The notes under the pieces: model-generated | Told to the model about the DNA's origin: nothing | Seen by the model: only the letters and a program-made list of their open reading frames with translations | Database searches by the model: none | Translations under genes and position numbers: made by a program | NCBI GenBank assembly: GCA_015489315.1 | Contig: WFZZ01000138.1 | Location: 1-63,558, forward strand | DNA: 63,558 nt | Direction: 5' to 3' | From: Deltaproteobacteria bacterium | Lineage (GTDB): Bacteria; Desulfobacterota; Dissulfuribacteria; Dissulfuribacterales; QOAL01 | Shown: in pieces, positions 1 through 63,558 of the stretch | Numbering within the stretch: position 1 is the stretch's first letter | Layout of the letters: the number at the start of each line of letters is the position of its first letter

Positions 1-51
1 GGTCTAACCATTGCACTTAATAATGGCGTTTGTCATTGGGACATATTTTGA
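1..51 (+). CDS. possible 3' end of an upstream CDS (...GLTIALNNGVCHWDIF*), product unknown
   Basis: Frame is open from the window edge to TGA at 49-51, and GC hairpin 74-97 follows 22 nt later. Too short to identify. Confidence 0.2.
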   Translation, partial: GLTIALNNGVCHWDIF

Positions 52-73
52 GCTTTAGGACCAAAAAGGAAAA

Positions 74-97
74 GGCCCTGAGTGGCGGCTCAGGGCC
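74..97. terminator. GC-rich hairpin, possible terminator of the upstream gene
   Basis: GGCCCTGAG-TGGCGG-CTCAGGGCC forms a 9-bp stem. It is flanked by A-runs and has no clean U-tract on the + strand. Confidence 0.3.
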
Positions 98-212
98 CCA
101 AAAATGAGCGCCCTAATAGGGAGGATAACACTAATAATCAAATCTTTAGCAAGCTAACCAAATACTGTCAAGCATAAATTTGAAATATTTTTCAGGAGAA
201 GGAGGAATCATC

Positions 213-1394
213 ATGGCAAATGCACTTTCAGCTTTGACTACTTGGGTTGAACCGCGACTGGCAAAGCCAGGAGTTACCGTAATCGCCCTCGGCTTTTTGG
301 GAGTAGTATTGGCTGTTCTTGGGTTAGGAGTCTATGGATTTATCCATGGTCATGAAGGGATATATGCAGTCACAAGAGATATCCCCTGGGGTATTTTAAT
401 CTCCAACTATGCATCCTTTGCAATTATTTCTACCGGTCTGGTGTTAATTGCCGCAATTAGTCATGCCTTTGGCGGAAATCCCTTGGCGCCCCTTGCAAAT
501 AGAGCGGTTTATCTTTCAATAATTACAATCTTTGCAGCCTTTTTATCCATTGGTGTTGAGCTTGAAAGCCCACACAGAATGCTTCTTTACAACATCATTT
601 CACCCAACTTCACCTCCAATATTTGGTGGATGGGTACCCTTTATGGCCTGGCTGTAGGCTGCATGTTATTAGAATTTTTTGGAATACTTACAGAAAACTG
701 GCGGATGGCTCTTTATATTGGTGTTTTAGGTGCACTTGCTGAAGTGGGTGCCAATTCTAACCTCGGTGCGGTCTTTGCCACATTGGCCGCAAGACCTTTC
801 TGGTATGGCGCACAACTTCCTGTCTTTTTCCTTTGCTCTGCAGTAATGAGCGGGGCAGCATGTATAATACTGTTTACCCATTTTGCTTATAAACTTAGGG
901 GCGAAGAGATAGACGAGAAAAACTTTATAGCCCTAAGAACCGCTGGAAAAATTGTTGCCCTATGTCTTTTCCTTATTGCGATTGCCACTGTATGGCGCTT
1001 CATAGTCCTCATGACCGATGGCGAAATGGCTAAAATTGCTGCCATGAATTTGCTTAAAGGAAACCTTGCAACCAATTTCTGGGTATTTGAAACCATTATT
1101 GGAATCATTATTCCACTCGTTCTCCTTGTGGGTACTCAGTTAAATAATATTACTGCCATGTCAGCCGCTTCCTTGATGGCCCTTGTGGGTGGTTTTTTTC
1201 AAAGATATGACCTGGTTGTTAACGGGCAAACAGTCCCCGGTTTCTTGGGCTGGGACAACCTACCAACCTATTTGCAGTATATGCCATCTCCGGCTGAGCT
1301 TTTGGTAGTGGCAGGCTCTATATCTCTTACAATAGCAGGCTTTTTGCTGGGTGAACGTTTCTTCGGAAAGGTTTTTTCAGCAAGCGAACATTAA
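213..1394 (+). CDS. NrfD/PsrC-family polytopic membrane subunit (quinol-interacting subunit of a CISM-type oxidoreductase; DsrP/HmcC-like)
   Basis: Highly hydrophobic multi-TM protein with NrfD-like segments (DIPWGILISNYASFAIISTG, ESPHRM, RYDLVVNGQTVP). ATG 213 is preceded by GGAGAAGGAGGA. The ORF-track start at 180 is TTG and lies upstream of that RBS. Confidence 0.8.
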   Translation: MANALSALTTWVEPRLAKPGVTVIALGFLGVVLAVLGLGVYGFIHGHEGIYAVTRDIPWGILISNYASFAIISTGLVLIAAISHAFGGNPLAPLANRAVYLSIITIFAAFLSIGVELESPHRMLLYNIISPNFTSNIWWMGTLYGLAVGCMLLEFFGILTENWRMALYIGVLGALAEVGANSNLGAVFATLAARPFWYGAQLPVFFLCSAVMSGAACIILFTHFAYKLRGEEIDEKNFIALRTAGKIVALCLFLIAIATVWRFIVLMTDGEMAKIAAMNLLKGNLATNFWVFETIIGIIIPLVLLVGTQLNNITAMSAASLMALVGGFFQRYDLVVNGQTVPGFLGWDNLPTYLQYMPSPAELLVVAGSISLTIAGFLLGERFFGKVFSASEH

Positions 1395-1441
1395 AATTAC
1401 AGGGCCCCATCATGGGGGCCCCTTAAAGAGAGAAAAGGGAT

Positions 1442-1864
1442 ATGTTTACCGTGCCTACACAAGAATCAGAAGGATTAAAAAAACAAAAATCCTTAAAGGC
1501 CACTGATAAAAAAAGCAAGGTTGATATAGAAACAGGTTTTGAAGGGGTGGAACCGGATAAGGCCCTTTTTCCAATTGGCACAGCAGCATCAATGCTGGAG
1601 GTTCACCCAAGGACCCTAAGAATATATGAAGACGAAGGGCTTATAAAGCCAAAAAGAAAAGGTGGAAGAAGATACTATAGTCTTAATGATATTCAGTGGA
1701 TCAAATGCCTTAGGCACATGATACATGATCAGGGAATAAGCATTGCTGGCATAAAAAAATTAATGGAATATACCGCCTGCTGGAATATCGTAAATTGTCC
1801 AATGGAAAAAAGGAAAAGCTGTACGGCATATAAGTGTTCAGGAATAGGTATGAAAAAAGAATAA
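1442..1864 (+). CDS. MerR-superfamily (HspR-like) transcriptional regulator with a C-terminal Cys cluster
   Basis: HTH and wing: FPIGTAASMLEVHPRTLRIYEDEGLIKPKRKGGRRYYSLNDI. The C-terminus carries C113-x5-C119-x7-C127-x4-C132. Confidence 0.75.
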   Translation: MFTVPTQESEGLKKQKSLKATDKKSKVDIETGFEGVEPDKALFPIGTAASMLEVHPRTLRIYEDEGLIKPKRKGGRRYYSLNDIQWIKCLRHMIHDQGISIAGIKKLMEYTACWNIVNCPMEKRKSCTAYKCSGIGMKKE

Positions 1865-1923
1865 TCTTCTTTTCCTATAGCCAATTTCAAAATCCTCTGC
1901 TATAAAAAAATCAAAAATTGTGA

Positions 1924-1945
1924 GCCCTTCTAAAGGGCCTTTTTT
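1924..1945 (+). terminator. small intrinsic-terminator-like hairpin plus U-tract, directly abutting the cytochrome start codon
   Basis: GCCCTT-CTA-AAGGGC gives a 6-bp stem (1924-1938), followed by C and T6 (1940-1945). ATG is at 1946. The only SD-like AAGGG (1933-1937) lies in the 3' arm. Confidence 0.45.
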
Positions 1946-3322
1946 ATGCCCTCAAAAAATAGATTTCTTTCACACATATTTTTCTTGTTTCTCTTCACCC
2001 TTTCCTTAAATGCGTGTAGTCCACCGTATGGACCAAAGGCTCAGAAATCAAATTGTAAGACCTGTCATAAGATCACCATTGATAAGGCCCATGATTTTGG
2101 CTGCACTAAGTGTCACAAGGGAAACAAAAAGGGGCATACAAAAAATTTGGCCCATAGGGGCCTATTAAAGCACCCTGCATCAATCACAAATGCAGAGAAA
2201 TTCTGTGCATCATGCCACAAAAAGGAAGTGGAAACTGCCCTTAACTTACCACATTACACGCTAGGAAACGAAATAGGTAAAATTTGGAATGCCTTTTTCC
2301 CAGCAGATACGCCTCCCAGGGTCAGTGAAATAAGGGGAATAGAAAACCCCAAGAACAAAAAACAACTCATAAAGGACCTTCTGGCACGAAGATGCCTTAG
2401 ATGCCATGTATATTATGAGGGAGATGATTACAAGGACACAAAAAGAGGCCTTGGCTGCAGTGCCTGTCATTTGAGATTCTCAAAAAAGGGCCCCCATGTA
2501 TTTCACAGACCTTCAATCAAAAATTGCCTTTCCTGTCATTATGGAAATTTTGTAGGGTGGGACTTTGTGGGACGGTTTGAAAAGGACTTTCCAGAAGATT
2601 TTAGGGCTCCTTTTAAAAATGGAAAACAGGTTAAACGACCCTATGGCCTTGAATGGATAGAAATGTCAGAGGACATCCATGCTCAAAAGGGCTTTATATG
2701 TACGGATTGTCATGGCCTAAACGAATTTCACGGTGAAAAAACTACTCTAAAAAAGGGCTCTTGTAGAAAATGCCATGCTCACCTTAGCAAAAGATTTGGG
2801 CATAAAGAAAATTCAAAGGCCTCTTGTGCCTCATGCCATGCAAAATGGGGCTTTTATGATTTTGGCATAGACCTTTTAAGGCTCGATAAGCCCGACATGG
2901 AAGACTGGTCTTACATTCGTTTTCAGGGGGAAATCGAAATTGAAAATGGACAGGCTTTCATGCTTGATAAAATCAACAATATTCCAGTTAATGGTGTGTG
3001 GATAAAAGGATTTAAAAAAAGGAGATGGTGGCCTGTCATCCTTGGTATCACAAAAGAAAAAAAGATCGGTGTAATTCGTCCAATACTTGACCTATCAATT
3101 AGTTATGTGAATAGTGATGATGACCTTATCTTTGATAATATACAGCCAGTTTTAAATGACCATATAAGACCTCTTATAAAAGACTGGTATTTAATAGAGG
3201 AAAAAGGGGCTTCCATCTGGTTAACATATTCTCCTCATACCATTGGAAAGGCGGAAATATTCAGGACTCTTTTCATCAGAAATTTACTTTCAACAACAAA
3301 AACTGAGGTAAAACAAAAATGA
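1946..3322 (+). CDS. nonahaem c-type cytochrome, lipoprotein
   Basis: Nine CxxCH motifs: CKTCH, CTKCH, CASCH, CLRCH, CSACH, CLSCH, CTDCH, CRKCH, CASCH. Signal peptide has a lipobox-like LNAC. The C-terminal ~150 aa are haem-free. Confidence 0.85.
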   Translation: MPSKNRFLSHIFFLFLFTLSLNACSPPYGPKAQKSNCKTCHKITIDKAHDFGCTKCHKGNKKGHTKNLAHRGLLKHPASITNAEKFCASCHKKEVETALNLPHYTLGNEIGKIWNAFFPADTPPRVSEIRGIENPKNKKQLIKDLLARRCLRCHVYYEGDDYKDTKRGLGCSACHLRFSKKGPHVFHRPSIKNCLSCHYGNFVGWDFVGRFEKDFPEDFRAPFKNGKQVKRPYGLEWIEMSEDIHAQKGFICTDCHGLNEFHGEKTTLKKGSCRKCHAHLSKRFGHKENSKASCASCHAKWGFYDFGIDLLRLDKPDMEDWSYIRFQGEIEIENGQAFMLDKINNIPVNGVWIKGFKKRRWWPVILGITKEKKIGVIRPILDLSISYVNSDDDLIFDNIQPVLNDHIRPLIKDWYLIEEKGASIWLTYSPHTIGKAEIFRTLFIRNLLSTTKTEVKQK

Positions 3323-3579
3323 AACAGCTCCTTTTAGAACTTTTTCTTGTTTTTCTAGCTCTTAATCTAATTTTATTATGCGGGTGTTTTCCAAAGGAGC
3401 CTGGAGAGCGTCTGATCAATAAAAAATGCACTGCCTGCCATACCACCAGCCGTATCTACAAAAAGAGCCGCCCCGATGAGGAATGGGATGAAATAATTGA
3501 AAGAATGATTAGACATGGGGCAACCCTTTCTGCACAAGAAAAAAAGACAATTATTAATTACCTTAAAAACAAATACTAA
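3319..3579 (+). CDS. small monohaem c-type cytochrome lipoprotein
   Basis: Single CTACH motif and a signal peptide with LLCGC lipobox. ATGA overlap with the upstream cytochrome gene suggests translational coupling. Confidence 0.7.
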   Translation: MKQLLLELFLVFLALNLILLCGCFPKEPGERLINKKCTACHTTSRIYKKSRPDEEWDEIIERMIRHGATLSAQEKKTIINYLKNKY

Positions 3580-3584
3580 CAAAA

Positions 3585-4139
3585 TTACCAGCTATTTCTT
3601 CTTGGAGGAAAGCTTCCTTGCTTATCTGGCCCTTGAGGCCGTAATACATTCGGCCTAGGACGATTACGCCTGTCTCTTTCAAGCAATCTTCTTGCCTCCC
3701 TAGCAAACCGTTGAGAAAAAAGAAGATATCTGGCGAGCTCTCTTGTTGTAAATACCTTTCTTAGCCCCTCAAGCTCCCTTTGAGAAATTCTCGATAGCTC
3801 TATATTTGTATTAGTCAATTCTGTCATAAGCCTTTTCAATTCATCATCCCGGGCTGAACCATCAATGGCATCATGGAGCCTCTTAATAAGCCTCCTTCTT
3901 TTAAGAAGAAGTCGCTCTCTTTCCCTGTCAAATTGGGAAAGAATATTAAAGACCCTTTGGGCCCTTTCTCCGGTTAAATTGAATTCTTCCATTAACTTCC
4001 AGTTTCTGAGGGTAATGAGACGCTCTTTGATCTCATTGACCCTTTGATTCCTTTTTGGAAATACATCCCCCTTGGCTGTCCCGATCAATGCAATGGCAAC
4101 ATATATCAGGACAAACCATATAGTCATTATTCTATTCAT
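3585..4139 (-). CDS. periplasmic helical Spy/CpxP/ZraP-like protein (LTXXQ-type), last gene of the sigma operon
   Basis: N-terminal TM/signal (IMTIWFVLIYVAIALIG), then a charged helical body (NLTGERAQRVF, TTRELARYLLF). ATG 4139 is preceded by AAGGAGG. The ORF-track start at 4280 would overlap the anti-sigma gene. Confidence 0.5.
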   Translation of the reverse strand: MNRIMTIWFVLIYVAIALIGTAKGDVFPKRNQRVNEIKERLITLRNWKLMEEFNLTGERAQRVFNILSQFDRERERLLLKRRRLIKRLHDAIDGSARDDELKRLMTELTNTNIELSRISQRELEGLRKVFTTRELARYLLFSQRFAREARRLLERDRRNRPRPNVLRPQGPDKQGSFPPRRNSW

Positions 4140-4203
4140 GATCCGCCTCCTTGATAAAAAGGTTGTGGCAAATCCAAATGCCTGATTAGACCAAAATAAA
4201 TTT

Positions 4204-4836
4204 TCAGGCGCTTTTATACCTTCTATGAATAAGGGCCTGGCCATTGCCCTTTTCCATACCTCTTTTTTTACTAATGTCATTGATTGTATTTAAATCCTCT
4301 TGAGAATCTACTTCGTCGAGAACTGCACTCCAGCCATCTGAAACTCCGCAAAGGATATAAGGGTCATAGCCATTTTCTTTTGAAGACTCTTTTTCTACCG
4401 TGCTTTCAATCTCTTCCTTAACACTATCAAGTGACATGGGCACAGGGTCAAACATGGCAACTATATCTTGGGTCTCTAACCCAGGGCCTTGCTTATAAAA
4501 AAGGCCAATACTTATAAGACAAACAAGAGAAAAGACCACAGACGCACTGGCAAATGCCCACTTCCAGGTGAAAAATCCCTTTAAAAAACTCAACCTTTGC
4601 TTGAGAGGTTTCAAATTTGCCCTCACATTATTTTTCATCTCTATCCAGAAAAGCTCTGGCTCTTCTTCATGGGCATCTGTCCTCAAGCCTTCCATGCCAT
4701 ATCTAAAAAGCTCCCATTCCTGTTGACACTCTTCGCACTCTTTTAGATGCCCTTTAAGATCTGACGAAAGGTCGGCCTCAAGGGCTTCTTCTGCCAGATG
4801 AACCGTTGCCTTTTCCCAAAATTCTTCACACTTCAT
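4204..4836 (-). CDS. zinc-binding (ZAS-type, zf-HC2) anti-sigma factor, single-pass membrane protein
   Basis: C3...H30-x3-C34-x2-C37 (GHLKECEECQ). One TM (FASASVVFSLVCLISIGLF). ATGA overlap with the sigma gene stop. Confidence 0.8.
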   Translation of the reverse strand: MKCEEFWEKATVHLAEEALEADLSSDLKGHLKECEECQQEWELFRYGMEGLRTDAHEEEPELFWIEMKNNVRANLKPLKQRLSFLKGFFTWKWAFASASVVFSLVCLISIGLFYKQGPGLETQDIVAMFDPVPMSLDSVKEEIESTVEKESSKENGYDPYILCGVSDGWSAVLDEVDSQEDLNTINDISKKRGMEKGNGQALIHRRYKSA

Positions 4837-5375
4837 AGACCTAATCCTTGTTGCTGTAAAAAAGTTCTAACTCCCTTAATTCCAAAGAAAAAATTTGTTC
4901 TCGCAGTCTCTTCCTTGATATTAAGATGTCTTGATATTTCTTTAAAACTCATCCCCTTAATAAGCCTTAAACTTACAACCAGGTGTTGTTTGGGAGGAAG
5001 ATTCATAATTGCCTTTTTTACGCTGTCCTTAATTTCTCTTTTAATAAGACTTTTTTCTGGCGCGTTCTCCATATCAACCTTCATCCAGGGCTCAAGTTCG
5101 AGATGTTCCTTTTTGGTTCTTAAATGATCCCTTGATAGATTAATAGCTATCTTAAAAAGCCATGATCTGAAACTATCTCTTTTTCTCAATTTTTTTAGAT
5201 TATTAAACGCCTTAATAAAGGCCTTTTGCGTGATATCCTTTGCATCTTCCAAATCAAAGACAACAGAGCGAACCAAACGAAATACATCTTCCTGATATCT
5301 TGTCATCAGGACATCAAAGGCTGTTTCATCACCATTCAGGTAGTCTTTGATGAGCTCCGCGTCTTTTTTCTCCAT
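4833..5375 (-). CDS. ECF (sigma-70 family group 4) RNA polymerase sigma factor
   Basis: Region 2 (FDVLMTRYQEDVFRLVRSVV...DITQKAFIKAF) and region 4 HTH (MSFKEISRHLNIKEETARTNFF). 180 aa. Confidence 0.9.
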   Translation of the reverse strand: MEKKDAELIKDYLNGDETAFDVLMTRYQEDVFRLVRSVVFDLEDAKDITQKAFIKAFNNLKKLRKRDSFRSWLFKIAINLSRDHLRTKKEHLELEPWMKVDMENAPEKSLIKREIKDSVKKAIMNLPPKQHLVVSLRLIKGMSFKEISRHLNIKEETARTNFFFGIKGVRTFLQQQGLGL

Positions 5376-5385
5376 TTTCTAATAA

Positions 5386-5414
5386 GACGATTTAGGGGGA
5401 CAAATGTTTAAAAA
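5386..5414 (-). promoter_or_regulatory. ECF-type promoter of the sigma operon (TTTTTAAAC-N16-CGTC)
   Basis: Minus strand reads TTTTTAAAC ATTTGTCCCCCTAAAT CGTC TTATTAGAAA ATG. The same motif occurs at 10604-10631 and 18575-18603. Only 10 nt separate CGTC from the ATG, and there is no SD. Confidence 0.6.
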
Positions 5415-5444
5415 TTTCTTTAAATTAAAAGGAACTCAGTGGCA

Positions 5445-6305
5445 TCATTGCCACCTTTTTTCTTCCTGACTTTTTATGGCAATAAGGGCCTGATGAAAAA
5501 AACAAGGGGGCTTCTTTCCCTTTTTATAAAAGGTTTCATAGATTTCGTAGAGGCTGTCTCTAGCCTCACTTGGCCTTTTGGCATCTAAAAGCAGCTCTAT
5601 TTCTTCCATTCTTAAAGAGATATTATCAGGCTCTTTTTTAAGCTCCTTTTTGATGGCCAAAAGGGCATCATCCATCTGTCCTTTAAGGGCCAGGATTTTT
5701 CTTTGAAAATGGCGGCATAAAGAAACCGGGCTATTTGAATTGGTTATTTGGATGTGCCCGTTTTTTGAAATAACCCTGAATCCATCTACTTCAATGGCCT
5801 TTTCAATATCCTCAAAAAAAACATGGTAATCGCCAGGCAGAAGGGGCGATGAAAGAAGCCAGGAAAGGATAATGGAATTGCTAGGAGATATCTTTTTCAA
5901 ATCTTGACTTAATCGCATTGGCTCCAACTTTTCATCTATTCTTTTTCCTTTTGAATCTTCAATAATAGGGACAAAAAGGACAGGGTTTTTGATTTCCAAA
6001 GTCTTTTCTGGACTAAGATTCGAAATTTCCACATTTATGTAGAGTGGACAGTTCATTCCGATTTTAAGCCATTTTGTTCCATTGGGCCTTATTGATACAA
6101 TTATGAGATTTTCACCGCTTTTATTGAAAGAACTCTCTCTAGTCCCATTTCCCGATTTGCTTGTCACATTGTTTTCAACAGAAGTGGCCGAGTCAGAATA
6201 TCTTTTGGTAAGTCCCCCAAAAATTATCGACGTCATGACGGCTATAACAAGTAAATGAAAACGAAAACCCGTTATCCATGATTTATAAATATCTTTTCTT
6301 GCCAT
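5445..6305 (-). CDS. hypothetical N-terminally anchored envelope protein with a helical C-terminal part
   Basis: One TM (FHLLVIAVMTSIIFGGL). No recognisable catalytic motif. Lies 10 nt downstream of the metzincin-like gene. Confidence 0.6.
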   Translation of the reverse strand: MARKDIYKSWITGFRFHLLVIAVMTSIIFGGLTKRYSDSATSVENNVTSKSGNGTRESSFNKSGENLIIVSIRPNGTKWLKIGMNCPLYINVEISNLSPEKTLEIKNPVLFVPIIEDSKGKRIDEKLEPMRLSQDLKKISPSNSIILSWLLSSPLLPGDYHVFFEDIEKAIEVDGFRVISKNGHIQITNSNSPVSLCRHFQRKILALKGQMDDALLAIKKELKKEPDNISLRMEEIELLLDAKRPSEARDSLYEIYETFYKKGKKPPCFFHQALIAIKSQEEKRWQ

Positions 6306-6315
6306 AATAACATTC

Positions 6316-8814
6316 CTAATAGCTTTTTATATTCAACTGCTCCAAGTCAGAAGGCTGGCTTGCCTTTCCTGCATAGTTTCCATTTACATTAAATCCTGAT
6401 TCGGTAAGTGCGGTAAATGCCCGTCTATTGATAAGATGAGTGGGAAAGTCCTTGAGTTCACCGTAGTCACAGTTCATGGTTCGGGACTCACATAGCTTGT
6501 CTGCTATCTTATACATCATGAAACTGAAGATATCTCCGCTGTGCTGGCCACCCTTTAAGGCAACCCACAATTTTCCATGGTTTTTGAAGTTTACGAAATA
6601 TTCTGTATCACCGTGATGGTGTATGTTCATTTTGTGTCCAAGTTCATGGGCAATCAAACCGACAAGTTCATCTGACGGAACCTTTTGCCACCAGATTACA
6701 ACGGTATTATTTTTTATCCCAGGCGGTGATACGTCTGATGCAAGCCCTGCAAAATCCCACCGTCCGTTCTTATTAAAAAACCTGTAGGCCCATATCTGAT
6801 CATCATAGTCCATTACCACTATGGCATACTGTTTTGACTTGGAGCCTCTATTTTTGAACTCCTCGTCAAACCCCATACTTCCCTGGAAATTGACTATATC
6901 GTCTTTCATTTCGTCTTCATCCAGAATGACAAGTTCAAGATGCGCCTTGTTTGAGGCGAAAACCCTCTTCAATAACTGTAGCTCCGGAATAAACCTACCA
7001 GAATAGGGATGAACGAATATTGTTTTTCGCGTGGGATTCGTCCTTAAAAGATGTCCCAATGAATAAACACCTCGATACTCCTCAAAATACGAAAGCCCAT
7101 CCCCTCGATGTTTGTCCTTTATGTGCGTATCCCTGTCTTCCCTAAGAGAGCTGAATTTATAGACATCTTCCCAGTCATCATGAATGCCATCTTTATCGAG
7201 GTCATAGGGGAAAGTGAGACAGGAGTGGTCGCTTGTGGCAGTAAGCCCTGTAGCATTTGCGCCATACCAAATGCCGTTTATTAGGACATCTGCAGCAATC
7301 TGTCCCTTGGCAGCGCTATCCATCACCCTCATTGTCACTGTAATTTCATCTTTTTGAGGGTTTTCGAGGATCAACTGGTTAGCAGCCTTGTATTTAAGGC
7401 CCTCGGTATAGACCGTGCCATTAACTTCGAAATCAGGATTGTCGATATCTGTAAAATAAAGATCAGGGAGTTTATCCACTGGGCATTCTGAATAAAAATT
7501 GTAATGCCTGGTTATGGTCATATTGTTCCAATAGGTTTCAAGATTGTATTGTTTTACCTTTTTCCCTGCTATACAGTCAGGGCACACACTATGAAGTTTG
7601 TGGTTTCCGGCATTGGTGGCAATGCCTGGATAGGAACTTACATTAATAAGCCTGAAGCGTACTGCCTGAACACCTTCATGATTGGGGTTTTTAAGGATGA
7701 GCTTGTATTTCCTTTTATCTCCTGGTTTTGGCAAAACAGCCGACTCTCCCTTTTGAGCAGGCATAAGCTTTGCGTCAATGGTCATGGTTGCACCTATCCA
7801 GAAATCAAGATTTGCTTTTATGATCCTATCCCAGTCAAGATAACTGCACCCAGGGATTGAGCCCCTCGCCTCTGCGGAAAAATGACCGGATATATCCATG
7901 TCATTTATGGAAAAGTCATCGGGCAGGAGAAAGCGCTTGTTATGGGTAAATTCCAAATCGTTATTTGCCGTTTTGTTTTTTGTTCCGGTGATATTGTGAT
8001 ATCTAAAGCAGTCCACTTCGCAAAACCGGCTTTTGAGTCCGTCCGTTAGATAAAATGCCCAGCTAAGGGTTGCAGGTTTCTCTTTATAGGCATAAAGTTT
8101 TCCAGGCCCTAAAAAATATCTGTAAGTTCCAACGCCATAGGTGTCATACTGGGGACGGCTTTCTCCTATGTGAGTTGCCAACTCAGAACACTGGGCCGTA
8201 AGATATATTTGTCCTCCTATCGCCCTTGAGTCATGGATGACCATGGAACAAAGATATGATGAGGGAGCAAGCTTCCTAAACAGAATATCAAGCCCTTCCC
8301 GCTTGAGGGAATGCCCCTTAAGCATTTCTTTCAGCTCTTTTTCAGATGGGGCTTCAAAATTTTTATATATTCTCGCCTTGATATGCTGTTCAGTGCATGT
8401 CTCATTTGGTGGAGTAGTAGAAAAACCTGTTACAAAGTTGACGATACCGCTAATGGTGGCCTTTTGAGGTATGATATAATATCTATCTTCAAATTTTAAT
8501 CTCTTTAGCATTGACGGCTGCACTCCACTATCAAGCATCATCCTCAGAGCAGGGACTGCTACTATGTAAAAACCCTTCATCTTGTAGGTGATGTTGAAGT
8601 GTGTAGTTCTATCTCCAAAGCCTGTAAGCCTTATTTCGCCTTGCTTGTCATTTATGACAAAAAGGCTTGAAGTATTTAGAGTTCTATTCAATAAATCTTT
8701 GGCGAGGGCGTCCGCCCCACTGGATAAAACCATGGAAAGTGATGAAAAAAGCAAGAGCAGACACTGCAAAATGGGGCGGACATCTCTAATGACCCAACCT
8801 TTAAAATAGTTCAT
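6316..8814 (-). CDS. large secreted metzincin-like zinc metalloprotease with a Ca-binding DxDxDG-type motif
   Basis: HELGHKMNIHH (HExxHxxNxxH, encoded at 6613-6648) followed by a SFMMY Met-turn-like motif. DKDGIHDDWE acidic loop. Signal-like N-terminus. ATG 8814 is preferred over the ORF-track TTG at 8841. Confidence 0.65.
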   Translation of the reverse strand: MNYFKGWVIRDVRPILQCLLLLFSSLSMVLSSGADALAKDLLNRTLNTSSLFVINDKQGEIRLTGFGDRTTHFNITYKMKGFYIVAVPALRMMLDSGVQPSMLKRLKFEDRYYIIPQKATISGIVNFVTGFSTTPPNETCTEQHIKARIYKNFEAPSEKELKEMLKGHSLKREGLDILFRKLAPSSYLCSMVIHDSRAIGGQIYLTAQCSELATHIGESRPQYDTYGVGTYRYFLGPGKLYAYKEKPATLSWAFYLTDGLKSRFCEVDCFRYHNITGTKNKTANNDLEFTHNKRFLLPDDFSINDMDISGHFSAEARGSIPGCSYLDWDRIIKANLDFWIGATMTIDAKLMPAQKGESAVLPKPGDKRKYKLILKNPNHEGVQAVRFRLINVSSYPGIATNAGNHKLHSVCPDCIAGKKVKQYNLETYWNNMTITRHYNFYSECPVDKLPDLYFTDIDNPDFEVNGTVYTEGLKYKAANQLILENPQKDEITVTMRVMDSAAKGQIAADVLINGIWYGANATGLTATSDHSCLTFPYDLDKDGIHDDWEDVYKFSSLREDRDTHIKDKHRGDGLSYFEEYRGVYSLGHLLRTNPTRKTIFVHPYSGRFIPELQLLKRVFASNKAHLELVILDEDEMKDDIVNFQGSMGFDEEFKNRGSKSKQYAIVVMDYDDQIWAYRFFNKNGRWDFAGLASDVSPPGIKNNTVVIWWQKVPSDELVGLIAHELGHKMNIHHHGDTEYFVNFKNHGKLWVALKGGQHSGDIFSFMMYKIADKLCESRTMNCDYGELKDFPTHLINRRAFTALTESGFNVNGNYAGKASQPSDLEQLNIKSY

Positions 8815-8824
8815 AAAGGCCTGC

Positions 8825-10276
8825 TTATATAGTTGCGTCAAATTCCAAGACCTCTCCCTTTTTTATCTCAAGTCCTGTGGCAGCTGGAAGCGGATCTTGG
8901 ACGCCTTCAACAAAGAGATAGAGGTCGTAGGTCCCTGGTTTTACAATGTACTTTCCTTCAAATTGAATGTTCCTGAAGTGGTCCTTGTAGGCCTCGATTG
9001 CAGGCTTTTTTTCACCTGCCTTTACAAGTTTATAGCCAAATACATTGTTTGAGGATTTCTTGATTCTAAATCCTGTATCAATGTCTATAGCGACGACCTT
9101 ACCTTCGGTTACCTTGATTGCCTTTGCAACAGTTATGGAAGTTCTATCCTGAGTAACTGTGACGTTATAGACCCCTGGCATTATGGCCTTTGGCGCCTGG
9201 ACACAATAGGGATATCCTCCTGTAAGCTTCTGGGTCATGGTTGTTTTGGGTTCATCTGTCTTTTCATAGGTGACGGCCGTTATCAATGGATATTTCATCT
9301 CCTTTGAAAAATTGAGCAAAATGACACCGGGCTTGTAAACCGTGGTCTTTCCCTTATCTATGTGGACATTTCCAACTATAAACTCTCCCACGCCTTCTCT
9401 ATATATACCGCAGCAGAAAGACCGAATTTCGTAATCCCCGCTTAGGAGTGGAAATTTGATGCTTGGTACATAACTATTATGAAACTCCTTACTAGCCGTA
9501 AGCTTTCCTGTCTTTTTGTTGATTACCTTAAGCATAAAGATGCTTCCGCCAACGTTTTTGTCAAATTCAATATCTAGCTTTCCAAGGCCAATGGATATGG
9601 TCTTCTTGGTGCTTTGGGCAGGCTTTATCTTTTGTTCCACCTCTTTTTTCACACTGTTAAGGGCAGAAAGAAGAGAATCTGCATCGGAGGCCGAATAATA
9701 CTTTCCTCCCCCTGCCTTTGCTATGCACATAAGCTGTTTTTTCTCTTCTGGTGAGACATCAAAGCCAATTACATCAAGAACAAACTTAACCCCACTATTT
9801 TTAAGAGATTTTACAGTTCCGCATGGATCTGGCACACAAGTCTCTTTGCCGTCACTTACAAGGATGATGGTGGTTTCCGCCTCGTTTTCCTTGATTACGT
9901 CGGTAACCTTTTTTATTGACTGGGCAATGGGTGTCATGCCCTTGGGAGTGATGTTATCCATTCTTGAAAGAAGCTCATCCCTGCTTGAAGCGCCGGGCTT
10001 TATCAGAATCTCAATATCTGAACAGTCTCCCTTTCTATGATGCCCGTAGGCACTGAGTCCTACCTTTACCTCTTTAGAGATGGCAGGTACTATTTTATGG
10101 ATTACCTCCTTGGCAATATCAATCTTTGCCTTGCCATTAATCTGCCCGTACATAGAGCCTGAGGCATCGAGGATTATCATGATCTGGGGACTATCTGCCA
10201 AGGCCCTGCCCAAAAAAGAAACCATGAAAAAAGACACAAAGAAAAGCCATATTAACTTCCTGCTAATCCTTTCCAT
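8825..10276 (-). CDS. secreted von Willebrand factor A (VWA) domain protein with a beta-rich C-terminal half
   Basis: Signal peptide, then MIDAS DASGSM (DxSxS) in MIILDASGSMYG. Also TPIAQSI and ILVSDGKETC. Confidence 0.8.
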   Translation of the reverse strand: MERISRKLIWLFFVSFFMVSFLGRALADSPQIMIILDASGSMYGQINGKAKIDIAKEVIHKIVPAISKEVKVGLSAYGHHRKGDCSDIEILIKPGASSRDELLSRMDNITPKGMTPIAQSIKKVTDVIKENEAETTIILVSDGKETCVPDPCGTVKSLKNSGVKFVLDVIGFDVSPEEKKQLMCIAKAGGGKYYSASDADSLLSALNSVKKEVEQKIKPAQSTKKTISIGLGKLDIEFDKNVGGSIFMLKVINKKTGKLTASKEFHNSYVPSIKFPLLSGDYEIRSFCCGIYREGVGEFIVGNVHIDKGKTTVYKPGVILLNFSKEMKYPLITAVTYEKTDEPKTTMTQKLTGGYPYCVQAPKAIMPGVYNVTVTQDRTSITVAKAIKVTEGKVVAIDIDTGFRIKKSSNNVFGYKLVKAGEKKPAIEAYKDHFRNIQFEGKYIVKPGTYDLYLFVEGVQDPLPAATGLEIKKGEVLEFDATI

Positions 10277-10300
10277 TTCATTCTCCTTTTTAAAGCAAAA

Positions 10301-10549
10301 TTATTTTGACCAGTGCCCTGGGACCCAGATTCCCATTCTATTAAAATGGCCTGGAACCCAGTGTTTTCCTGTAACTGGAGGGCCAACGTATTTCCAGTGG
10401 CCTGGTATTATCCTTCCATCAACAGTCCTATGTTTTGGAACCCACACAAAATTGGGCCCTGGCTTTGGCGGTCTTGCACTAGCACATCCAACAAATACAA
10501 ATGAAAAAGCCAAAAGTAGGGCTAAAAAGAAGCCTTTTGCTTTATTCAT
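10301..10549 (-). CDS. small lipoprotein with W-[VI]-P-G-H-W repeats (YXWGXW/WXXGXW-repeat type)
   Basis: Lipobox FVGC. Repeats: FVWVPKH..IIPGHW..KHWVPGHF..IWVPGHW. ATG 10549 is preceded by AAGGAGG. The ORF-track start at 10582 is TTG. Confidence 0.7.
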   Translation of the reverse strand: MNKAKGFFLALLLAFSFVFVGCASARPPKPGPNFVWVPKHRTVDGRIIPGHWKYVGPPVTGKHWVPGHFNRMGIWVPGHWSK

Positions 10550-10603
10550 TGTTGCTACCTCCTTGAAGATATTTAAAGCCAAAGGGAATTTTCTAATATC
10601 TTT

Positions 10604-10631
10604 GACGGAAACTTTTGAGAATTTGTTTAAT
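10604..10631 (-). promoter_or_regulatory. ECF-type promoter of the lipoprotein-VWA-metzincin operon (TTAAAC-N17-CGTC)
   Basis: Minus strand reads TAATTAAAC AAATTCTCAAAAGTTTC CGTCAAAG. It lies 55 nt upstream of ATG 10549 and immediately after hairpin 10634-10670. Confidence 0.55.
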
Positions 10632-10633
10632 TA

Positions 10634-10670
10634 CCCGACTCTTTAAATATGAAAGTCTAAAAGAGTCGGG
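10634..10670 (-). terminator. hairpin downstream of the hydrolase gene (likely terminator/insulator)
   Basis: CCCGACTCTTT...AAAGAGTCGGG forms an 11-bp stem with a 15-nt loop. The U-tract is poor. Confidence 0.45.
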
Positions 10671-10680
10671 CGAAAAAGAC

Positions 10681-12303
10681 TTAAGGAATCAGCAAACTAA
10701 TCTTAGGACGAATAATTAGAAGTTGAACACTATATCCAGGTATTAAAAAGGAACTTCCTGACCATGAAGAAGGCGTTTCGCCATTATTTTCTTCATCAAT
10801 TTGATAAATTGTAACAAAATAATCCTTTGAATTTACGCTATTACCATCAATACTGATCTTGTAACTATTGTCACTGGATTCAGGATTTGAAACCAGAACC
10901 GCATATCCTTTTTCCCCCTTTGCCCCTAGGATCCACAATCTTGACCCATCTTCAGCAATGGACGGAAGTGGTGCATTCATGAGTGTAGGGAAATCATTAT
11001 AAATTTTTGACCAAAGCTTGAAGGCATAGGCCGTTGGCTTATAAGTAGCATCTTCATCACCATAAAAAAGCCCTGACCAGCCATGATCTTTATCTCCTGG
11101 AGAGGCATCCGGATTTGATTTCGGATCACTCGCCCTGTAATAAAAGGCCCTTTTAACCCCAGAATATTGAAGGGCAATCCAGGTACCTGTCATCACGGCA
11201 GCACCCTCTGGCCCGTTTTTTAAAGCCAACTGCTCAATCCACGGAAGCTTTTCGAGCTCTCCTGTGAGGACTCCAGTTTGTGTAGCAGTTCCCCATGCAT
11301 CACAAATAATCTCCACATCATCAAAAAAACCTGTTCCTGCCCACGGAACCGAACTAAAATCTCCCTTCCCATTCAAGAGATTTCGATATTGTCTGGCTGC
11401 CATTATGTAATGTTCGGGGTTGTTGCTCCAAAGATGCCATCCTATCCAATCGGGTTTTAGGCCCTGTTCATATAAGTAACTTAAAAATTCAATTGCTGGA
11501 TTATCCTTTATTTGACCATTAATCACTTTAATTGTAGGCACTAAAAAACCTGGACCTCCCACCTTCAAGTGGGGAAAGGTGTCTTTTATTTCTCTAAATG
11601 CCCTTGCCCAAAATTTAATAAATTCTCGATTGCTTCTGTCCCAAAAGTTTTTATTGGGCCATTCAGTATAAATGTCTACATAATTGAGGACATGGCTTTC
11701 TCCATTCCAGTTGTCATATCGCTCTATTATCTTTTTTGCCACAATAATCCAATTGTTTTCCTGAAGTTCGTTTTGGGGTCCGTGAAAATCATGAAGTCTC
11801 AAAGCACATTGATAAGAGCCCCCAATCCTTAAAAAGGGTTCAAAACCGCCATCAATTATTTCCTGAAAAAGCTCGTCACTATCCGTCCAGTAATAATTGG
11901 CTGGATCATTGGCATCACACTCCCAAGACGGATAAACTGATGTATCCGGGCATCTGAAAATACCCTCAATGTCAAGACGATCATCGTAATAATCATTATT
12001 TCTTATTCCTGTTACCCCAATATCTTGAAGCCTTGTTGTAAGATCAGGAGAAGGAGAGTCGGGTGGGACAATGGGACCAGAAATTACGCCTTGAAGAGGC
12101 TTTATTTTTTTACTGATAATAAATTCATTGATTTTAATATCATGGATTACTTTAGAGCCTATCGAGACTTCAACGTCTAAAGTGTCATGTTCTGAGACAT
12201 CTGCATTAAAACTTGGCTGGGCACAATTTCCATTTTTGAAAATGGGAAAATAAAAGAGCAAAAAGGCCAACAGACAGAAAAAAGTAACACGAACGGATTT
12301 CAT
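10681..12303 (-). CDS. secreted TIM-barrel glycoside hydrolase-like protein (clan GH-A-like)
   Basis: Signal peptide after ATG 12303 (RBS AAGGAGG). IYTEWPNKNFW resembles the NEP acid/base strand. The ORF-track start at 12387 is GTG, upstream of the RBS. Confidence 0.55.
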   Translation of the reverse strand: MKSVRVTFFCLLAFLLFYFPIFKNGNCAQPSFNADVSEHDTLDVEVSIGSKVIHDIKINEFIISKKIKPLQGVISGPIVPPDSPSPDLTTRLQDIGVTGIRNNDYYDDRLDIEGIFRCPDTSVYPSWECDANDPANYYWTDSDELFQEIIDGGFEPFLRIGGSYQCALRLHDFHGPQNELQENNWIIVAKKIIERYDNWNGESHVLNYVDIYTEWPNKNFWDRSNREFIKFWARAFREIKDTFPHLKVGGPGFLVPTIKVINGQIKDNPAIEFLSYLYEQGLKPDWIGWHLWSNNPEHYIMAARQYRNLLNGKGDFSSVPWAGTGFFDDVEIICDAWGTATQTGVLTGELEKLPWIEQLALKNGPEGAAVMTGTWIALQYSGVKRAFYYRASDPKSNPDASPGDKDHGWSGLFYGDEDATYKPTAYAFKLWSKIYNDFPTLMNAPLPSIAEDGSRLWILGAKGEKGYAVLVSNPESSDNSYKISIDGNSVNSKDYFVTIYQIDEENNGETPSSWSGSSFLIPGYSVQLLIIRPKISLLIP

Positions 12304-12338
12304 TTTTTCCTCCTTTAACAATTGGGATTTAATTAGAA

Positions 12339-12368
12339 GACCAATCGATAGGAGAAAAAGTTTAAAAA
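12339..12368 (-). promoter_or_regulatory. weaker ECF-like promoter candidate for the hydrolase gene (TTTTTAAAC-N17-GGTC)
   Basis: Minus strand reads TTTTTAAAC TTTTTCTCCTATCGATT GGTCTTC, 36 nt upstream of ATG 12303. The -10 differs from CGTC at one position. Confidence 0.35.
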
Positions 12369-12454
12369 GTTTCTTTAAAATTTGCACATTACTTTCTTTT
12401 TAAAATCCGTCTTAAAATTTCTGCCATTTCAGGATGTTATAAGTTAACAAAAAA

Positions 12455-12484
12455 TTTTTAAACTTTTTTTATAAAAAAACAGTC
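12455..12484 (+). promoter_or_regulatory. weaker ECF-like promoter candidate for the C39-like peptidase gene (TTTTTAAAC-N17-AGTC)
   Basis: Reads TTTTTAAAC TTTTTTTATAAAAAAAC AGTCCTAG, 76 nt upstream of ATG 12560. The spacer is AT-rich, so a chance match is possible. Confidence 0.3.
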
Positions 12485-12559
12485 CTAGAATTTAAAGCTA
12501 AGTGGTTCCATTTACCCTGTCTTTTTTAAGGGAACAAAAATCAAACACAGGAGGAAGAA

Positions 12560-14494
12560 ATGAAAAATTTAATTATCCTAGCAGTTGGTTTTAGTATGTT
12601 TTTTGCCATTCAGGTCTATGCCATGGAGGGGAACAATGAATTTCAGCGTGGATCATCAATGTCCTATAATTACCCTGGGACCAAAAGTGACGTAATTATC
12701 GGGCAAGATTCCAACCGGAACAGCAAAAATAACAATGAAATTGCCATAATTTCAGGTGTACCAAGATACTATCAAAAATATATTACATGTGACGATGCTG
12801 ACGAATTTAAAACCTTTTTCGGAGAGATATTTAATAGGGTCTGCGAGTGTCCGAATGGATTTCCTACTGGTTGCGGTCCTGTTGCCGGTGCTACTATTCT
12901 AGGTTGGTATGACCGAAGGGGTTATGAGTTGATTGACGACGACGAAGTTGACGCAAATGGCCTTCCAATGGATACAATCATTCTCCTTGGTGAGCAAAGA
13001 TACATGGATTTGGATCCAAATAATGGTTGCAATGCCTCTGGCGTATCTCCGGATGACTTGATAGATGCACTTGAAAAATACTTCGATAAAAAGGGTTATG
13101 ATTTTGACATCCAAGCCTATACACTGATGGGTAACAAATATTATAAAGGCATAGCACATTCAGAAAGGCAGTTGAACCATCTATCTAGTGGAACTATTGA
13201 AGATCTTTTTAATAATGTAGTTAAACCAGAAATAGACTCTGGCCATCCACTTATAATGGGCTTAAATGCATTTGGGGAACAAGGAAATTATGGCGATTTT
13301 AAACCAGCTGATCACGCAGTCACAGTAGTTGGATATGATAATAGCCAAGGTGATTATCGTTTAATAATCCAATATAATTGGGAAGATAATAATGAGCTTA
13401 CTCCATATAGGGAAATATATTGGAATAAATCAACACCAATTCGCCTGACAGACTATTCTACCTTTAACTATGATGAAAAAAATAATCCATATTTATTAAT
13501 ATCAATTACACCAAAAACAGAAGTCGATTATGAAGGAAACTGTGACCATCTAAATGTAGAAGGTGTCGATAATTCCGATTTTCAGGCCAAAGATGGACTT
13601 TATGACCAATGTCACCTTCTAAATGGTGTGTATTACCCCTATTTCAGGCCAGATGGAAATTTGACAGTGCCACTTGGACCTACAGACTTCATCACACTAC
13701 AGGACAATGAATGTTTTGTGGCTTCATGGCCTTCTGATTCTTACAAAGTCTCTCAGTCCCTTTATGATCGGGATTTAGATAGGTACTCTGATTTATGTGA
13801 TTTAGCTGAATTGAGTGTTGAAATTACAAGTGTTTCTTATGAATGGACAGAGGACAATTATGTGAAAATGGATATTGAAGCAACTGTTGAAAATATTTCT
13901 CCCAGAGAAGATGCATCAAATGTTTTGGTTCAATTCCTTTTAACTGGAGCCTATAGCAGCGCAGAGCACTACCTGGTAGATCAAGGCACAACTTCTTTGG
14001 CATCTGGTTTCTCCATAGATTTGAATTCGTCAACTTATGGAACACACGTAGATCTGTCCAAAAGTTCCGATAGTTCCCATAAGGCGACGATCTCCCGCAG
14101 TTGGTATCTTGATTTGAATAAACATTTTTACGGTGGACTTGGCCAAGATGAATGCGTAGCATTTTCTGTAGATGTGGTTGCTGATCCCAAAGACGAAGTA
14201 GAAGAGGAAAATGAAAATGGATGTCTTGGTGGCTGTGACGGAAGCTCCAGCGAAGGCAATAATATGGCAAAGTATTTTGTATCCTTTACGGATGATGATG
14301 CTGATTGTAGTTCCAGCGCCCTTTTTAATGAAGAATTTGATTCTTCCTGGGTCGAAATTATAAACAATTCCATATTATTTGAATCCATGAAAAATCAGAC
14401 CATAGAAAGTGGTTTGATTGAAATAATAGGCAAATCGCAAAAATATCTCAATAATGCCTATAATAACTCAGTAGTTAGGAACCCTGCCCACTAA
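12560..14494 (+). CDS. secreted papain-fold (peptidase C39-like) cysteine peptidase with a CARDB-like domain and an acidic Cys-containing tail
   Basis: Signal peptide. Candidate catalytic Cys105 in PTGCGPVAGATILGWYD and His252 in ADHAVTVVGYD. Later LSVEITSVSYEW...IEATVENIS is a beta-sandwich-like segment. Confidence 0.55.
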   Translation: MKNLIILAVGFSMFFAIQVYAMEGNNEFQRGSSMSYNYPGTKSDVIIGQDSNRNSKNNNEIAIISGVPRYYQKYITCDDADEFKTFFGEIFNRVCECPNGFPTGCGPVAGATILGWYDRRGYELIDDDEVDANGLPMDTIILLGEQRYMDLDPNNGCNASGVSPDDLIDALEKYFDKKGYDFDIQAYTLMGNKYYKGIAHSERQLNHLSSGTIEDLFNNVVKPEIDSGHPLIMGLNAFGEQGNYGDFKPADHAVTVVGYDNSQGDYRLIIQYNWEDNNELTPYREIYWNKSTPIRLTDYSTFNYDEKNNPYLLISITPKTEVDYEGNCDHLNVEGVDNSDFQAKDGLYDQCHLLNGVYYPYFRPDGNLTVPLGPTDFITLQDNECFVASWPSDSYKVSQSLYDRDLDRYSDLCDLAELSVEITSVSYEWTEDNYVKMDIEATVENISPREDASNVLVQFLLTGAYSSAEHYLVDQGTTSLASGFSIDLNSSTYGTHVDLSKSSDSSHKATISRSWYLDLNKHFYGGLGQDECVAFSVDVVADPKDEVEEENENGCLGGCDGSSSEGNNMAKYFVSFTDDDADCSSSALFNEEFDSSWVEIINNSILFESMKNQTIESGLIEIIGKSQKYLNNAYNNSVVRNPAH

Positions 14495-14503
14495 AAAAAT
14501 TAT

Positions 14504-14526
14504 GCTCTGCCCGCCCCGGGCAGAGC
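14504..14526 (-). terminator. intrinsic terminator between convergent genes
   Basis: GCTCTGCCC-GCCCC-GGGCAGAGC gives a 9-bp stem. On the minus strand it is followed by TAATTTTTT. It also sits 10 nt after the + strand stop. Confidence 0.65.
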
Positions 14527-14637
14527 AATAAAAACTATTTCAAATAAGATAACGGCTGGCACCTGATACAAGCATAAAAAAATAAATAAACTTTGTAGTA
14601 TTGACTGAGCCATGGAATAGGAGCCCCACCGAGGCCC

Positions 14638-17600
14638 CTATTCAACCTTCATAATACATGCATCTATGACAGGTGCTGCTATATCAAAGAGAAGCCTTAT
14701 CACAGGCTTGTAACATTTCATAGCCTTTTCGGAAGCCAAGTATTTAATATCATTATGATAGCTTTTATAGTTCTCTGGAAGACATGGAGGCCATGAATTG
14801 CCACTTTCCCATTCAATTATATTGGTAAACTCCAATGCAAAAATATCACTCAGAGAGGGTTCTCCTGTTCCACAACTTTCAACTGCACATGGACATAGAT
14901 TCTTCATAGTCTCCTTTATACTTTGAGGGTTATTTTCCTCTACTGCAACAATTATATTATTTACTGGCTCTAAAAAACTCTTTAAGGTATTTTTGATAAT
15001 GTTGAAGTTTTTTGTCCCAGTTAGTGCTTCAAGAATAGCTCCTGCCACCGTCTTTGCAACTGCATCTTTTACCACGTAGGATAGCCCCTTTGCCCACTCA
15101 CCAGCACTTACTATTGTACTAAGTGCACTAAATACCTCACCTGACACCCCTGTAAGGAGGCTATCTGTCAAAAGATTATCTAATTTGTCCAGGTCTTTTT
15201 CTTCAATCTTAATTCTTACAATCTCTTTATTTATAGTGTAATCAACATGATATTGGATGGCTGTATTGCCTATATCTGTAAGGCCAAAATCAGGAATACC
15301 CATAGCACCCTTTAGAAAATCAAGGGAACTTATTCCATACCATAGGATGCCATCAAAAGCAGATGTGCTAAACTGACTACCTTTACTTTTTAAATATTTT
15401 TCTGCTTCATCTCCGAAGGAAAAGAATCTATTAAGGTCGACTCCTCTTAAGCTATATAATAAAACCCCCTGTAAGGCCTCGGTTTTATAACTGTTCCATG
15501 AAGAAGGGAAAAACCAAATACCAAATCTCTCTTCTTTTGTATGTTTGGCATTAGCCTCAAGTTCCACCAAAATCAGAGTCGGTTTTTCTATCTTTACTGA
15601 CTTAATACTATCCGGAGATCTAAATAGCTCATCCTCTTTAAGTGTTTTTATTGGTTTCCCTTGGTATACCCTGTCCAAATATATGTAGTTTTCCTCTTTG
15701 GCCTTTCTTATACCGCAGTACACTGAATATTCATCCTCGGCAAACACCTTTGCTACCTTTATATCAGGATAGCCAATTTTATAGGTGACTCCAAAGTACA
15801 ATATGTCATGCCCTTCAGGCATTATATAGATATGATCTGTGATCCTTATAAGATTCAAAACGTCTTTGATCTCACATCTTTTAACATCCTTGAGTGGACC
15901 CTTATAATAAGATTCCAGGTTAAATACCATGCCTACAAACTTTTTAAGGGTCACTTCAAGAGTCTTTTTTTTTCGTCTCTCAAGTGCAATCTCCCCATGA
16001 TAAGGCATGTAACCCACTTTCCAAATAAAAATATCGTACTTTCCAGGAGACAAGGTGGAATAATCAAGATATGAAAAATCAGATCCTACCTTTTTTACTA
16101 TGATATTAGCATTATTTATCTGGTTCCCATCATCATCTTTTATTACAAATTTAAGGCCTGCCTCCTCATCCACCCCCATTACAAATGTGGGGGGACTGTA
16201 TCTATAACCATATCGTGCATCAAAAAAGAGGGAGACCTTTTTAGTAAATGGTCCGTATCTAAGGATAAGATTCAGAGGTTTTTCGGAAAGACCTGGGGAG
16301 ATACCACTTACAATAATTCCATTTCCGACCCTTTGGTCTTTTTTTGAGGGCTTATCTGTCCTCCAGTGGGGGCCTTTAAAAGATATTTGAAGCTTATCTG
16401 TAATATTTTCTCCATTTTCTGTAAAAATCTTTAGCCTGTTCAGGTCATATTTATCTATCTCAAGAGGAATCTTGCCAGTATCCCGGTCCTTAAATTCAAT
16501 GGAAAAGTAATACTTAGATTCTATTGTAAGATTGTCACTTATACTACTTTCTGCATGTCCCCATTTAGAATCAAGACTAACTGTAAAAGAACGGACAATC
16601 TTATATCCATCCCATTTTACCTCTACATCCCTGGCCAATATGTTTCCATATATGGAAAACGAACTGCCATTTCTGCTAATTATTTTTGGCAAGATATCTG
16701 TCCATGTCCGACCTTTTATTGAAGGTCTTATTCCTTTTGTTTTTACTGTCCATTTTAGCCCATCAATATCTTTATCCAGTTTGTTGTCTATAATGCCATC
16801 TATGTTAAATACCCACGGGTCACGGTTTCTTTTATCATTTTCCAAATGGATGCTCAAAACATTTTGAGACTTTTTTATAGTCACAGGATATCTTGAAATA
16901 ATAGGACCCAATTTGAAGATAAGATGGGCCGTCTCCTCAGAGGCTTTGGTATTCGGTGTATGCCATATATAGGCCTGATTACTGTGGAAGATGCTACCCT
17001 TATCCACATCTATCGTAAGCTCATCCAGCCCATACTTACAATTTCCTCTAATATCCACCCTGGTATCGGTATCTTCATAAAGAACGTCAGGTTCATTAAA
17101 GGTGGGTGAAAAGCTTATATCTACCGGAATCCAGCCAGGAGTTGATGCCAAAAAGGAGTAAATCCCAAGGCTGGCTTTTTTATCATCTGCCGGTTCGCCT
17201 CTATTAAAAGAAAGTATGTAAACCCTATTGTTATGAATTTTAACAAACTTCGTAATATATTTTTCTGGGAAAAGATAAAGGCCCTTGATCTTTCCATCTG
17301 AAAGGGAATATTTTAATCCATTAGAGCCATCAAAATCTATTAACAGCCGCTCTCCAGTCCCGAAATTTATATAGTGCCCATTATATGGAGACAGATTGGC
17401 AATAGATGGAAGGACAAACGATGTATCGTCATATTCGACTGTCCAGTAAGGATTATTATCAGTAACTATGTGTCTAAATACTATAAGGTGCTCTTCATCT
17501 ACTATCTTTACATTTTCAATATCCTGACCAGATATCTTTTTTATAATATTTCCACTGGTATCTATAAGCAGATAATGGGTCTTTGAAGGATTTATCCCTG

Positions 17601-18450
17601 CCTGTATCATAAAAAGAGAGGCTTTTGAGGATGTACCAACTTCTTTAAACCTTATAAATCTATCATTATTAAGGAGTTCCAAAAGGGAAATATCTTTTAT
17701 ATGGGTACCATCTCTCTTATAAAGTTTAAGTATCCAATTACCTGTTTGGGCCTGGGTCAAAAGACCAAAAATTGGAGCTCCAGGCAAAAATGATATATTA
17801 CCTGTCCCAAGCGTAATAGTTTCTCCTGTTACTACATCCTTTAATAAATAGCTTCCTCCATCATAGACTAAACATTTTGTCTCTGTGACAAAACGATGAG
17901 ATGGAAGCTTTTTATCCAGAAGATCGTATGTTTCAACATCCCCATTTTGGGTCCTATACACAAAGAGTTTTTTTGAAGAACTGTTAAATATCATAATTTT
18001 ACTATCATCTGATTTTAGTATAACTGTGCATGGAAGGGGCCTGGTGGTTTCAGCACCTGTGGCAAGTTCAACCCTGTGGATGGTTATAGAATGTTCATCA
18101 CCTTTTTTAGAGATATAGCTTAAATATCCATCTTTAATACTTAAATGTCCTGCCCAGGGAAGATATTTTGTATCTTTTCCTTTAGAGAAGGAGACCTCAT
18201 AGGTCTTCTTTCCATTATCTAAATTCACAATACATACCACTATCTTGTAAAAATCTGGATCGTCCTTGGTCAATTTATATAGCACAGCCATATAGCTGCC
18301 CTTTGTGAGAAGGGTAGCTACGTTTATATGAATGTCTCTTTCTCCTGTATAAAGTGTGGCGACTTTATCTATAGGTGGTGAAAAACCCCAGGATATGCTG
18401 CCAATAAATAAAAGGAGTGATACCAAAGAAGAAAAGGAATATTTTTTCAT
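14638..18450 (-). CDS. 1270-aa secreted hypothetical protein, no recognisable domain
   Basis: Uninterrupted ORF with a signal peptide (MKKYSFSSLVSLLLFIGSISWG). Beta-rich N-terminal two thirds and a Cys-containing C-terminal region. Confidence 0.7.
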   Translation of the reverse strand: MKKYSFSSLVSLLLFIGSISWGFSPPIDKVATLYTGERDIHINVATLLTKGSYMAVLYKLTKDDPDFYKIVVCIVNLDNGKKTYEVSFSKGKDTKYLPWAGHLSIKDGYLSYISKKGDEHSITIHRVELATGAETTRPLPCTVILKSDDSKIMIFNSSSKKLFVYRTQNGDVETYDLLDKKLPSHRFVTETKCLVYDGGSYLLKDVVTGETITLGTGNISFLPGAPIFGLLTQAQTGNWILKLYKRDGTHIKDISLLELLNNDRFIRFKEVGTSSKASLFMIQAGINPSKTHYLLIDTSGNIIKKISGQDIENVKIVDEEHLIVFRHIVTDNNPYWTVEYDDTSFVLPSIANLSPYNGHYINFGTGERLLIDFDGSNGLKYSLSDGKIKGLYLFPEKYITKFVKIHNNRVYILSFNRGEPADDKKASLGIYSFLASTPGWIPVDISFSPTFNEPDVLYEDTDTRVDIRGNCKYGLDELTIDVDKGSIFHSNQAYIWHTPNTKASEETAHLIFKLGPIISRYPVTIKKSQNVLSIHLENDKRNRDPWVFNIDGIIDNKLDKDIDGLKWTVKTKGIRPSIKGRTWTDILPKIISRNGSSFSIYGNILARDVEVKWDGYKIVRSFTVSLDSKWGHAESSISDNLTIESKYYFSIEFKDRDTGKIPLEIDKYDLNRLKIFTENGENITDKLQISFKGPHWRTDKPSKKDQRVGNGIIVSGISPGLSEKPLNLILRYGPFTKKVSLFFDARYGYRYSPPTFVMGVDEEAGLKFVIKDDDGNQINNANIIVKKVGSDFSYLDYSTLSPGKYDIFIWKVGYMPYHGEIALERRKKKTLEVTLKKFVGMVFNLESYYKGPLKDVKRCEIKDVLNLIRITDHIYIMPEGHDILYFGVTYKIGYPDIKVAKVFAEDEYSVYCGIRKAKEENYIYLDRVYQGKPIKTLKEDELFRSPDSIKSVKIEKPTLILVELEANAKHTKEERFGIWFFPSSWNSYKTEALQGVLLYSLRGVDLNRFFSFGDEAEKYLKSKGSQFSTSAFDGILWYGISSLDFLKGAMGIPDFGLTDIGNTAIQYHVDYTINKEIVRIKIEEKDLDKLDNLLTDSLLTGVSGEVFSALSTIVSAGEWAKGLSYVVKDAVAKTVAGAILEALTGTKNFNIIKNTLKSFLEPVNNIIVAVEENNPQSIKETMKNLCPCAVESCGTGEPSLSDIFALEFTNIIEWESGNSWPPCLPENYKSYHNDIKYLASEKAMKCYKPVIRLLFDIAAPVIDACIMKVE

Positions 18451-18574
18451 TTTTCGCCTTACCTAATTATATGATTTTAAAAATATTAGCACAGATTTTA
18501 TTATTTAAAAAAATAAATGTGTCACACTCCTTATATGATCAGGATTTAGCCAAATATTTTCGCTTTTTTAATTT

Positions 18575-18603
18575 TTTTTAAACATTCTCTAAGGCCCATC
18601 GTC
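18575..18603 (+). promoter_or_regulatory. ECF-type promoter of the lipoprotein-DUF1800-DUF1501 operon (TTTTTAAAC-N16-CGTC)
   Basis: Reads TTTTTAAAC ATTCTCTAAGGCCCAT CGTCTTTT, 33 nt upstream of ATG 18637 (RBS AGGAGG). Confidence 0.55.
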
Positions 18604-18636
18604 TTTTAAATAAAGACAAAAATAACAGGAGGAAAC

Positions 18637-18822
18637 ATGAGGATATTTTTTCTTTTGTTATTAATGGCTATAACCCTGTTTTCCATGACTTCCTGCACCA
18701 CAAAAATAGTTGCCCGACCTTCTACACCTAAACTCACTTATAGGTACAGGGCTGTTTGGATTCCTGGACATTATACAATTACAGGCAGATGGGTAGCCGG
18801 ACATTGGAGAGTTATGCCATGA
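18637..18822 (+). CDS. small lipoprotein with PGH[WY] repeats, paralogue of 10301-10549
   Basis: Lipobox MTSC, then AVWIPGHYTITGRWVAGHW. Its stop overlaps the next start (ATGA at 18819-18822). Confidence 0.65.
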   Translation: MRIFFLLLLMAITLFSMTSCTTKIVARPSTPKLTYRYRAVWIPGHYTITGRWVAGHWRVMP

Positions 18823-20210
18823 AATCACAATTTAGAGATCTTACGCCTTACAAACCATCCCATGAATTTCCGTGGGACAGAAATAGGGTCGGTCATCTCT
18901 TAAGGCGGACTCGAATAGGAGATCCTTCACCCCAAGAAATTGACAGATTTTTAAACCTTGGGCCAGATAGGGCCGTGGATGTCCTTTTTGAGTTTCCACA
19001 GCTTCCGGAACCATTTGAGTGGGTAAATGATCCCCCGGGTGCACCCGAAAACCCAGAAATAGACCAGGAGCGCCGGGAAGAACTGATTGATTTCATGATT
19101 GATTTAGCGCTTAAGGACATATCTATCCGGGAAAGGCTGGTCTATTTCTGGTCTAATCATTTTGTAGTTCAAGTTAGCAAGGTCAAGGACCCAAGGTGGA
19201 TGTTTAGAATAAATAATCTTTTTAGAAAAAATGCAGCAGGTAATATTCGGGAGCTTACAAAGGCAGTGGGCAAGGAACCTGCCATGCTTATATATCTGGA
19301 CGGAGTAAAAAATACCAAAAGGCAGATCAATGAAAACTACGCCAGGGAATTACAGGAACTTTTTACCATAGGAAGAGGTAATTATACGCAAAACGATGTT
19401 GTCGAGGCTGCAAGGGCCTTTACGGGATGGAAGATAAATAAAACAACTGGAAAGTCATATTTTGTTCCTTGGCTTTTTGACGCCGGAGAAAAGACCTTTT
19501 ATGGCTATACTGGAAATTTTAATGGAGACGACATCGTTGATATAATATTTAAAAGGCCTGAGACAGCTACCTTTTTAGCTAAAAAGATATATCGTCACTT
19601 TGTCTCTTATAAAGAGGATGAGGAAGTAATCTCACAGCTCGCCACACTCCTTGTTGATAATGATTTTGAGTTGGCCCCAGTCTTAAAGACCCTTTTTAAA
19701 AGTGCTCATTTCATGGACGACATATTTATAGGTGCAGACATTAAAAGCCCACAGCAACTTTTAATCGGACTTTTACGACAGTTTAGTGGAAAACCTCCTA
19801 ATTCAAAACTTACTAGAAGACTTCTTTCTATAACAGGACAACCAATTTTAGAGCCTCCCAATGTATCGGGATGGAAAGAACACGAGGCCTGGCTTGATAC
19901 TTCAACACTTATTTACAGAAAGGCCCTTTCTATCAATTTTATCGAAAGGCACAAAAAATTTGGCCTTGATATCAATGAATTTACCTACTATTACGCAAAA
20001 AGATCATCCACCACCAAAGAGCTATTTAAAAACATCATCACCGACCTCCTGCCAACAAGACTAAGTAATGAAGATTTAGAAAATATCCTTAATTTTTTTG
20101 ATATTGACCAAGATTCCTATATCAATAATCCGACTTCTACTAAAATTCAGGGAAAGGTACTAGGACTTCTAGAAACCCTAGTCCAGATGGAGGCCTTTCA
20201 ACTCACATAA
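18819..20210 (+). CDS. DUF1800 family protein
   Basis: N-terminal VGHLLRRTRIGDPSPQEI and NHF, ENYARELQELFTIG segments typical of DUF1800. ATG 18819 is coupled to the lipoprotein stop. The ORF-track start at 18756 overlaps the lipoprotein gene. Confidence 0.7.
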   Translation: MKSQFRDLTPYKPSHEFPWDRNRVGHLLRRTRIGDPSPQEIDRFLNLGPDRAVDVLFEFPQLPEPFEWVNDPPGAPENPEIDQERREELIDFMIDLALKDISIRERLVYFWSNHFVVQVSKVKDPRWMFRINNLFRKNAAGNIRELTKAVGKEPAMLIYLDGVKNTKRQINENYARELQELFTIGRGNYTQNDVVEAARAFTGWKINKTTGKSYFVPWLFDAGEKTFYGYTGNFNGDDIVDIIFKRPETATFLAKKIYRHFVSYKEDEEVISQLATLLVDNDFELAPVLKTLFKSAHFMDDIFIGADIKSPQQLLIGLLRQFSGKPPNSKLTRRLLSITGQPILEPPNVSGWKEHEAWLDTSTLIYRKALSINFIERHKKFGLDINEFTYYYAKRSSTTKELFKNIITDLLPTRLSNEDLENILNFFDIDQDSYINNPTSTKIQGKVLGLLETLVQMEAFQLT

Positions 20211-20237
20211 TCAGCTTATATAATATGGAGAGATAAA

Positions 20238-21440
20238 ATGAAAAGACGAACTTTTTTAAAATTATGCGGCTCAACCGCAGTTTCATTTTACCTGCTTCCT
20301 GAAAACATTAAGACCTTTGCTAAAGAGAAAGACTCTGAATACGACAAAAAACTTGTGGTCATTGAACTTCAAGGAGGAAATGACGGCCTTAACACCCTTA
20401 TCCCGTTTTCGGATAGTTCCTATTACAAATTAAGACCAAATATTGCAGTATCAGCGGATTCTTTAATAAAACTCAACGAAGAATTTGCCCTGCATCCAGA
20501 CCTTGAAGACCTTAAAGGCATTTGGGATCAAGGAAATATGGCAATTATTTTAGGAGTAGGATATCCAGATCCGGATCTTTCCCACTTTAGATCCACCGAT
20601 ATCTGGGAGGGGGCCAGCACTGAAGAAATTATTTATACAGGATGGCTGGGAAGATATCTGGATTTAATTAATGAAGAGCGAACTAATTTTCAGTGTCCCC
20701 CGGCAATAGAAGTCCAAAGTTCGTCTTCTCTAATATTAAAGGGCAAAAATATTTCTGGTATGGCAATTTCAGATCCAGAGATGTTATTTAAGATACAGGA
20801 GATGTTGACAGATATTCCTGACCTAAATGAGAATGGCACTCTCATGGAAAATGAAGAAATTTTATTTGTCAAAGGACTTCAAAGTGAAATTGACAGATAT
20901 CTGAACTCTATTAAGACAGCCTGGGAAAAGGGTGATTCTGGCTACAATTATCCAGAATATGGGCTATCAATGGACCTATCTGCTATTGCCAGACTTATAA
21001 AAGGAGGGCTTGGAACCAGCATCTACGTTGCAAGGCTTTCTGGGTTTGATACCCATGTGAATCAACTTTCCACTCATCCCATTCTTTTAAAAGAACTTGC
21101 AAGCAGTATTAAGGCCTTTTTTGAAGATATCTCCAACATGACAAATCAAAATGAAGTAGTGATAATGACTACATCTGAATTTGGAAGAAGGGTGAAAGAT
21201 AATGGCTCAGGCACGGATCACGGCACAGCATCTGTCCACTTTGTGATAGGACAGCCAGTTAAAGGAGGATTTTACGGTGAACACCCAAGCCTTACAGACT
21301 TAGATCCTTCAGGAAATATGAAATTTAAGATAGATTTCAGACAGATGTTTGCCTCAATTCTTACAGGGCACCTTGGTATTTCAAATGGACAAGCCAGTGA
21401 AATACTTTTGGGTAGTTTTGACAGGATTCCAATATTTTAA
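20238..21440 (+). CDS. DUF1501 family protein (Tat-exported, sulfatase/alkaline-phosphatase-like fold)
   Basis: Twin-arginine leader MKRRTFLKLCG. Also LQGGNDGLNTLIP, GFDTH and SEFGRRVKDNGSGTDHG. Confidence 0.75.
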   Translation: MKRRTFLKLCGSTAVSFYLLPENIKTFAKEKDSEYDKKLVVIELQGGNDGLNTLIPFSDSSYYKLRPNIAVSADSLIKLNEEFALHPDLEDLKGIWDQGNMAIILGVGYPDPDLSHFRSTDIWEGASTEEIIYTGWLGRYLDLINEERTNFQCPPAIEVQSSSSLILKGKNISGMAISDPEMLFKIQEMLTDIPDLNENGTLMENEEILFVKGLQSEIDRYLNSIKTAWEKGDSGYNYPEYGLSMDLSAIARLIKGGLGTSIYVARLSGFDTHVNQLSTHPILLKELASSIKAFFEDISNMTNQNEVVIMTTSEFGRRVKDNGSGTDHGTASVHFVIGQPVKGGFYGEHPSLTDLDPSGNMKFKIDFRQMFASILTGHLGISNGQASEILLGSFDRIPIF

Positions 21441-21463
21441 AAGGACTAACTAATTGGAGAATT

Positions 21464-24100
21464 TCAACTTGCTAAAATTTCTTTAACCTTTGAGGTTATA
21501 GTTTTTATGTTAAAGGGTTTTGCAATAAAGGGGAAATTGGAAAGGCCGTCTTTATTTTCGATCACTTCTTCAGAATAACCAGACATAAAAAGAACCTTCA
21601 TTTTAGGTCTTATCTTTTTCATTCTCCTTATAAGTTCTATTCCACTCATGCCAGGCATTACTAAATCTGTAATGAATAGGGCGGGGTTTAATCCCTTTTC
21701 TTCAACCAACAATATTGCCTCTCCTCCATTTGCTGCAGTAATTACCTGATAACCATGTATGGACAACATCTCCTTGAGCATTTCCCTTAAAACCACTTCA
21801 TCTTCTACCACAAGAATTAGCTCTCCCTTGCCAAAATCCACTGGTCCTTCAGATACCTGGCCAGCAGATTCTTCTTTTTCATAAGTTACTGGAAAGAAGA
21901 CCTTGAAGATGGAACCCTTTCCAGGTTTTGACTCCACAAAAATTTCACCCTTTAGCTGTTTGACAATTCCATAAACAGAGGCAAGCCCCAAACCAGTACC
22001 CTTTTCGCTTTCTTTTGTAGTAAAAAAAGGCTCAAAGATCCTTGAAAGCGTCTCTTCATCCATTCCCACTCCTTGATCTTTAACACTCAACATTACATAT
22101 GCAGTTCCATTTTTAATTTTCTTTGGGAAAAGAGCCTCTTGATGCTCAGAAATATTTTTTGTTTCTATAATAAGGCTTCCACCCTCTGGCATGGCATCTC
22201 GGGCATTTACAACAAGATTCATTATAACTTGTTCTATCTGAGTTGGATCTACCTTAACCTTTGAAAGGTTATCATCAAGCACCAATTTCAAAGATATGTT
22301 TTCCCCTATAAGACGTGATAACATCTTCCTGAGATTTTTTATAACCTCATTTAGATCCACAATTTCTGGTTTTAATGGTTGTCTCCTGCTAAAGGCCAAA
22401 AGCTGACTTGTTAATGACTTTGACCTCTTGGCAGCCTCCATGATCTGATCAATATATTGTTTTAATGGATCTTCTGGATGAACCTTTGAAAGCATTATCT
22501 CACCGTAGCCAAGGATTACTCCGAGCATATTATTAAAATCATGTGCTACTCCACCAGCAAGTCTGCCAATAGCCTCCATCTTTTGGGCCTGTTGAAACTG
22601 TCTTTCAAGCTCTCTCTTTTCTGTAATGTCGTCTTGGATCCCCATGTAATGGGTTATATTGCCCTCTGAATCAAAAATTGGACTTATTATCACCTGTGTC
22701 CAATAAAGGCTTCCATCTTTTCTACGATTGCAAAACTCGCCATGCCAGCTTTTTCCAGATGAGATAGTATCCCAAAGGGTACTGTAAGTTTCCTTTGTTA
22801 CCTTTCCAGACTGAAGCACCCGTGGATTCATTCCATGGATCTCCTCAAAGGAATAGCCTGTCATCCTGGAAAAGGCAGGATTTACATATTCAATGCGTCC
22901 TTTTGTATCTGTCACAATAACAGCAGCAGGACTTTGTTCTACAGCCTTAGAAAGTTTTCTGATGTTTTCTTCTGCCAGTCTTCTTTCCGAAATATCCCTA
23001 ATAATCCCTTGTATTGCTAAGCCTTTATTGAAAGGAATCGAAGAAAGACTTGTTTCACAGATTATCCTTTTTCCATCCCTGGTAGTACCAAAAAATTCGT
23101 AAAGTCCCGATGAAGACTTGCCCTTTTCAAATAATTCGACCTGTTTTTTAAAACCATCCCTGTCTTCTTCCGAAACAATTTTAAAAAAATCAAAATCACT
23201 TCCAAGACACTCTTCTTTTGAATATCCAAACATATTCACAAAGGCGTTGTTCACCAATTCAATTTTCCCATTATAAAGGAAAAATATGGCATCACTTGAT
23301 TGTTCTAAAAGCCCTTGATATTGAGCTTTAAGAAGCTTTTTCTCTGTAAGATCATTTATAAGGGTCATAAAATGGGCCTCATCTGGAGGTCCGAGAGGTA
23401 AAGAAGTCAATTCCACTTCCATCTCTCTCCCATCTTTAGATATGACCCTTAATTGAATCGGACTGAAGGTTTCACCTTTAGTCAAGCGCTCATATCGCAT
23501 TTTAATTAGGGGTAAAAACTCGGGATGGATGAAATCAAATACACTCTTACCTAAAACTTCATCAAGACTTTCATATCCAGAATGCCTTAAAGTGGCAGGA
23601 TTAGCATAAGTAATAATCCCATTTTTATGAACTACTATGGAAATTGGCGCAGCTTCAACAAGCCTTCGAAATCTTTCTTCACTTTCCCTTAAAGATTCTA
23701 TAGCCTCCTTTTTTTCTTTTATTATCCTTTTTCTTTCAAGGGCAGATTGTATTGCAGGCCCGATCCTTTCAAGATTTTCTTTTAAAATGTAATCCCATGC
23801 CCCTGCCTTCATGCATTCAACAGCAGTTTGTTCATTGATCGAGCCAGTAACAATTATAAAGGGAAGATTTTCATCAAAGGATTTGACGACTTTCAGGGCA
23901 TCTAGCCCGGTAAAGCCAGGTAGAAGATAATCTGAAAGGATTATATCAGGTCTAAAATTAACTAGTTCCCTTCTAAAATCGCTCTCATTGTCTAATATCT
24001 TTGTTTCAGTCTGAAAATTCAGCTTTTTAAGTTCTCTTAAAATCAATTCTGCATCAGAATATAAATCCTCCAGTAAAAGGAGACGTATATTGCTCGTCAT
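21464..24100 (-). CDS. hybrid sensor histidine kinase (REC-PAS x3-HisKA-HATPase-REC)
   Basis: N-terminal receiver (LLLEDL..ILSDYLLPG), PAS-like segments, H-box GGVAHDFNNML, GTGLGLA, and C-terminal receiver (ILVVEDE..FITDLVMPGMSG). ATG 24100 has RBS AAGGTGG. The ORF-track start at 24118 is TTG. Confidence 0.85.
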   Translation of the reverse strand: MTSNIRLLLLEDLYSDAELILRELKKLNFQTETKILDNESDFRRELVNFRPDIILSDYLLPGFTGLDALKVVKSFDENLPFIIVTGSINEQTAVECMKAGAWDYILKENLERIGPAIQSALERKRIIKEKKEAIESLRESEERFRRLVEAAPISIVVHKNGIITYANPATLRHSGYESLDEVLGKSVFDFIHPEFLPLIKMRYERLTKGETFSPIQLRVISKDGREMEVELTSLPLGPPDEAHFMTLINDLTEKKLLKAQYQGLLEQSSDAIFFLYNGKIELVNNAFVNMFGYSKEECLGSDFDFFKIVSEEDRDGFKKQVELFEKGKSSSGLYEFFGTTRDGKRIICETSLSSIPFNKGLAIQGIIRDISERRLAEENIRKLSKAVEQSPAAVIVTDTKGRIEYVNPAFSRMTGYSFEEIHGMNPRVLQSGKVTKETYSTLWDTISSGKSWHGEFCNRRKDGSLYWTQVIISPIFDSEGNITHYMGIQDDITEKRELERQFQQAQKMEAIGRLAGGVAHDFNNMLGVILGYGEIMLSKVHPEDPLKQYIDQIMEAAKRSKSLTSQLLAFSRRQPLKPEIVDLNEVIKNLRKMLSRLIGENISLKLVLDDNLSKVKVDPTQIEQVIMNLVVNARDAMPEGGSLIIETKNISEHQEALFPKKIKNGTAYVMLSVKDQGVGMDEETLSRIFEPFFTTKESEKGTGLGLASVYGIVKQLKGEIFVESKPGKGSIFKVFFPVTYEKEESAGQVSEGPVDFGKGELILVVEDEVVLREMLKEMLSIHGYQVITAANGGEAILLVEEKGLNPALFITDLVMPGMSGIELIRRMKKIRPKMKVLFMSGYSEEVIENKDGLSNFPFIAKPFNIKTITSKVKEILAS

Positions 24101-24162
24101 AAACCCACCTTTTCTCAAAAGGATTACTTGCCCTCATTCCAAAAATATTTACTAGCCCACAA

Positions 24163-26070
24163 CTAAAGGCCTTTTTTGGCTAAAGTAAAATAAAAGATGG
24201 CGCCTTTTCCTTTCTGTGACTCAGCCCAAACCCGTCCGCCATGTCTGTTGATAATTCGCCTTACGATGGAAAGCCCCACACCAGTTCCTGGAAATTCTCT
24301 CTGAGGATGAAGGCGCTGAAATATATCGAAAAGTCTGTGGGTATATTTGGGATCAAACCCAACTCCATTATCTTTAACAAAATAAGCTGATCCATATTTG
24401 GTTTCTTTATAACCAATCTCAATTGATGGAGATGACCTTGTGCCAGTAAACTTAATGGCATTTGATATAAGATTGTGGAAGACCCTTTTCATCAATGCTA
24501 AATCGGCCCATGCCACCGGCAACTCATTTACTTTAAATCGAATCCGTTCTTTTTCTTTTTTACTTGCAATTTCATTAAAAATGGCTATCGCAAGGGCCTT
24601 CATATATATTTTGCTATGTTTTATAGATTTTCTGGTAACCCTTGAAAAATTTAAAAGATCATCTATGAGACTGGCCATTTTTTGACTATTTTCTCTAATT
24701 AGCATTAAAAGCCGTTTTGCATCGTCATCCAGAGCCTTTCTATGATCTTCGTAGAGAATCTTTGAAAAACCATTAATTGCCCGTAGAGGTGCCTTAAGGT
24801 CATGGGACACTGAAAAAGAAAATGACTCTAGTTCTTTATTTAAAAACTCCAATTCCTTAGTCCTTTCTCTAACCTTTTGCTCAAGTTCTTCTTTATGTTT
24901 TTCAAGCTCTTTTTCAAATAACTTCCTATCTGTAATATCCAAAACTGTTCCAATGGAGCGCACTGGCCTGCCATCATTATCAAAGGTGGTTTCACACTGC
25001 TCCTGCATCCATTTGATTCGTCCGTCTGGCATTAAAAGCCTGTGTTCAATCTTATAAGGTCTTCTAGTCCTTAAAGAATCTGTATAGGCCTTATCCACAA
25101 GTTTTCTGTCATCTGGATGAACCCGTTCTAAAAAGGCCTCATAGGTTGCTCCAAAATCAGTCTTTGGAATTTCAAATATCCTATAAACCTCATCGGACCA
25201 ATAGAGTTTATTATTCACAATATCTAGCTCCCAACAGCCGAAACCTGCGATTCTTTGAGCCTCTTTTAAAAGTTTTTCACTTTTTTCAAGTTGTTCTTGT
25301 ATCTTCTTTAGCCCTTCTATATCCTTTGTCACAGAAAGGGTATAGGCCTCATTTCCGATATGAATAAGCTTACAAGACATTAAGCCACTGGATATTTTTC
25401 CGCCTTTTAGTCGATACTTGGCCTCAAAATTCTTAACACGTCCTCTTTTTTTTAAGATACCTAACATTCTATCCCTGTCTCTGGGATCTGCCCAAATATT
25501 GACATCTAAAGATGTCTTACCTATAACCTCTTCTTTTGAATAGCCGGTGATTTCACAAAAGCCCTTATTAACATCGTAAAAAAGACCATCCTTTATTCTA
25601 TTTATACTAATAACATCAGGAAATTCATGAAATGCGAACCTGTACAGAGACATGTCTCTACTTAAGTTTATAAATTTTTTAAGTCTCTTAAGCTTTAAGG
25701 AAAGTTCCCATGAAAATGCAGGCAATTTCAACAAGTCGTCAAAATGACTGTCATATTCAAGGCCGTCGACCTCCTTTTGTTGCTCAAAAAGCAAAAGAAT
25801 TTGGCTCTCTTTTGGTTTTTGGGACTTAATGGAAAAAAATTCCTTTAGGGAGTCAGGGCAAAAAAGAAAAATTCCCACATCCCCAACCTTTTCAAAGTCA
25901 GTTTCCAGATACGGGATGTCTAAATCATTTAACAAACGAATTATGGAAAATCTGATGTTTTTTTCTTTAATAACGAGAAATATGGTAGGATTTTCTTTCA
26001 CGATTACCTTCTTTAGGCATACAAAGACTAGACACTTTGAATCTAGATTTAAAATGTCTTTATTGCCCAA
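24163..26070 (-). CDS. PAS-domain sensor histidine kinase with a degenerate receiver-like N-terminus
   Basis: Two PAS segments, coiled coil, H-box FSVSHDLKAPL, HNLISNAIKF, GTGVGLSIV. The start is uncertain. 26070 is TTG without an SD, while GTG at 26001 has GAAGG 5 nt upstream. Confidence 0.75.
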   Translation of the reverse strand: MGNKDILNLDSKCLVFVCLKKVIVKENPTIFLVIKEKNIRFSIIRLLNDLDIPYLETDFEKVGDVGIFLFCPDSLKEFFSIKSQKPKESQILLLFEQQKEVDGLEYDSHFDDLLKLPAFSWELSLKLKRLKKFINLSRDMSLYRFAFHEFPDVISINRIKDGLFYDVNKGFCEITGYSKEEVIGKTSLDVNIWADPRDRDRMLGILKKRGRVKNFEAKYRLKGGKISSGLMSCKLIHIGNEAYTLSVTKDIEGLKKIQEQLEKSEKLLKEAQRIAGFGCWELDIVNNKLYWSDEVYRIFEIPKTDFGATYEAFLERVHPDDRKLVDKAYTDSLRTRRPYKIEHRLLMPDGRIKWMQEQCETTFDNDGRPVRSIGTVLDITDRKLFEKELEKHKEELEQKVRERTKELEFLNKELESFSFSVSHDLKAPLRAINGFSKILYEDHRKALDDDAKRLLMLIRENSQKMASLIDDLLNFSRVTRKSIKHSKIYMKALAIAIFNEIASKKEKERIRFKVNELPVAWADLALMKRVFHNLISNAIKFTGTRSSPSIEIGYKETKYGSAYFVKDNGVGFDPKYTHRLFDIFQRLHPQREFPGTGVGLSIVRRIINRHGGRVWAESQKGKGAIFYFTLAKKGL

Positions 26071-26174
26071 TTTTACGCAAATATTACCACATATTTCTTA
26101 AGATTAAAGATTATTTTGCATCTTATAATTTTATTTTTCTAATTAACAAAAATTTATTTACTGATTCTTTTTTC

Positions 26175-26203
26175 TTGACTTATACCATTTGTCCATTTAT
26201 GGT
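26175..26203 (+). promoter_or_regulatory. sigma-70-type promoter of the cold-shock gene, implying a ~190-nt 5' UTR
   Basis: TTGACT (26175-26180), a 17-nt spacer, then TATGGT (26198-26203). The csp ATG is at 26399. Confidence 0.5.
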
Positions 26204-26398
26204 GCCCCTATTCAAAGAAATTGAGGTGGTTGTAGCCTTCCAATCAATCCCCTTCTTTCTTTGTTAATCAAGTCACTTAGTTTGGATTCAGAAGTACCTT
26301 CAAAGTGGATCTTCCCTCTTTGAGGCTTTTCGAACCAGTAAGTGCAACAAAATGGGTCGAAACACCCAAAGAATAATTTTAAAAAGGAGGAAGATCTC

Positions 26399-26593
26399 AT
26401 GAAGGGAACAGTAAAATGGTTTAATGATCAAAAGGGCTTTGGTTTTATTTCACAGGACCAAGGGCCAGATGTCTTTGTCCATTATACAGCAATTCAAGGA
26501 GATGGTTTTAAGTCCCTTGAAGAGGGCCAGACTGTTGAGTTTGACATTACTGAAGGTCCAAAGGGCCCTCAGGCATCAAATGTAAGGGCATAA
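26399..26593 (+). CDS. cspA: cold-shock protein (CspA family)
   Basis: [17 protein letters not shown]...DVFVHYTAI carries the RNP1/RNP2 motifs. RBS AAGGAGG. The ORF-track start at 26342 lies upstream of the RBS. Confidence 0.92.
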
Positions 26594-26620
26594 GGCAATT
26601 AACACAAAGAAACATGTTGA

Positions 26621-26645
26621 GGCAGGTCAAAAGACCTGCCTTTTT
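26621..26645 (+). terminator. intrinsic terminator of csp
   Basis: GGCAGGTC-AAAA-GACCTGCC followed by TTTTT. Confidence 0.8.
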
Positions 26646-26665
26646 ATTTTAAAAAAGGAGATGAA

Positions 26666-26938
26666 ATGAAACTTTATATTGGAAATCTTGCCTATAATGT
26701 TCAGGAAGACGAAGTTAGAAAGATGCTTGAAGAATTTGGCCCCCTTGACTCTTTTGATTGGGTTACTGACAAATACACTGGAAAGTCCAGGGGTTTTTGT
26801 TTTGCAGAGATGAATAACTCAAATGCAGATACTGCCATTAAGGCCTTAAATGGTAAGGAATTTCATGGCCGCTTTTTAAAAATAAATGAAGCAAGGGCAA
26901 AAAAGGGAAGAAACAAAAGGCGGAGGCGTTCCTGGTAA
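26666..26938 (+). CDS. RRM-type RNA-binding protein
   Basis: KLYIGNLAY (RNP2) and RGFCFAEM (RNP1), with an Arg-rich tail. Confidence 0.85.
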   Translation: MKLYIGNLAYNVQEDEVRKMLEEFGPLDSFDWVTDKYTGKSRGFCFAEMNNSNADTAIKALNGKEFHGRFLKINEARAKKGRNKRRRRSW

Positions 26939-26976
26939 CTTTCATACTTCTCAAGAAATAAAATTCGATGTAAAAA

Positions 26977-27002
26977 GCCGCTAGATTAATAGCGGCTTTT
27001 TT
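26977..27002 (+). terminator. intrinsic terminator of the RRM gene
   Basis: GCCGCTA-GATTAA-TAGCGGC followed by TTTTTT. Confidence 0.75.
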
Positions 27003-27029
27003 GTTAGCAAATTCCACAAAAAATATTTT

Positions 27030-28058
27030 ATGATGAATTCATACAGAGGACCAAGATTTGTTCTTGGAATCGAGACATCCTGTGACGAGACCTGTGCAGC
27101 AGTCCTTTTAAACGGAAAGGACGTCTTAAGCAATATTGTCTCATCCCAAATAGAAGTTCATGCTGAATTTGGAGGAATTGTCCCTGAAATTGCTAGCAGA
27201 AAACACATAGAGGCCATTAACATTGTTGTAAAAAACGCACTTAAAGAGGCAAATGTTGATTTTAAACAGATCGACGCAGTTGCAGTTACCCAGGGCCCAG
27301 GGCTTGTTGGCTCACTGGTTGTTGGACTTTCCTATGCCAAGGCATGTGCATTTTCATCTGGGAAAAAGATTACCGGTGTAAATCATGTCCATGCACATCT
27401 TTTGGCACCTTTTCTGTCAAAAAAAGGGTTAACGTTCCCCTTTACTGGCCTTGTTGTTTCAGGGGGCCATACAAGCATCTACTATGTCTCAGACTATTTG
27501 TCATTTAAGCCCATTGGGAGAACTAGAGATGACGCTGCTGGTGAGGCATTTGATAAGGTCGCCAAAATACTCGGTCTGCCCTATCCAGGGGGGCCAGTAA
27601 TAAGCAGGCTTTCGATTGAAGGGGACAAAGACTCCTTTAAATTTCCAAGGGCCATGCTTCCTGATACTCCTTTTGACTTTAGCTTTAGTGGTCTTAAGAC
27701 AGCAGTCTTACAGACTGTTAAAAGACTTGAAAAAGAAAAGGCATCCATTCCTTTAAATGATATTTGTGCCTCTTTTCAGGAGGCAGTTGTTGAGGTCCTA
27801 GTAAAAAAGACAATAATGGCAGCTAAAGAATATGGCTGTAAAAATGTAGTCATTTCTGGAGGAGTATCTGCCAATAAAAGACTAAGGGAATTGATGGAAA
27901 AGACATGTGAGGCTGAAGGCTTGGAACTTTTTTGCCCTGATTTATCCTTTTGTACAGATAATGCTGCCATGGTGGCTCTTTGTGGATTTTATCAAATAAA
28001 AGAAGGAATACTTTTAGGGCCAGAGGCAGATGTATATTCAAGAATCATCTACTCCTAG
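27030..28058 (+). CDS. tsaD: tRNA N6-adenosine threonylcarbamoyltransferase
   Basis: LGIETSCDET, NHVHAHL, VSGGHT and GGVSAN motifs. Confidence 0.92.
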   Translation: MMNSYRGPRFVLGIETSCDETCAAVLLNGKDVLSNIVSSQIEVHAEFGGIVPEIASRKHIEAINIVVKNALKEANVDFKQIDAVAVTQGPGLVGSLVVGLSYAKACAFSSGKKITGVNHVHAHLLAPFLSKKGLTFPFTGLVVSGGHTSIYYVSDYLSFKPIGRTRDDAAGEAFDKVAKILGLPYPGGPVISRLSIEGDKDSFKFPRAMLPDTPFDFSFSGLKTAVLQTVKRLEKEKASIPLNDICASFQEAVVEVLVKKTIMAAKEYGCKNVVISGGVSANKRLRELMEKTCEAEGLELFCPDLSFCTDNAAMVALCGFYQIKEGILLGPEADVYSRIIYS

Positions 28059-28069
28059 CCCCCATAAGC

Positions 28070-30430
28070 TTATTGAAAAGATGAGACCTTGAAACGCCTC
28101 ATTATCTTTTCTACCTGTTTTGCCTTCTGACTCAATTCTTCCATGGAAGAAAGGGCAGATTCTGCACCCTTTGAATTTTGAATAGCGACCTTTGCCATGG
28201 TATCCATGAGTTTTTGAAGCTCACTGCTCCTTTCGCGCTGTTTTGTTGTCCTATTAGTAATTTCAGAAGAATTAAGGACAACCTTTTCAACCGTTTCAAC
28301 GGCTGTCCTTGTTGTTACTGTAGTCGTATTGGCAATAGAAGCAATTTCATCACTGATATCTTCAAGCTCACCTATGGCCTTTTCTGCAAGCATCCTTCTT
28401 TCTGCCTGTTTATTTGTCATATCCACAATTGATTTTGACTGAAGCTTAAGCCCCTCCATGGAGTCCAAAAGTTCTTGAATGGAGGACTTCTGTCTTCCAG
28501 TAACTCTTGCAATATCAATAGTAACCTTACTTGAATTTTCCACTGTGTTAAGAAGTTCGCCCAATGTCTTTTCACTTTCTGCCGCCAGTTTCAGACCCTT
28601 TTGAACACTTTCCGAACTCTCCTCAATAAGACTTTCGATTTCCTTTGTAGATTCACTTGTTCTATCTGCAAGTTTTCTAATTTCATCGGCAACAACCGCA
28701 AATCCTCGTCCATGCTCACCTGCCCTTGCTGCCTCAATTGCAGCATTAAGGGCCAAAAGGTTTGTCTGTTCAGCAATATCGGAGATAAGGTCGATAATTT
28801 CTCTCACCTGTTCAGAGCTTCTTGCTATTTCCTCCATACCCTTAACAGTTTCATTAATTGCTGCCTGTCCCTTTTGAGCACTTTCAAGGGTAACTTGTGC
28901 CTGTGTAGCCGCTCTATTAGCCTCATTGGCCATCTCCTCCAATTCAGCAGCCATCTTATTTAGAGCCTTGGCGGTCTTTTCAGCAGCCTCAGACTGTCTA
29001 ATTGCCCTTTCCTGGACTTTTTTAGCAGTCTCTCCCATTGCAGCAACGGTCTTGGCAACCTCCCTTGCCCCTTCTTTGTTCTCGCTTGAAACCTCTGTAA
29101 TCTTTGCATTGGTCCTGGCCATCTCTTCAATGACCTGGGCGGCCTCCTTTGCCAATTTGGCAGAAGACTCTGCATGAAATGCTACTTCTTGAGCAGTTTT
29201 ACCCATGAGAGCTACTCGATTTCTAACATCTTCTGCCCTTTTTGCCTGAAGAGAGGCGTTTTCTGTAATGGACTTTGCAATATCATAGACACCTGTACTT
29301 GATTTGCTAAATTCCATACTGGCTTTAATAACATCTCTGAAGGTATCTTGAAGACTTGAAAGAAATCGATTGACCGATTCCGCCATCTTACCAACTTCAT
29401 CCTTCCTATTTACTTCAAGCCTTGACGTAAGGTCCATATTTAGCGCTGTTTTATTTAAAAATTCTGCTGCCTGAACAATTGGGCCGGCAACGTCCCTATT
29501 AAGAAAATAGGCTAGAAGTAGAAGCATTAAAAATACTATTCCATTTGCTATTAAGGTTGGCTGCAAAAGTTTTTGTATTGAGGATGCAAAAAAATCTTCT
29601 GAGGCAAAGGATACTGCAACCCCTTTTTCGCCGCTTAGCTTAGTAAAAACCTTTAAAGGGCTCACTGACATTGCCATCTTGGCAGTCTTATCTTCAACAA
29701 CACCGTGACCAACTCCAAGCTTAAATGCGTTATCTCTAACCCATGAAGGTGCATTTTTCCCCAGTTCATTCAGGTTCTTGGAAAAGATGATTTTCCCTGC
29801 TTCATCTAAAAATATGACTTTTCCTGAAATTGTACTTATCTTTTTGAGCCACAGGCCCATGTGTGATACTAAAATTTCAGGCCTTATAGAGGCGATCAAA
29901 ACACCCTTTGTGCCATCCCTTGTGTTTATTGAACGAACAAGGAAATATTGTTTTGCCCCTGAAAGACCTTTTATGGTTTCAGGTCCAAGTATATAGGCCT
30001 CCTTTGAAAACCTTATTTGATTTTTGGGAAGAATCTTTCCTAGATATTTGGTTTTGTCTGCAGCAATAACTTTAAGATTTTCGTCAGCTACCAACAAAGA
30101 TGAATAATAGGGATATTTAGAAATCATATTTCTTAAAAGGCCATTGGCGCCTGAAAAACCATTTCCTTCCACAAGAGAAGTTTGAATAGGATTGAGATGT
30201 GCCAGGGTATTTACGTCATTTAATCTGTTTTGGAAAAAGGTATCAAAAGACTCTGAAAGCCCTGTATTGATAAGACCAAGCCTTTTTACTCCCTCATCTT
30301 TTAATATGTTGTTTATGGAAAGAAAATGGTACCCCTGGCTCAAAAGGGCCACAATGCCAGTAAAAATAATGAGCACCAAGACCTTATTTTGAAGTTTCAT
30401 ATCCTTGAAATTGCCTAATCGCCCAATCAT
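28070..30430 (-). CDS. methyl-accepting chemotaxis protein (Cache-like sensor, HAMP, MA domain)
   Basis: Two TMs flank a periplasmic region. Signalling hairpin [44 protein letters not shown]. Confidence 0.9.
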
Positions 30431-30466
30431 TGGACTCCTCCTATTTTAATTATGTTCTTTTAAAAA

Positions 30467-30904
30467 TCATTTTAAAAATTCCAGTACTAACCTGGCATCA
30501 ATTAATGGAACCTGGCCATGATTACTTACATAAACGTAGCAAATAGAATTATCGTTGCCCTCCCCAAGATCATAAGCTTCTATGTCTTCCATAGATCTAA
30601 CTCCATCGGTCCTCAAACCTATTACTTCTTTTCCGGATCTCAAAAGTATAACAGTTCCCTTAAGATCTCCTGAAGATGTCTGATCTTTTGTTTTTCCAGG
30701 CCACTTATCGACAACAGGTATTACTTCACCTCTCACATTGATTACGCCAAAGACTCCTTCTTTTGAGTTAGGAAGGGGGATAATTTTCGATGTTCTGACA
30801 ACCTCTTTGACTTTGTTTAACTCACATGCCCAAAGCCTATTATTTGAAGAAAATACTAGGGCCTTTCCAAGGCTGACAGGACCTTCATCCTTTTGAAGAG
30901 ACAA
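30467..30904 (-). CDS. cheW: chemotaxis coupling protein CheW
   Basis: VFGVINVRGEVIPVVD and overall CheW-like length. TTG start with AAGGAGG 7 nt upstream. Confidence 0.85.
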   Translation of the reverse strand: MSLQKDEGPVSLGKALVFSSNNRLWACELNKVKEVVRTSKIIPLPNSKEGVFGVINVRGEVIPVVDKWPGKTKDQTSSGDLKGTVILLRSGKEVIGLRTDGVRSMEDIEAYDLGEGNDNSICYVYVSNHGQVPLIDARLVLEFLK

Positions 30905-30979
30905 TTTTAGCCTCCTTATAACTCTTCTCTTTTTCTTTTCGGAAAAAAAGGCTGAGACTTAAAGAAGAATATAATTTAG

Positions 30980-31552
30980 TTAATGATTCTTAGTTGGACC
31001 GTTCAGATAAAAACCTTTTAATCTTGAATATATTGGCCCGGTCTGAGTCAAAACACTTTTCATGAGACTTACTTCGTTAACCTGAAAACTTGCAGGCGGG
31101 ACCTTTGTATTTAAAAATGTATCCAAATCCCTCAAATTTGAAATGCTTTTTACCCTTGCAACAGTTATATGAGGAACAAAAGACCTTTCTTCCCTTTTAA
31201 AGCCAAGTTGTTGAAGGCCGTCTTCTATCCCTCTTTGAAGATTTCCGAGCTCCTTGACCTCTCCTTTAACCCCAAGCCATAAAACCCTTGGTCTAACCCT
31301 ATTGGGAAAGACTCCAGCTTTAGAAAGGGATAGGGTAAACGGCGGAAAATTGGAAACTATCGTATTCAGGGTATCAGCCATTGGCTCTATTAAGGATTCA
31401 TCCACATCCCCTAAAAACTTCAGGGTTATATGGCAATTATTTACACTTACCCACTTTATTCTCCCTCTAACTCCCTGCCATAGGGATTTGGAAGAGCTTA
31501 GAAAATCTTTGACTTCATTGGAGAGGTTTATAGCCAGGAAGCAACGTATCAT
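30980..31552 (-). CDS. thpR: RNA 2',3'-cyclic phosphodiesterase (2H family, LigT/ThpR)
   Basis: Two HxT motifs: CHITLKF and PHITVAR. Confidence 0.85.
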   Translation of the reverse strand: MIRCFLAINLSNEVKDFLSSSKSLWQGVRGRIKWVSVNNCHITLKFLGDVDESLIEPMADTLNTIVSNFPPFTLSLSKAGVFPNRVRPRVLWLGVKGEVKELGNLQRGIEDGLQQLGFKREERSFVPHITVARVKSISNLRDLDTFLNTKVPPASFQVNEVSLMKSVLTQTGPIYSRLKGFYLNGPTKNH

Positions 31553-32789
31553 AAAGGAGTATCCTCCTTATCCAATCAAGGGCTGTTTCAACCGTTAATC
31601 TTCTGACTTCATTTCTTGAACCTGGAAACAAAAACCTATGGACAAGCTCCCTGTCCTTTACCATGACTGCGATATAGATTGTGCCAACTGGCTTGTCCTT
31701 GGTTCCTCCTGTAGGCCCGGCTATGCCTGTAATTGCAATATTCACATCTGTGCCCGTAAGCCTTCTAACACCCCTTACCATTTCAAGGGCAGTCTCCTTG
31801 CTGACAGCCCCATACTGCAAAAGGGTTTCATGCCTTACCCCAAGGTTTTGTTCCTTTGCCCTGTTTGTATAGGTGACAATGGATCGGTCAAACCAGTTTG
31901 AGCTACCTGAAACACCTGTGACAGTTGCCCCTAAAAGCCCTCCCGTACATGATTCTGCACTTGAAAGGACAAGATTTCTTTCCATCATTATCTGTCCAAG
32001 TGTCTCTTCAAGGCTCCCCTCATCTCCAACGGCAACAATATCCTTTTCAAATTCTGATTTAATCACTGAAGAGGCCTTGAGAATCAGTTCATCAACCCTT
32101 TCCTGTGATGTTGAACTAGCCGTAACACTTATGTGGACTTCCGGGAAGACGGGATAATAGCCTATTTTTACTTCACTGTGCTCTTTTTCTATATTCTTAA
32201 GCCTGACATTAACCTCTGTTTCGGTAGGGCCAAAAAGTTTAAAGAGTCTTTGAGCCACAAAGGGGCGTTCCTTGTCTAGCTTGTTAAGCCTTGGAATCAC
32301 CCTTTTTACCATGTGATCCTTTAATTGTTCTGGAACACCAGGCAAAAAGAAAAGGTAAACTCCGTTATAATCAAGCTCATAACCAGCTGCGTGTCCCTGG
32401 GGGTTAAGGACCCTGGCACCCTTTGGAAGCATGGTGAGTTTCTTCATAAACTGTTTAAGGGCGCCTTTGTCCAGATGTGCCTCCATCTCTTCTATCTGCT
32501 GCTGAACTAGATGATTTTTTTCAAGAGGCAGCCCAAGGGCCTTTGATACTGCTTCATTGGTTATGTCATCGGTTGTAGGTCCAAGGCCTCCTGATATTAT
32601 GACAAACTGACTATTTTTTAATGCCGAGAGTAAGGCCTTTTTTATTTCATTGGTATCATCCCCTACAACAGTTATTCTTTTTAAAAAATGGCCATTTATA
32701 AAGAGTCTTGAGGCAACAAAGCTACTTGTGGTGTTTATTACCCTTCCACTAAGAAGTTCATCTCCAATGGCAAGAATCTCTCCAATCAT
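31515..32789 (-). CDS. cinA: CinA-family protein (MoCF-binding N-domain plus PncC-type nicotinamide-nucleotide amidase C-domain)
   Basis: MIGEILAIGDELLSGRVINT, GGLGPTTDD and ESCTGG. Confidence 0.9.
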   Translation of the reverse strand: MIGEILAIGDELLSGRVINTTSSFVASRLFINGHFLKRITVVGDDTNEIKKALLSALKNSQFVIISGGLGPTTDDITNEAVSKALGLPLEKNHLVQQQIEEMEAHLDKGALKQFMKKLTMLPKGARVLNPQGHAAGYELDYNGVYLFFLPGVPEQLKDHMVKRVIPRLNKLDKERPFVAQRLFKLFGPTETEVNVRLKNIEKEHSEVKIGYYPVFPEVHISVTASSTSQERVDELILKASSVIKSEFEKDIVAVGDEGSLEETLGQIMMERNLVLSSAESCTGGLLGATVTGVSGSSNWFDRSIVTYTNRAKEQNLGVRHETLLQYGAVSKETALEMVRGVRRLTGTDVNIAITGIAGPTGGTKDKPVGTIYIAVMVKDRELVHRFLFPGSRNEVRRLTVETALDWIRRILLYDTLLPGYKPLQ

Positions 32790-33253
32790 GACAGAAACAG
32801 ACTCCCAAAACGGAATAGAAGATTGACAATTACCCCGGCCATAACATCATCCATCATGATGCCGGCCCCTCTTTTAAAAATTGTCTCCATTTGTTTTACA
32901 GGAAAAGGTTTGTAAATGTCAAATGCCCTAAAAAGTAAAAACTGTATCAAAACACTAGAAAAAGAAATTGGAATCAGCCAAAGGGATATGGCCATACCCG
33001 CAATTTCATCTATAACTACTATTTGTGGGTCTTTGCCTCCAAGTCTTTCTTCCACCCTTGTAGATACATAGCACCCTAAAAGAACCAGGAAAATTAGAAA
33101 AAAAAGCCCCAATATCAAAGGCAAAAAATTGACCAAAAGACCTATTAATATTCCCAAAAGGGCACCTGCTGTCCCTGGAGCCTTTGGCACATACCCTAGG
33201 CCAAGGCCCGTTGCAATTAAAAAGGAAATTTTTTCCCTAAAGGTCTTTTTCAT
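32786..33253 (-). CDS. pgpA: phosphatidylglycerophosphatase A
   Basis: GLGYVPKAPGTAG, VIDEIAG and FRAFDIYKPFP. Confidence 0.88.
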   Translation of the reverse strand: MKKTFREKISFLIATGLGLGYVPKAPGTAGALLGILIGLLVNFLPLILGLFFLIFLVLLGCYVSTRVEERLGGKDPQIVVIDEIAGMAISLWLIPISFSSVLIQFLLFRAFDIYKPFPVKQMETIFKRGAGIMMDDVMAGVIVNLLFRFGSLFLS

Positions 33254-33260
33254 TTAGGCC

Positions 33261-34418
33261 CTATCCCTTCCATCTATAGGCCTCGTTAAAGACTGTCCTA
33301 ATTGAAAGTCCCATTTCTTTTGCTATCCTTTTACAACATTCAAATTCAGGGACTACTTCAACATTTCCATCAGGTCTTTTTATCTCCTTGGCTTTGATTT
33401 TGCCCCATATTGTTTCAACTTCCACAATTTTTCGCTCAAGAATACTCCTTTTTGCCTCAAATATTCTAAGCCCAATCGTAGAGGTTTTGGAAAGAAAAAG
33501 GGATTCTATCATGGGCCTTTTTTTCTCTTCACAAAGACAGACAAGTTCAAAGCCAGGTCTATTTTTTTTCATTACTATCTGGCTTATCCAGCAATCTATG
33601 ACTCCATTTTCAAGAAAAAGCTCAAATAAGGCACCCATATCTTCTGGTGTCATATCATCAATAACGGCCCTTAACTCCAAAATGGAATCTTTTCTTTTAT
33701 AAGGGGCATCAAAAAGGATGATTCTTAAAAGATTGGGTGTGTCCTTAATATCCCTTTTCCCTGCACCATATCCGCATCTTGAAAGAATAAGATCTCCTGG
33801 CCTTCCCCATTCATGGGCAATAGAGACACAAAGTGCAGCACCGGTGGGGGTTACAAGCTCTGATTCTCCATCCTTAAAATAAACAGGCTTTTCTCTTAAA
33901 ATCTCAAGGACTGCCGGGGCAGGAAGAGGAAGTCTGCCATGATCACACCTTACAAATCCGCGGGATAAAGGCAGTGGAGAACATATAATCCTTTCTACCT
34001 TTAAAGAATTTAAAGCCAAAAAGGTACCTGTAATATCAAGAATCGCATCATCTGCCCCAACTTCATGAAAATGAACTTCATCTGGTGTGATTCCATGCAC
34101 CCTTGCCTCTGCATTTGCCAAAAGATTAAAACACCTTAAAGCCCCTTTTATAACCTTTTCAGGAAGTTGGGAGCAATTGATCAAATTAATTATATCAGAT
34201 AGATTCCTTCTTACGCCTTTTTTTGGTGACTCGATAGTCACTCTTCTGGCACTTATGCTGTGACGCCTTTCCTGACAGATGGTTATTTTTATATCCTTAA
34301 GGCCAAGGACCTCAGGAAGGGATAAAAGCTCACCTTCGTCCCAACCTAAGTCCAAAAAAGCCCCTAATAACATGTCTCCGCTAATTCCTGAAAAACAATC
34401 TAAAAATGCACATTTCAT
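33261..34418 (-). CDS. larC: nickel-pincer cofactor biosynthesis protein LarC (DUF111)
   Basis: MKCAFLDCFSGISGDMLLGAFLDLG and FHEVGADDAI. Start trimmed to ATG 34418. The ORF-track extension overlaps the upstream gene. Confidence 0.85.
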   Translation of the reverse strand: MKCAFLDCFSGISGDMLLGAFLDLGWDEGELLSLPEVLGLKDIKITICQERRHSISARRVTIESPKKGVRRNLSDIINLINCSQLPEKVIKGALRCFNLLANAEARVHGITPDEVHFHEVGADDAILDITGTFLALNSLKVERIICSPLPLSRGFVRCDHGRLPLPAPAVLEILREKPVYFKDGESELVTPTGAALCVSIAHEWGRPGDLILSRCGYGAGKRDIKDTPNLLRIILFDAPYKRKDSILELRAVIDDMTPEDMGALFELFLENGVIDCWISQIVMKKNRPGFELVCLCEEKKRPMIESLFLSKTSTIGLRIFEAKRSILERKIVEVETIWGKIKAKEIKRPDGNVEVVPEFECCKRIAKEMGLSIRTVFNEAYRWKG

Positions 34419-34432
34419 AATAAAAGAAAGGC

Positions 34433-35131
34433 TCAGTTTTCTCTGGTTTTTTCCTCTACCCAGGAATAAATCCTCTCCCTGAAAAGCCACGCAGGGCCTG
34501 CCACCAAAATGGTAATTAAAACTATTGCCATCACTCCCACCCAATTCCCATTATAGATGTCAGCCCCCTGAAAGCTCAACATCAATGTTCCAGGAATCCT
34601 TCCGATGGTTGAAATAAATACAAACACCTGCCAGGGCATGCGGCTCAGCCCAAGGAAATAACATAAAAAGTCCTTTGGAAACCCAGGAAATACGTACAGA
34701 AAGAAACACAAAAAAAGTCCCTGGTGTTCTAAAAGCCCCTCAAATTTCCAGTATAGCTCTGATTTTTTTAGCCAGGGTTCAATAAAACGCCTGAAACGCC
34801 TTGCAATATAAAAGGCCAAAAAGGAGCCAAGACTAAGACCAATGGTGGAATATATGAGCCCCAGCCACCTTCCAAAGATAAAACCTCCAACTATTCCTGT
34901 TGCCTCCCCTGGAATAGGTGAAAGAACAACCTGTAAGACCTGAAGAAATATGAACCCAAGAGGGCCAAAGGGCCCCAAAGATAGAACAAAGCCTCTGATT
35001 GCCTCCTTTTTTTCAAGGATATTCAATAAAAACTCGATAGTCTGATACAAAAAGGGCCTGAATAAAAAAGATAGAAACCCTAGAACGAAAAGGGCGATAA
35101 GAGCAATGGCGACAACATATTTCTTTTGCAT
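34433..35131 (-). CDS. TVP38/TMEM64 (DedA-related) family membrane protein
   Basis: Multi-TM protein with LSPIPGEATGIVGGFIFG and GRIPGT motifs. Confidence 0.75.
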   Translation of the reverse strand: MQKKYVVAIALIALFVLGFLSFLFRPFLYQTIEFLLNILEKKEAIRGFVLSLGPFGPLGFIFLQVLQVVLSPIPGEATGIVGGFIFGRWLGLIYSTIGLSLGSFLAFYIARRFRRFIEPWLKKSELYWKFEGLLEHQGLFLCFFLYVFPGFPKDFLCYFLGLSRMPWQVFVFISTIGRIPGTLMLSFQGADIYNGNWVGVMAIVLITILVAGPAWLFRERIYSWVEEKTREN

Positions 35132-35139
35132 TTAATAAA

Positions 35140-36774
35140 CTAGACCCTTTCCAGGGTGTCTCTTTGAAGGATGGTATCGCGGCGCCAATTCCAATCATCC
35201 TTTTGGGGGAAATCCTGATTGAAATGTCCTCCTCTGCTCTCTTTTCTGAAGGAGGCAGCCTTTATAATCAACTGGGCCGTAAGGGCAATATTTCTTAGTT
35301 CCAAAAAATCTCTTGTAATAATATAATCCCAGTAATGTTGATTTATTTCCTCCAAAATGGGCTTAAGCCTCTGCTCGGCAAGCATAAGCCTTTTTGAGCT
35401 TCTTACTATTCCAACATAGTTCCACATAAGCCTTCTAATCACATCCCAGTTATGGGATATAAGAACCGCTTCATCCATATCCACGGCACCACCTGTATCC
35501 CAGGGTGGAATAGATACCTTTTCACTGGCTTCAAGTTGAGATTTTATTGAAATGGCCTTTTGAGCTGCCTGATGGGCCATAACAAGGCCCTCTAAAAGAG
35601 AGTTTGATGCCAGCCTATTGGCACCATGAAATCCTGTACAGGCCGTCTCTCCTACTGCAAAAAGGCCGCGGATATCTGTCTGGCCGAAACTATCTGTCAC
35701 TATCCCACCACACATATAGTGGGCTGCTGGAACAACCGGAATGGGTTCCTTTGTTATATCAAAGCCAAAGCGGAAGCAGTTTTCATAGATATTTGGAAAC
35801 CTTTTAATTATAAAATCCTTAGGTCTATAGCTTATATCGAGATAGACACATTCTTTTCCAGTACGTTTTAGCTCGCTGTCTATGGCCCTTGCCACCACAT
35901 CTCTATTTGCAAGTTCCTTATTTACAGGGTCATATTTTTCCATGAAAGGCTTTCCTGAAGGATCGAGGAGCCTTGCACCTTCTCCCCTTAAGGCCTCGGA
36001 TATTAGGAAATTTTTTGCCTTACTATGGTAAAGACAAGTTGGGTGAAACTGAACAAATTCGAGGTTTGCAACCCTGGCTCCTGCCCTAAACGCTATAGCT
36101 ATGCCATCTCCTGTAGCAACATCAGGATTGCTCGTATAGAGATATACCTTTCCAGCTCCACCTGTGCAAAGGAAGGTCAATGTAGATAAAACGGCATGTA
36201 TCTTTCCAGTCTTTGCGTCAAGGCAGTATGCGCCAAGGCATCTGTCACTACACCTGGAAGAACTTTTTTCGCCCCTTTTAAGGGCGCTGATCTTACACGT
36301 GGTAAGGCAATCGACAACTATAAAGTCCTCAAGTATTTCAATATTCTTATGTTCAAGTACCCTGTCAATAAGACATCTTATAATCTCTTTTCCAGTAAAA
36401 TCTCCTGAATGAAGGATCCTTCTCCTACTGTGCCCACCTTCACGTCCAAGATCATAAAACCCAGTAGAAGGATTTTTTGTGAAATTAACCCCAAATTTTT
36501 CAAGCTCCTTGATGCACTCTGGAGCCTTTCTGACAATTAACCTCACTATGTCTTCATGGCACAACCCTTCTCCTGCCCTTATGGTATCGTATTCATGGAG
36601 GACAAAATCATCATTAGAATCGATAACACATGCTATTCCTCCCTGGGCAAGTCTAGTGGCAGAATCCTCCTTGGATTTTTTTGTAACAATTATTACCGAG
36701 CCATGATCTGCAAGCTTTAGGGCCAAAATTAGGCCAGATATACCACTTCCAACAATAAGAAAGTCGGTTTGCAT
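35140..36774 (-). CDS. nadB: L-aspartate oxidase
   Basis: DFLIVGSGISGL FAD motif, LAQGGIA, FHPT and RGGHF. The start shares 1 nt with the thyX stop. Confidence 0.92.
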   Translation of the reverse strand: MQTDFLIVGSGISGLILALKLADHGSVIIVTKKSKEDSATRLAQGGIACVIDSNDDFVLHEYDTIRAGEGLCHEDIVRLIVRKAPECIKELEKFGVNFTKNPSTGFYDLGREGGHSRRRILHSGDFTGKEIIRCLIDRVLEHKNIEILEDFIVVDCLTTCKISALKRGEKSSSRCSDRCLGAYCLDAKTGKIHAVLSTLTFLCTGGAGKVYLYTSNPDVATGDGIAIAFRAGARVANLEFVQFHPTCLYHSKAKNFLISEALRGEGARLLDPSGKPFMEKYDPVNKELANRDVVARAIDSELKRTGKECVYLDISYRPKDFIIKRFPNIYENCFRFGFDITKEPIPVVPAAHYMCGGIVTDSFGQTDIRGLFAVGETACTGFHGANRLASNSLLEGLVMAHQAAQKAISIKSQLEASEKVSIPPWDTGGAVDMDEAVLISHNWDVIRRLMWNYVGIVRSSKRLMLAEQRLKPILEEINQHYWDYIITRDFLELRNIALTAQLIIKAASFRKESRGGHFNQDFPQKDDWNWRRDTILQRDTLERV

Positions 36775-37730
36775 CAGCCTTGTTCTAATGCCTTTCTAAC
36801 CGGAGAAAAGACCTTTGGAAATCTCCTTTCAAATTCTGGAAGCATCATAAGCATAATCTCCCTCATGGAGGGGTCTGCTGCCTTTGAAGCCCGAAGTCTA
36901 AAGATATGTTGCCACTCCTCCAGTGTGGCATGGACCATAATCTCGGTCTTACATGAATTTGGAAGAACCGTTCGAGCTGCCTGGGGAGACGATGTCTTTA
37001 ATAGCTCTAGATAAAGGGCTTCTGTCCTTTTCATGGCCTCTTCCCACAACTCATATTCCTTGGAACCTTCTTCAAAAAAACACGGCCTTATAAACTGAAC
37101 CTCACCTCCAAAACGTTCTTCACCATACCGACAGTATCTTTGGGACTCCTGAAGATAAGATGCCACCCTGTGACGAACCAGCTCATGAGTTACTGCCCTG
37201 TTGACTGTTATATGGGCCAAAAGACAGCGGTGTTTAACGAGAAGCCCTGTATCTAGTGCGTCTATCTCAGTGGGGGAAAGCATCCTTGCTGATACCTCTT
37301 TTTTTAATGCGCCTGTTTCAATATCTTCAAAAAAAATGGGGTACTTCTTAAAAATTTCGTCTCTAATAGCAATAATTACCTGATTTTCAGGAAATCTTTT
37401 TGCAAGATCTCTGAAAGAGCGGGGGTTCCCAGAAATAAGATATTTACTTTCACCAAGATTTGATGCCTGGCAAAAACGCGGGATATTTTCAAAGAAAGAA
37501 AAAAATTCCTCTCTTTCCTTTGATTCCACCTCGAAAACAAAATTGGCCATCTCAATGACGGATTCATGCCCCCTTTTAATGATACCCTTTATAAAAGGGA
37601 TAGCACTTTCAGGTGTGATCTTATCCTCACTCTTATAACAAACCCGTCCACAGCGCTCTATCTGTTCAAGGACCTTCCCTTCTTTAAAATAATCATCCAG
37701 GATCTCAAAGCTTGGTGGAATTACCCTCAT
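36774..37730 (-). CDS. thyX: FAD-dependent thymidylate synthase ThyX (long form)
   Basis: ThyX signature RHRVASYLQESQRY (RHRxxSxxxxSxR). Confidence 0.85.
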   Translation of the reverse strand: MRVIPPSFEILDDYFKEGKVLEQIERCGRVCYKSEDKITPESAIPFIKGIIKRGHESVIEMANFVFEVESKEREEFFSFFENIPRFCQASNLGESKYLISGNPRSFRDLAKRFPENQVIIAIRDEIFKKYPIFFEDIETGALKKEVSARMLSPTEIDALDTGLLVKHRCLLAHITVNRAVTHELVRHRVASYLQESQRYCRYGEERFGGEVQFIRPCFFEEGSKEYELWEEAMKRTEALYLELLKTSSPQAARTVLPNSCKTEIMVHATLEEWQHIFRLRASKAADPSMREIMLMMLPEFERRFPKVFSPVRKALEQG

Positions 37731-37754
37731 TTTTCCTCCTTAAAAGACATGGCC

Positions 37755-39656
37755 TTAACGCTTCATGACCACCAGTTTGGTAGGCCTCTTTTTTCCCCTT
37801 TCCCCGTTCTGACAAAGTTCATCAAATGAGACAAGAGGTCTCATCTTTATACATTTTACCCCCAATTTTTTGCATGTTTTTGAAAGGTCTTCAAATTTAT
37901 TAAAAGGCTTTGTAAGGATTGTAACAAATATGACCTTTATTCCATAGCGACAGATGAGCCTTTCTAAATCTTGTCCTGTGCCAATTACCTTAACGCCATG
38001 TATCTCCTGCCCTAATTTTGCCTTATCATCATCAATAAAACCAATGGGAAGATAATCATGACCGCGTCTTTTTCTGAGCTCTCTCAAAAAAAGATCTCCA
38101 CCATCTCCTGCACCGTATATCAAAACAGGTATAGAATGTTTTTTTTCTGCCTGCCTGATGAAATACTCATTGAACATTCTTAAAAGAAACCTAACCCCGC
38201 CTATGAACATAAAGGTCAGTATTGAATCAATAAAAAATACAACTCTGGAATAGCCCTCAAACCTATAAAAAAAGACCAGGGCCCCCACAATAATAGAAGA
38301 ACTCAAAAGGGTTGCCTTTATGATCTTAAAGGTGTCATCAAGGCTTGCAAAGCGCCACTGGCCCCTGTAAAGGCCGAGGGCCCAGAAACAACTTATCTTA
38401 ATGCCATAGACAAGGGGAAGGCTTTTGGCAATAAGGCCTCGGTTATACTCACTGATCACTCCATCAAACTTTAAAAGATAAGATGAATAATAGGCTATAG
38501 TAATAAGGACAATATCAACACAGACCTGAAGAATCTGTTTTTTGTTAAGGACAAGGCTCATTGCCGTTAAAATCTTGGATTCGTCCCTCTCCCTTTCATC
38601 CCCCCTCGGATATACATCCGCATTTAAGTGGGTGAGAAAGACCCCAAAAAATATAGAAATTATGGCAGTTATACTCAAAACTGCAAGCAACCCGTCCAGT
38701 GAATGCCTTGCCATATAAAGGGCTAAAAATGAAATAAAGGCGGATGCCAACATGAGGGTCAAAACAGTCTTTTCCTCTGAAAGTCCTAGAAGAACAAGTC
38801 TGTGGGATGTGTGGTCCCTGCCGCCCTGGGCAATGGACCGACCAGTTTGTACTCTTGTAAAAGAGACAAGGGCAGTATCAAAGATGGGAATAATAAGGAC
38901 AGCCACGGGTATTGCCAGCATCAAGACCATATTCATAATACTGCTTCCATGAAGGCCATTGGCTCCAAGGTTTATGACCCTATCCTTTACACTTAAAAGG
39001 GCAAGGGAGCCAAGCATATAACCCAAAAAAAGGCTTCCACAGTCTCCCATAAAAATCTTTGCCGGTTTGAAGTTATAAATAAAAAATCCCAGACAGGCCC
39101 CGCTAAGAATCAGGGAAGGCAAGATAACAGGCCAGATACCAAAAAAATTCCCGTAAAGAGCGAGGGAAAAAGAGGCGATCATAACTATACCTGAAGAAAG
39201 TCCATCCATATTATCGAGAATATTTATAGCGTTTGTCACGCCAATTAACCAAAAGATACTCAAAAAAATCGATAACACTGGATAACCAGGAAAATTCACC
39301 TTAAGCCCAAATCCAACTAAGGCAACTATTGTTACAAGTTGTGCCAAGAATTTTCCCTGGGGGCTGAATTCCAAGAGGTCATCCAGAAGGCCAATGAGGA
39401 AAAAGGCAGTTCCACCAAGTAACAGTAGGGCGCTAGTTATCTTCGGAGTTCCCAAATTCAAAATAAAGGGAATTATAAAGGCAAAGAAAATGGCTATCCC
39501 GCCAAAAAGGGCTGTCGGATTCTTATGCCATCTATCTTCTCTGGGTAGGGCAACAAGACCGGATTTTTGTGAAAAATAGATTACAACCGGAGTTAATATG
39601 AGACTTAAAAAAAATGAAAAGAAAAAGCCTTGAAATTGATTGGCTATAGCCGTCAT
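37755..39656 (-). CDS. polyprenyl-phosphate HexNAc-1-phosphate transferase (GT4, WecA/MraY family) fused to a TM plus CoA-binding-like Rossmann module
   Basis: N-terminal half has NAINILDNMDGLSSG and IFMGDCGSLFLGYML. C-terminal half has extra TMs, then VLIYGAGDGGDLFLREL...IGFIDDDKAKLGQEIHGVKVIG. Confidence 0.8.
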   Translation of the reverse strand: MTAIANQFQGFFFSFFLSLILTPVVIYFSQKSGLVALPREDRWHKNPTALFGGIAIFFAFIIPFILNLGTPKITSALLLLGGTAFFLIGLLDDLLEFSPQGKFLAQLVTIVALVGFGLKVNFPGYPVLSIFLSIFWLIGVTNAINILDNMDGLSSGIVMIASFSLALYGNFFGIWPVILPSLILSGACLGFFIYNFKPAKIFMGDCGSLFLGYMLGSLALLSVKDRVINLGANGLHGSSIMNMVLMLAIPVAVLIIPIFDTALVSFTRVQTGRSIAQGGRDHTSHRLVLLGLSEEKTVLTLMLASAFISFLALYMARHSLDGLLAVLSITAIISIFFGVFLTHLNADVYPRGDERERDESKILTAMSLVLNKKQILQVCVDIVLITIAYYSSYLLKFDGVISEYNRGLIAKSLPLVYGIKISCFWALGLYRGQWRFASLDDTFKIIKATLLSSSIIVGALVFFYRFEGYSRVVFFIDSILTFMFIGGVRFLLRMFNEYFIRQAEKKHSIPVLIYGAGDGGDLFLRELRKRRGHDYLPIGFIDDDKAKLGQEIHGVKVIGTGQDLERLICRYGIKVIFVTILTKPFNKFEDLSKTCKKLGVKCIKMRPLVSFDELCQNGERGKKRPTKLVVMKR

Positions 39657-40621
39657 GTGGCCAATGCCCTAAAATATTCTATGGTCTTTGCAAGTATCTC
39701 ATCAAGGGATGTTTCTGGAACAAAACCAATAAGGGATTTTAATTTTTCAAGGGAAGGAACCCTCCTCATCATATCTTCAAAATCCTTCCCATAGGCCTTT
39801 TCATAGGGAATGAAGACTATTTCTGATTTGCTTCCAACAAGCTCTTTTATCTTTTGAGCCAAATCCGCAATGGATATCTCCTCCTGTCCTCCAATGTTCA
39901 CCACTTCCCCTGCGCCCTTATCACCCTTTGCCAAGAGATAGATGGCCTTTACCACATCTCCCACATAGGTAAATGTCCTTGTCTGTTTTCCATCGCCATA
40001 GATGGTAATTGGGTCGTCCCTTAGGGCCTGCTGGATAAACCTTGGAACCACCATGCCATACATGCCAGTCTGGCGAGGGCCAATGGTGTTAAAACAGCGG
40101 AAAATAATCGTATTAAGCTTTTTGGTCCTGTGGTAAGAAAGGGCTGTAAATTCATCTACCAATTTACTTGCAGCATAGCTCCAGCGCATAGTACTTGGCG
40201 GGCCATAAATGAGATTGTCGTCTTCCTTTAAGGGTGCATGGGTATGCTTTCCATATACCTCGGAGGTGGAAGCAATCAATATCTTTTTATTGTATCTGTT
40301 TGAAAGCTTTAATGCGATTTCCGTTCCAAGAATATTGGTTTCAATGGAGGAAAGGGGGTTTTCTAGGACATATTTTACTCCAACTGCCGCAGCGAGGTGA
40401 ATAACACAGTCACACCAAGAAATAAGCTCTTCCATCTTTTTTGCATTCAAGATGGTATCTATAGAATAATGAAATCTTGGATTGTCAAAAAGGTGTGAAA
40501 TGTTTTCTAGACTTCCAGTTGAAAGGTCATCTATTACAAAGACCTCTTCCCCGTTATCCAAAAGAAAATCACACAAATTTGAACCAATGAACCCCGCTCC
40601 CCCAGTAACAAGGATCTTCAT
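39653..40621 (-). CDS. NAD-dependent nucleotide-sugar epimerase/dehydratase (extended SDR, UDP-glucuronate decarboxylase-like)
   Basis: VTGGAGFIGSNL and YAASK (YxxxK). Confidence 0.85.
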   Translation of the reverse strand: MKILVTGGAGFIGSNLCDFLLDNGEEVFVIDDLSTGSLENISHLFDNPRFHYSIDTILNAKKMEELISWCDCVIHLAAAVGVKYVLENPLSSIETNILGTEIALKLSNRYNKKILIASTSEVYGKHTHAPLKEDDNLIYGPPSTMRWSYAASKLVDEFTALSYHRTKKLNTIIFRCFNTIGPRQTGMYGMVVPRFIQQALRDDPITIYGDGKQTRTFTYVGDVVKAIYLLAKGDKGAGEVVNIGGQEEISIADLAQKIKELVGSKSEIVFIPYEKAYGKDFEDMMRRVPSLEKLKSLIGFVPETSLDEILAKTIEYFRALAT

Positions 40622-40749
40622 GTAAACTCCCTCTAAAAAATCTAATCACCTAGCAGGCTAAAGGTCTCTGATTTCCCCTTTAGATGCAGTTAATTTATTC
40701 AAATATTATAATAAGCTAATATTAAATCAACCATCTTTTCCCCATAAAA

Positions 40750-41793
40750 TCATTTTTTTGACGAAATAGGGCTTATTTCTTCCTTTAACATGCAACATGC
40801 AACTCTTTTTATCACGTTTCCATTGTGATCATACGGAATATTTCCCGGATGTAATATCTTGTTCATTACACAGCCTTCTGGAATCCTCAGTGGATAAAGG
40901 TCTGCTTCAGTAATTGGCGGCCTTTTTATAAGAACCCCATCTCTGATTTCATAAGAATGAACCGGATAATCTTCACAAAGGGGACATGTATATACCCGTC
41001 CGTTTGGAAAGACAAAAAAATTTTCAGCAACAACTCCTGCACATTCAAAGACTTCTTCTGGTTCAAGATAAACCTTTGGATAGTGGCATATAAGACCAAG
41101 GGCAGCTGCCTCTTTGGCTACTTGCGGTACAACATTATTCCAGAGTTCCCATGGAATTTGCAAAGATGCCTCTCCTTCCTTTGCTGGTTTACCCCTTATT
41201 CCAATAACCTGTATGAAAAACCTGGTCACACCCAGATCTTTTAAAAGCGGAGGCATATTGGTAAGGTCTTCAATGTTAATTCTACTAGTGGTAAAGATGC
41301 TACTTATGGTAAAACCAAGCTCCTTGGCCCTCTTAATTCCCTTAACGCATGTTTCGAAGCTACCTTTCCCTCTAATGGAATTATTAATCTCTGGCCTTGA
41401 ACCATCAAGACTAAAACTTATATAGTCTAGGTCATCAGGACTAACCTTTTTTAAGAAGTCATTGAAAAGATAGCCGTTGGTATCTATTGTTATTGAACCA
41501 TAACCAAGGCTTTTTGCCTCCTTTATAGCCTCAGGCAATGCCGGATTAAGGGTTGGCTCACCTCCTAAAAAGACAACATTTGTATCCTCAACCCCTTTAA
41601 TGGCCTTTGACCCCTCAGATATGGAAAAAAGTCTTAACCACCTCTTTATTGTTTCAATTCCTAGGGTCTTTGTCCCATGCTGATCCCTATTTATATAACA
41701 ATGCCTACAACTTAGATTGCAGGAAGTAAGGATATGAAAAAAAAGATTTCGGCTGTTGGGCCTAAATTCTACTGTCCTTTTTATTGTTTTCAT
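40750..41793 (-). CDS. radical SAM protein with a Cys-rich SPASM/twitch-like C-terminal domain
   Basis: CNLSCRHCY (CxxxCxxC) and GGEPTLNP. C-terminal CAGV..TCPLC..EGCV..VACC. The alternative TTG start at 41802 abuts the upstream stop. Confidence 0.8.
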   Translation of the reverse strand: MKTIKRTVEFRPNSRNLFFHILTSCNLSCRHCYINRDQHGTKTLGIETIKRWLRLFSISEGSKAIKGVEDTNVVFLGGEPTLNPALPEAIKEAKSLGYGSITIDTNGYLFNDFLKKVSPDDLDYISFSLDGSRPEINNSIRGKGSFETCVKGIKRAKELGFTISSIFTTSRINIEDLTNMPPLLKDLGVTRFFIQVIGIRGKPAKEGEASLQIPWELWNNVVPQVAKEAAALGLICHYPKVYLEPEEVFECAGVVAENFFVFPNGRVYTCPLCEDYPVHSYEIRDGVLIKRPPITEADLYPLRIPEGCVMNKILHPGNIPYDHNGNVIKRVACCMLKEEISPISSKK

Positions 41794-41802
41794 AAGATTC
41801 AA

Positions 41803-42327
41803 TTAATCCTGAGAAAGGGTATATCTTGCAAGAAGTGTATCTTTTAAATACTCGTTTGAAGGGCTTTTAAAAAATTTCTTAAAAAGGGACAGGGCATTTT
41901 TTCTTAAAACTCCTTTTATGATCTCAATATTGGCAGTTTCATATAGTTCAGCTAGACCTTTTTGAGAATCCCTTTTTAAGAAAATATTAGCTGCCCCACC
42001 CATAATATCTTCATAGGAAAAGACAATTTCCTTTATTCCACTTATAACCAGAGCCCCTATACACATAAGACAGGGCTCAAGGGTGGTATAACATACAACG
42101 TCTTTACCTGGCTTTCCCCTTTTCACCCAATCTCTAAGAGCAACGATCTCTGCATGATCAAGCTCGTTTTGAAATTTCCCATTACTATTTTCTCTTTTAC
42201 CAACCCCAACCACTTCGTCTCTAGATACAAGTATGCAACCAACAGGGAACTCCCCCATCTCTAGGGCCTCCTTTCCAATGGAAATTGCCTTACTCATCCA
42301 GTGTTCGTGTCTTTTTTTGTCTTTCAT
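41803..42327 (-). CDS. CDA-fold nucleoside/tRNA adenosine deaminase (TadA-like)
   Basis: DHAEIVAL and LEPCLMCIGAL zinc-binding motifs. Confidence 0.8.
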   Translation of the reverse strand: MKDKKRHEHWMSKAISIGKEALEMGEFPVGCILVSRDEVVGVGKRENSNGKFQNELDHAEIVALRDWVKRGKPGKDVVCYTTLEPCLMCIGALVISGIKEIVFSYEDIMGGAANIFLKRDSQKGLAELYETANIEIIKGVLRKNALSLFKKFFKSPSNEYLKDTLLARYTLSQD

Positions 42328-42863
42328 TCTTTTGATAAGTGTCTTGCAAGCCAGTGTTTTATATACTCTTCCAGGATAAAGGCCGCTTCTGTCTCTTTTT
42401 CCATGGCCCGTTGAACCATTTTAATCTTTTCTTCAGTTATTTGAGAATAAAGACGCTTACACATAAAATTCACACAAATTACATGTCTTGCCTTCAAAAG
42501 GCAGCCCCTTTCACCCAAAAAAAAACAGCCTGTTGGATCAAAAGGGCTATCAGGAAAATCAATATTCAAAAAAAGATTTATCAAAAGCTCGATACAATCA
42601 AACTTGTTTTCAATCCCGGCCCCACAACAGCTTCCTCCATCCACTGTTGCACAAAGGGTGCACTCCTTCACAACTCCTGACTCCTTCATGGCAATCCATG
42701 TGTTATCTATCCTTTTTTTATAATCTTCCAAAAGCCCTTTAAAGATCAAATCGTTCCCTAGTTCCTTTCCTATCTCTTCATACAACAATCTTGCCCATCT
42801 TAGCTTCTCTTCAATCGGATGATCTTGACCCAATGGAATTAAAAAAAAGTTCAATTTTCCCAT
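42324..42863 (-). CDS. YkgJ/UPF0153-type cysteine-cluster protein (CxxCxxCC family)
   Basis: CTLCATVDGGSCCG and GCFFLGERGCLLKARHVICVNFMC. ATG 42863 chosen. The ORF-track extension runs into the divergent purM leader. Confidence 0.65.
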   Translation of the reverse strand: MGKLNFFLIPLGQDHPIEEKLRWARLLYEEIGKELGNDLIFKGLLEDYKKRIDNTWIAMKESGVVKECTLCATVDGGSCCGAGIENKFDCIELLINLFLNIDFPDSPFDPTGCFFLGERGCLLKARHVICVNFMCKRLYSQITEEKIKMVQRAMEKETEAAFILEEYIKHWLARHLSKE

Positions 42864-42969
42864 ATTAAAATCTTCTTGAGGATTGCCATGTCTTAAATCA
42901 GAGAATATCATATTCCAGCCCCAAAGGGAAACAGAGCAAACAAAACTTTTTGTCTCTAGGAAAAGGGTT

Positions 42970-44043
42970 ATGGAAGAAAAAGACAAATCAAAATCTCTTT
43001 ATGCACAGGCTGGTGTTGATATTGACAAGGCAAATAGGATAGTTGAAGAAATAAAAGAGACAGTAACCTCGACCTATACCAAAGGAGTCATTACTGAGAT
43101 AGGAGGTTTTGCAGGCCTTTTTGCCCTTGATAAGGAAAAATTCAAAGAACCGGTCCTTGTTTCTTCAACCGACGGAGTTGGCACAAAGCTAAAGATTGCC
43201 TTCATGATGGATATGCACAAAACAGTTGGCATTGACCTTGTGGCTATGTGTGTAAATGACATTGCTGTAACCGGTGCTACTCCCCTTTTCTTTTTAGACT
43301 ATTTTGCCACAGGAAAACTTAAAGAAGAGGTCACAAAGGATGTGATTTCAGGTATTGCCCAGGGCTGCAAGCAGGCAGGCTGTGCCCTTATTGGAGGAGA
43401 GACTGCAGAGATGCCTGGCATGTATCCTGAGGGAGAATATGACCTTGCTGGCTTTTCGGTTGGAGTAGTGGAAAGAGAAGAAATCATTGACGGTTCTGAT
43501 ATTTCCGTTGACCATGACCTTATTGGTATCTCCTCTTCAGGTCTTCACAGTAACGGCTATTCCCTTGTAAGAAAGATTTTTTTTAAGGACTTGGGGTTAG
43601 GAATAGGAGATAAGATTGAAGAACTGTCATCAAAAACAGTTGGGGAACTTTTGATTGAACCTACAAAGATTTATGTGCCTATCATATTGAATCTCTTAAA
43701 AAGATTTAAGATACACGGAATTGTTCATATTACAGGTGGAGGCTTTCAGGATAATATCCCAAGAATCCTCCCAGAAAAATGTAAGGCAGTAATTGATAAA
43801 GATGCATGGAAACCCCTTCCAATTTTTAAGTTTATCAAAGAGAAGGGGAATGTACCTGAAGAAGAAATGCTTAGAACCTTTAACTGTGGTATAGGTTTAA
43901 TTCTTATCGTCCCGCCAACTGAAACAAAAGAGATGCTTCTACAGCTTGAGGCCCTTGGCGAAAAGGCTTATGTAGTTGGGAAGATAGAAGAAAGAGACAC
44001 GAATGAACCCTCAGTAATCTTTAAGGGAGGCCCGCTTTTTTGA
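42970..44043 (+). CDS. purM: phosphoribosylformylglycinamidine cyclo-ligase (AIR synthetase)
   Basis: LYAQAGVDIDKAN, STDGVGTKL and GGETAEMPG. Confidence 0.92.
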   Translation: MEEKDKSKSLYAQAGVDIDKANRIVEEIKETVTSTYTKGVITEIGGFAGLFALDKEKFKEPVLVSSTDGVGTKLKIAFMMDMHKTVGIDLVAMCVNDIAVTGATPLFFLDYFATGKLKEEVTKDVISGIAQGCKQAGCALIGGETAEMPGMYPEGEYDLAGFSVGVVEREEIIDGSDISVDHDLIGISSSGLHSNGYSLVRKIFFKDLGLGIGDKIEELSSKTVGELLIEPTKIYVPIILNLLKRFKIHGIVHITGGGFQDNIPRILPEKCKAVIDKDAWKPLPIFKFIKEKGNVPEEEMLRTFNCGIGLILIVPPTETKEMLLQLEALGEKAYVVGKIEERDTNEPSVIFKGGPLF

Positions 44044-44456
44044 TTATTGTAAGCGCTTGCCTTCTTGGCCTTTCTACAAGATATGATGGAAAAAGTAAAA
44101 CAAATCCTGACTTTTTAAAAAAGCTATTAAATAGTGCAAAAATTGGACATGTAATCCCTGTCTGCCCTGAACAACTAGGGGGTCTTCCAACACCAAGACC
44201 TCCTTGTAAAATCTTTGGAGGAGATGGCTTTGATGTCCTTTGTGGTAAGGCAAGGGTCATTGAGGTGGAAACAGGACGGGATGTCACAGGAAATTTTTTA
44301 AGAGGCACAATAGAGGTAAATAAAATTTTAGATGTCTTTCTAATAGAAAGGGCCTATTTAAAGTCAAAAAGTCCTTCTTGTGGATATCTTGGTCAAACAG
44401 GTGTTACTGCTGCTTCACTCATATTAAAGGGAGTTGAAATTATTGAGGTTGATTAG
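44040..44456 (+). CDS. DUF523 family protein (TudS-like Fe-S thiouracil desulfidase family)
   Basis: IIVSACLLGLSTRYDG and VCPEQLGGLPTPR. TTG start overlaps the purM stop. Confidence 0.75.
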   Translation: MIIVSACLLGLSTRYDGKSKTNPDFLKKLLNSAKIGHVIPVCPEQLGGLPTPRPPCKIFGGDGFDVLCGKARVIEVETGRDVTGNFLRGTIEVNKILDVFLIERAYLKSKSPSCGYLGQTGVTAASLILKGVEIIEVD

Positions 44457-44740
44457 GCCTTGACCTTTGCCATAACCCTTTCTTTAAGGTCTTTTCCAAC
44501 CTTAAAAAAAGGAAGCTTTTTAGGTTTAACTTCGATCTTTTCCCCAGTCTTAGGATTTCGGCCGACATAGGACTTATACTCCCTAATTGAAAAGGAACCA
44601 AACCCCCTTATTTCGATTCCTTCACCGCGTATCAGGGCATCTGTCATATCATCAAAGATGGAGTTTACAATAAACTCTGCGAGTTGTTTATGAACCCCCA
44701 GCCGTTCTGAAACCTTTTCTATCAAATCTGACTTATTCAC
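44453..44740 (-). CDS. HU/IHF-family DNA-binding protein (IHF-beta-like)
   Basis: NKSDLIEKVSE...GFGSFSIREYKSYVGRNPKTGEKIEV. GTG 44740 is preceded by GGGGAGGG. The ORF-track ATG at 44800 adds 20 atypical residues. Confidence 0.8.
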   Translation of the reverse strand: MNKSDLIEKVSERLGVHKQLAEFIVNSIFDDMTDALIRGEGIEIRGFGSFSIREYKSYVGRNPKTGEKIEVKPKKLPFFKVGKDLKERVMAKVKA

Positions 44741-44853
44741 TGTGCCCTCCCCATTGGCAAACCATTGATTTTTATAATATTCACATGGAGATATTGCCAT
44801 TAAATACAGTTATGTTTATATCTGTCAAGAATAAACTTTAAAGGATTCCGTTT

Positions 44854-45819
44854 ATGGTTTTTAAGATATTTAAAAAAGGGGAAGACCAAAAAAGGAAGGA
44901 ACAAGGTGTCTTTTCACGCCTAAAGGAAAGGATATCTAAATCTAAGGAGGGATTCATCCGTCAGATGGATGATCTTCTCCTTGGGAAGAGAGAAATTGAC
45001 CCTGAAGTTCTTGAAGAAATTGAAGAAATCCTTGTCATGGCCGATATGGGCATCTCAACAGTACAAAAGGTCATGGAAGGGCTTCAAAGAGAAATTGATA
45101 GAGGAGACATCGGGGACACCGAAGCACTTAGGAATCACCTTAAGGGAAAAATTAAGGAAATCTTTCTTGAGTCCCAGAATAAAAGAACAAAAGAAAGGGA
45201 GCATAGACCCCATGTCATTATGGTTGTTGGAGTAAATGGGGTCGGCAAGACCACAACCATTGCCAAATTGGCCTATCGGCTTAAAAACCAGGGCAAAAAG
45301 GTCCTTTTGGTGGCAGCAGATACATTTAGGGCAGCGGCGGTAGAACAGCTAGAGGCATGGGGTGAAAAAATTGGAGTTCCTGTAATAAGTCAAAAGGCAG
45401 GCTCTGACCCTTCTGCAGTTGCCTTTGATGGAATGGAGGCAGCAAAGGCCAAGGATGTGGATGTTGTTATAGTTGATACGGCAGGAAGGCTACATACTCA
45501 GGTGAATCTAATGAAGGAACTTCAGAAGATTAGGCGTGTTATGGGAAAACGCGTTGAAGGTGCACCCCATGAGGTCCTTTTAGTCCTTGACGCCACAACA
45601 GGTCAAAATGCCCTCAGCCAGGCAAAAACCTTTTTAGAGGCCACAGAAGTTACAGGCATCTGTCTAACAAAACTTGATGGGACGGCCAAGGGTGGAATTG
45701 TGGCAAGCATTGCTCATGAGCTAAACATTCCAATCGAATATATTGGAATTGGCGAAAAGATGGAGGACCTTAGGCCCTTTGAGCCAAATGAATTTGTAGA
45801 GGCGCTTTTTGAAGATTAA
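44854..45819 (+). CDS. ftsY: signal recognition particle receptor FtsY
   Basis: [21 protein letters not shown] and [10 protein letters not shown]. Confidence 0.93.
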
Positions 45820-45912
45820 ATTTACTTGCAAAAGCACCCTGGTTTTACTAAAAGATCATTTTCGATACAGACTTTCTACAATTTAAGGTAAATTAGGAGA
45901 GGAGTTATCCCA

Positions 45913-48483
45913 ATGCCAAAGTCACTCAGGTGGAAATTTCTTTTTCTGGCCTTTTTGATAATCTTTACCACAGTCTTATTGATTCCGTCTTTTTACCCGA
46001 ATACACCCGTCTGGTTCAAAAAATATGTTTACCAGGAAGGCCTGAAGCTTGGGCTTGACCTTCAGGGTGGAATGCACCTTATCCTCAAGGTAGATGTTGA
46101 TCAGGCAGTACGAAATGCAGCCCAGCTTGCAGCCCAGGATCTTAAGGATGCACTTAAGAGGCAGGGCATAACCATAGTTCGGAGGAAAAGCCAAAACCCT
46201 GATGAAATCCTTATTGCTGTCCCCAATAAAAGCGCCCTTGAAAGCATAAAAAAGGTAATAGAAGAAGATTTTCCAAATCTTACAATAAAAAAGATTGACG
46301 AAGAAAAGAAGTTTCCCACCATCACCCTTGCCCTTTCAAAAAATGAAGAACAGTTCATAAGGGATCATGCAGTTGAGCAATCCCTTGAGATAATAAGAAA
46401 CAGAATCGACCAGTTTGGTGTCACAGAACCAGTAATAGTAAGGCAGGGAGAAGATGAAATTGTTGTCCAACTTCCTGGAATAAAGGACCCCAAAAGGGCA
46501 ATCAAGCTCATTGGCCAGACGGCCCAGCTTGAATTTAAGCTTGTGGATGATGACGCAAATATTGATCTAGGAAGCCTCATAAGAAAAGCCATCTCTGATG
46601 GAAGGCTTCCGGCCCACTACAATGTAAAACAACTAAATGCGGTACTTAAGGGGCAAATACCTCCTGGAGACAGGATCTATTTTCTAAAAGAGGTGGATTC
46701 AAGAACTGGAACTATAAGGAATATCCCTATCCTTTTAAAGGATAAAACCCTTATGACAGGTGATGCAGTAAAGACTGCTCATGTCCGAATTGGTGGAACC
46801 TATAATGAACCCTATGTGGCCCTTGACCTTACAGACAGGGGGGCCAGGATCTTTGAAAAAATTACCGGAGAAAATGTAGGTAAAAGGCTTGCAATAGTCT
46901 TAGATGGTGTTGTTCGATCTGCCCCTGTAATTCGTGAAAAGATAGGTGGAGGTCATGCCCAGATATCCGGCTCTTTTACCCATGAAGAGGCGGCAGATCT
47001 TGCCATTGTCTTAAGGGCTGGAGCCCTTCCTGCACCTGTCAAAATCATTCAAAATGTCACAGTGGGACCGTCCCTTGGAAGGGATTCCATACAAAAGGGA
47101 CTTATTTCTGGTGTTGCAGGGGCCATCTTTGTAATCATATTCATGATCATCTATTACAGGCTTTCTGGCTTTATTGCCGATGTGGCTGTTATGCTGAATC
47201 TCCTTTTCCTGATGGCAGTCCTTGCCCTTTTCCAGGCCACATTAACCCTTCCTGGTATTGCAGGTATCATCCTCACAATAGGTATGGGAGTTGACTCCAA
47301 TGTCCTCATATTTGAAAGGATGAGGGAGGAAAAGGCCCTGGGAAAACCCCTTAAGGCCTTTATTGACGGTGGTTACGACAAGGCCTTTTGGACCATTGTT
47401 GATGCCCACGTAACCACCCTAATAACCGCGCTGGCACTCTTTCTCTTTGGGACAGGTCCCATTAAGGGTTTTGCCGTAACCCTTTCTGCAGGTATCATCA
47501 TTAACCTTTTTACAGCCATCTATGCCACCCGCTGGGTCTATGAATGGCTGATTTACAAAAATTCCATAAAAGACCTTTCCTTTCTCCAAATTGTTGGAAA
47601 GACCAACATAGATTTTATTGGAAAACGTAATATATCCCTTACAATCTCTGCAATTTTGGTTGCTACAGGAATATTTGCATTTATTCAGATAAATCGTGGG
47701 GCCGCCAACCTGGGAGTGGATTTTGCCGGTGGAACCATGGTCCAATATAAGGCCGATAAACCCTTTGGTCTTGAAAAGATAAGAAAGGTACTTTCAGATG
47801 CAGGTATTAAGGGATATACACTCCAGGAAGTTCCAAAGGAACACATTCTCATTGTAAGGGTCAAAAAATCTGTAAAGACGGTTGGAGACATCGAGGCTAA
47901 AATTACAGAGGCATTAAAGGCAATTCCTGATCTAAAATTTACCATTGAAAGCAAGACCGAAATTGGCTCAACTGTAAGCAAAGAACTTAGAAGAAAGGCC
48001 ATCATTGCAATCCTGATATCCCTTGCAGGTATTATTGGTTACCTTGCCTTTAGGTTCAACTTGAGCTTTGGAGTTGCTGCTGCCATTGCAACCTTCCATG
48101 ATGTTTTGGCAGTCCTTGGCACCTTTTATGTGTTAAACAGGGAAATAAACCTTTTGATTGTAACTGCCCTTTTGACCCTTGCCGGTTATTCCTTGACTGA
48201 TACAGTTGTTGTATTTGACAGGATAAGAGAGAATCTAAAGCGCTATCATAAAAAGTCCTTTGCAGATATTATCAATCGAAGCGTAAATGAGATGTTGAGC
48301 CGTACCATAATTACTTCCATAACAACCCTGATAGTTGTTATGGCCCTGTTTTTCTTTGGTGGTGTTGTGATACATGATTTTGCCTTTGCCCTTATGCTTG
48401 GAATAATTGTTGGTACATATTCCTCTGTCTTTGTTGCAAGTCCTATCGTTTATATTTGGCACAAGGGCAAGGCCCCAAAATAG
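45913..48483 (+). CDS. secDF: fused protein translocase subunit SecDF
   Basis: SecD-like GLDLQGGMHL and a periplasmic domain, followed by a second 6-TM SecF-like half, in one 856-aa ORF. Confidence 0.9.
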   Translation: MPKSLRWKFLFLAFLIIFTTVLLIPSFYPNTPVWFKKYVYQEGLKLGLDLQGGMHLILKVDVDQAVRNAAQLAAQDLKDALKRQGITIVRRKSQNPDEILIAVPNKSALESIKKVIEEDFPNLTIKKIDEEKKFPTITLALSKNEEQFIRDHAVEQSLEIIRNRIDQFGVTEPVIVRQGEDEIVVQLPGIKDPKRAIKLIGQTAQLEFKLVDDDANIDLGSLIRKAISDGRLPAHYNVKQLNAVLKGQIPPGDRIYFLKEVDSRTGTIRNIPILLKDKTLMTGDAVKTAHVRIGGTYNEPYVALDLTDRGARIFEKITGENVGKRLAIVLDGVVRSAPVIREKIGGGHAQISGSFTHEEAADLAIVLRAGALPAPVKIIQNVTVGPSLGRDSIQKGLISGVAGAIFVIIFMIIYYRLSGFIADVAVMLNLLFLMAVLALFQATLTLPGIAGIILTIGMGVDSNVLIFERMREEKALGKPLKAFIDGGYDKAFWTIVDAHVTTLITALALFLFGTGPIKGFAVTLSAGIIINLFTAIYATRWVYEWLIYKNSIKDLSFLQIVGKTNIDFIGKRNISLTISAILVATGIFAFIQINRGAANLGVDFAGGTMVQYKADKPFGLEKIRKVLSDAGIKGYTLQEVPKEHILIVRVKKSVKTVGDIEAKITEALKAIPDLKFTIESKTEIGSTVSKELRRKAIIAILISLAGIIGYLAFRFNLSFGVAAAIATFHDVLAVLGTFYVLNREINLLIVTALLTLAGYSLTDTVVVFDRIRENLKRYHKKSFADIINRSVNEMLSRTIITSITTLIVVMALFFFGGVVIHDFAFALMLGIIVGTYSSVFVASPIVYIWHKGKAPK

Positions 48484-48527
48484 CTAAAGCCTTTTCATAG
48501 GCACATTTCATATTCTGCTATGAAAAC

Positions 48528-49802
48528 ATGGAACATATTGAAATAAAGGGTGGGCACAGGCTTTCAGGAACAGTCAGAATTAGTGGAGCCAAAAATGCTG
48601 CCCTTCCCATTTTGGCTGCGACCCTTCTCGCACCAGGAAAGTTCCAGCTACATGAGGTCCCTCAGTTAGAGGATGTAAAGATATTTTTAAGGCTTTTACA
48701 AGAACTGGGTGTAAAATGGGAAAGGACCTCGGACCACTCCCTTGAAATTGATTCCTCAGGCCTTAAGAATTTTGAAGCACCATATGACCTTGTAAGACTC
48801 ATGAGGGCCTCTATCTTAGTCCTTGGCCCTTTGGTGGCAAGACTTGGAAGGGCAAGGGTTGCCCTTCCAGGAGGATGTGCCATTGGAGCCCGCCCCATTG
48901 ACCTTCATCTCAAAGGCCTTGAGCTTATGGGAGCAAAACTAAAAATTAAAGAAGGATTTGTAGAAGCAAAGGCCAAAAGACTAAATGGTGCAACTATTTA
49001 TTTTGACATAACCTCTGTAACAGGGACAGAAAATCTAATGATGGCCGCCTCCCTTGCCAAGGGTAAAACCATCCTTGAAAATGCTGCCAGGGAGCCAGAG
49101 GTCGTTGCCCTTGGAGAGCTTCTTTTGCAAATGGGCGCAAAAATAAAAGGGCTAGGAACTGACACAATAACAATCGAGGGCTCAAAAGAACTTAAAGCAG
49201 TGGATTGGACCATAATACCTGATCGAATAGAGGCAGGAACCTTTTTAATGGCTGTTGGAGCAGCTGGAGGAAAACTTATTATCGAAAATTGCATACCATC
49301 TCACCTTGACGCAGTGCTTGAAAAGCTAAAAAATGCCGGTCTAAAAATAGATATTATTGACAAGGACAAAATTGGAGTGCAGCGGCGGGGCAAACTAAAG
49401 AGCATTGACATAAAGACCCAGCCCTATCCAGGGTTTCCAACGGATCTTCAGGCTCAGATAATGGTTCTTATGTCAATAGCAAGTGGGCTTAGTGTCATAA
49501 CCGAGACCATATTTGAAAATAGATTCATGCATGTTGCTGAACTTAGACGCCTTGGGGCAGATATCAAGGTTGAAGGCAGAAATGCAATTGTAAGAGGTGT
49601 CTCAGAGCTAACAGGAGCCCCTGTTATGGCGACGGATCTTAGGGCAAGCGCAAGCCTTATCCTTGCAGGTCTTAGTGCAAAGGGAACTACAATAATTCAG
49701 GGTCTGAATCATCTTGACAGGGGATACGAACGAATAGATAAAAAGCTTTCAGCAGTTGGAGCAAGGATAAAACGTTTAAAAAATGGCAAAGAAATCACTT
49801 AA
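48528..49802 (+). CDS. murA: UDP-N-acetylglucosamine 1-carboxyvinyltransferase
   Basis: ISGAKNAALPILAA, PGGCAIGARPIDLH and HLDRGYE. Confidence 0.93.
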   Translation: MEHIEIKGGHRLSGTVRISGAKNAALPILAATLLAPGKFQLHEVPQLEDVKIFLRLLQELGVKWERTSDHSLEIDSSGLKNFEAPYDLVRLMRASILVLGPLVARLGRARVALPGGCAIGARPIDLHLKGLELMGAKLKIKEGFVEAKAKRLNGATIYFDITSVTGTENLMMAASLAKGKTILENAAREPEVVALGELLLQMGAKIKGLGTDTITIEGSKELKAVDWTIIPDRIEAGTFLMAVGAAGGKLIIENCIPSHLDAVLEKLKNAGLKIDIIDKDKIGVQRRGKLKSIDIKTQPYPGFPTDLQAQIMVLMSIASGLSVITETIFENRFMHVAELRRLGADIKVEGRNAIVRGVSELTGAPVMATDLRASASLILAGLSAKGTTIIQGLNHLDRGYERIDKKLSAVGARIKRLKNGKEIT

Positions 49803-49810
49803 ATGGCCAA

Positions 49811-50809
49811 ATGAATAGACCAGTTTTAAAAGATTCCTTCGGAAGAGCCATTACTTATCTCCGTCTTTCTATCACTGATAGATGTAATCTGAGATGTTTC
49901 TATTGTATGCCCCAGGCCCAGTTTAACTGGATGCCCCCTGAACATATACTGAGATTTGAAGAAATCATTCAAATTGTAAGGGTATTGGCTCGCATTGGCA
50001 TAAAAAAAGTGCGCCTTACAGGTGGTGAACCCCTGGTAAGGAAGGATGCCTTAAATCTTATAAAAAGTGTTTCCAGCCTTGAAGGTATCAAAAAGATATG
50101 CCTTACAACAAATGGAATACTTTTGGCAGAAATGGCTAAAGACCTCTTTGAGACCGGCCTTCGCCACATAAATATCAGTCTGGATACCCTCAAACCTGAA
50201 AAATTTGAGACAATCACAGGGAGGGATTTTTTCAAAAGCGTATGGCATGGAATTGAAAATTGCTTGAATCTAGGCTTTGACCCCATAAAGATCAATTTTG
50301 TCATGATGAAAGGGAAAAATGACGATGAGATTACAGAATTTGCAAGACTTACTCAAAAATACCCTTTGGAGGTCCGATTTATAGAGTTTATGCCAATCGG
50401 TGAAATGTCAAAGTGGAAAAAGGACCTTTTTATTTCTTCAGATGAGGCTAAGGCCCTTATCGAAAAAGAGGTGGACAGGTTAACTCCACTTGAAAGAAAA
50501 GTTGGAGCCGGCCCTGCCGACCTCTATTCATTTAATAACTCACCTGGTAAAATAGGTTTTATCAGCCCTCTCAGTCATAAGTTTTGTTCTAGTTGTAATA
50601 GGATCAGAATCAGGGCTGATGGAAGGCTAAGGCTTTGTCTATTTTCAGATCAAGAAATCGACCTTTTGGGCCTCATCAGAAGGGGCATAAGTGACCGGGA
50701 GCTGACTGAATTTTTCATTGATGCAATTAACAAAAAGCCTGCAAAGTATCTTGAGAATAGCCTGCATATTCCCAGTTGTAAAAGACAGATGTCAACAATT
50801 GGAGGATAA
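49811..50809 (+). CDS. moaA: GTP 3',8-cyclase MoaA
   Basis: CNLRCFYCMP radical SAM motif, second cluster CSSCNRIR, and a C-terminal GG. Confidence 0.92.
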   Translation: MNRPVLKDSFGRAITYLRLSITDRCNLRCFYCMPQAQFNWMPPEHILRFEEIIQIVRVLARIGIKKVRLTGGEPLVRKDALNLIKSVSSLEGIKKICLTTNGILLAEMAKDLFETGLRHINISLDTLKPEKFETITGRDFFKSVWHGIENCLNLGFDPIKINFVMMKGKNDDEITEFARLTQKYPLEVRFIEFMPIGEMSKWKKDLFISSDEAKALIEKEVDRLTPLERKVGAGPADLYSFNNSPGKIGFISPLSHKFCSSCNRIRIRADGRLRLCLFSDQEIDLLGLIRRGISDRELTEFFIDAINKKPAKYLENSLHIPSCKRQMSTIGG

Positions 50810-50827
50810 AAACAACAGGAGGAACGT

Positions 50828-51280
50828 ATGATAATTCTGGAAGATCTCCTTTATACAGAGGAACATATATGGGTTAAACCTGATAGCGACCAGGAAAAGG
50901 CAATTATAGGTATCACAGACTACGGCCAGGAGAGGATTGGTGCAATTACATCCATTGACCTTCCCAGCCCTGGAGATGAATTTGTTGAGGCCGACTCCTT
51001 TGCCACTATTGAAAACAGTGTCGGAGAAGTTACTGAGCTCCTTTGTCCTATATCAGGAAGGGTCTTGACTGTAAATGAGATGCTGATGGATACACCAGAG
51101 TCAATAAATGATGACCCTTATGATGACGGCTGGATCATGGTTATGGAAATTGCCCAGCCAGAAGAGCTTGATGATCTTATGTCCCCGGAAGATTATGAAA
51201 AATATGTGGAAGAGCTAAAAATAAAGGATGAAGAAATGCTCCAAGAAGAAGACGAAGATGTTCTGGAGGTTGAAGAATAA
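50828..51280 (+). CDS. GcvH-like lipoyl-domain protein lacking the lipoyl-lysine, with an acidic tail
   Basis: YTEEHIWV, GITDYGQE and PISG match GcvH. Gly65 sits where the conserved Lys is expected (ENSVGEVTEL). There is no Lys between residues 25 and 124. Confidence 0.75.
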   Translation: MIILEDLLYTEEHIWVKPDSDQEKAIIGITDYGQERIGAITSIDLPSPGDEFVEADSFATIENSVGEVTELLCPISGRVLTVNEMLMDTPESINDDPYDDGWIMVMEIAQPEELDDLMSPEDYEKYVEELKIKDEEMLQEEDEDVLEVEE

Positions 51281-52227
51281 TGGCAAAGGTGGCCTTTTTA
51301 TTTCCTGGGCAGGGTTCCCAATATATTGGCATGGGGAAAAAACTCCTGGATGAAGATCAAAGTGCAAATTCTATCTTTAAAGAGGCCGAAAGGATTACCG
51401 GCATCTCTATAAAATCTCTTTGTCTAAATGGTCCTATGGAAGAACTTACAAGGACCGTGAACCTCCAACCCTCACTTACAACACTTGAAATCGCCCTTTC
51501 AAACCATTTGATGGAAAGGGGAATCGAACCAGATGCAGTATCAGGCCATAGCCTAGGTGAGTATCCAGCCCTATGGATATCTGGTGTCCTCAATCTTTCA
51601 TCATGTCTTCACCTTGTAAAAGAAAGGGGACGGCTTATGGACATGGCATCTGAAAAAAATCCAGGTGCCATGGCTGCCATAATAGGAATGGAAGCAAAGG
51701 ATTTAAGATCTTTAATAGATGAAATTTCTGAATATGGAAAAAAGGGCGTTCTGAGCCTTGCAAATCATAACTCAAGGGAACAGATTGTTGCAACCGGTGA
51801 AAAGGGACTTATAAATGACCTTTGTAAAAAGGTAAAAGAGATAGGTAAAAGGGCCATTCCCCTAAAAGTTTCTGGGGCATACCACAGCCCACTTATGAAG
51901 GAGGCTTCAAAGGCCTTTGAAAAGACTTTACAAAATGTCACCTTTAATTCACCTAAATTTGCCTTTTACTCCAATGTAACAGCAGCACCAGAAAAAGACC
52001 CGGAAAGAATCAAACAACTTATGGCAGAACAAATCTATTCCCAAGTCCTTTGGTATGACATCATTAATAACATGGTGTCAGAAGGTATTGATACCTTTAT
52101 TGAAGTTGGCCCCAAAAGGGTTCTAGCCAACTTGGTGAAAAAGTGTATAGATCCTCAAGGGGTAAAGATTTTGAATTTTGAATCTCCAGATGACATGGAT
52201 GAAATCCAAGCTGCAATAAGGAGTTAA
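51280..52227 (+). CDS. fabD: malonyl-CoA:ACP transacylase
   Basis: FPGQGSQYIGMG and GHSLGEY. Confidence 0.92.
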   Translation: MAKVAFLFPGQGSQYIGMGKKLLDEDQSANSIFKEAERITGISIKSLCLNGPMEELTRTVNLQPSLTTLEIALSNHLMERGIEPDAVSGHSLGEYPALWISGVLNLSSCLHLVKERGRLMDMASEKNPGAMAAIIGMEAKDLRSLIDEISEYGKKGVLSLANHNSREQIVATGEKGLINDLCKKVKEIGKRAIPLKVSGAYHSPLMKEASKAFEKTLQNVTFNSPKFAFYSNVTAAPEKDPERIKQLMAEQIYSQVLWYDIINNMVSEGIDTFIEVGPKRVLANLVKKCIDPQGVKILNFESPDDMDEIQAAIRS

Positions 52228-52232
52228 ACTGT

Positions 52233-52433
52233 ATGTTTTTCTTTGGAAAAAGGCCCAAGCTTAATATAAAATGCAAAATCTGTGGAGATGAACTTGAACT
52301 TTGCAGACGGTGAAGAATTGTGGCCTTGAGGTGCCAAGGCTGTGGAAAATTCTTCTCCATAAGGGATTATGCGGATGAAATGACTGATGAACTGGCCGAA
52401 CTTTTGGCCTTTACACGGGTTGATAGGATCTAA
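52233..52433 (+). CDS. candidate small Cys-pair selenoprotein (66 codons, in-frame UGA at 52311-52313)
   Basis: AAGGAG lies 9 nt upstream of ATG 52233. Translation: MFFFGKRPKLNIKCKICGDELELCRR-U-RIVALRCQGCGKFFSIRDYADEMTDELAELLAFTRVDRI. The UGA completes a CRRU motif between CKIC and CQGC, and a hairpin follows. Confidence 0.5.
52318..52345 (+). promoter_or_regulatory. SECIS-like hairpin downstream of the in-frame UGA
   Basis: Core stem GCCUUG (52323-52328) pairs with CAAGGC (52335-52340), with loop AGGUGC. The stem can be extended by G-U pairs. The core starts 10 nt after the UGA. Confidence 0.4.
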
Positions 52434-53311
52434 TGAACAAGTCTATGGACAGGAACAATGTCAATATCCCTTTTTATATGAGGAAGTTCCTCGTATAAAA
52501 CGTCAAAGGTATTCTTTAAAGGGTGTCCAATTGCGATAACTTCGCCTTTTTTCTTGGACAAGATCATAAGCCTTTTAATTTGTTGGTATATTTTTTTCTT
52601 AGAAAAACTATGATCCAAAAAAACCGTCCTTTGGGCACACGGGAGGCCCATTTTCTTAGCAACTGCGTAAGCAACAGTATCCTTTGTGGTGCGACTGTCC
52701 ACAAAAAAAAGCCCCTCTTCCTTTAAGAAGGCAAGTACTATTTGCATCTTTTCCTTATCCTTTGTAAATGCAGAACCCATGTGATTATTGACACCTTTAG
52801 CATATGGAACAGCCAAAAGATCCTTCTTTATAGTAGCAATTATCTCGTCAAATCCCATATCCAGAGTCAAAACCCCTGGTCCAGGGTTCAGTCCTTTATT
52901 TTCAGGCTCCATTGGTAGATGAACCAGGACGTCGTGTCCTGTTCTTGACGCCTCCTTTGCAAGTAGCTTGGTAAAAGGGGCAAAGGGCAAAAAGGCAACG
53001 GATATGTTCGGGTCAATCTCTAAAAATCGCCTGTCCATTGAAAGATCATAGCCCATGTCATCAATAATGATTGCCACCTTTGGCCTTTGAACTATCTTTT
53101 TTTTCTTAAACTGTGGCGGGGTTTCAGGGGCTTTTGAAAATTCTTCAAGGGGTGGACGATCTGGCTTAATACCCTTTGGATAAGGAAGCAAATACAAAAG
53201 GGCAAGGGGCAGGGCTACAATGGCAAGAAGAATAATCCTTAAGGCAAGGCCTGCAAATCTTCTGGAACCTTGGCTCTTCTTAGCCTTCCGGCCTTGCCTC
53301 TTCTTTGCCAC
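52430..53311 (-). CDS. divergent polysaccharide deacetylase family protein (YibQ-like)
   Basis: N-terminal anchor, VAIIIDDMGY and GVNNHMGS. Confidence 0.8.
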   Translation of the reverse strand: MAKKRQGRKAKKSQGSRRFAGLALRIILLAIVALPLALLYLLPYPKGIKPDRPPLEEFSKAPETPPQFKKKKIVQRPKVAIIIDDMGYDLSMDRRFLEIDPNISVAFLPFAPFTKLLAKEASRTGHDVLVHLPMEPENKGLNPGPGVLTLDMGFDEIIATIKKDLLAVPYAKGVNNHMGSAFTKDKEKMQIVLAFLKEEGLFFVDSRTTKDTVAYAVAKKMGLPCAQRTVFLDHSFSKKKIYQQIKRLMILSKKKGEVIAIGHPLKNTFDVLYEELPHIKRDIDIVPVHRLVH

Positions 53312-53339
53312 GCCCTTAAATGAGGAAAAAGAATATCAA

Positions 53340-54695
53340 TTAATTTTTAACCTTCATTTTCTCAAAAATGGAAAAGGCCTTTAAAATTCTAAGGGCTTCC
53401 CTTAGTTGATTGTCTTTTTTAAGAAGCTTTTCAACATCCTTTGAAGCCTTAGACTTGTTCTGTCCATTACCCTCTTTATTCTTTTGCTTGCCCTCGCCGT
53501 CACCCTTTAAATGGCCTTCAAGGTCCTTTTCTTTTAGGAAATGAAAAACATCCTCTTCGGTCTTCTGCTTTTTCTCTGGAATGATGAAGGGCACAATTAT
53601 ATCTGGGGTGATGCCCTTTGCCTGAATGGACCTTCCACTTGGAGTATAATAACGAGCTGTGGTAAGTCTTATGGCTGCACCACCTTCAAGGGGAATTATT
53701 GTCTGGACAGACCCTTTTCCAAAGGTCTGGGTCCCCACAATTATTGCCCTTTTATTATCCTGTAATGCCCCTGCGACAATCTCTGAAGCACTAGCACTAC
53801 CTCCATTTACAAGCACAACAAGTGGGTAATCGTGATGATCAATATTTGGTTTAGCTGTAAACCTCATCCTTTGATCCATAAGCCTTCCATCAGTATATAC
53901 TATGAGACCAGACTCCAAAAATTCGTCACTCACCTTAACTGCCTGATCCAAAAGCCCGCCTGGATTGTTTCTCAAATCAAGGACGAGGCCCTTAAGTCCC
54001 TTTTTATCTTCCAGCTTTTTTAGAGCCTTTCTGAGTTCATCACCTGTTTTGGCCTGGAAATTGGAAATACGGACATATCCATAACCGTCTTCGAGAATCT
54101 TTGAACGGACACTTCTAATGGGAATGACATCTCTTGTGATGGTTATGTCCTTAAGTTTATTCCAGCCCTGCCTGTAGATGGATATTGTAACCTTGGTCCC
54201 CTTTGGACCTCTTAAAAGCTTAACAGCCTGGATCAAGGTCATATTCTTTGTGCTCTTACCATTTATCTTTAATATCTTATCATTGGCCCGAATTCCGGCT
54301 CTGAAGGCAGGCGTACCTTCAATGGGTGAAACTACGGTTAAGACACCATCCTTTATGGTTATCTCAATTCCAATACCAGTAAACTTACCCTTTGTCTCCA
54401 CCTGTAATTCTTTAAAATCCTCTGGTTTCATAAAGGCAGAATGAGGGTCGAGGGAACTTAACATGCCTTGAATGGCACCATATATCAACTTTTTTGCGGT
54501 GACTGGTTCTACATAATTTCTTTCTACCAAATCAAGGACCTGGGAAAAGAGCTTTAGCTGATGATAGGTTGAATCATCTTCTTCATTGGCTATCGCAATA
54601 CCGAAGGGTTTAATTTCAATATTTATGAAAACAAAAGCTGCCACAAAAAAAATTGCCAGAAGATATAAAATAGACTGCTTTCTAGTAAGTTTCAT
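53340..54695 (-). CDS. ctpA: carboxy-terminal processing protease (S41A) with PDZ domain
   Basis: GIGIEI, PAFRAGI (PDZ), GGSASASEIVAGALQD and TFGKGSVQ. Confidence 0.9.
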   Translation of the reverse strand: MKLTRKQSILYLLAIFFVAAFVFINIEIKPFGIAIANEEDDSTYHQLKLFSQVLDLVERNYVEPVTAKKLIYGAIQGMLSSLDPHSAFMKPEDFKELQVETKGKFTGIGIEITIKDGVLTVVSPIEGTPAFRAGIRANDKILKINGKSTKNMTLIQAVKLLRGPKGTKVTISIYRQGWNKLKDITITRDVIPIRSVRSKILEDGYGYVRISNFQAKTGDELRKALKKLEDKKGLKGLVLDLRNNPGGLLDQAVKVSDEFLESGLIVYTDGRLMDQRMRFTAKPNIDHHDYPLVVLVNGGSASASEIVAGALQDNKRAIIVGTQTFGKGSVQTIIPLEGGAAIRLTTARYYTPSGRSIQAKGITPDIIVPFIIPEKKQKTEEDVFHFLKEKDLEGHLKGDGEGKQKNKEGNGQNKSKASKDVEKLLKKDNQLREALRILKAFSIFEKMKVKN

Positions 54696-54757
54696 CTTTG
54701 TACCTCTTTTTGGAATTGCAAACCAGCACCCCGGATGGGAAGCTACATATATTTAAT

Positions 54758-55939
54758 CTATCTATACACTATTTCAATACCTCTTAGGTCAAACCATGAT
54801 ATTGTCTTAAGCTGACGACCATCTTTTCTTATTTCAATATAAACTCCCTCATTTACCCAAGGGCCTCCTCCTGAAAGGCCTATTACCTCGCCTTCAGCAA
54901 TATCTTCTCCAACATTTTTTGTAAAATTTTGCCCTTGGGCAATTAAACTCATATAACCAGAACCGTGATCTACAATAAAAACCTTACCATAGCCTGGAAG
55001 TGAATCATTATAAACCACCTTCCCATCGAAGATGGCTCTTATTTGGCTACCCCAAGGAGATTCAACTACCAATCCTCTAAAGGCATTCTTATTTTTAAAC
55101 AAAATGACTTTCCCTTGAACTGGTAGATTCAAACGGCCCTTTTGGGCTGAAAATGAAAACTGATCTTCCTTACTTTGTTGTTTTACTGCTGCAGCTTCTG
55201 CTTGAGCCTTTAAAGTCAGCTCGTCAATTACCCTTTTAAGCTTTCTTTTTGCCTTCATAAGCTGGGCAATCATACGTTGATAACGCCTTTTTTGCCCTTT
55301 AAGACTCTCAAGATATTTTCTTTTCTCTTTCTTTCTCTCTTCTAAAAGATGGGCCTCCTTTTCAAGCCTTTTGGTCATGGCCTTTAAAAGAATTTGTCTC
55401 TCTCTAAGTTCTTTTTCTTTTTTTGATAGTACCCTAAGAGCTCTAACATACTCTTTCCTTTTTTTAGAATCCTCATCTAAAATAAGCTTCAAATACTGCC
55501 TTCTTGCCAAAAGACCTGGCAACGACTCAGATTCAAAAAGGATATTAAGAAAACCAATCTCACCAAGTTGTCTGTATGCATTAAGCCTCATTTCAATAAA
55601 GTGTTTAAGGGAAGAAACCTCCTTTTTAATTTGAGAAAGCTCTTTTTTTGTCTCTTCAAGTGAAAGTTCTGCTTCGGTCCACTCCCTTTTGGCCTTGTCA
55701 AGGCTTTCCCACTGTAAGGCTATATTTTTATCAAGTTTTTCAAGCTCTGAGAGCACATCCTCTTCTAGCCTTTCCACCCTTCTTTTTTTTCTAACCTTTG
55801 CCTTTAAGGAACTTTCTAGTTGCTCCATCTTTTTCTGATGGATCTCTAATTCTTGGTTAATAATATTGGTTTGGGAAAAAGATGGACTGGGAAATAAAAA
55901 AATAAGAAACGAGAATATGAAAATAGATACCTTTTTCAT
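54758..55939 (-). CDS. envC: murein hydrolase activator EnvC-like (coiled coil plus LytM/M23 domain)
   Basis: Signal peptide after ATG 55939, long Lys/Glu coiled coil, and C-terminal GYGKVFIVDHGSGYMSLIAQ. The ORF-track start at 56059 overlaps ftsX. Confidence 0.8.
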   Translation of the reverse strand: MKKVSIFIFSFLIFLFPSPSFSQTNIINQELEIHQKKMEQLESSLKAKVRKKRRVERLEEDVLSELEKLDKNIALQWESLDKAKREWTEAELSLEETKKELSQIKKEVSSLKHFIEMRLNAYRQLGEIGFLNILFESESLPGLLARRQYLKLILDEDSKKRKEYVRALRVLSKKEKELRERQILLKAMTKRLEKEAHLLEERKKEKRKYLESLKGQKRRYQRMIAQLMKAKRKLKRVIDELTLKAQAEAAAVKQQSKEDQFSFSAQKGRLNLPVQGKVILFKNKNAFRGLVVESPWGSQIRAIFDGKVVYNDSLPGYGKVFIVDHGSGYMSLIAQGQNFTKNVGEDIAEGEVIGLSGGGPWVNEGVYIEIRKDGRQLKTISWFDLRGIEIVYR

Positions 55940-56823
55940 TAGAGTTTCAAAAACCTCCTGAGGGCCATGGCAGTTCCGAGCGTGCAAAAAAGGCCGCTTA
56001 CAACCACTATTGATATGATGTTTTCTGCTGGCAAAAATTGTAAATGAAGACTTTCCCAAAAACTGCTGTTCCCAAAGGCCTTTATCAGATAACTATAGGC
56101 CAAAAAGGCAAGGACCACAGCAGCTCCAGAACCCAAAAGCCCTTGTAACAGAGAAGCCACTAAATAAGGCCCCATAATGAAACCATTTGTTGCTCCAACA
56201 AGTCTCATAATTTCAATTTCATCCTGTCTTGCATAGACGGTCAATTTGATAGTATTTGACACCACAAAAGCAGCCGTAACTAAAAGTAAGGCCGCACAAA
56301 AAATAAGGGCAGTCCGAACCATCTTTGAGAAATTCTCAAGCCTATCTACCCACTCCTTCCCATATTGAACCTTGTCAACCTCATTCCATTTAGAAATCTC
56401 TTTTGCTATTTCTTTGACCCTGTTGGGGTTATAAAGGGCCTTATCTATCTGAATCTCAAAGGCAGGAGGCAAAAATGTTGGGTCAACCCCTGCAAGTATC
56501 TCCCTTTCATTGGAAAAATATCTCTCTAGTCTCTTAAAGGCATCCTCAGAGGATACAAACTTTACTTCTTTTATACCCTTAATACTAACAATCTTCTGAT
56601 AAAGAACTGGGACTTTTTCCTGTGAAACATCTTTTTTTAGATATACAATTATGGCCAGCTCTTTCCCAAAATGGTCTGCTATCCTCTGAAGGTTAATAGA
56701 AAACAGATTAAAAAAAACAAAGATCAGACAAGTCAACACCACCACCAAGGTAGTCATCAAATGGGTGACTAAATTTTGCCTAATATCACGAAAGGCCCGT
56801 TTTAAGATTATTCCAAAAGGCAT
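55939..56823 (-). CDS. ftsX: cell-division ABC transporter permease FtsX
   Basis: 4-TM FtsX topology with a periplasmic loop, directly downstream of ftsE. Confidence 0.88.
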   Translation of the reverse strand: MPFGIILKRAFRDIRQNLVTHLMTTLVVVLTCLIFVFFNLFSINLQRIADHFGKELAIIVYLKKDVSQEKVPVLYQKIVSIKGIKEVKFVSSEDAFKRLERYFSNEREILAGVDPTFLPPAFEIQIDKALYNPNRVKEIAKEISKWNEVDKVQYGKEWVDRLENFSKMVRTALIFCAALLLVTAAFVVSNTIKLTVYARQDEIEIMRLVGATNGFIMGPYLVASLLQGLLGSGAAVVLAFLAYSYLIKAFGNSSFWESLHLQFLPAENIISIVVVSGLFCTLGTAMALRRFLKL

Positions 56824-56825
56824 AA

Positions 56826-57503
56826 TTAATCTTCCTTTATCTTTCCGTTTTCTAAAAGGATTACCCTTCTGTGGGTGTTTCTGAAAAGAGTTTCGTCATG
56901 GGTGGCAAAGACAATTGTTGCCCCTCTGGCGTTGAGCTCATCCATAAGGGCCACGACTTCCCTTGTCCTTTTTCTGTCCAAATTCCCGGTTGGCTCGTCG
57001 GCCAAAATAATTGGAGGACGATTAACAACAGCCCTTGCAATGGCCACCCTTTGCTGCTCCCCACCTGAAAGCTGAATAACTTTGCGATAAAGCTTATCTC
57101 CTAGACCCACTCCCTCAATCACCTGTTTTACCCTTTTTGTCAATTGCTCTCGTTTAAAACCTAAGACTTCTAATGAAAGGGCTACATTTTCAAAAACACT
57201 TCTATTGTGAAGAAGCTTAAAGTCCTGAAAAATCACCCCGATTTTCCTTCGCAACTGGGGGATCTGAGACCTTGATAGGCCTGAAAGATCAAGACCTTCA
57301 ATATTTATTGATCCACTAGTAGGTCTTTCTGCCAGATACAGGAGCTTTAAGAGCGTGCTTTTCCCTGCACCACTTGGACCGGTCAAAAAGACAAACTCTC
57401 CCTTAGAAATTTTTAGATCCACTTCATCTAGTGCTAAAATGTCCCTTGCATATCTTTTGGATACTTTCTTGAGTTCTATAATTGGCTGTTCTGTACCTAT
57501 CAT
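56826..57503 (-). CDS. ftsE: cell-division ABC transporter ATP-binding protein FtsE
   Basis: GPSGAGKST, LSGGEQQRVAIARA and ILADEPTGNLD. Confidence 0.92.
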   Translation of the reverse strand: MIGTEQPIIELKKVSKRYARDILALDEVDLKISKGEFVFLTGPSGAGKSTLLKLLYLAERPTSGSINIEGLDLSGLSRSQIPQLRRKIGVIFQDFKLLHNRSVFENVALSLEVLGFKREQLTKRVKQVIEGVGLGDKLYRKVIQLSGGEQQRVAIARAVVNRPPIILADEPTGNLDRKRTREVVALMDELNARGATIVFATHDETLFRNTHRRVILLENGKIKED

Positions 57504-57619
57504 TGCTTCCTCATCTTTTGTGCAACTTTATCCGATAAAAGATAATGACATACAATTGATAAAAAATCATGGACGTTTTATGCAAAATTGGCACCAATAA
57601 AGGAGGCATTTTTGAATAA

Positions 57620-58705
57620 ATGGCCAAAATAGATGCATTCTTTAAACTTTTACATGAAAAGGGTGGGTCGGACCTTCATATGGTTGCTGGTTCTCCGCCA
57701 GTAATAAGAATCAGAGGGGATATCCAGCGGGTAAAATACAAGGTTCTGGACAATGACGAATTAAAGTCCATGCTCTATGAAATAGCCCCTGAAGATAAAA
57801 TAAAACAGTTTGAGGAAACAGGAGATGTTGACTTTGGTTATGAGGTCCCTGGACTTGCACGTTATCGTGCCAATTACTTCATGCAAAAAAATGGAGTTGG
57901 TGCAGTCTTTAGGGAAATTCCCAGCAAGATTCTATCTGCAGAGCAGCTTGGACTTCCAGAGGTAATGACCAAGCTTGCCATGCTTCCAAGAGGACTTGTT
58001 TTAGTAACAGGGCCTACAGGAAGTGGTAAGTCCACAACCCTTGCGGCCATTTTGGATCATGCCAATAGAAACAGGAAGGACCACATCATCACCATTGAGG
58101 ATCCCATTGAATTTGTCCATGAACACAAGGGATGTCTTGTCAATCACAGGGAGGTCGGTACCCATACTAAATCATTCAGTGCAGCACTTAGAGGGGCCCT
58201 TCGTGAAGACCCTGATATTATACTTGTTGGTGAAATGAGGGACCTTGAAACCATTTCCCTTGCCATTGAAGCAGCCATGACCGGTCATCTGGTCATGGGG
58301 ACCCTGCATACAATCAGTGCCCACAAAACCGTTGATAGAATTATAGAGATATTCCCTACCCATCAACAGCCGCAGGTTCGAGCAACACTTGCAGATGCCA
58401 TAAGGGCTGTCATTTCACAAACCATGTTTAAAAGAATTGACATTCCAGGAAGGTGTGTGGCCTTTGAAATCATGATTGCAACCCCTGCAGTAAGAAATCT
58501 CATAAGGGAAGGCAAGACCTTTCAAATACCTTCAATTATGCAGACAGGGAAAAAATATGGGATGCAGACCCTTGATGACGCCATAATGGAACTTTTGCAA
58601 AAGGGCTGGATTGATCCAGATGAGGCCTACGCCAAATGTAATGAAAAGGCGAAATTTAAACCCTTTGCCAGAAGCGCACCAGCTGACTTTACAGAGGTAG
58701 CATAG
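57620..58705 (+). CDS. pilT: type IV pilus retraction ATPase PilT
   Basis: GPTGSGKSTTLAA, IILVGEMRD and AVRNLIREGK. Confidence 0.9.
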   Translation: MAKIDAFFKLLHEKGGSDLHMVAGSPPVIRIRGDIQRVKYKVLDNDELKSMLYEIAPEDKIKQFEETGDVDFGYEVPGLARYRANYFMQKNGVGAVFREIPSKILSAEQLGLPEVMTKLAMLPRGLVLVTGPTGSGKSTTLAAILDHANRNRKDHIITIEDPIEFVHEHKGCLVNHREVGTHTKSFSAALRGALREDPDIILVGEMRDLETISLAIEAAMTGHLVMGTLHTISAHKTVDRIIEIFPTHQQPQVRATLADAIRAVISQTMFKRIDIPGRCVAFEIMIATPAVRNLIREGKTFQIPSIMQTGKKYGMQTLDDAIMELLQKGWIDPDEAYAKCNEKAKFKPFARSAPADFTEVA

Positions 58706-58707
58706 CC

Positions 58708-59877
58708 ATGAGACGAGCTGAGCTAAATGAAATCATCCAGGAAATGCTTACATCTCATCCTAGAATTTCAGACCTAAATTTCACAGTAGGACGTCCCTGC
58801 CAAGTTGCTGCCGATGGCAAACTTCATCTTTCAGGTCCTGAGCTTTTTACAAAAAATCTTGTCCCCTATCAGACCGAACAATTGGCCCTCGGTCTTATAG
58901 ACAACGATAGAAGGCTTTTAGCAGACCTTTTTAGGCACGGTTCCTGTGACTTTTCATATCAAATAGATGATGGGACCCGCTTTCGTGTAAATGTATTTTC
59001 CCAAAAAGGGGCCTATAGCATTGTAATGAGACGCCTTGAAAGCAAGGTACCCTCCATTGATGAGCTCGGTCTTCCTGATTGCTTCAAAAAGATGGCCAGA
59101 GAAAAAAATGGCATCATCCTTTTTACTGGAGCCACTGGAACTGGTAAAACCACATCCCTTGCGGCAATACTGAATGAAATCAACCGAATGGAACCTGTAC
59201 ACGTGATTACCCTGGAAGACCCCGTTGAATATGTTCATACTTCTGTAAAGGCCACTTTTAACCAAAGAGAACTTGGACAGGATTTTGACACTTTTGCCAA
59301 TGGTCTAAGGGCTGCCCTAAGACAAGCCCCCCATGTAATTCTTGTTGGTGAAATAAGGGATAGAGAGACCATGGAAATAGCACTAAATGCCTCAGAAACA
59401 GGGCATCTGGTATTTAGTACCCTTCATACAGTAAGCGCCGGACACACTATTAACAGAATACTTGGAATGTTCACTACCGAAGAAGAAAGACAGATTCGAT
59501 TTAGACTTGCAGATTCCCTCAGATGGATTGTTGGACAGCGGCTGCTACCAAAGAAACAGGGGGGGAGAATTGCTGTTTTTGAAATTCTTCAGAACAATGT
59601 AAGGGTTAAAGACAGCATTCTTCACGGTGAAAGGGAAGGAAAGACCTTTTACGAAATCATAGAATCAGGCGTTGCCTTTGACATGAAGACCTTTGATCAA
59701 CATATTGTAGAGATATTTAAAGAAGGCCTAATAGATGAAGAAACAGCCCTTGCCTATGCAAGTAATCGATCCAAGGTCCGTCAAGGAATTGACAAAATAA
59801 AAGCGGCAAGAGGCGAAGAGACGTCAGATATTGGCTCTCTTGAGATAGAAGATGAATTCACCTTCAAGGCATATTAA
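58708..59877 (+). CDS. second PilT/PilU-family hexameric ATPase
   Basis: GATGTGKTTSLAA, VILVGEIRD and TLHT. Confidence 0.85.
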   Translation: MRRAELNEIIQEMLTSHPRISDLNFTVGRPCQVAADGKLHLSGPELFTKNLVPYQTEQLALGLIDNDRRLLADLFRHGSCDFSYQIDDGTRFRVNVFSQKGAYSIVMRRLESKVPSIDELGLPDCFKKMAREKNGIILFTGATGTGKTTSLAAILNEINRMEPVHVITLEDPVEYVHTSVKATFNQRELGQDFDTFANGLRAALRQAPHVILVGEIRDRETMEIALNASETGHLVFSTLHTVSAGHTINRILGMFTTEEERQIRFRLADSLRWIVGQRLLPKKQGGRIAVFEILQNNVRVKDSILHGEREGKTFYEIIESGVAFDMKTFDQHIVEIFKEGLIDEETALAYASNRSKVRQGIDKIKAARGEETSDIGSLEIEDEFTFKAY

Positions 59878-59888
59878 AGGATTTTGCC

Positions 59889-60518
59889 ATGGAAATTATT
59901 TGTAGCCAATGTAACAAAAAATACTCTATAGACGAAAGAAAACTCCCACAAAATGGGAAGGTATATGTAAGATGTGTATCATGTAACAACAAGATCGAAA
60001 TCAACATTGGCGGTTTAGAAACCATTTCTAGTAATTCATCTGGATATTCAAAAAGACCCCTTGAATTTTTTGACTCTGATAAAAAGACAGCTCTTATTTA
60101 TTGTAAGGAGCCTCAAGCCCTAGTAGAGATACAAAAGCAATTAAAAACGCTGGATTTTCATTCTATTGAAATAAAAAATGTCGAGGATATAAAACATTAC
60201 TTCAGATTTAACACCTTTGATTTGGTCTTGCTGTATCAACACGCCCCTGATATGGACCAGGATCTTAAGGAAGTCCTTTTTTTCATACACAATATGCAAC
60301 CTAGTATTAGAAGAAGATGTCTAGTGCTCTACTGCTATCTTGGTGGTAACCGTTATGACCTTTTTGATGCATTTTCAAGGGGAGTAGATAGATGCATAAA
60401 TCCTATGGATATAAGAACCTTTACCAAGATTGTTCCGGAGCTTTTGAATGAAAAAGACGCCAACTACAAAATATTTTTTAAGTGCAAGGAACGTGTTGAA
60501 GAAGGACTTATCATTTAA
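59889..60518 (+). CDS. MJ0042-type zinc-ribbon protein fused to a receiver-like domain lacking the phospho-acceptor Asp
   Basis: N-terminus has CSQC...CVSC. The receiver-like body has TALIYCKEP in place of the acidic pair and FDLVLLYQH in place of DLVLLD. Confidence 0.55.
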   Translation: MEIICSQCNKKYSIDERKLPQNGKVYVRCVSCNNKIEINIGGLETISSNSSGYSKRPLEFFDSDKKTALIYCKEPQALVEIQKQLKTLDFHSIEIKNVEDIKHYFRFNTFDLVLLYQHAPDMDQDLKEVLFFIHNMQPSIRRRCLVLYCYLGGNRYDLFDAFSRGVDRCINPMDIRTFTKIVPELLNEKDANYKIFFKCKERVEEGLII

Positions 60519-62312
60519 CTAAATTCCTTCATATATGGCCTTGTCATAAGCCTTTAATATGTCTGCCCTGGTAATCAAACCCCTTGGCCTTTTTTCCTTT
60601 GTCCTGTCCGAAAGGACCACGAGTTCGTCGGTCTTTTCTTCTGCCATTTTTTTAAGGGCAGTAGCCAATGAATTCCACGGATAAATTATGGGCCTTGATT
60701 CCACAAGGTCCTTGACCTTTACCTTTGCATCCAATCCCTCAAAGGTCACTGCATGTCTAACTGCTTGTGCATGGACAACACCTTTATAACTCCCATTTTT
60801 ATCAACTACAACAAAGGAAGAGGCTGGAAACTTTGACATGTAGGCCACAAGTTCCCTCAAGCTCCAGTCCTCTGGAATTGGCTCTGGCTGACCTTCTTTT
60901 ATGCGCCCTAGTATTTCATGGACCGTAAGTCTTGCCAGAATGCCGAGTAAAAAATCTCCATGATGAATTGGCGTGTCAAAGCGAGTGGTAAGCTGTTTTT
61001 CATAGATTCCCTTTTTCCCCTTTAAAAGAAAGGCCAAGGTGGAAACCCACACCGATGGTAAAAGGAGCGCATAATTTCCAGTCATCTCACTAACCATAAT
61101 TACTGTAGAAAAGGGGGTGCTGGCAGCAGAGGCAAAAAAACCAGCCATGCCCACAATGACATAGGCCTCAGGATGAGGGACAAGGGTTGGCATAAATTTT
61201 TTTAGCATAAGGCCTACAGCGCCACCTAGGGTTCCGCCAATTACCACAGAAGGACCAAACACACCACCGCTTCCACCTGAACCAATGCTAAATGCAGTGG
61301 CAAAAACCTTCCCCAATGATATCAAAAGAAGCGTTGCAACTGTAAGTTTTCCAATAAAGGCCTGCTGTAACACGCCGTAACCCGTATAAATTGCTCCTGG
61401 AAGAAAATAGCCTATCACACCTGTCAAAAAACCACCAATGGCTGGCTTTAAGTGGTTTGTAACAGGCAACTTTAAAAAAAGATCCCTAATATAGTAAAAG
61501 GAATGAGCATAAAACCTGGCAGCATAAGCCACTGCAATGGCAAGGATAGTATATGGCAGAATTTCTCCTGCATAGTCAAACTCATAATTAGGGGTAATAA
61601 AAAGGGTCCCAAAACCAAAGAACAGAGAAAAGACGCAATAGGCAATTACTGAAGTAATGGCCGACGGGACAAGAAGTTCATATTCCATGTCTATGTCACG
61701 ATAAAGAATTTCTGCCGCAAAGATTGCCCCTGCCAGTGGCGCATGGAATATTGAACCAATACCTGCACTCATTCCTGCCATCATAAGTATGCGCCGTTCC
61801 TGGGTGCTTAAATGAAGCTTTTGGGCAATTACTGATCCAAAACCAGCTCCTATCTGGGCTATTGGACCTTCACGTCCACCTGATCCACCTGATCCAATGG
61901 TTATGGCTGAAGCAATCGTTTTAATCAAAGGTATCCTTGCACGAATCCTTGCATCCTTAAAGTGATAACTTTCAAGGGCTGCATCTGTTCCATGACCTTC
62001 TGCCTCAGGTGCAAAGGTATATATTAGCCATCCAGAGATAAGACCTCCTAGGGTAGGAACAACAAGTAACATCCATCTGATAAATGATTGGGTGGTAGGT
62101 GCAAAAAGAGAATGTTCACCTCCAGGTTCCTGTGGCCTATAACCTGCCATTGCATCAAGAAAGATGTGATGGGCAAAATCAAGGGCCACAAAAAAGACTA
62201 CGGAACCAAGTCCTGCAATAATTCCTGTAGGGATTGCTAAAAGAAGTAGTCTTCTTAATTGGAGCCATTTCCTAATATTTTTTATGACGTTTTTCCTGAT
62301 TTGGACTATCAT
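60519..62312 (-). CDS. ClC-family chloride channel/antiporter with tandem C-terminal CBS domains
   Basis: GSGGREGP and GGVFGPS selectivity motifs. Multi-TM body with a CBS pair at the C-terminus. Confidence 0.9.
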   Translation of the reverse strand: MIVQIRKNVIKNIRKWLQLRRLLLLAIPTGIIAGLGSVVFFVALDFAHHIFLDAMAGYRPQEPGGEHSLFAPTTQSFIRWMLLVVPTLGGLISGWLIYTFAPEAEGHGTDAALESYHFKDARIRARIPLIKTIASAITIGSGGSGGREGPIAQIGAGFGSVIAQKLHLSTQERRILMMAGMSAGIGSIFHAPLAGAIFAAEILYRDIDMEYELLVPSAITSVIAYCVFSLFFGFGTLFITPNYEFDYAGEILPYTILAIAVAYAARFYAHSFYYIRDLFLKLPVTNHLKPAIGGFLTGVIGYFLPGAIYTGYGVLQQAFIGKLTVATLLLISLGKVFATAFSIGSGGSGGVFGPSVVIGGTLGGAVGLMLKKFMPTLVPHPEAYVIVGMAGFFASAASTPFSTVIMVSEMTGNYALLLPSVWVSTLAFLLKGKKGIYEKQLTTRFDTPIHHGDFLLGILARLTVHEILGRIKEGQPEPIPEDWSLRELVAYMSKFPASSFVVVDKNGSYKGVVHAQAVRHAVTFEGLDAKVKVKDLVESRPIIYPWNSLATALKKMAEEKTDELVVLSDRTKEKRPRGLITRADILKAYDKAIYEGI

Positions 62313-62370
62313 ATTGAATACCCTGTAATAATTGCTGTATTTTATCCCAGTATTTTTTGGAAGTAAAACA

Positions 62371-63558
62371 ATGATCCATGTGGTAGGTTTTAATTATTTT
62401 TTCACAAGCAAGGACCTTGAAAAAATACTTTCCAAATCAAAGAAGATATTTTGCACTAAAAGATTTTGGCCTCATTTCCAACACCATTCTGAAAAACTCG
62501 CCAACCTTGTTCCCATTGAAGATGCAATAAAAACAATAAAAAATGACAGCAACTCAACCTACACCATTATAGCCTCAGGAGATCCACTTTTTTTTGGCAT
62601 TGGCAAAAGGCTACTAAAAGAATTTTATGAAAAAGACCTTTTCTTTCATCCAGCCTTGACCACTGTCCAGCTTGTTTCTTCTAGATTCAAAATCCCTTGG
62701 GATGATATGAAAGTCATCAGCCTTCATGGCCGAAATAGAACATTAATGCCCCTAATTAAAAAGATATTAAAAGATTCTCCTTTTAAGGTTGGGGTCTTTA
62801 CAGACAATGAGTTCACGCCTGATTTCATCTGCAGGTCTCTTTTAAAAATTGGCCTTTGCTCTGCAAGGGTTTTGGTGGCACAAGATATCGGAGGCGAAAA
62901 TGAGGCATTTTTTGACCTAGATATAAAAGAAGCAGCAGAAATTTCCTTTCATCCACTAAACTTCATGATTCTTACGGGGGAGCATAATAGAAACAGGCTT
63001 GGCTTAGGACTTCCTGATGACTTTTTCCTCCACGAAAGGGGACTGATTACCAAATCACCTATAAGGACCATCTGTCTGTCAAAATTAAACCTGCCAGAAC
63101 AAGGGGTCCTTTGGGATATTGGCGCAGGAAGCGGTTCTATTTCCATTGAAGCATCCTTAATGAAACCAGGGCTAAACATCTTTTCTGTTGAAAAAGATGA
63201 AAAACGCATATCTTTAATAGAAAAAAACCGCGAAAAGACCCTTTCCCTTAACATTGAAATAAATAAAAATGAAGCACCTGAAGGGCTAGATTATCTTCCT
63301 AATCCAGATCGCATTTTTGTAGGCGGAGGCCTTAGTAAACAGGGGTTACTTGAATATCTTATTAAGAGGTTAAAAAAAGATGGCATTCTTGTGGCAACTA
63401 CAATTCTGCTAGAGAGTCTAAACAGGCTCTTAGAATTTTGTGAAAGAAAGGGGCTTAAGTTTCACGCCCAACAAATTGAAATTAGAGAAATCTCTCCCCT
63501 TGGCAAGGGCCATATGGCAAAATCTTCAAACCCTATAACCGTCTTTACCATTTATAAA
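62371..63558 (+). CDS. cobL: precorrin-6Y / cobalt-precorrin-6B-7 C5,C15-methyltransferase (decarboxylating), fused CbiE-CbiT (CobL); 3'-partial
   Basis: Read by hand: 396 codons stay open to the window end, so the ORF track lacks it. ASGDPLFFGIG (CbiE) and WDIGAGSGSISIE (CbiT SAM motif). Confidence 0.8.
   Translation, partial: MIHVVGFNYFFTSKDLEKILSKSKKIFCTKRFWPHFQHHSEKLANLVPIEDAIKTIKNDSNSTYTIIASGDPLFFGIGKRLLKEFYEKDLFFHPALTTVQLVSSRFKIPWDDMKVISLHGRNRTLMPLIKKILKDSPFKVGVFTDNEFTPDFICRSLLKIGLCSARVLVAQDIGGENEAFFDLDIKEAAEISFHPLNFMILTGEHNRNRLGLGLPDDFFLHERGLITKSPIRTICLSKLNLPEQGVLWDIGAGSGSISIEASLMKPGLNIFSVEKDEKRISLIEKNREKTLSLNIEINKNEAPEGLDYLPNPDRIFVGGGLSKQGLLEYLIKRLKKDGILVATTILLESLNRLLEFCERKGLKFHAQQIEIREISPLGKGHMAKSSNPITVFTIYK

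Follow-up and report, generated by a model that had tools for sequence, protein, structure and literature searches.

A predicted autoregulated ECF sigma factor circuit and its putative local regulon in a Desulfobacterota-type genome

Organisation of the locus

The window (the whole stretch of DNA that was analysed, 63,558 nucleotides) contains a three-gene module of an ECF sigma factor, an anti-sigma factor and a conserved third gene, gene X, together with further genes and five candidate promoter sites (Table 1). The sigma protein has the domain composition and length of the ECF class (group IV, ~170-200 aa), is matched by the Pfam families Sigma70_r2, Sigma70_r4_2 and Sigma70_ECF, and scores 94 bits against NCBIfam TIGR02937 (cut-off 42.9). 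AlgU, SigW and RpoE are its closest solved relatives (structures including 6in7 and 1or7). All scores against NCBIfam equivalog models fall far under their cut-offs (best 117.6 bits vs 204), so the protein is not an orthologue of SigW.

As is typical of ECF systems, an anti-sigma gene directly adjoins the sigma gene: the two reading frames share 4 nt (ATGA), the anti-sigma ATG running into the stop codon of sigma, and the two are putatively co-transcribed. NCBIfam anti-sigma models match the product weakly, and its motif is that of a ZAS domain, H-x3-C-x2-C with an upstream Cys ligand; the predicted ligands (C3, H30-x3-C34-x2-C37) are invariant in five orthologues (alignment A3). Gene X lies behind the anti-sigma gene in L005, L008, L011, L014, L019, L023, L100 and L179 as well, and its product returned no match in Pfam, NCBIfam or a PDB profile search.

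Table 1. Genes, candidate promoters and hairpin of the locus, with positions in the window; genes of an operon follow the operon
Feature	Position	Strand	Description
Gene X	3585..4139	-	third conserved gene of the module; predicted secreted coiled-coil protein, 184 aa (alignment A2)
Anti-sigma gene	4204..4836	-	210 aa; ZAS motif; one transmembrane helix
ECF sigma gene	4833..5375	-	180 aa; sigma2 and sigma4 domains only
Site 1	5386..5414	-	putative autoregulatory ECF promoter TTTTTAAAC-N16-CGTC; TTAAAC 5411-5406, CGTC 5389-5386; 10 nt on to sigma ATG at 5375; top weight-matrix match
Target operon 1	5445..10549	-	four genes; Pfam, signal peptides/lipobox, SD sequences
TPR-like membrane protein	5445-6305	-	operon 1
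HExxH metalloprotease	6316-8841	-	operon 1; weak M6 similarity
VWA protein	8825-10276	-	operon 1
PGHW lipoprotein	10301-10549	-	operon 1
Site 2	10604..10631	-	ECF-type promoter candidate AATTAAAC-N17-CGTC; TTAAAC 10630-10625, 17-nt spacer, CGTC 10607-10604; 54 nt before lipoprotein ATG at 10549
Hairpin	10634..10672	-	between GH39-like gene and site 2; 12-bp stem, 15-nt loop (minimum-energy fold)
GH39-like gene	10681-12303	-	downstream of site 4
Site 4	12339..12368	-	candidate TTTTTAAAC-N17-GGTC; 35 nt before ATG 12303
Site 5	12455..12484	+	weakest candidate, TTTTTAAAC-N17-AGTC; 75 nt before ATG 12560
Peptidase_C39-like gene	12560-14494	+	downstream of site 5
Site 3	18575..18603	+	ECF-type promoter candidate TTTTTAAAC-N16-CGTC; TTAAAC 18578-18583, CGTC 18600-18603; 33 nt before lipoprotein ATG at 18637
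Target operon 2	18637..21440	+	PGHW lipoprotein, DUF1800, DUF1501
PGHW lipoprotein	18637-18822	+	operon 2
DUF1800	18819-20210	+	operon 2; Pfam 1e-99; ATGA overlap with lipoprotein gene
DUF1501	20238-21440	+	operon 2; Pfam 3e-22; TAT-type signal

The hairpin at 10634-10672 had been taken for a terminator. The fold itself is real (-18.8 kcal/mol, z = -4.8) and is kept in L181, where an A-to-G change retains pairing as G-U. The stem is stable, but the hairpin was not called by the terminator scan and its tail (UAAUUAAAC) contains no U-tract; with a 15-nt loop in addition, the terminator label is not secure and the structure is not a canonical terminator. The window holds no Rfam family and no tRNA, and an RNA element in the intergenic regions was rejected on these grounds.

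A bipartite motif at gene-facing intergenic sites

ECF promoters carry AAC at -35 and CGTA or CGTC at -10, often with a T-tract beside the -35 element (PMC5758882), and autoregulatory motifs are an accepted route to ECF regulons (PMC7776599). The motif TTAAAC-N16/17-CGTC matches exactly three times on both strands of the whole window (0.06 expected), and none of 100 shuffles reached at least three matches. All three sites are intergenic and each faces a gene, as the initial annotation had read them; site 3 also lies at the distance from its ATG given there, and the distance of site 2 needed correcting from 55 to 54 nt. That annotation had proposed background density as a check on the motif, and density proved low, with 4 exact matches in 1.18 Mb and 0 in 324 kb of other DNA. 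Relaxing the pattern to TTAAAC-N17/18-GTC gave five matches in the window (0.92 expected), every one intergenic and gene-facing, and TTTTTAAAC-N17/18-GTC gave four (0.06 expected).

A weight matrix was trained on six orthologous sigma-gene upstream regions taken only from other genomes. Among 254,072 scored placements, sites 1 and 3 ranked first and second (25.6 and 24.2 bits), the next distinct site reaching 11.1. A weight-matrix scan of the whole genome had also been suggested earlier; the present one, run on the window, singled out sites 1 and 3 and left site 2 (9.6, rank ~11th) within the noise of a sigma-gene-trained matrix. As a variant, site 2 is weaker than the others of the exact pattern, with a spacer of 17 nt and with CGTCAAAG in place of CGTCTTA. 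On the correct strand, no sigma-70-like promoter was predicted in the intergenic regions of sites 1 and 2, and an AT-rich sigma-70-like match was predicted upstream of site 3 (18476-18504).

Two more sites, absent from the initial annotation, lie within 12304-12559 and probably enlarge the regulon. Site 4, paired with site 1 by the repeat finder (D6), is kept in L181 as ATTTTAAAC-N17-GGTC (GH39-like protein 79% identical), the remaining intergenic DNA being unrelated, and is also conserved in L017; at the GH39-like orthologue of L183 (59% identity) the motif is absent and the gene context is another one, which makes this case uninformative. Site 5 pairs as an inverted repeat with both site 4 (I1) and site 1 (I11). 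Both sites are without the C of CGTC, and site 5 is embedded in very AT-rich DNA.

Conservation of the motif and the proposed circuit

The sigma gene is preceded by the features expected of an ECF promoter, an AAC -35 element and a CGT/GTC -10 element at 16-17 nt spacing, and TTAAAC-N16/17-CGTC also precedes sigma orthologues of 97, 65, 61, 53, 50, 49, 49 and 48% identity, whose upstream neighbours are unrelated (ABC transporter, NrdD, MgtC, glycosyltransferase). This recurrence in unrelated contexts supports the earlier reading, predicted from sequence, that the sigma factor autoregulates its own gene through site 1. The L005/L018 lineage has GACGTCC in place of TTAAAC as sigma -35; more distant sigma relatives carry TAAACC, a T-tract and GTGTCTAA upstream, and most of them, many from Nitrospirae MAGs, have the -10 variant TGTC.

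The target sites are conserved as well. Site 2 persists as AATTAAAC-N17-CCGTC in L005 (lipoprotein 70% identical) and L181, with substitutions in the spacer. In L098 (DUF1800 63% identical), TTTAAAC-N16-CGTC corresponds to site 3 inside otherwise unalignable DNA; this conservation, which extends to L101 and L097, was for L098 read straight from the sequences, the MAFFT alignment having set the motif out of register. The DUF1800 gene of L180 (Nitrospirae) has TTTTTAAACC-N15-TGTC upstream.

Elsewhere, target genes are linked to the module itself: the gene order is sigma, anti-sigma, PGHW lipoprotein, X in L014; sigma, anti-sigma, X, DUF1800, DUF1501 in L099/L100; and anti-sigma, PGHW lipoprotein, X, DUF1800, DUF1501 in L179. 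Together with the motif before orthologous operons, this linkage supports, at the level of sequence comparison, the initial proposal that the sigma factor would drive all three units. Among WxxGxW/PGHW lipoprotein genes generally, only two orthologous loci of 78 metagenome loci scanned had the motif; since the wider family is without it, the motif was rejected as a general trait of such genes. In addition, L112 has one distant match, 355 nt upstream, which we considered uninformative.

We consider it very probable that the region 3585-21440 represents an autoregulated ECF sigma circuit with much of its local regulon. The sigma factor would be made together with its ZAS anti-sigma factor by translational coupling, and with the secreted partner X. 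At rest the anti-sigma factor may hold the sigma factor, on the model of SigW-RsiW, RpoE-RseA and further ZAS pairs, until an envelope signal inactivates it; free sigma would then guide RNA polymerase to promoters made up of (T)TTAAAC, a spacer of 16-17 nt and (C/G)GTC. Its predicted targets are its own gene via site 1, giving positive feedback, the PGHW-lipoprotein/VWA/HExxH-protease/TPR operon via site 2, the PGHW-lipoprotein/DUF1800/DUF1501 operon via site 3, probably the GH39-like gene via site 4 and possibly the C39-like peptidase gene via site 5. Every predicted target product has a signal peptide, lipobox or TAT signal, which suggests cell envelope remodelling as the output. The sequences directly show the motif with its rarity and conservation, the linkage of the genes and the missing SD of the sigma gene; the identity of the sigma factor that binds, the positions of transcription start, the inducing signal and translation without a leader (see below) are parts of this circuit that we infer.

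Three other accounts of the sites have to be weighed against this circuit. One might suspect chance matches, or copies of a mobile or REP-like repeat, since the pattern was defined after viewing the sequence; the shuffles and the background DNA, the matrix trained on other genomes and the conservation across genomes all speak against chance. The sites resemble each other only in their -35/UP and -10 blocks and have unrelated spacers (repeat analysis), which argues against a repeated element, and none matches Rfam; we rejected this account as practically untenable. We also hold it improbable that function is limited to sites 1 and 3, with sites 2, 4 and 5 being fortuitous matches and their genes driven by the housekeeping sigma factor. 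The low matrix rank of site 2, the non-canonical -10 elements of sites 4 and 5 and the tendency of AT-rich intergenic DNA to yield TTAAAC-like words would fit such a view, but L005 preserves site 2 and its spacer length across a diverged spacer sequence, L181 retains site 4 amid unrelated DNA, the site 2 gene has no predicted sigma-70-like promoter upstream, and the chance of TTAAAC-N16/17-CGTC per 170-nt upstream region would be ~1e-3 as estimated from base composition.

The promoters could, finally, be real and yet some or all non-sigma sites be read by a different ECF sigma factor encoded elsewhere. AAC/CGTC promoters are common to many ECF groups, so another genomic ECF sigma factor could read some sites, and overlapping recognition is documented for B. 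subtilis SigM, SigW, SigX and SigV (PMC5758882). Sites 2, 4 and 5 depart from the sigma-gene consensus, and the sigma/anti-sigma/X modules of L015 and L100, with the same motif, derive from a single metagenome and might be paralogues within the same genome. Against this stand the co-occurrence of the motif with this sigma lineage in several genomes, the fusion of target genes into this sigma factor's operon in L014, L100 and L179, and the TGTC variant at the L180 DUF1800 gene, which matches the -10 element of distant sigma relatives, many of them in Nitrospirae MAGs. Our view of the genome spans 63.5 kb, in which no further sigma gene or paralogue was found. On balance a different sigma factor appears quite improbable.

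Geometry of the sigma transcript and comparison with known systems

The sigma gene was said to have no SD and only 10 nt between CGTC and ATG, and both hold true. Its ATG is preceded by TTATTAGAAA, with an in-frame TAG two codons upstream, whereas its non-coupled neighbours all have a GGAGG-like SD; the N-terminus is conserved (alignment A1) and the AUG unambiguous, and an unambiguous AUG without SD is what a leaderless mRNA would have. In standard ECF geometry the flipped -10 base lies ~9-10 nt before +1. At site 1 the C of CGTC and the A of the downstream ATG are 11 nt apart, so the predicted start falls 0-3 nt before the AUG, and the mRNA would be leaderless or near-leaderless. GTC-to-ATG distances of 10-13 nt without SD recur in ~9 lineages (window/L017, L018, L008/L019, L100, L024, L035, L027, L057, L043), down to ~32-38% sigma identity, with a stop codon directly 5' of the ATG in four of them. 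In leadered sigma relatives the leader varies between 17 and 70 nt, and close orthologues in four lineages (L023, L014, L021, L011) have leaders of 17-37 nt, showing that leaderlessness is not universal. On this sequence geometry it is plausible that the sigma mRNA is leaderless or nearly so, as initially suggested, with the four close leadered lineages setting a limit to the claim.

The sigma mRNA may instead be leadered, arising as a longer transcript by read-through or from an unrecognised promoter, with SD-independent initiation on an A-rich leader. We regard this as the less probable but a serious alternative. The upstream TPR gene is co-directional, with only a weak 7-bp hairpin (5438-5455) parting operon 1 from site 1; the -35 element is unconserved in L005; and the L011 and L014 orthologues have A/T-rich leaders of 26-37 nt that likewise contain no SD, so that translation without an SD seems feasible for this group. 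What tells against a leader is that the 10-13 nt distance is fixed across the ~9 lineages while leadered relatives vary, that stop codons abut the ATG in several of these lineages, and that the A-rich predicted +1 fits the predicted, adenine-initiated leaderless ECF transcripts known to exist (PMC7776599).

If the transcript is leaderless, the fixed 10-11 nt spacing from -10 to AUG and the absent SD could act as an insulation device, an idea that we offer as speculative and rather unlikely. Translation would be confined to transcripts with an AUG at their very 5' end, those that the sigma factor itself starts at site 1; on read-through RNA from upstream genes of the same direction, here a target operon of this sigma factor, the sigma cistron would stay untranslated, and positive feedback would be gated at translation initiation. 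The one direct pointer to this is a non-significant trend: the upstream gene is co-directional in 8 of 9 leaderless-geometry lineages vs 5 of 11 leadered relatives (Fisher p = 0.06). More probable than insulation is that the sigma clade is the regulator to which DUF1800/DUF1501 and the PGHW lipoproteins conservedly answer in Desulfobacterota-type and Nitrospirae genomes.

The circuit belongs to a familiar type, in which an ECF sigma factor with a ZAS anti-sigma factor and AAC/CGTC promoters regulates its own gene, and as a standard system it teaches little new about mechanism. It resembles Bacillus subtilis SigW-RsiW (ECF01) in its small protein of sigma2 and sigma4 domains, for which SigW is one of the best matches of solved structure, in the putatively co-transcribed single-pass anti-sigma factor with H-x3-C-x2-C and in a predicted regulon of envelope proteins. 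The promoters of SigW and SigV/SigM are autoregulatory, as is predicted for site 1, and likewise have an xxAAAC -35, a 16-17 nt spacer, a CGTC/CGTA -10 and, in many cases, a T-tract behind the -35 (PMC5758882); their -35 is TGAAAC, that of the present sites TTAAAC. Unlike SigW-RsiW, the module has the extra conserved secreted partner X, its predicted regulon comprises PGHW lipoproteins, DUF1800/DUF1501 and VWA plus HExxH protease, and its sigma gene is without SD and predicted leaderless.

With E. coli RpoE-RseA-RseB and P. aeruginosa AlgU-MucA-MucB, which are the top solved-structure relatives (6in7, 1or7), the module shares the three-gene layout of sigma, anti-sigma and periplasmic partner, the GTC core at -10 and, as predicted here, autoregulation and an envelope-stress regulon. 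RseA and MucA have no ZAS motif, unlike the anti-sigma factor described here, and the searches with gene X gave no match to RseB or MucB. For rpoE the promoter reads GGAACTT-N16-TCAAA and the mRNA has a leader, in contrast to the predicted near-leaderless sigma mRNA.

The novelty is modest and lies in the DUF1800/DUF1501 link, on which the text of the literature searched contained nothing relevant, and in the recurrent leaderless geometry. Through promoter conservation and operon fusion in other genomes, the widespread but functionally obscure DUF1800 and DUF1501 and the tiny PGHW-repeat lipoproteins are tied to a predicted envelope-stress regulator; of practical value are the promoter model TTAAAC-N16/17-(C/G)GTC and a defined predicted regulon for an uncultured lineage. 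Predicted leaderless and leadered sigma genes within one clade provide natural variants for studying leaderless translation in positive feedback outside Actinobacteria. Todor et al. (2020) predicted leaderless ECF transcripts in Actinobacteria and not in Firmicutes, in which the position of the -10 element puts +1 on an A of the start codon and the initiation region is adenine-rich (PMC7776599), features that the geometry predicted here shares. It differs from those cases in occurring in uncultured Desulfobacterota-type and Nitrospirae MAGs, at the sigma factor's own gene, and in a genome with otherwise strong SDs.

ECF-type promoter sites in the window

The initial annotation had described three intergenic copies of a bipartite motif, TTAAAC-N16/17-CGTC, before the ECF sigma gene and the two operons headed by small PGHW lipoproteins, and rereading of the window confirmed their sequence and positions (sites 1-3 in the table). 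The motif belongs to the classic ECF promoter class, which has AAC in the -35 element, CGTA or CGTC in the -10 element and a T-tract adjoining the -35 (PMC5758882). Counting both strands, the 63.5-kb window contains three exact matches to the pattern, against 0.06 expected from dinucleotide shuffles (three were reached in 0 of 100 shuffles), and DNA from other organisms gave four matches in 1.18 Mb and none in 324 kb. Because the pattern had been picked after looking at the window, a weight matrix was trained without window sequence, using six sigma-gene upstream regions from other genomes only. This matrix ranked site 1 (25.6 bits) and site 3 (24.2 bits) as the top two of 254,072 placements in the window, with the next distinct placement at 11.1 bits; site 2 scored 9.6 bits, which that matrix does not distinguish from noise. 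Relaxing the first -10 base yielded five matches in the window (0.92 expected), four of them when a TTTTT prefix was also required (0.06 expected), and every relaxed-pattern match is intergenic and oriented toward a gene.

Two sites overlooked by the initial annotation lie back to back within the divergent intergenic region 12304-12559. Site 4 precedes a GH39-like gene, whose start is also annotated in other assemblies. In L181 (handles of this form denote comparison loci from other assemblies or metagenomes) the site reads ATTTTAAAC-N17-GGTC, the GH39-like protein is 79% identical and the remaining intergenic DNA is unrelated; site 4 is also conserved in L017. A repeat finder independently recovered the site pairs 1/4, 4/5 and 1/5 via a common AAAGAAAnTTTTTAAAC segment, possibly an UP-like element extending the -35. 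We count at least four ECF-type sites in the window, possibly five. A gene for a 1270-aa secreted protein without a Pfam match (14638-18450, minus strand) occupies the interval from the C39-like gene to site 3; it apparently has its own TATAAT-type promoter and lacks the ECF motif. A strong terminator acting in both directions (14503-14527) divides it from the convergent C39-like gene.

Promoter sites, sigma module, predicted target operons and repeat-built lipoproteins
Feature	Position	Strand	Description
Site 1	5414-5386	minus	TTTTTAAAC-ATTTGTCCCCCTAAAT-CGTC-TTATTAGAAA-ATG; sigma ATG at 5375
Site 2	10631-10604	minus	TAATTAAAC-N17-CGTC; ATG at 10549 follows after 54 nt
Site 3	18575-18603	plus	TTTTTAAAC-N16-CGTC; ATG at 18637 follows after 33 nt
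Site 4	12368-12339	minus	TTTTTAAAC-N17-GGTC; ATG at 12303 of GH39-like gene after 35 nt
Site 5 (candidate)	12455-12484	plus	TTTTTAAAC-N17-AGTC; C39-like peptidase gene (Peptidase_C39-like) after 75 nt
ECF sigma	4833-5375	minus	180 aa, sigma2 and sigma4 only (Pfam); TIGR02937 above cut-off
Anti-sigma	4204-4836	minus	single-pass membrane protein; overlaps sigma stop codon by ATGA
Gene X	3585-4139	minus	secreted coiled-coil protein; third gene of module
Target operon 1		minus	upstream of and co-directional with sigma; PGHW-repeat lipoprotein, VWA protein, HExxH protease (weak M6 similarity), TPR-like protein
Target operon 2		plus	after site 3; second PGHW lipoprotein, DUF1800 (1e-99), DUF1501 with TAT-type signal
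Repeat-built lipoprotein, window	10301-10549 (in target operon 1)	minus	
Repeat-built lipoprotein, window	18637-18822 (in target operon 2)	plus	
Repeat-built lipoprotein, L014	4759-4944		
Repeat-built lipoprotein, L179	543-716		

Conservation before sigma genes and predicted target operons

By established practice, ECF promoter motifs are sought in the DNA that precedes sigma genes (PMC7776599). As a test of autoregulation, we collected sigma orthologues, retrieved their loci and read the upstream DNA. TTAAAC-N16/17-CGTC immediately precedes the sigma gene in L017 (97% identity to the window sigma), L008 (65%), L019 (61%), L100 (53%), L011/L022 (50%), L014 (49%), L023 (49%) and L021 (48%), and the upstream neighbours vary among these motif-bearing loci (ABC transporter, glycosyltransferase, divergent NrdD, divergent MgtC). 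Ten sources were compared, the window plus nine related loci, with L012 substituted for L011, which it overlaps. Apart from one additional site in L008, every TAAAC-N16/17-CGTC in them stands before a sigma gene or a lipoprotein operon. The L008 site (3853-3878, minus strand, TCTTTAAAC-N17-CGTC) lies at the 3' end of an MFS transporter gene, antisense toward gene X, and could be either chance or an antisense promoter. In remoter sigma relatives (29-38% identity) the upstream DNA shows TAAACC, a T-tract and GTGTCTAA. The exception is L005/L018 (9914-10001; 73% identity), where CGTC-10 nt-ATG is kept but the -35 position reads GACGTCC; this locus has neither the protease nor the TPR gene, its sigma gene directly follows the VWA gene, and the arrangement may be the scar of a deletion that took out the -35.

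The predicted target promoters recur as well. Site 2 reads AATTAAAC-N17-CCGTC in L005, 49 nt from the ATG and with a different spacer sequence (lipoprotein 70% identical), and shows two substitutions in L181, both inside the spacer. Site 3 appears in L098/L101 as TTTAAAC-N16-CGTC before the lipoprotein gene (DUF1800 63% identical), in DNA otherwise unalignable with the window. A Nitrospirae DUF1800 gene (L180) has TTTTTAAACC-N15-TGTC upstream, and TGTC is the -10 variant before most remoter sigma relatives, many of them from Nitrospirae MAGs. Module and targets are also found joined: a single L014 operon encodes sigma, anti-sigma, a 61-aa PGHW lipoprotein and X, in L099/L100 sigma, anti-sigma and X are followed directly by DUF1800-DUF1501, and L179 strings together anti-sigma, PGHW lipoprotein, X, DUF1800 and DUF1501. 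The conserved promoters and the fused operons thus agree in marking the PGHW lipoprotein and DUF1800/DUF1501 as conserved partners of the sigma module. The initial proposal that the local sigma drives its own gene and both lipoprotein operons is supported by this cross-genome motif conservation and extended to more sites.

An export signal is predicted on every product. The small lipoproteins consist of (V/I)W(V/I)PGH(W/Y)...GRW(I/V)PGHW repeats, a motif akin to the WxxGxW/YXWGXW repeat (weak match to Pfam PF12779); JGI metagenomes contain 78 lipoprotein-related loci, most of them without the sigma motif. No report in the literature searched connects DUF1800 or DUF1501 with ECF sigmas, and the window circuit offers a regulatory handle on these two widespread families.

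The hairpin before site 2 had been annotated as a terminator. Its structure is indeed stable (-18.8 kcal/mol, z = -4.8) and is kept in L181 with one G-U-compatible change, but with a loop of 15 nt in the minimum-energy fold and no U-tract it is not a canonical intrinsic terminator. The TPR gene and site 1 are separated by a weak hairpin of 7 bp (5455-5438).

The sigma, anti-sigma and X module

The source organism is an uncultured bacterium whose MAG records are labelled "Deltaproteobacteria bacterium". Its ECF sigma stayed under all cut-offs of the named-orthologue models, and its closest solved-structure relatives are AlgU, SigW and RpoE. The next gene product bears the signature of a zinc-binding (ZAS) anti-sigma: C3 and H30-x3-C34-x2-C37, with no variation at any of the four positions in five orthologues. 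Gene X follows the anti-sigma gene in all orthologous loci that reach far enough; its product, about 165-185 aa across the window, L005, L008, L011, L014, L100 and L179, was matched by nothing in Pfam, NCBIfam or PDB and possibly acts with the anti-sigma as its partner in the periplasm. For the plus-strand stretch adjoining the module (180-3579), the identical contig L001 lists in its gene table an NrfD-like membrane protein, a MerR regulator, a multihaem cytochrome and a small haem-binding protein.

The model with the best support is the usual ECF switch, in which the ZAS anti-sigma would hold the sigma until an envelope signal frees it, and the freed sigma would transcribe the operon that encodes it and three or more units nearby, all for exported proteins. 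SigW-RsiW and RpoE-RseA-RseB work in the same mode, and the circuit itself is textbook. The window sigma is not orthologous to that of any named ECF system, and its system differs from these two by having a secreted partner X, by what its regulon contains and by the predicted leaderless sigma gene.

A predicted leaderless sigma mRNA

The sigma ATG is unambiguous owing to an in-frame TAG two codons upstream and a conserved N-terminus. As initially noted, no SD precedes it; apart from sigma and genes started by translational coupling, all genes have GGAGG-like SDs. Matches of the solved-structure search with the sigma include 2mao and 4lup, which we take to be entries of the sigmaE -10 work of Campagne et al. 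2014. In that structure the flipped base is reportedly the C of GTC, at about -10. Likely start sites are counted from the flipped -10 base (PMC7776599), and a flipped C at about -10 puts the predicted +1 at 5376-5378, with a leader of 0-3 nt.

The GTC-TAAATAAnTAA-ATG geometry, at 10-13 nt, is shared by window/L017, L018, L008/L019, L100, L024, L035, L027, L057 and L043, and in four of these lineages a stop codon abuts the sigma ATG; leadered relatives have variable distances of 17 to 70 nt. A -10-to-start distance fixed down to about 32-38% identity is the outcome expected from selection for a 5'-terminal AUG, and judging from sequence we consider it fairly probable that the sigma mRNA is leaderless or near-leaderless. 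The clade would provide a natural series of predicted leaderless and leadered sigma genes outside Actinobacteria. Across sigma loci L008-L068, compared by crude ORF calling and with statistics that ignore kinship, the upstream gene was co-directional in eight of the nine lineages with leaderless geometry versus five of the 11 leadered relatives (Fisher p = 0.06).

Follow-up and report, generated by a model that had tools for sequence, protein, structure and literature searches.

The OS_HP3 family entered the literature with two TGA-containing genes from the delta1 and delta4 symbionts of Olavius, for which SECIS elements were predicted and no Cys homologue was known in 2007 (PMC1976440). It is listed in a review table as a selenoprotein family with the motif RxU, credited to Zhang & Gladyshev 2007 (PMC13188914), and according to a 2025 paper the OS_HP3 protein of Desulfosarcina widdelii PP31 was the only known selenoprotein of the tested genomes to escape deep-Sep (PMC12013277). 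The publications consulted on OS_HP3, which corresponds to the NCBIfam entry NF041197, give predictions and no experimental demonstration of Sec insertion; the family has been uncharacterized since 2007, and comparative data offer starting points for experiments. For the RNA element, a published bSECIS model describes an apical loop of 3 to 9 nt on a stem of 4 to 16 bp, a G in the first two loop positions, a minimum free energy (MFE) of −7.5 kcal/mol or lower and an apical loop that lies 16 to 37 nt from the UGA (PMC13188914).

Here we describe a locus in a 63,558-nucleotide stretch of Deltaproteobacteria bacterium DNA, referred to below as the window. We conclude with high confidence that positions 52233 to 52433 of the plus strand are a genuine unannotated selenoprotein gene of the NF041197/OS_HP3 family. 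The gene is an unannotated member of a family already known and uncharacterized, so that the call is correct but not new, and it leaves the principles of selenoprotein biology unchanged. Its practical point concerns annotation: none of the assemblies examined has the gene among its calls, which, together with the OS_HP3 protein overlooked by deep-Sep, indicates that such small selenoproteins are systematically under-counted. The additions to the published record are modest and comprise many Cys homologues, two placements of the SECIS element and mutually exclusive positions of candidate resolving cysteines; a model in which Sec occupies a hairpin turn of a zinc ribbon provides a further starting point.

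An unannotated member of the NF041197 family

The end of fabD at 52227 and the end of a convergent Polysacc_deac_2 (yibQ-like) ORF at 52430 are separated by a gap of 202 nt, in which the gene callers of three assemblies placed nothing. The initial annotation had proposed that one frame in this gap, interrupted by a UGA, encodes a small selenoprotein; its ORF coordinates, the length of the gap, the AAGGAG 9 nt before the ATG and the read-through peptide were all exact on re-reading. The frame consists of 26 codons, the TGA, 39 further codons and a TAA (Table 1).

With Cys placed at the UGA, the peptide scores 56.2 bits against NF041197 (cutoff 40), residues 14 to 66 matching the entire profile (1 to 53 of 53). 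With X at this column the score is 48.5 bits, a loss of 7.7 bits, and thus the model expects Cys there. NF041197 is the family that the initial annotation had put forward as a "dual CXXC motif small (seleno)protein." Consistent with membership, the 66-residue product contains two CXXC motifs (C14-x2-C17 and C34-x2-C37) and, between them, a single Sec/Cys in an RxU context (R25-R26-U27). It also shares with NF041197/OS_HP3 a length in the range of about 53 to 70 residues, a hairpin right after the UGA and an occurrence in sulfate-reducer-type Thermodesulfobacteriota. Representatives of all other clades likewise exceed the NF041197 cutoff.

A single-sequence search of a word-indexed protein database gave no match, and the homologous database proteins were recovered with an alignment query. 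The family is small, with 105 clusters (50% identity) at E ≤ 0.001 among 1.84 billion proteins. C14, C17, U/C27, C34 and C37 are invariant among 23 family members, in which E45 and Y46 are nearly invariant, and the four CXXC cysteines are also invariant in 95 Cys-form proteins. The clade to which the window belongs differs from other NF041197 members by a 13-residue N-terminal extension (MF[FY]F...) and a Cys three residues before Sec (U-3), and from most other Sec forms by the lack of a C-terminal Cys; none of these differences speaks against its membership. In contrast to the 2007 account of OS_HP3, in which there were no Cys homologues, many were found here.

Table 1. Features of the predicted selenoprotein locus, in window coordinates
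Feature	Position	Strand	Basis or remark
Predicted complete 66-codon selenoprotein ORF	52233..52433	+	ATG...UGA=Sec27...TAA; translation, NF041197 match and homologous loci
Shine-Dalgarno AAGGAG	52218..52223	+	Read directly; 9 nt upstream of ATG 52233
In-frame UGA, predicted selenocysteine codon (residue 27)	52311..52313	+	TGA or Cys at the same column in homologues
TAA stop	52431..52433	+	Overlaps the Polysacc_deac_2 stop (52430-52432, minus strand)
First CXXC knuckle, C14-K-I-C17	52272..52283	+	C14 and C17 invariant
C24-R-R-U27 (CxxU)	52302..52313	+	U-3 Cys clade-specific
SECIS-like hairpin	52322..52341	+	Fold, covariation and codon fixation; overlies codons A31-L-R-C-Q-G36
Second CXXC knuckle, C34-Q-G-C37	52332..52343	+	C34 and C37 invariant; first codon within the SECIS loop
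Acidic C-terminal segment DYADEMTDELAELLAF	52365..52412	+	Modeled as helical in Cys homologue P0001
fabD, conserved upstream neighbor	51280..52227	+	Pfam Acyl_transf_1

Conservation at and beyond the UGA

Scans of species-representative genomes and metagenomes, one of them with alignment A2 because alignment A5 was too diverse, identified about 70 related loci. A TGA occupies the exact column of the window UGA in about 49 distinct sequences, from Deltaproteobacteria, Desulfobacterales and Thermodesulfobacteriota MAGs and from Nitrospirota (Thermodesulfovibrionia, Magnetobacterium and Sulfobium). Cys (TGY) is present at this position in loci L011, L019 to L021, L023, L055 and L076, as well as in about 100 full-length database proteins, several of which NCBI has named as NF041197 family members. 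Indeed, all homologues examined have either TGA or TGY at the column.

The region beyond the TGA is conserved as protein. The initial annotation had asked whether homologues carry Cys or UGA at the column and retain the 39 downstream residues; both were found. Specifically, comparisons with seven clade relatives gave pN values of 0.07 to 0.22 and pS values of 0.67 to 0.91 for the 39 codons past the TGA, and the codon right after the TGA always encodes Arg in the clade relatives. Judged from these substitution patterns, the 39 codons are under strong purifying selection. No conserved start codon lies downstream of the TGA: the GTG at 52320 is GTT, GTA or ACA in relatives, and there is therefore no conserved internal start. 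TGA ends 13 of the 47 genes of the window, which shows that it is not reassigned.

The 201-nt ORF, including its TGA, is identical in ENA ERZ23495249 scaffold_405 and NCBI JALUFD010000597.1, in both of which the gene is uncalled, and the MAG JALXCD01, with 96.7% identity in this region, retains the TGA. On these grounds a sequencing error is excluded. A 39-codon open extension is expected by chance with a frequency of about 8% (our own estimate, at 40% GC) and alone is weak evidence; the decisive evidence is comparative and lies in conservation over the related loci.

A conserved hairpin follows the UGA

The hairpin described in the initial annotation was confirmed. Its stem pairs GCCUUG (52323-52328) with CAAGGC (52335-52340) around the loop AGGUGC (52329-52334), a G-U pair between 52322 and 52341 lengthens the stem by one, and the G-G-U of the loop lies 20 to 22 nt from the U of the UGA. 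The 61-nt region has an MFE of −20.5 kcal/mol (z = −2.9 against shuffles). The hairpin alone has an energy of −8.1 kcal/mol and a core stem of 6 to 7 bp, which the hairpin scan stretches to 11 pairs by way of extra G-U and weak pairs. An extended basal stem seen when the window sequence is folded to its MFE (GAAGAAUU/AAUUCUUC) was rejected, as it is absent from the MFE folds of other relatives and of L004, a sequence near-identical to the window that represents the same locus as L001. Of the 2367 TGA triplets in the window, about 1% are followed by a perfect SECIS-like hairpin of at least this stability, so that about 23 are expected by chance and the hairpin alone is not decisive.

Comparison among relatives is more informative. 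In 15 distinct clade sequences the six-pair stem (columns 13 to 18 with 25 to 30, counted from the U of the UGA) is 98.9% paired, with compensatory changes at two pairs, U-A to C-G in four sequences and G-C to U-A in one, and its covariation score was reached by 1 of 500 shuffles. Codon usage gives the stronger indication. Across eight lineages, codons +4 to +9 after the UGA are GCC (eight of eight), TTG (seven; CTG in one), AGG (eight), TGT (seven; TGC in one), CAA (seven; CAG in one) and GGC (eight), and in the single exception of this set TTG to CTG is paired with CAA to CAG. Elsewhere in the gene, conserved Leu, Arg, Gly and Val residues are spread over three to five synonyms. The initial annotation had named loss of the hairpin from homologous loci as a result that would count against a selenoprotein; in the window clade the hairpin is kept, with compensatory changes and fixed synonymous codons.

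In the other clade, of Nitrospirota type, a different hairpin (GCUGCAU-GGA-AUGCGGC, columns 20 to 26 with 30 to 36) is placed 7 nt further downstream. It is 94.1% paired in 34 sequences and shows compensatory changes at three pairs; its covariation score was reached by none of 500 shuffles. The mean best-hairpin energy is −12.7 kcal/mol for the Sec forms of the window clade, −7.5 kcal/mol for those of the other clade and −1.8 kcal/mol for Cys forms.

The window hairpin agrees with the bSECIS model in loop size, stem length, loop G and energy. Its spacing from UGA to apical loop is 15 nt, one below the range of 16 to 37 nt. Of 15 clade members, 11 have a spacing of 16 nt, and for most sequences of the other clade it is 22 to 23 nt. 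The shorter spacing and the 6-nt loop of the window arise because an A-C mismatch, with the Cys codon UGC rather than UGU, replaces an A-U pair of the relatives; the apical loop is GGUG in relatives and AGGUGC in the window. A search of Rfam gave no family match, only noise.

Like the E. coli fdhF-type SECIS, the window element is an in-coding hairpin right after the UGA with a small apical loop and a G followed by G/U near the loop start. The apical loop of fdhF is GGUC, and the GU of the window hairpin lies about 2 nt nearer the UGA than that of fdhF. The two differ in that they have no sequence similarity and that no bulged U is evident in the window hairpin, and the window-clade spacing of 15 to 16 nt falls at or just under the lower limit of the bSECIS model.

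Search for Sec machinery

Neither selA, selB, selD nor tRNA-Sec was found in the window, which has no tRNA gene at all, and tRNA-Sec was likewise not found in 26 related loci, where the scan gave no tRNA of any kind, or in L082. One AIRS/AIRS_C ORF (42883-44040) was considered as selD and rejected, as it is purM (TIGR00878, 454 bits). In the sister MAG (JALXCD010000103.1) the 10 kb past the end of the window contain nothing recognized as Sec-related; the ORFs of this extension are ones that we take to be waaA, lpxK, an outer-membrane-receptor-like gene, dnaJ, moaC and dksA. These searches cover about 74 kb of one genome and therefore neither support nor refute Sec decoding.

Alternative explanations

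The in-frame TGA might be a Cys codon (TGY) that was wrongly assembled or sequenced, as the source is a metagenome assembly and the three near-identical records may share reads. The TGA also occurs, however, in the separate 96.7%-identical MAG, and dozens of diverged genomes sequenced in unrelated projects carry it too; the probability of such an error is close to nil. It is also extremely improbable that the UGA is a true stop, leaving a 26-residue peptide or a decaying pseudogene with a downstream frame that is fortuitous or separately translated. Such an arrangement would fit the silence of the three gene callers, the GTG at 52320, which could begin a 37-aa ORF, and the chance of an open extension estimated above, but purifying selection acts strongly on the codons past the UGA, in frame with those before it, the GTG differs in relatives and the Cys-form homologues are continuous ORFs. 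Moreover, a decaying pseudogene would not have kept its TGA in about 49 diverged lineages. A further alternative is that a near-cognate or suppressor tRNA inserts a standard amino acid, Trp or Cys, at the UGA, the hairpin promoting read-through or pausing without SelB. The lack of Sec machinery in the window and its 10-kb extension would be in keeping with this, as would two database entries (P0003 and P0133) that give W at the column, most likely a product of the code table used by the gene caller. Yet members without TGA have strictly Cys at the column, the classic Sec/Cys signature, the G-G/U of the apical loop is typical of bacterial SECIS elements and its spacing nearly so, the TGA-bearing Thermodesulfobacteriota and Nitrospirota include lineages described as most selenoprotein-rich, and the family is curated as a selenoprotein. 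We therefore consider insertion of a standard amino acid very unlikely.

At the RNA level, the hairpin could be a mere by-product of coding the conserved A-L-R-C-Q-G, with no function of its own. Its stem does lie wholly inside a stretch whose peptide is highly conserved and contains a zinc-ligand Cys, and four of the six stem pairs never vary and so are uninformative either way. Against this, synonymous sites are fixed in exactly the six hairpin codons and are near saturation elsewhere, and the exceptions are compensatory: L008 and L052 combine TTG to CTG with CAA to CAG, and L053 combines CTT with AAG, by which Gln also becomes Lys. The displaced hairpin of the other clade lies over different codons, and the hairpins of Cys forms are much weaker. 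A by-product of coding is accordingly highly improbable. The reading put forward in the initial annotation, a small selenoprotein, is thus supported by the TGA/Cys column, the downstream conservation and the conserved hairpin.

Predicted structure and proposed mechanism

With a 95-sequence alignment, AlphaFold2 modeled the Cys homologue P0001 (55 aa, 40% identical) at a pLDDT of 81.5, with strands at residues 9-14, 19-23 and 29-31 and helices at 32-35 and 41-48. In this model the equivalent of Sec27 (P0001 residue 16) is placed in the turn between strands 1 and 2. The top Foldseek matches, all weak (best E = 0.19), are without exception zinc ribbons: ZifS (8yoz), RPC10/Rpb9, topoisomerase I, NudC and eIF2-beta. 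A sequence search of the PDB gave generic zinc-finger and zinc-ribbon matches and nothing specific, Pfam gave sub-threshold zinc-ribbon matches only (Zn_ribbon_6, 17.4 bits against a cutoff of 25), and sub-threshold HMM matches to the zinc region of HypA recurred. A literature search on ZifS found nothing relevant. The prediction suggests that the 66-residue product folds as a zinc ribbon, Sec occupying the turn of a beta-hairpin. The four knuckle cysteines (C14/C17 and C34/C37) probably hold a structural metal, and Sec27, flanked by conserved Arg residues, would be located away from the knuckles, its position relative to the metal being inferred from the strand order alone.

With the small zinc ribbons ZifS (TTHA0897, PDB 8yoz), RPC10/Rpb9 and the zinc domain of HypA, the predicted fold shares a three-stranded sheet and two CXXC knuckles. 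In none of these, however, is a fifth Cys/Sec conserved at the hairpin turn, and the matches are weak (E ≥ 0.19). Given the CxxU of the window clade, the most likely chemistry for the modeled protein would be that of a selenol/thiol redox or transfer center on a zinc-ribbon scaffold.

We propose that the gene is probably transcribed with fabD and that translation starts from its own Shine-Dalgarno sequence and ATG. By analogy with the established bacterial Sec pathway, the hairpin, with GGU in its apical loop, would act as a bacterial SECIS for the UGA and recruit SelB-GTP-Sec-tRNASec, such that Sec would be inserted and 39 more codons translated. The product would then fold as a zinc ribbon with Sec27 in the hairpin turn between the knuckles, followed by an acidic helix.

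Alternative positions of a partner cysteine

In the initial annotation the UGA was described as completing a third pair, CRR-U, next to the two CXXC motifs. The pair is present in the window but is a derived trait of its Thermodesulfobacteriota clade rather than a family-wide feature. Cys at U-3 occurs only in the window clade (13 distinct sequences), in which the tail is Cys-free (TRVDRI). The other Sec forms lack it, their U-1 residue being G, T, S, A or Y; 28 of them carry a C-terminal Cys (R[PS]C[DN]R), eight have neither Cys and none has both. L053 and L054 combine a window-type SECIS with the C-terminal Cys. This distribution, behind which there are few evolutionary events, suggests that the U-3 Cys and the C-terminal Cys may be alternative resolving cysteines for a selenenylsulfide.

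A CxxU motif is also found in the Rdx family (SelW, SelT, SelH and SelV), where it suggests a selenenylsulfide redox couple. Rdx proteins, however, have a thioredoxin-like fold, whereas the window protein is a predicted zinc ribbon in which CxxU is clade-specific, and a Pfam search with the window peptide gave no thioredoxin-like or Rdx match. The likeness is thus one of analogy in chemistry only and not of membership.

It is conceivable, but on balance unlikely, that the window clade is a functionally distinct variant of the family, in which a CxxU redox center in the zinc-ribbon hairpin turn replaces the C-terminal Cys and serves as a selenol/thiol redox or acyl/sulfur-transfer partner of fatty-acid or lipoate (gcvH) metabolism. 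This idea draws also on the fixation of the gene directly behind fabD in eight loci. If it were true, the family would illustrate how not only a resolving Cys but also a SECIS hairpin can shift position in evolution.

Gene neighborhood and other interrupted frames

Every TGA-split ORF of the window other than that at 52233-52433 either lies under a larger gene in another frame or is evident antisense noise, and a scan of the window and related loci for further TGA-split ORFs returned only members of the same family and noise. One minus-strand candidate (62724-63290) was rejected as antisense to a plus-strand ORF, presumably CobL-like, that runs off the end of the window.

The start codon of the selenoprotein gene follows the fabD stop with 5 nt between them, and the two genes are probably cotranscribed. 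The order aroA-moaA-gcvH-fabD-X is found in the window and seven related loci, with the selenoprotein gene directly behind fabD, and most clade loci have a Shine-Dalgarno-like purine run at the equivalent position ahead of an ATG or GTG start. Promoter-like matches around the gene are no more frequent than in shuffled sequence. No partner common to the whole family emerged from the neighborhood analysis, gene order not being conserved across the family. Genes downstream of the selenoprotein gene vary between loci, and the neighbors in other clades include PurH-like, DUF3786 and DsbC-like genes and, in two loci, a divergent FabG/KAS.

Two SECIS placements and mutually exclusive cysteines in one selenoprotein family

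Our comparison of the 48 nt that follow the TGA (52311-52358 in the window and the related loci L012, L013, L022-L035 and L056-L081 from the genome and metagenome scans) revealed that a single selenoprotein family, NF041197/OS_HP3, uses two distinct SECIS hairpins. In the Thermodesulfobacteriota clade, to which the window belongs, the hairpin spans the codons A-L-R-C-Q-G and presents a GGUG loop. The hairpin of the Nitrospirota-type clade spans x-C-M-E-C-G, has a GGA loop and lies 7 nt farther 3'. Each of the two hairpins shows its own, separate set of compensatory changes.

The Sec forms of the family, those with TGA at the Sec column, also differ in their cysteines. The Cys three residues before Sec (U-3; C24 in the window) and a Cys in the C-terminal tail, within the motif R[PS]C[DN]R, never occur together: 13 Sec forms have only the former, 28 only the latter, 8 neither and 0 both. 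Two related loci, L053 and L054, combine the C-terminal Cys with the window-type SECIS. These mutually exclusive positions may represent alternative resolving cysteines, but few evolutionary events underlie the pattern. Two database proteins of the family, P0003 and P0133, carry Trp in the Sec column (IGWKSV), which probably reflects translation of the TGA under another code table by the gene caller.

Genomic setting

At its 3' end, the selenoprotein gene (TAA, 52431-52433) overlaps the stop codon of the convergent Polysacc_deac_2 gene (TAG, 52430-52432, minus strand), leaving no space for an intergenic terminator. Upstream, the gene order aroA-moaA-gcvH-fabD is kept in related MAGs, and no other glycine-cleavage genes were found near gcvH in the window.

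Elsewhere in the window, a block of large minus-strand ORFs (3585-18450) gave no Pfam match. The 26.1-27.0 kb interval, otherwise empty, holds two small genes.

Features of the window
Feature	Position	Strand	Remark
ORFs, 210-231 aa	3585-4836	minus	no Pfam match
ECF sigma factor	4833-5375		adjoins Pfam-less block
ORF, 286 aa	5445-6305	minus	no Pfam match
ORF, 841 aa	6316-8841	minus	no Pfam match
vWA protein	8825-10276		adjoins Pfam-less block
ORF, 1270 aa	14638-18450	minus	no Pfam match
Small gene	26342-26593		presumably cold-shock-like, from its sequence
Small gene	26666-26938		presumably RRM-type RNA-binding protein, from its sequence
GcvH (lipoyl carrier)	50828-51280		between moaA and fabD
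C24 codon	52302-52304		Cys comparison
C-terminal tail	52416-52430		Cys comparison
Tandem pair of PilT-family ATPase genes	57620-59877		followed by zinc-finger protein gene
209-aa protein	59889-60518		N-terminal MJ0042-type CXXC zinc finger (TIGR02098)

Near-identical assemblies

The source of the window is an uncultured "Deltaproteobacteria bacterium" MAG population. Nucleotide comparison of window positions 1-11864 and 41.5-63.5 kb with the related loci L037-L041 showed, where compared, 99.95-99.99% identity to contigs of ENA ERZ23495249, NCBI GCA_027052375.1 (JALUFD01) and Logan SRR10312501. GCA_026991135.1 (JALXCD01) was 92-97% identical to the window.
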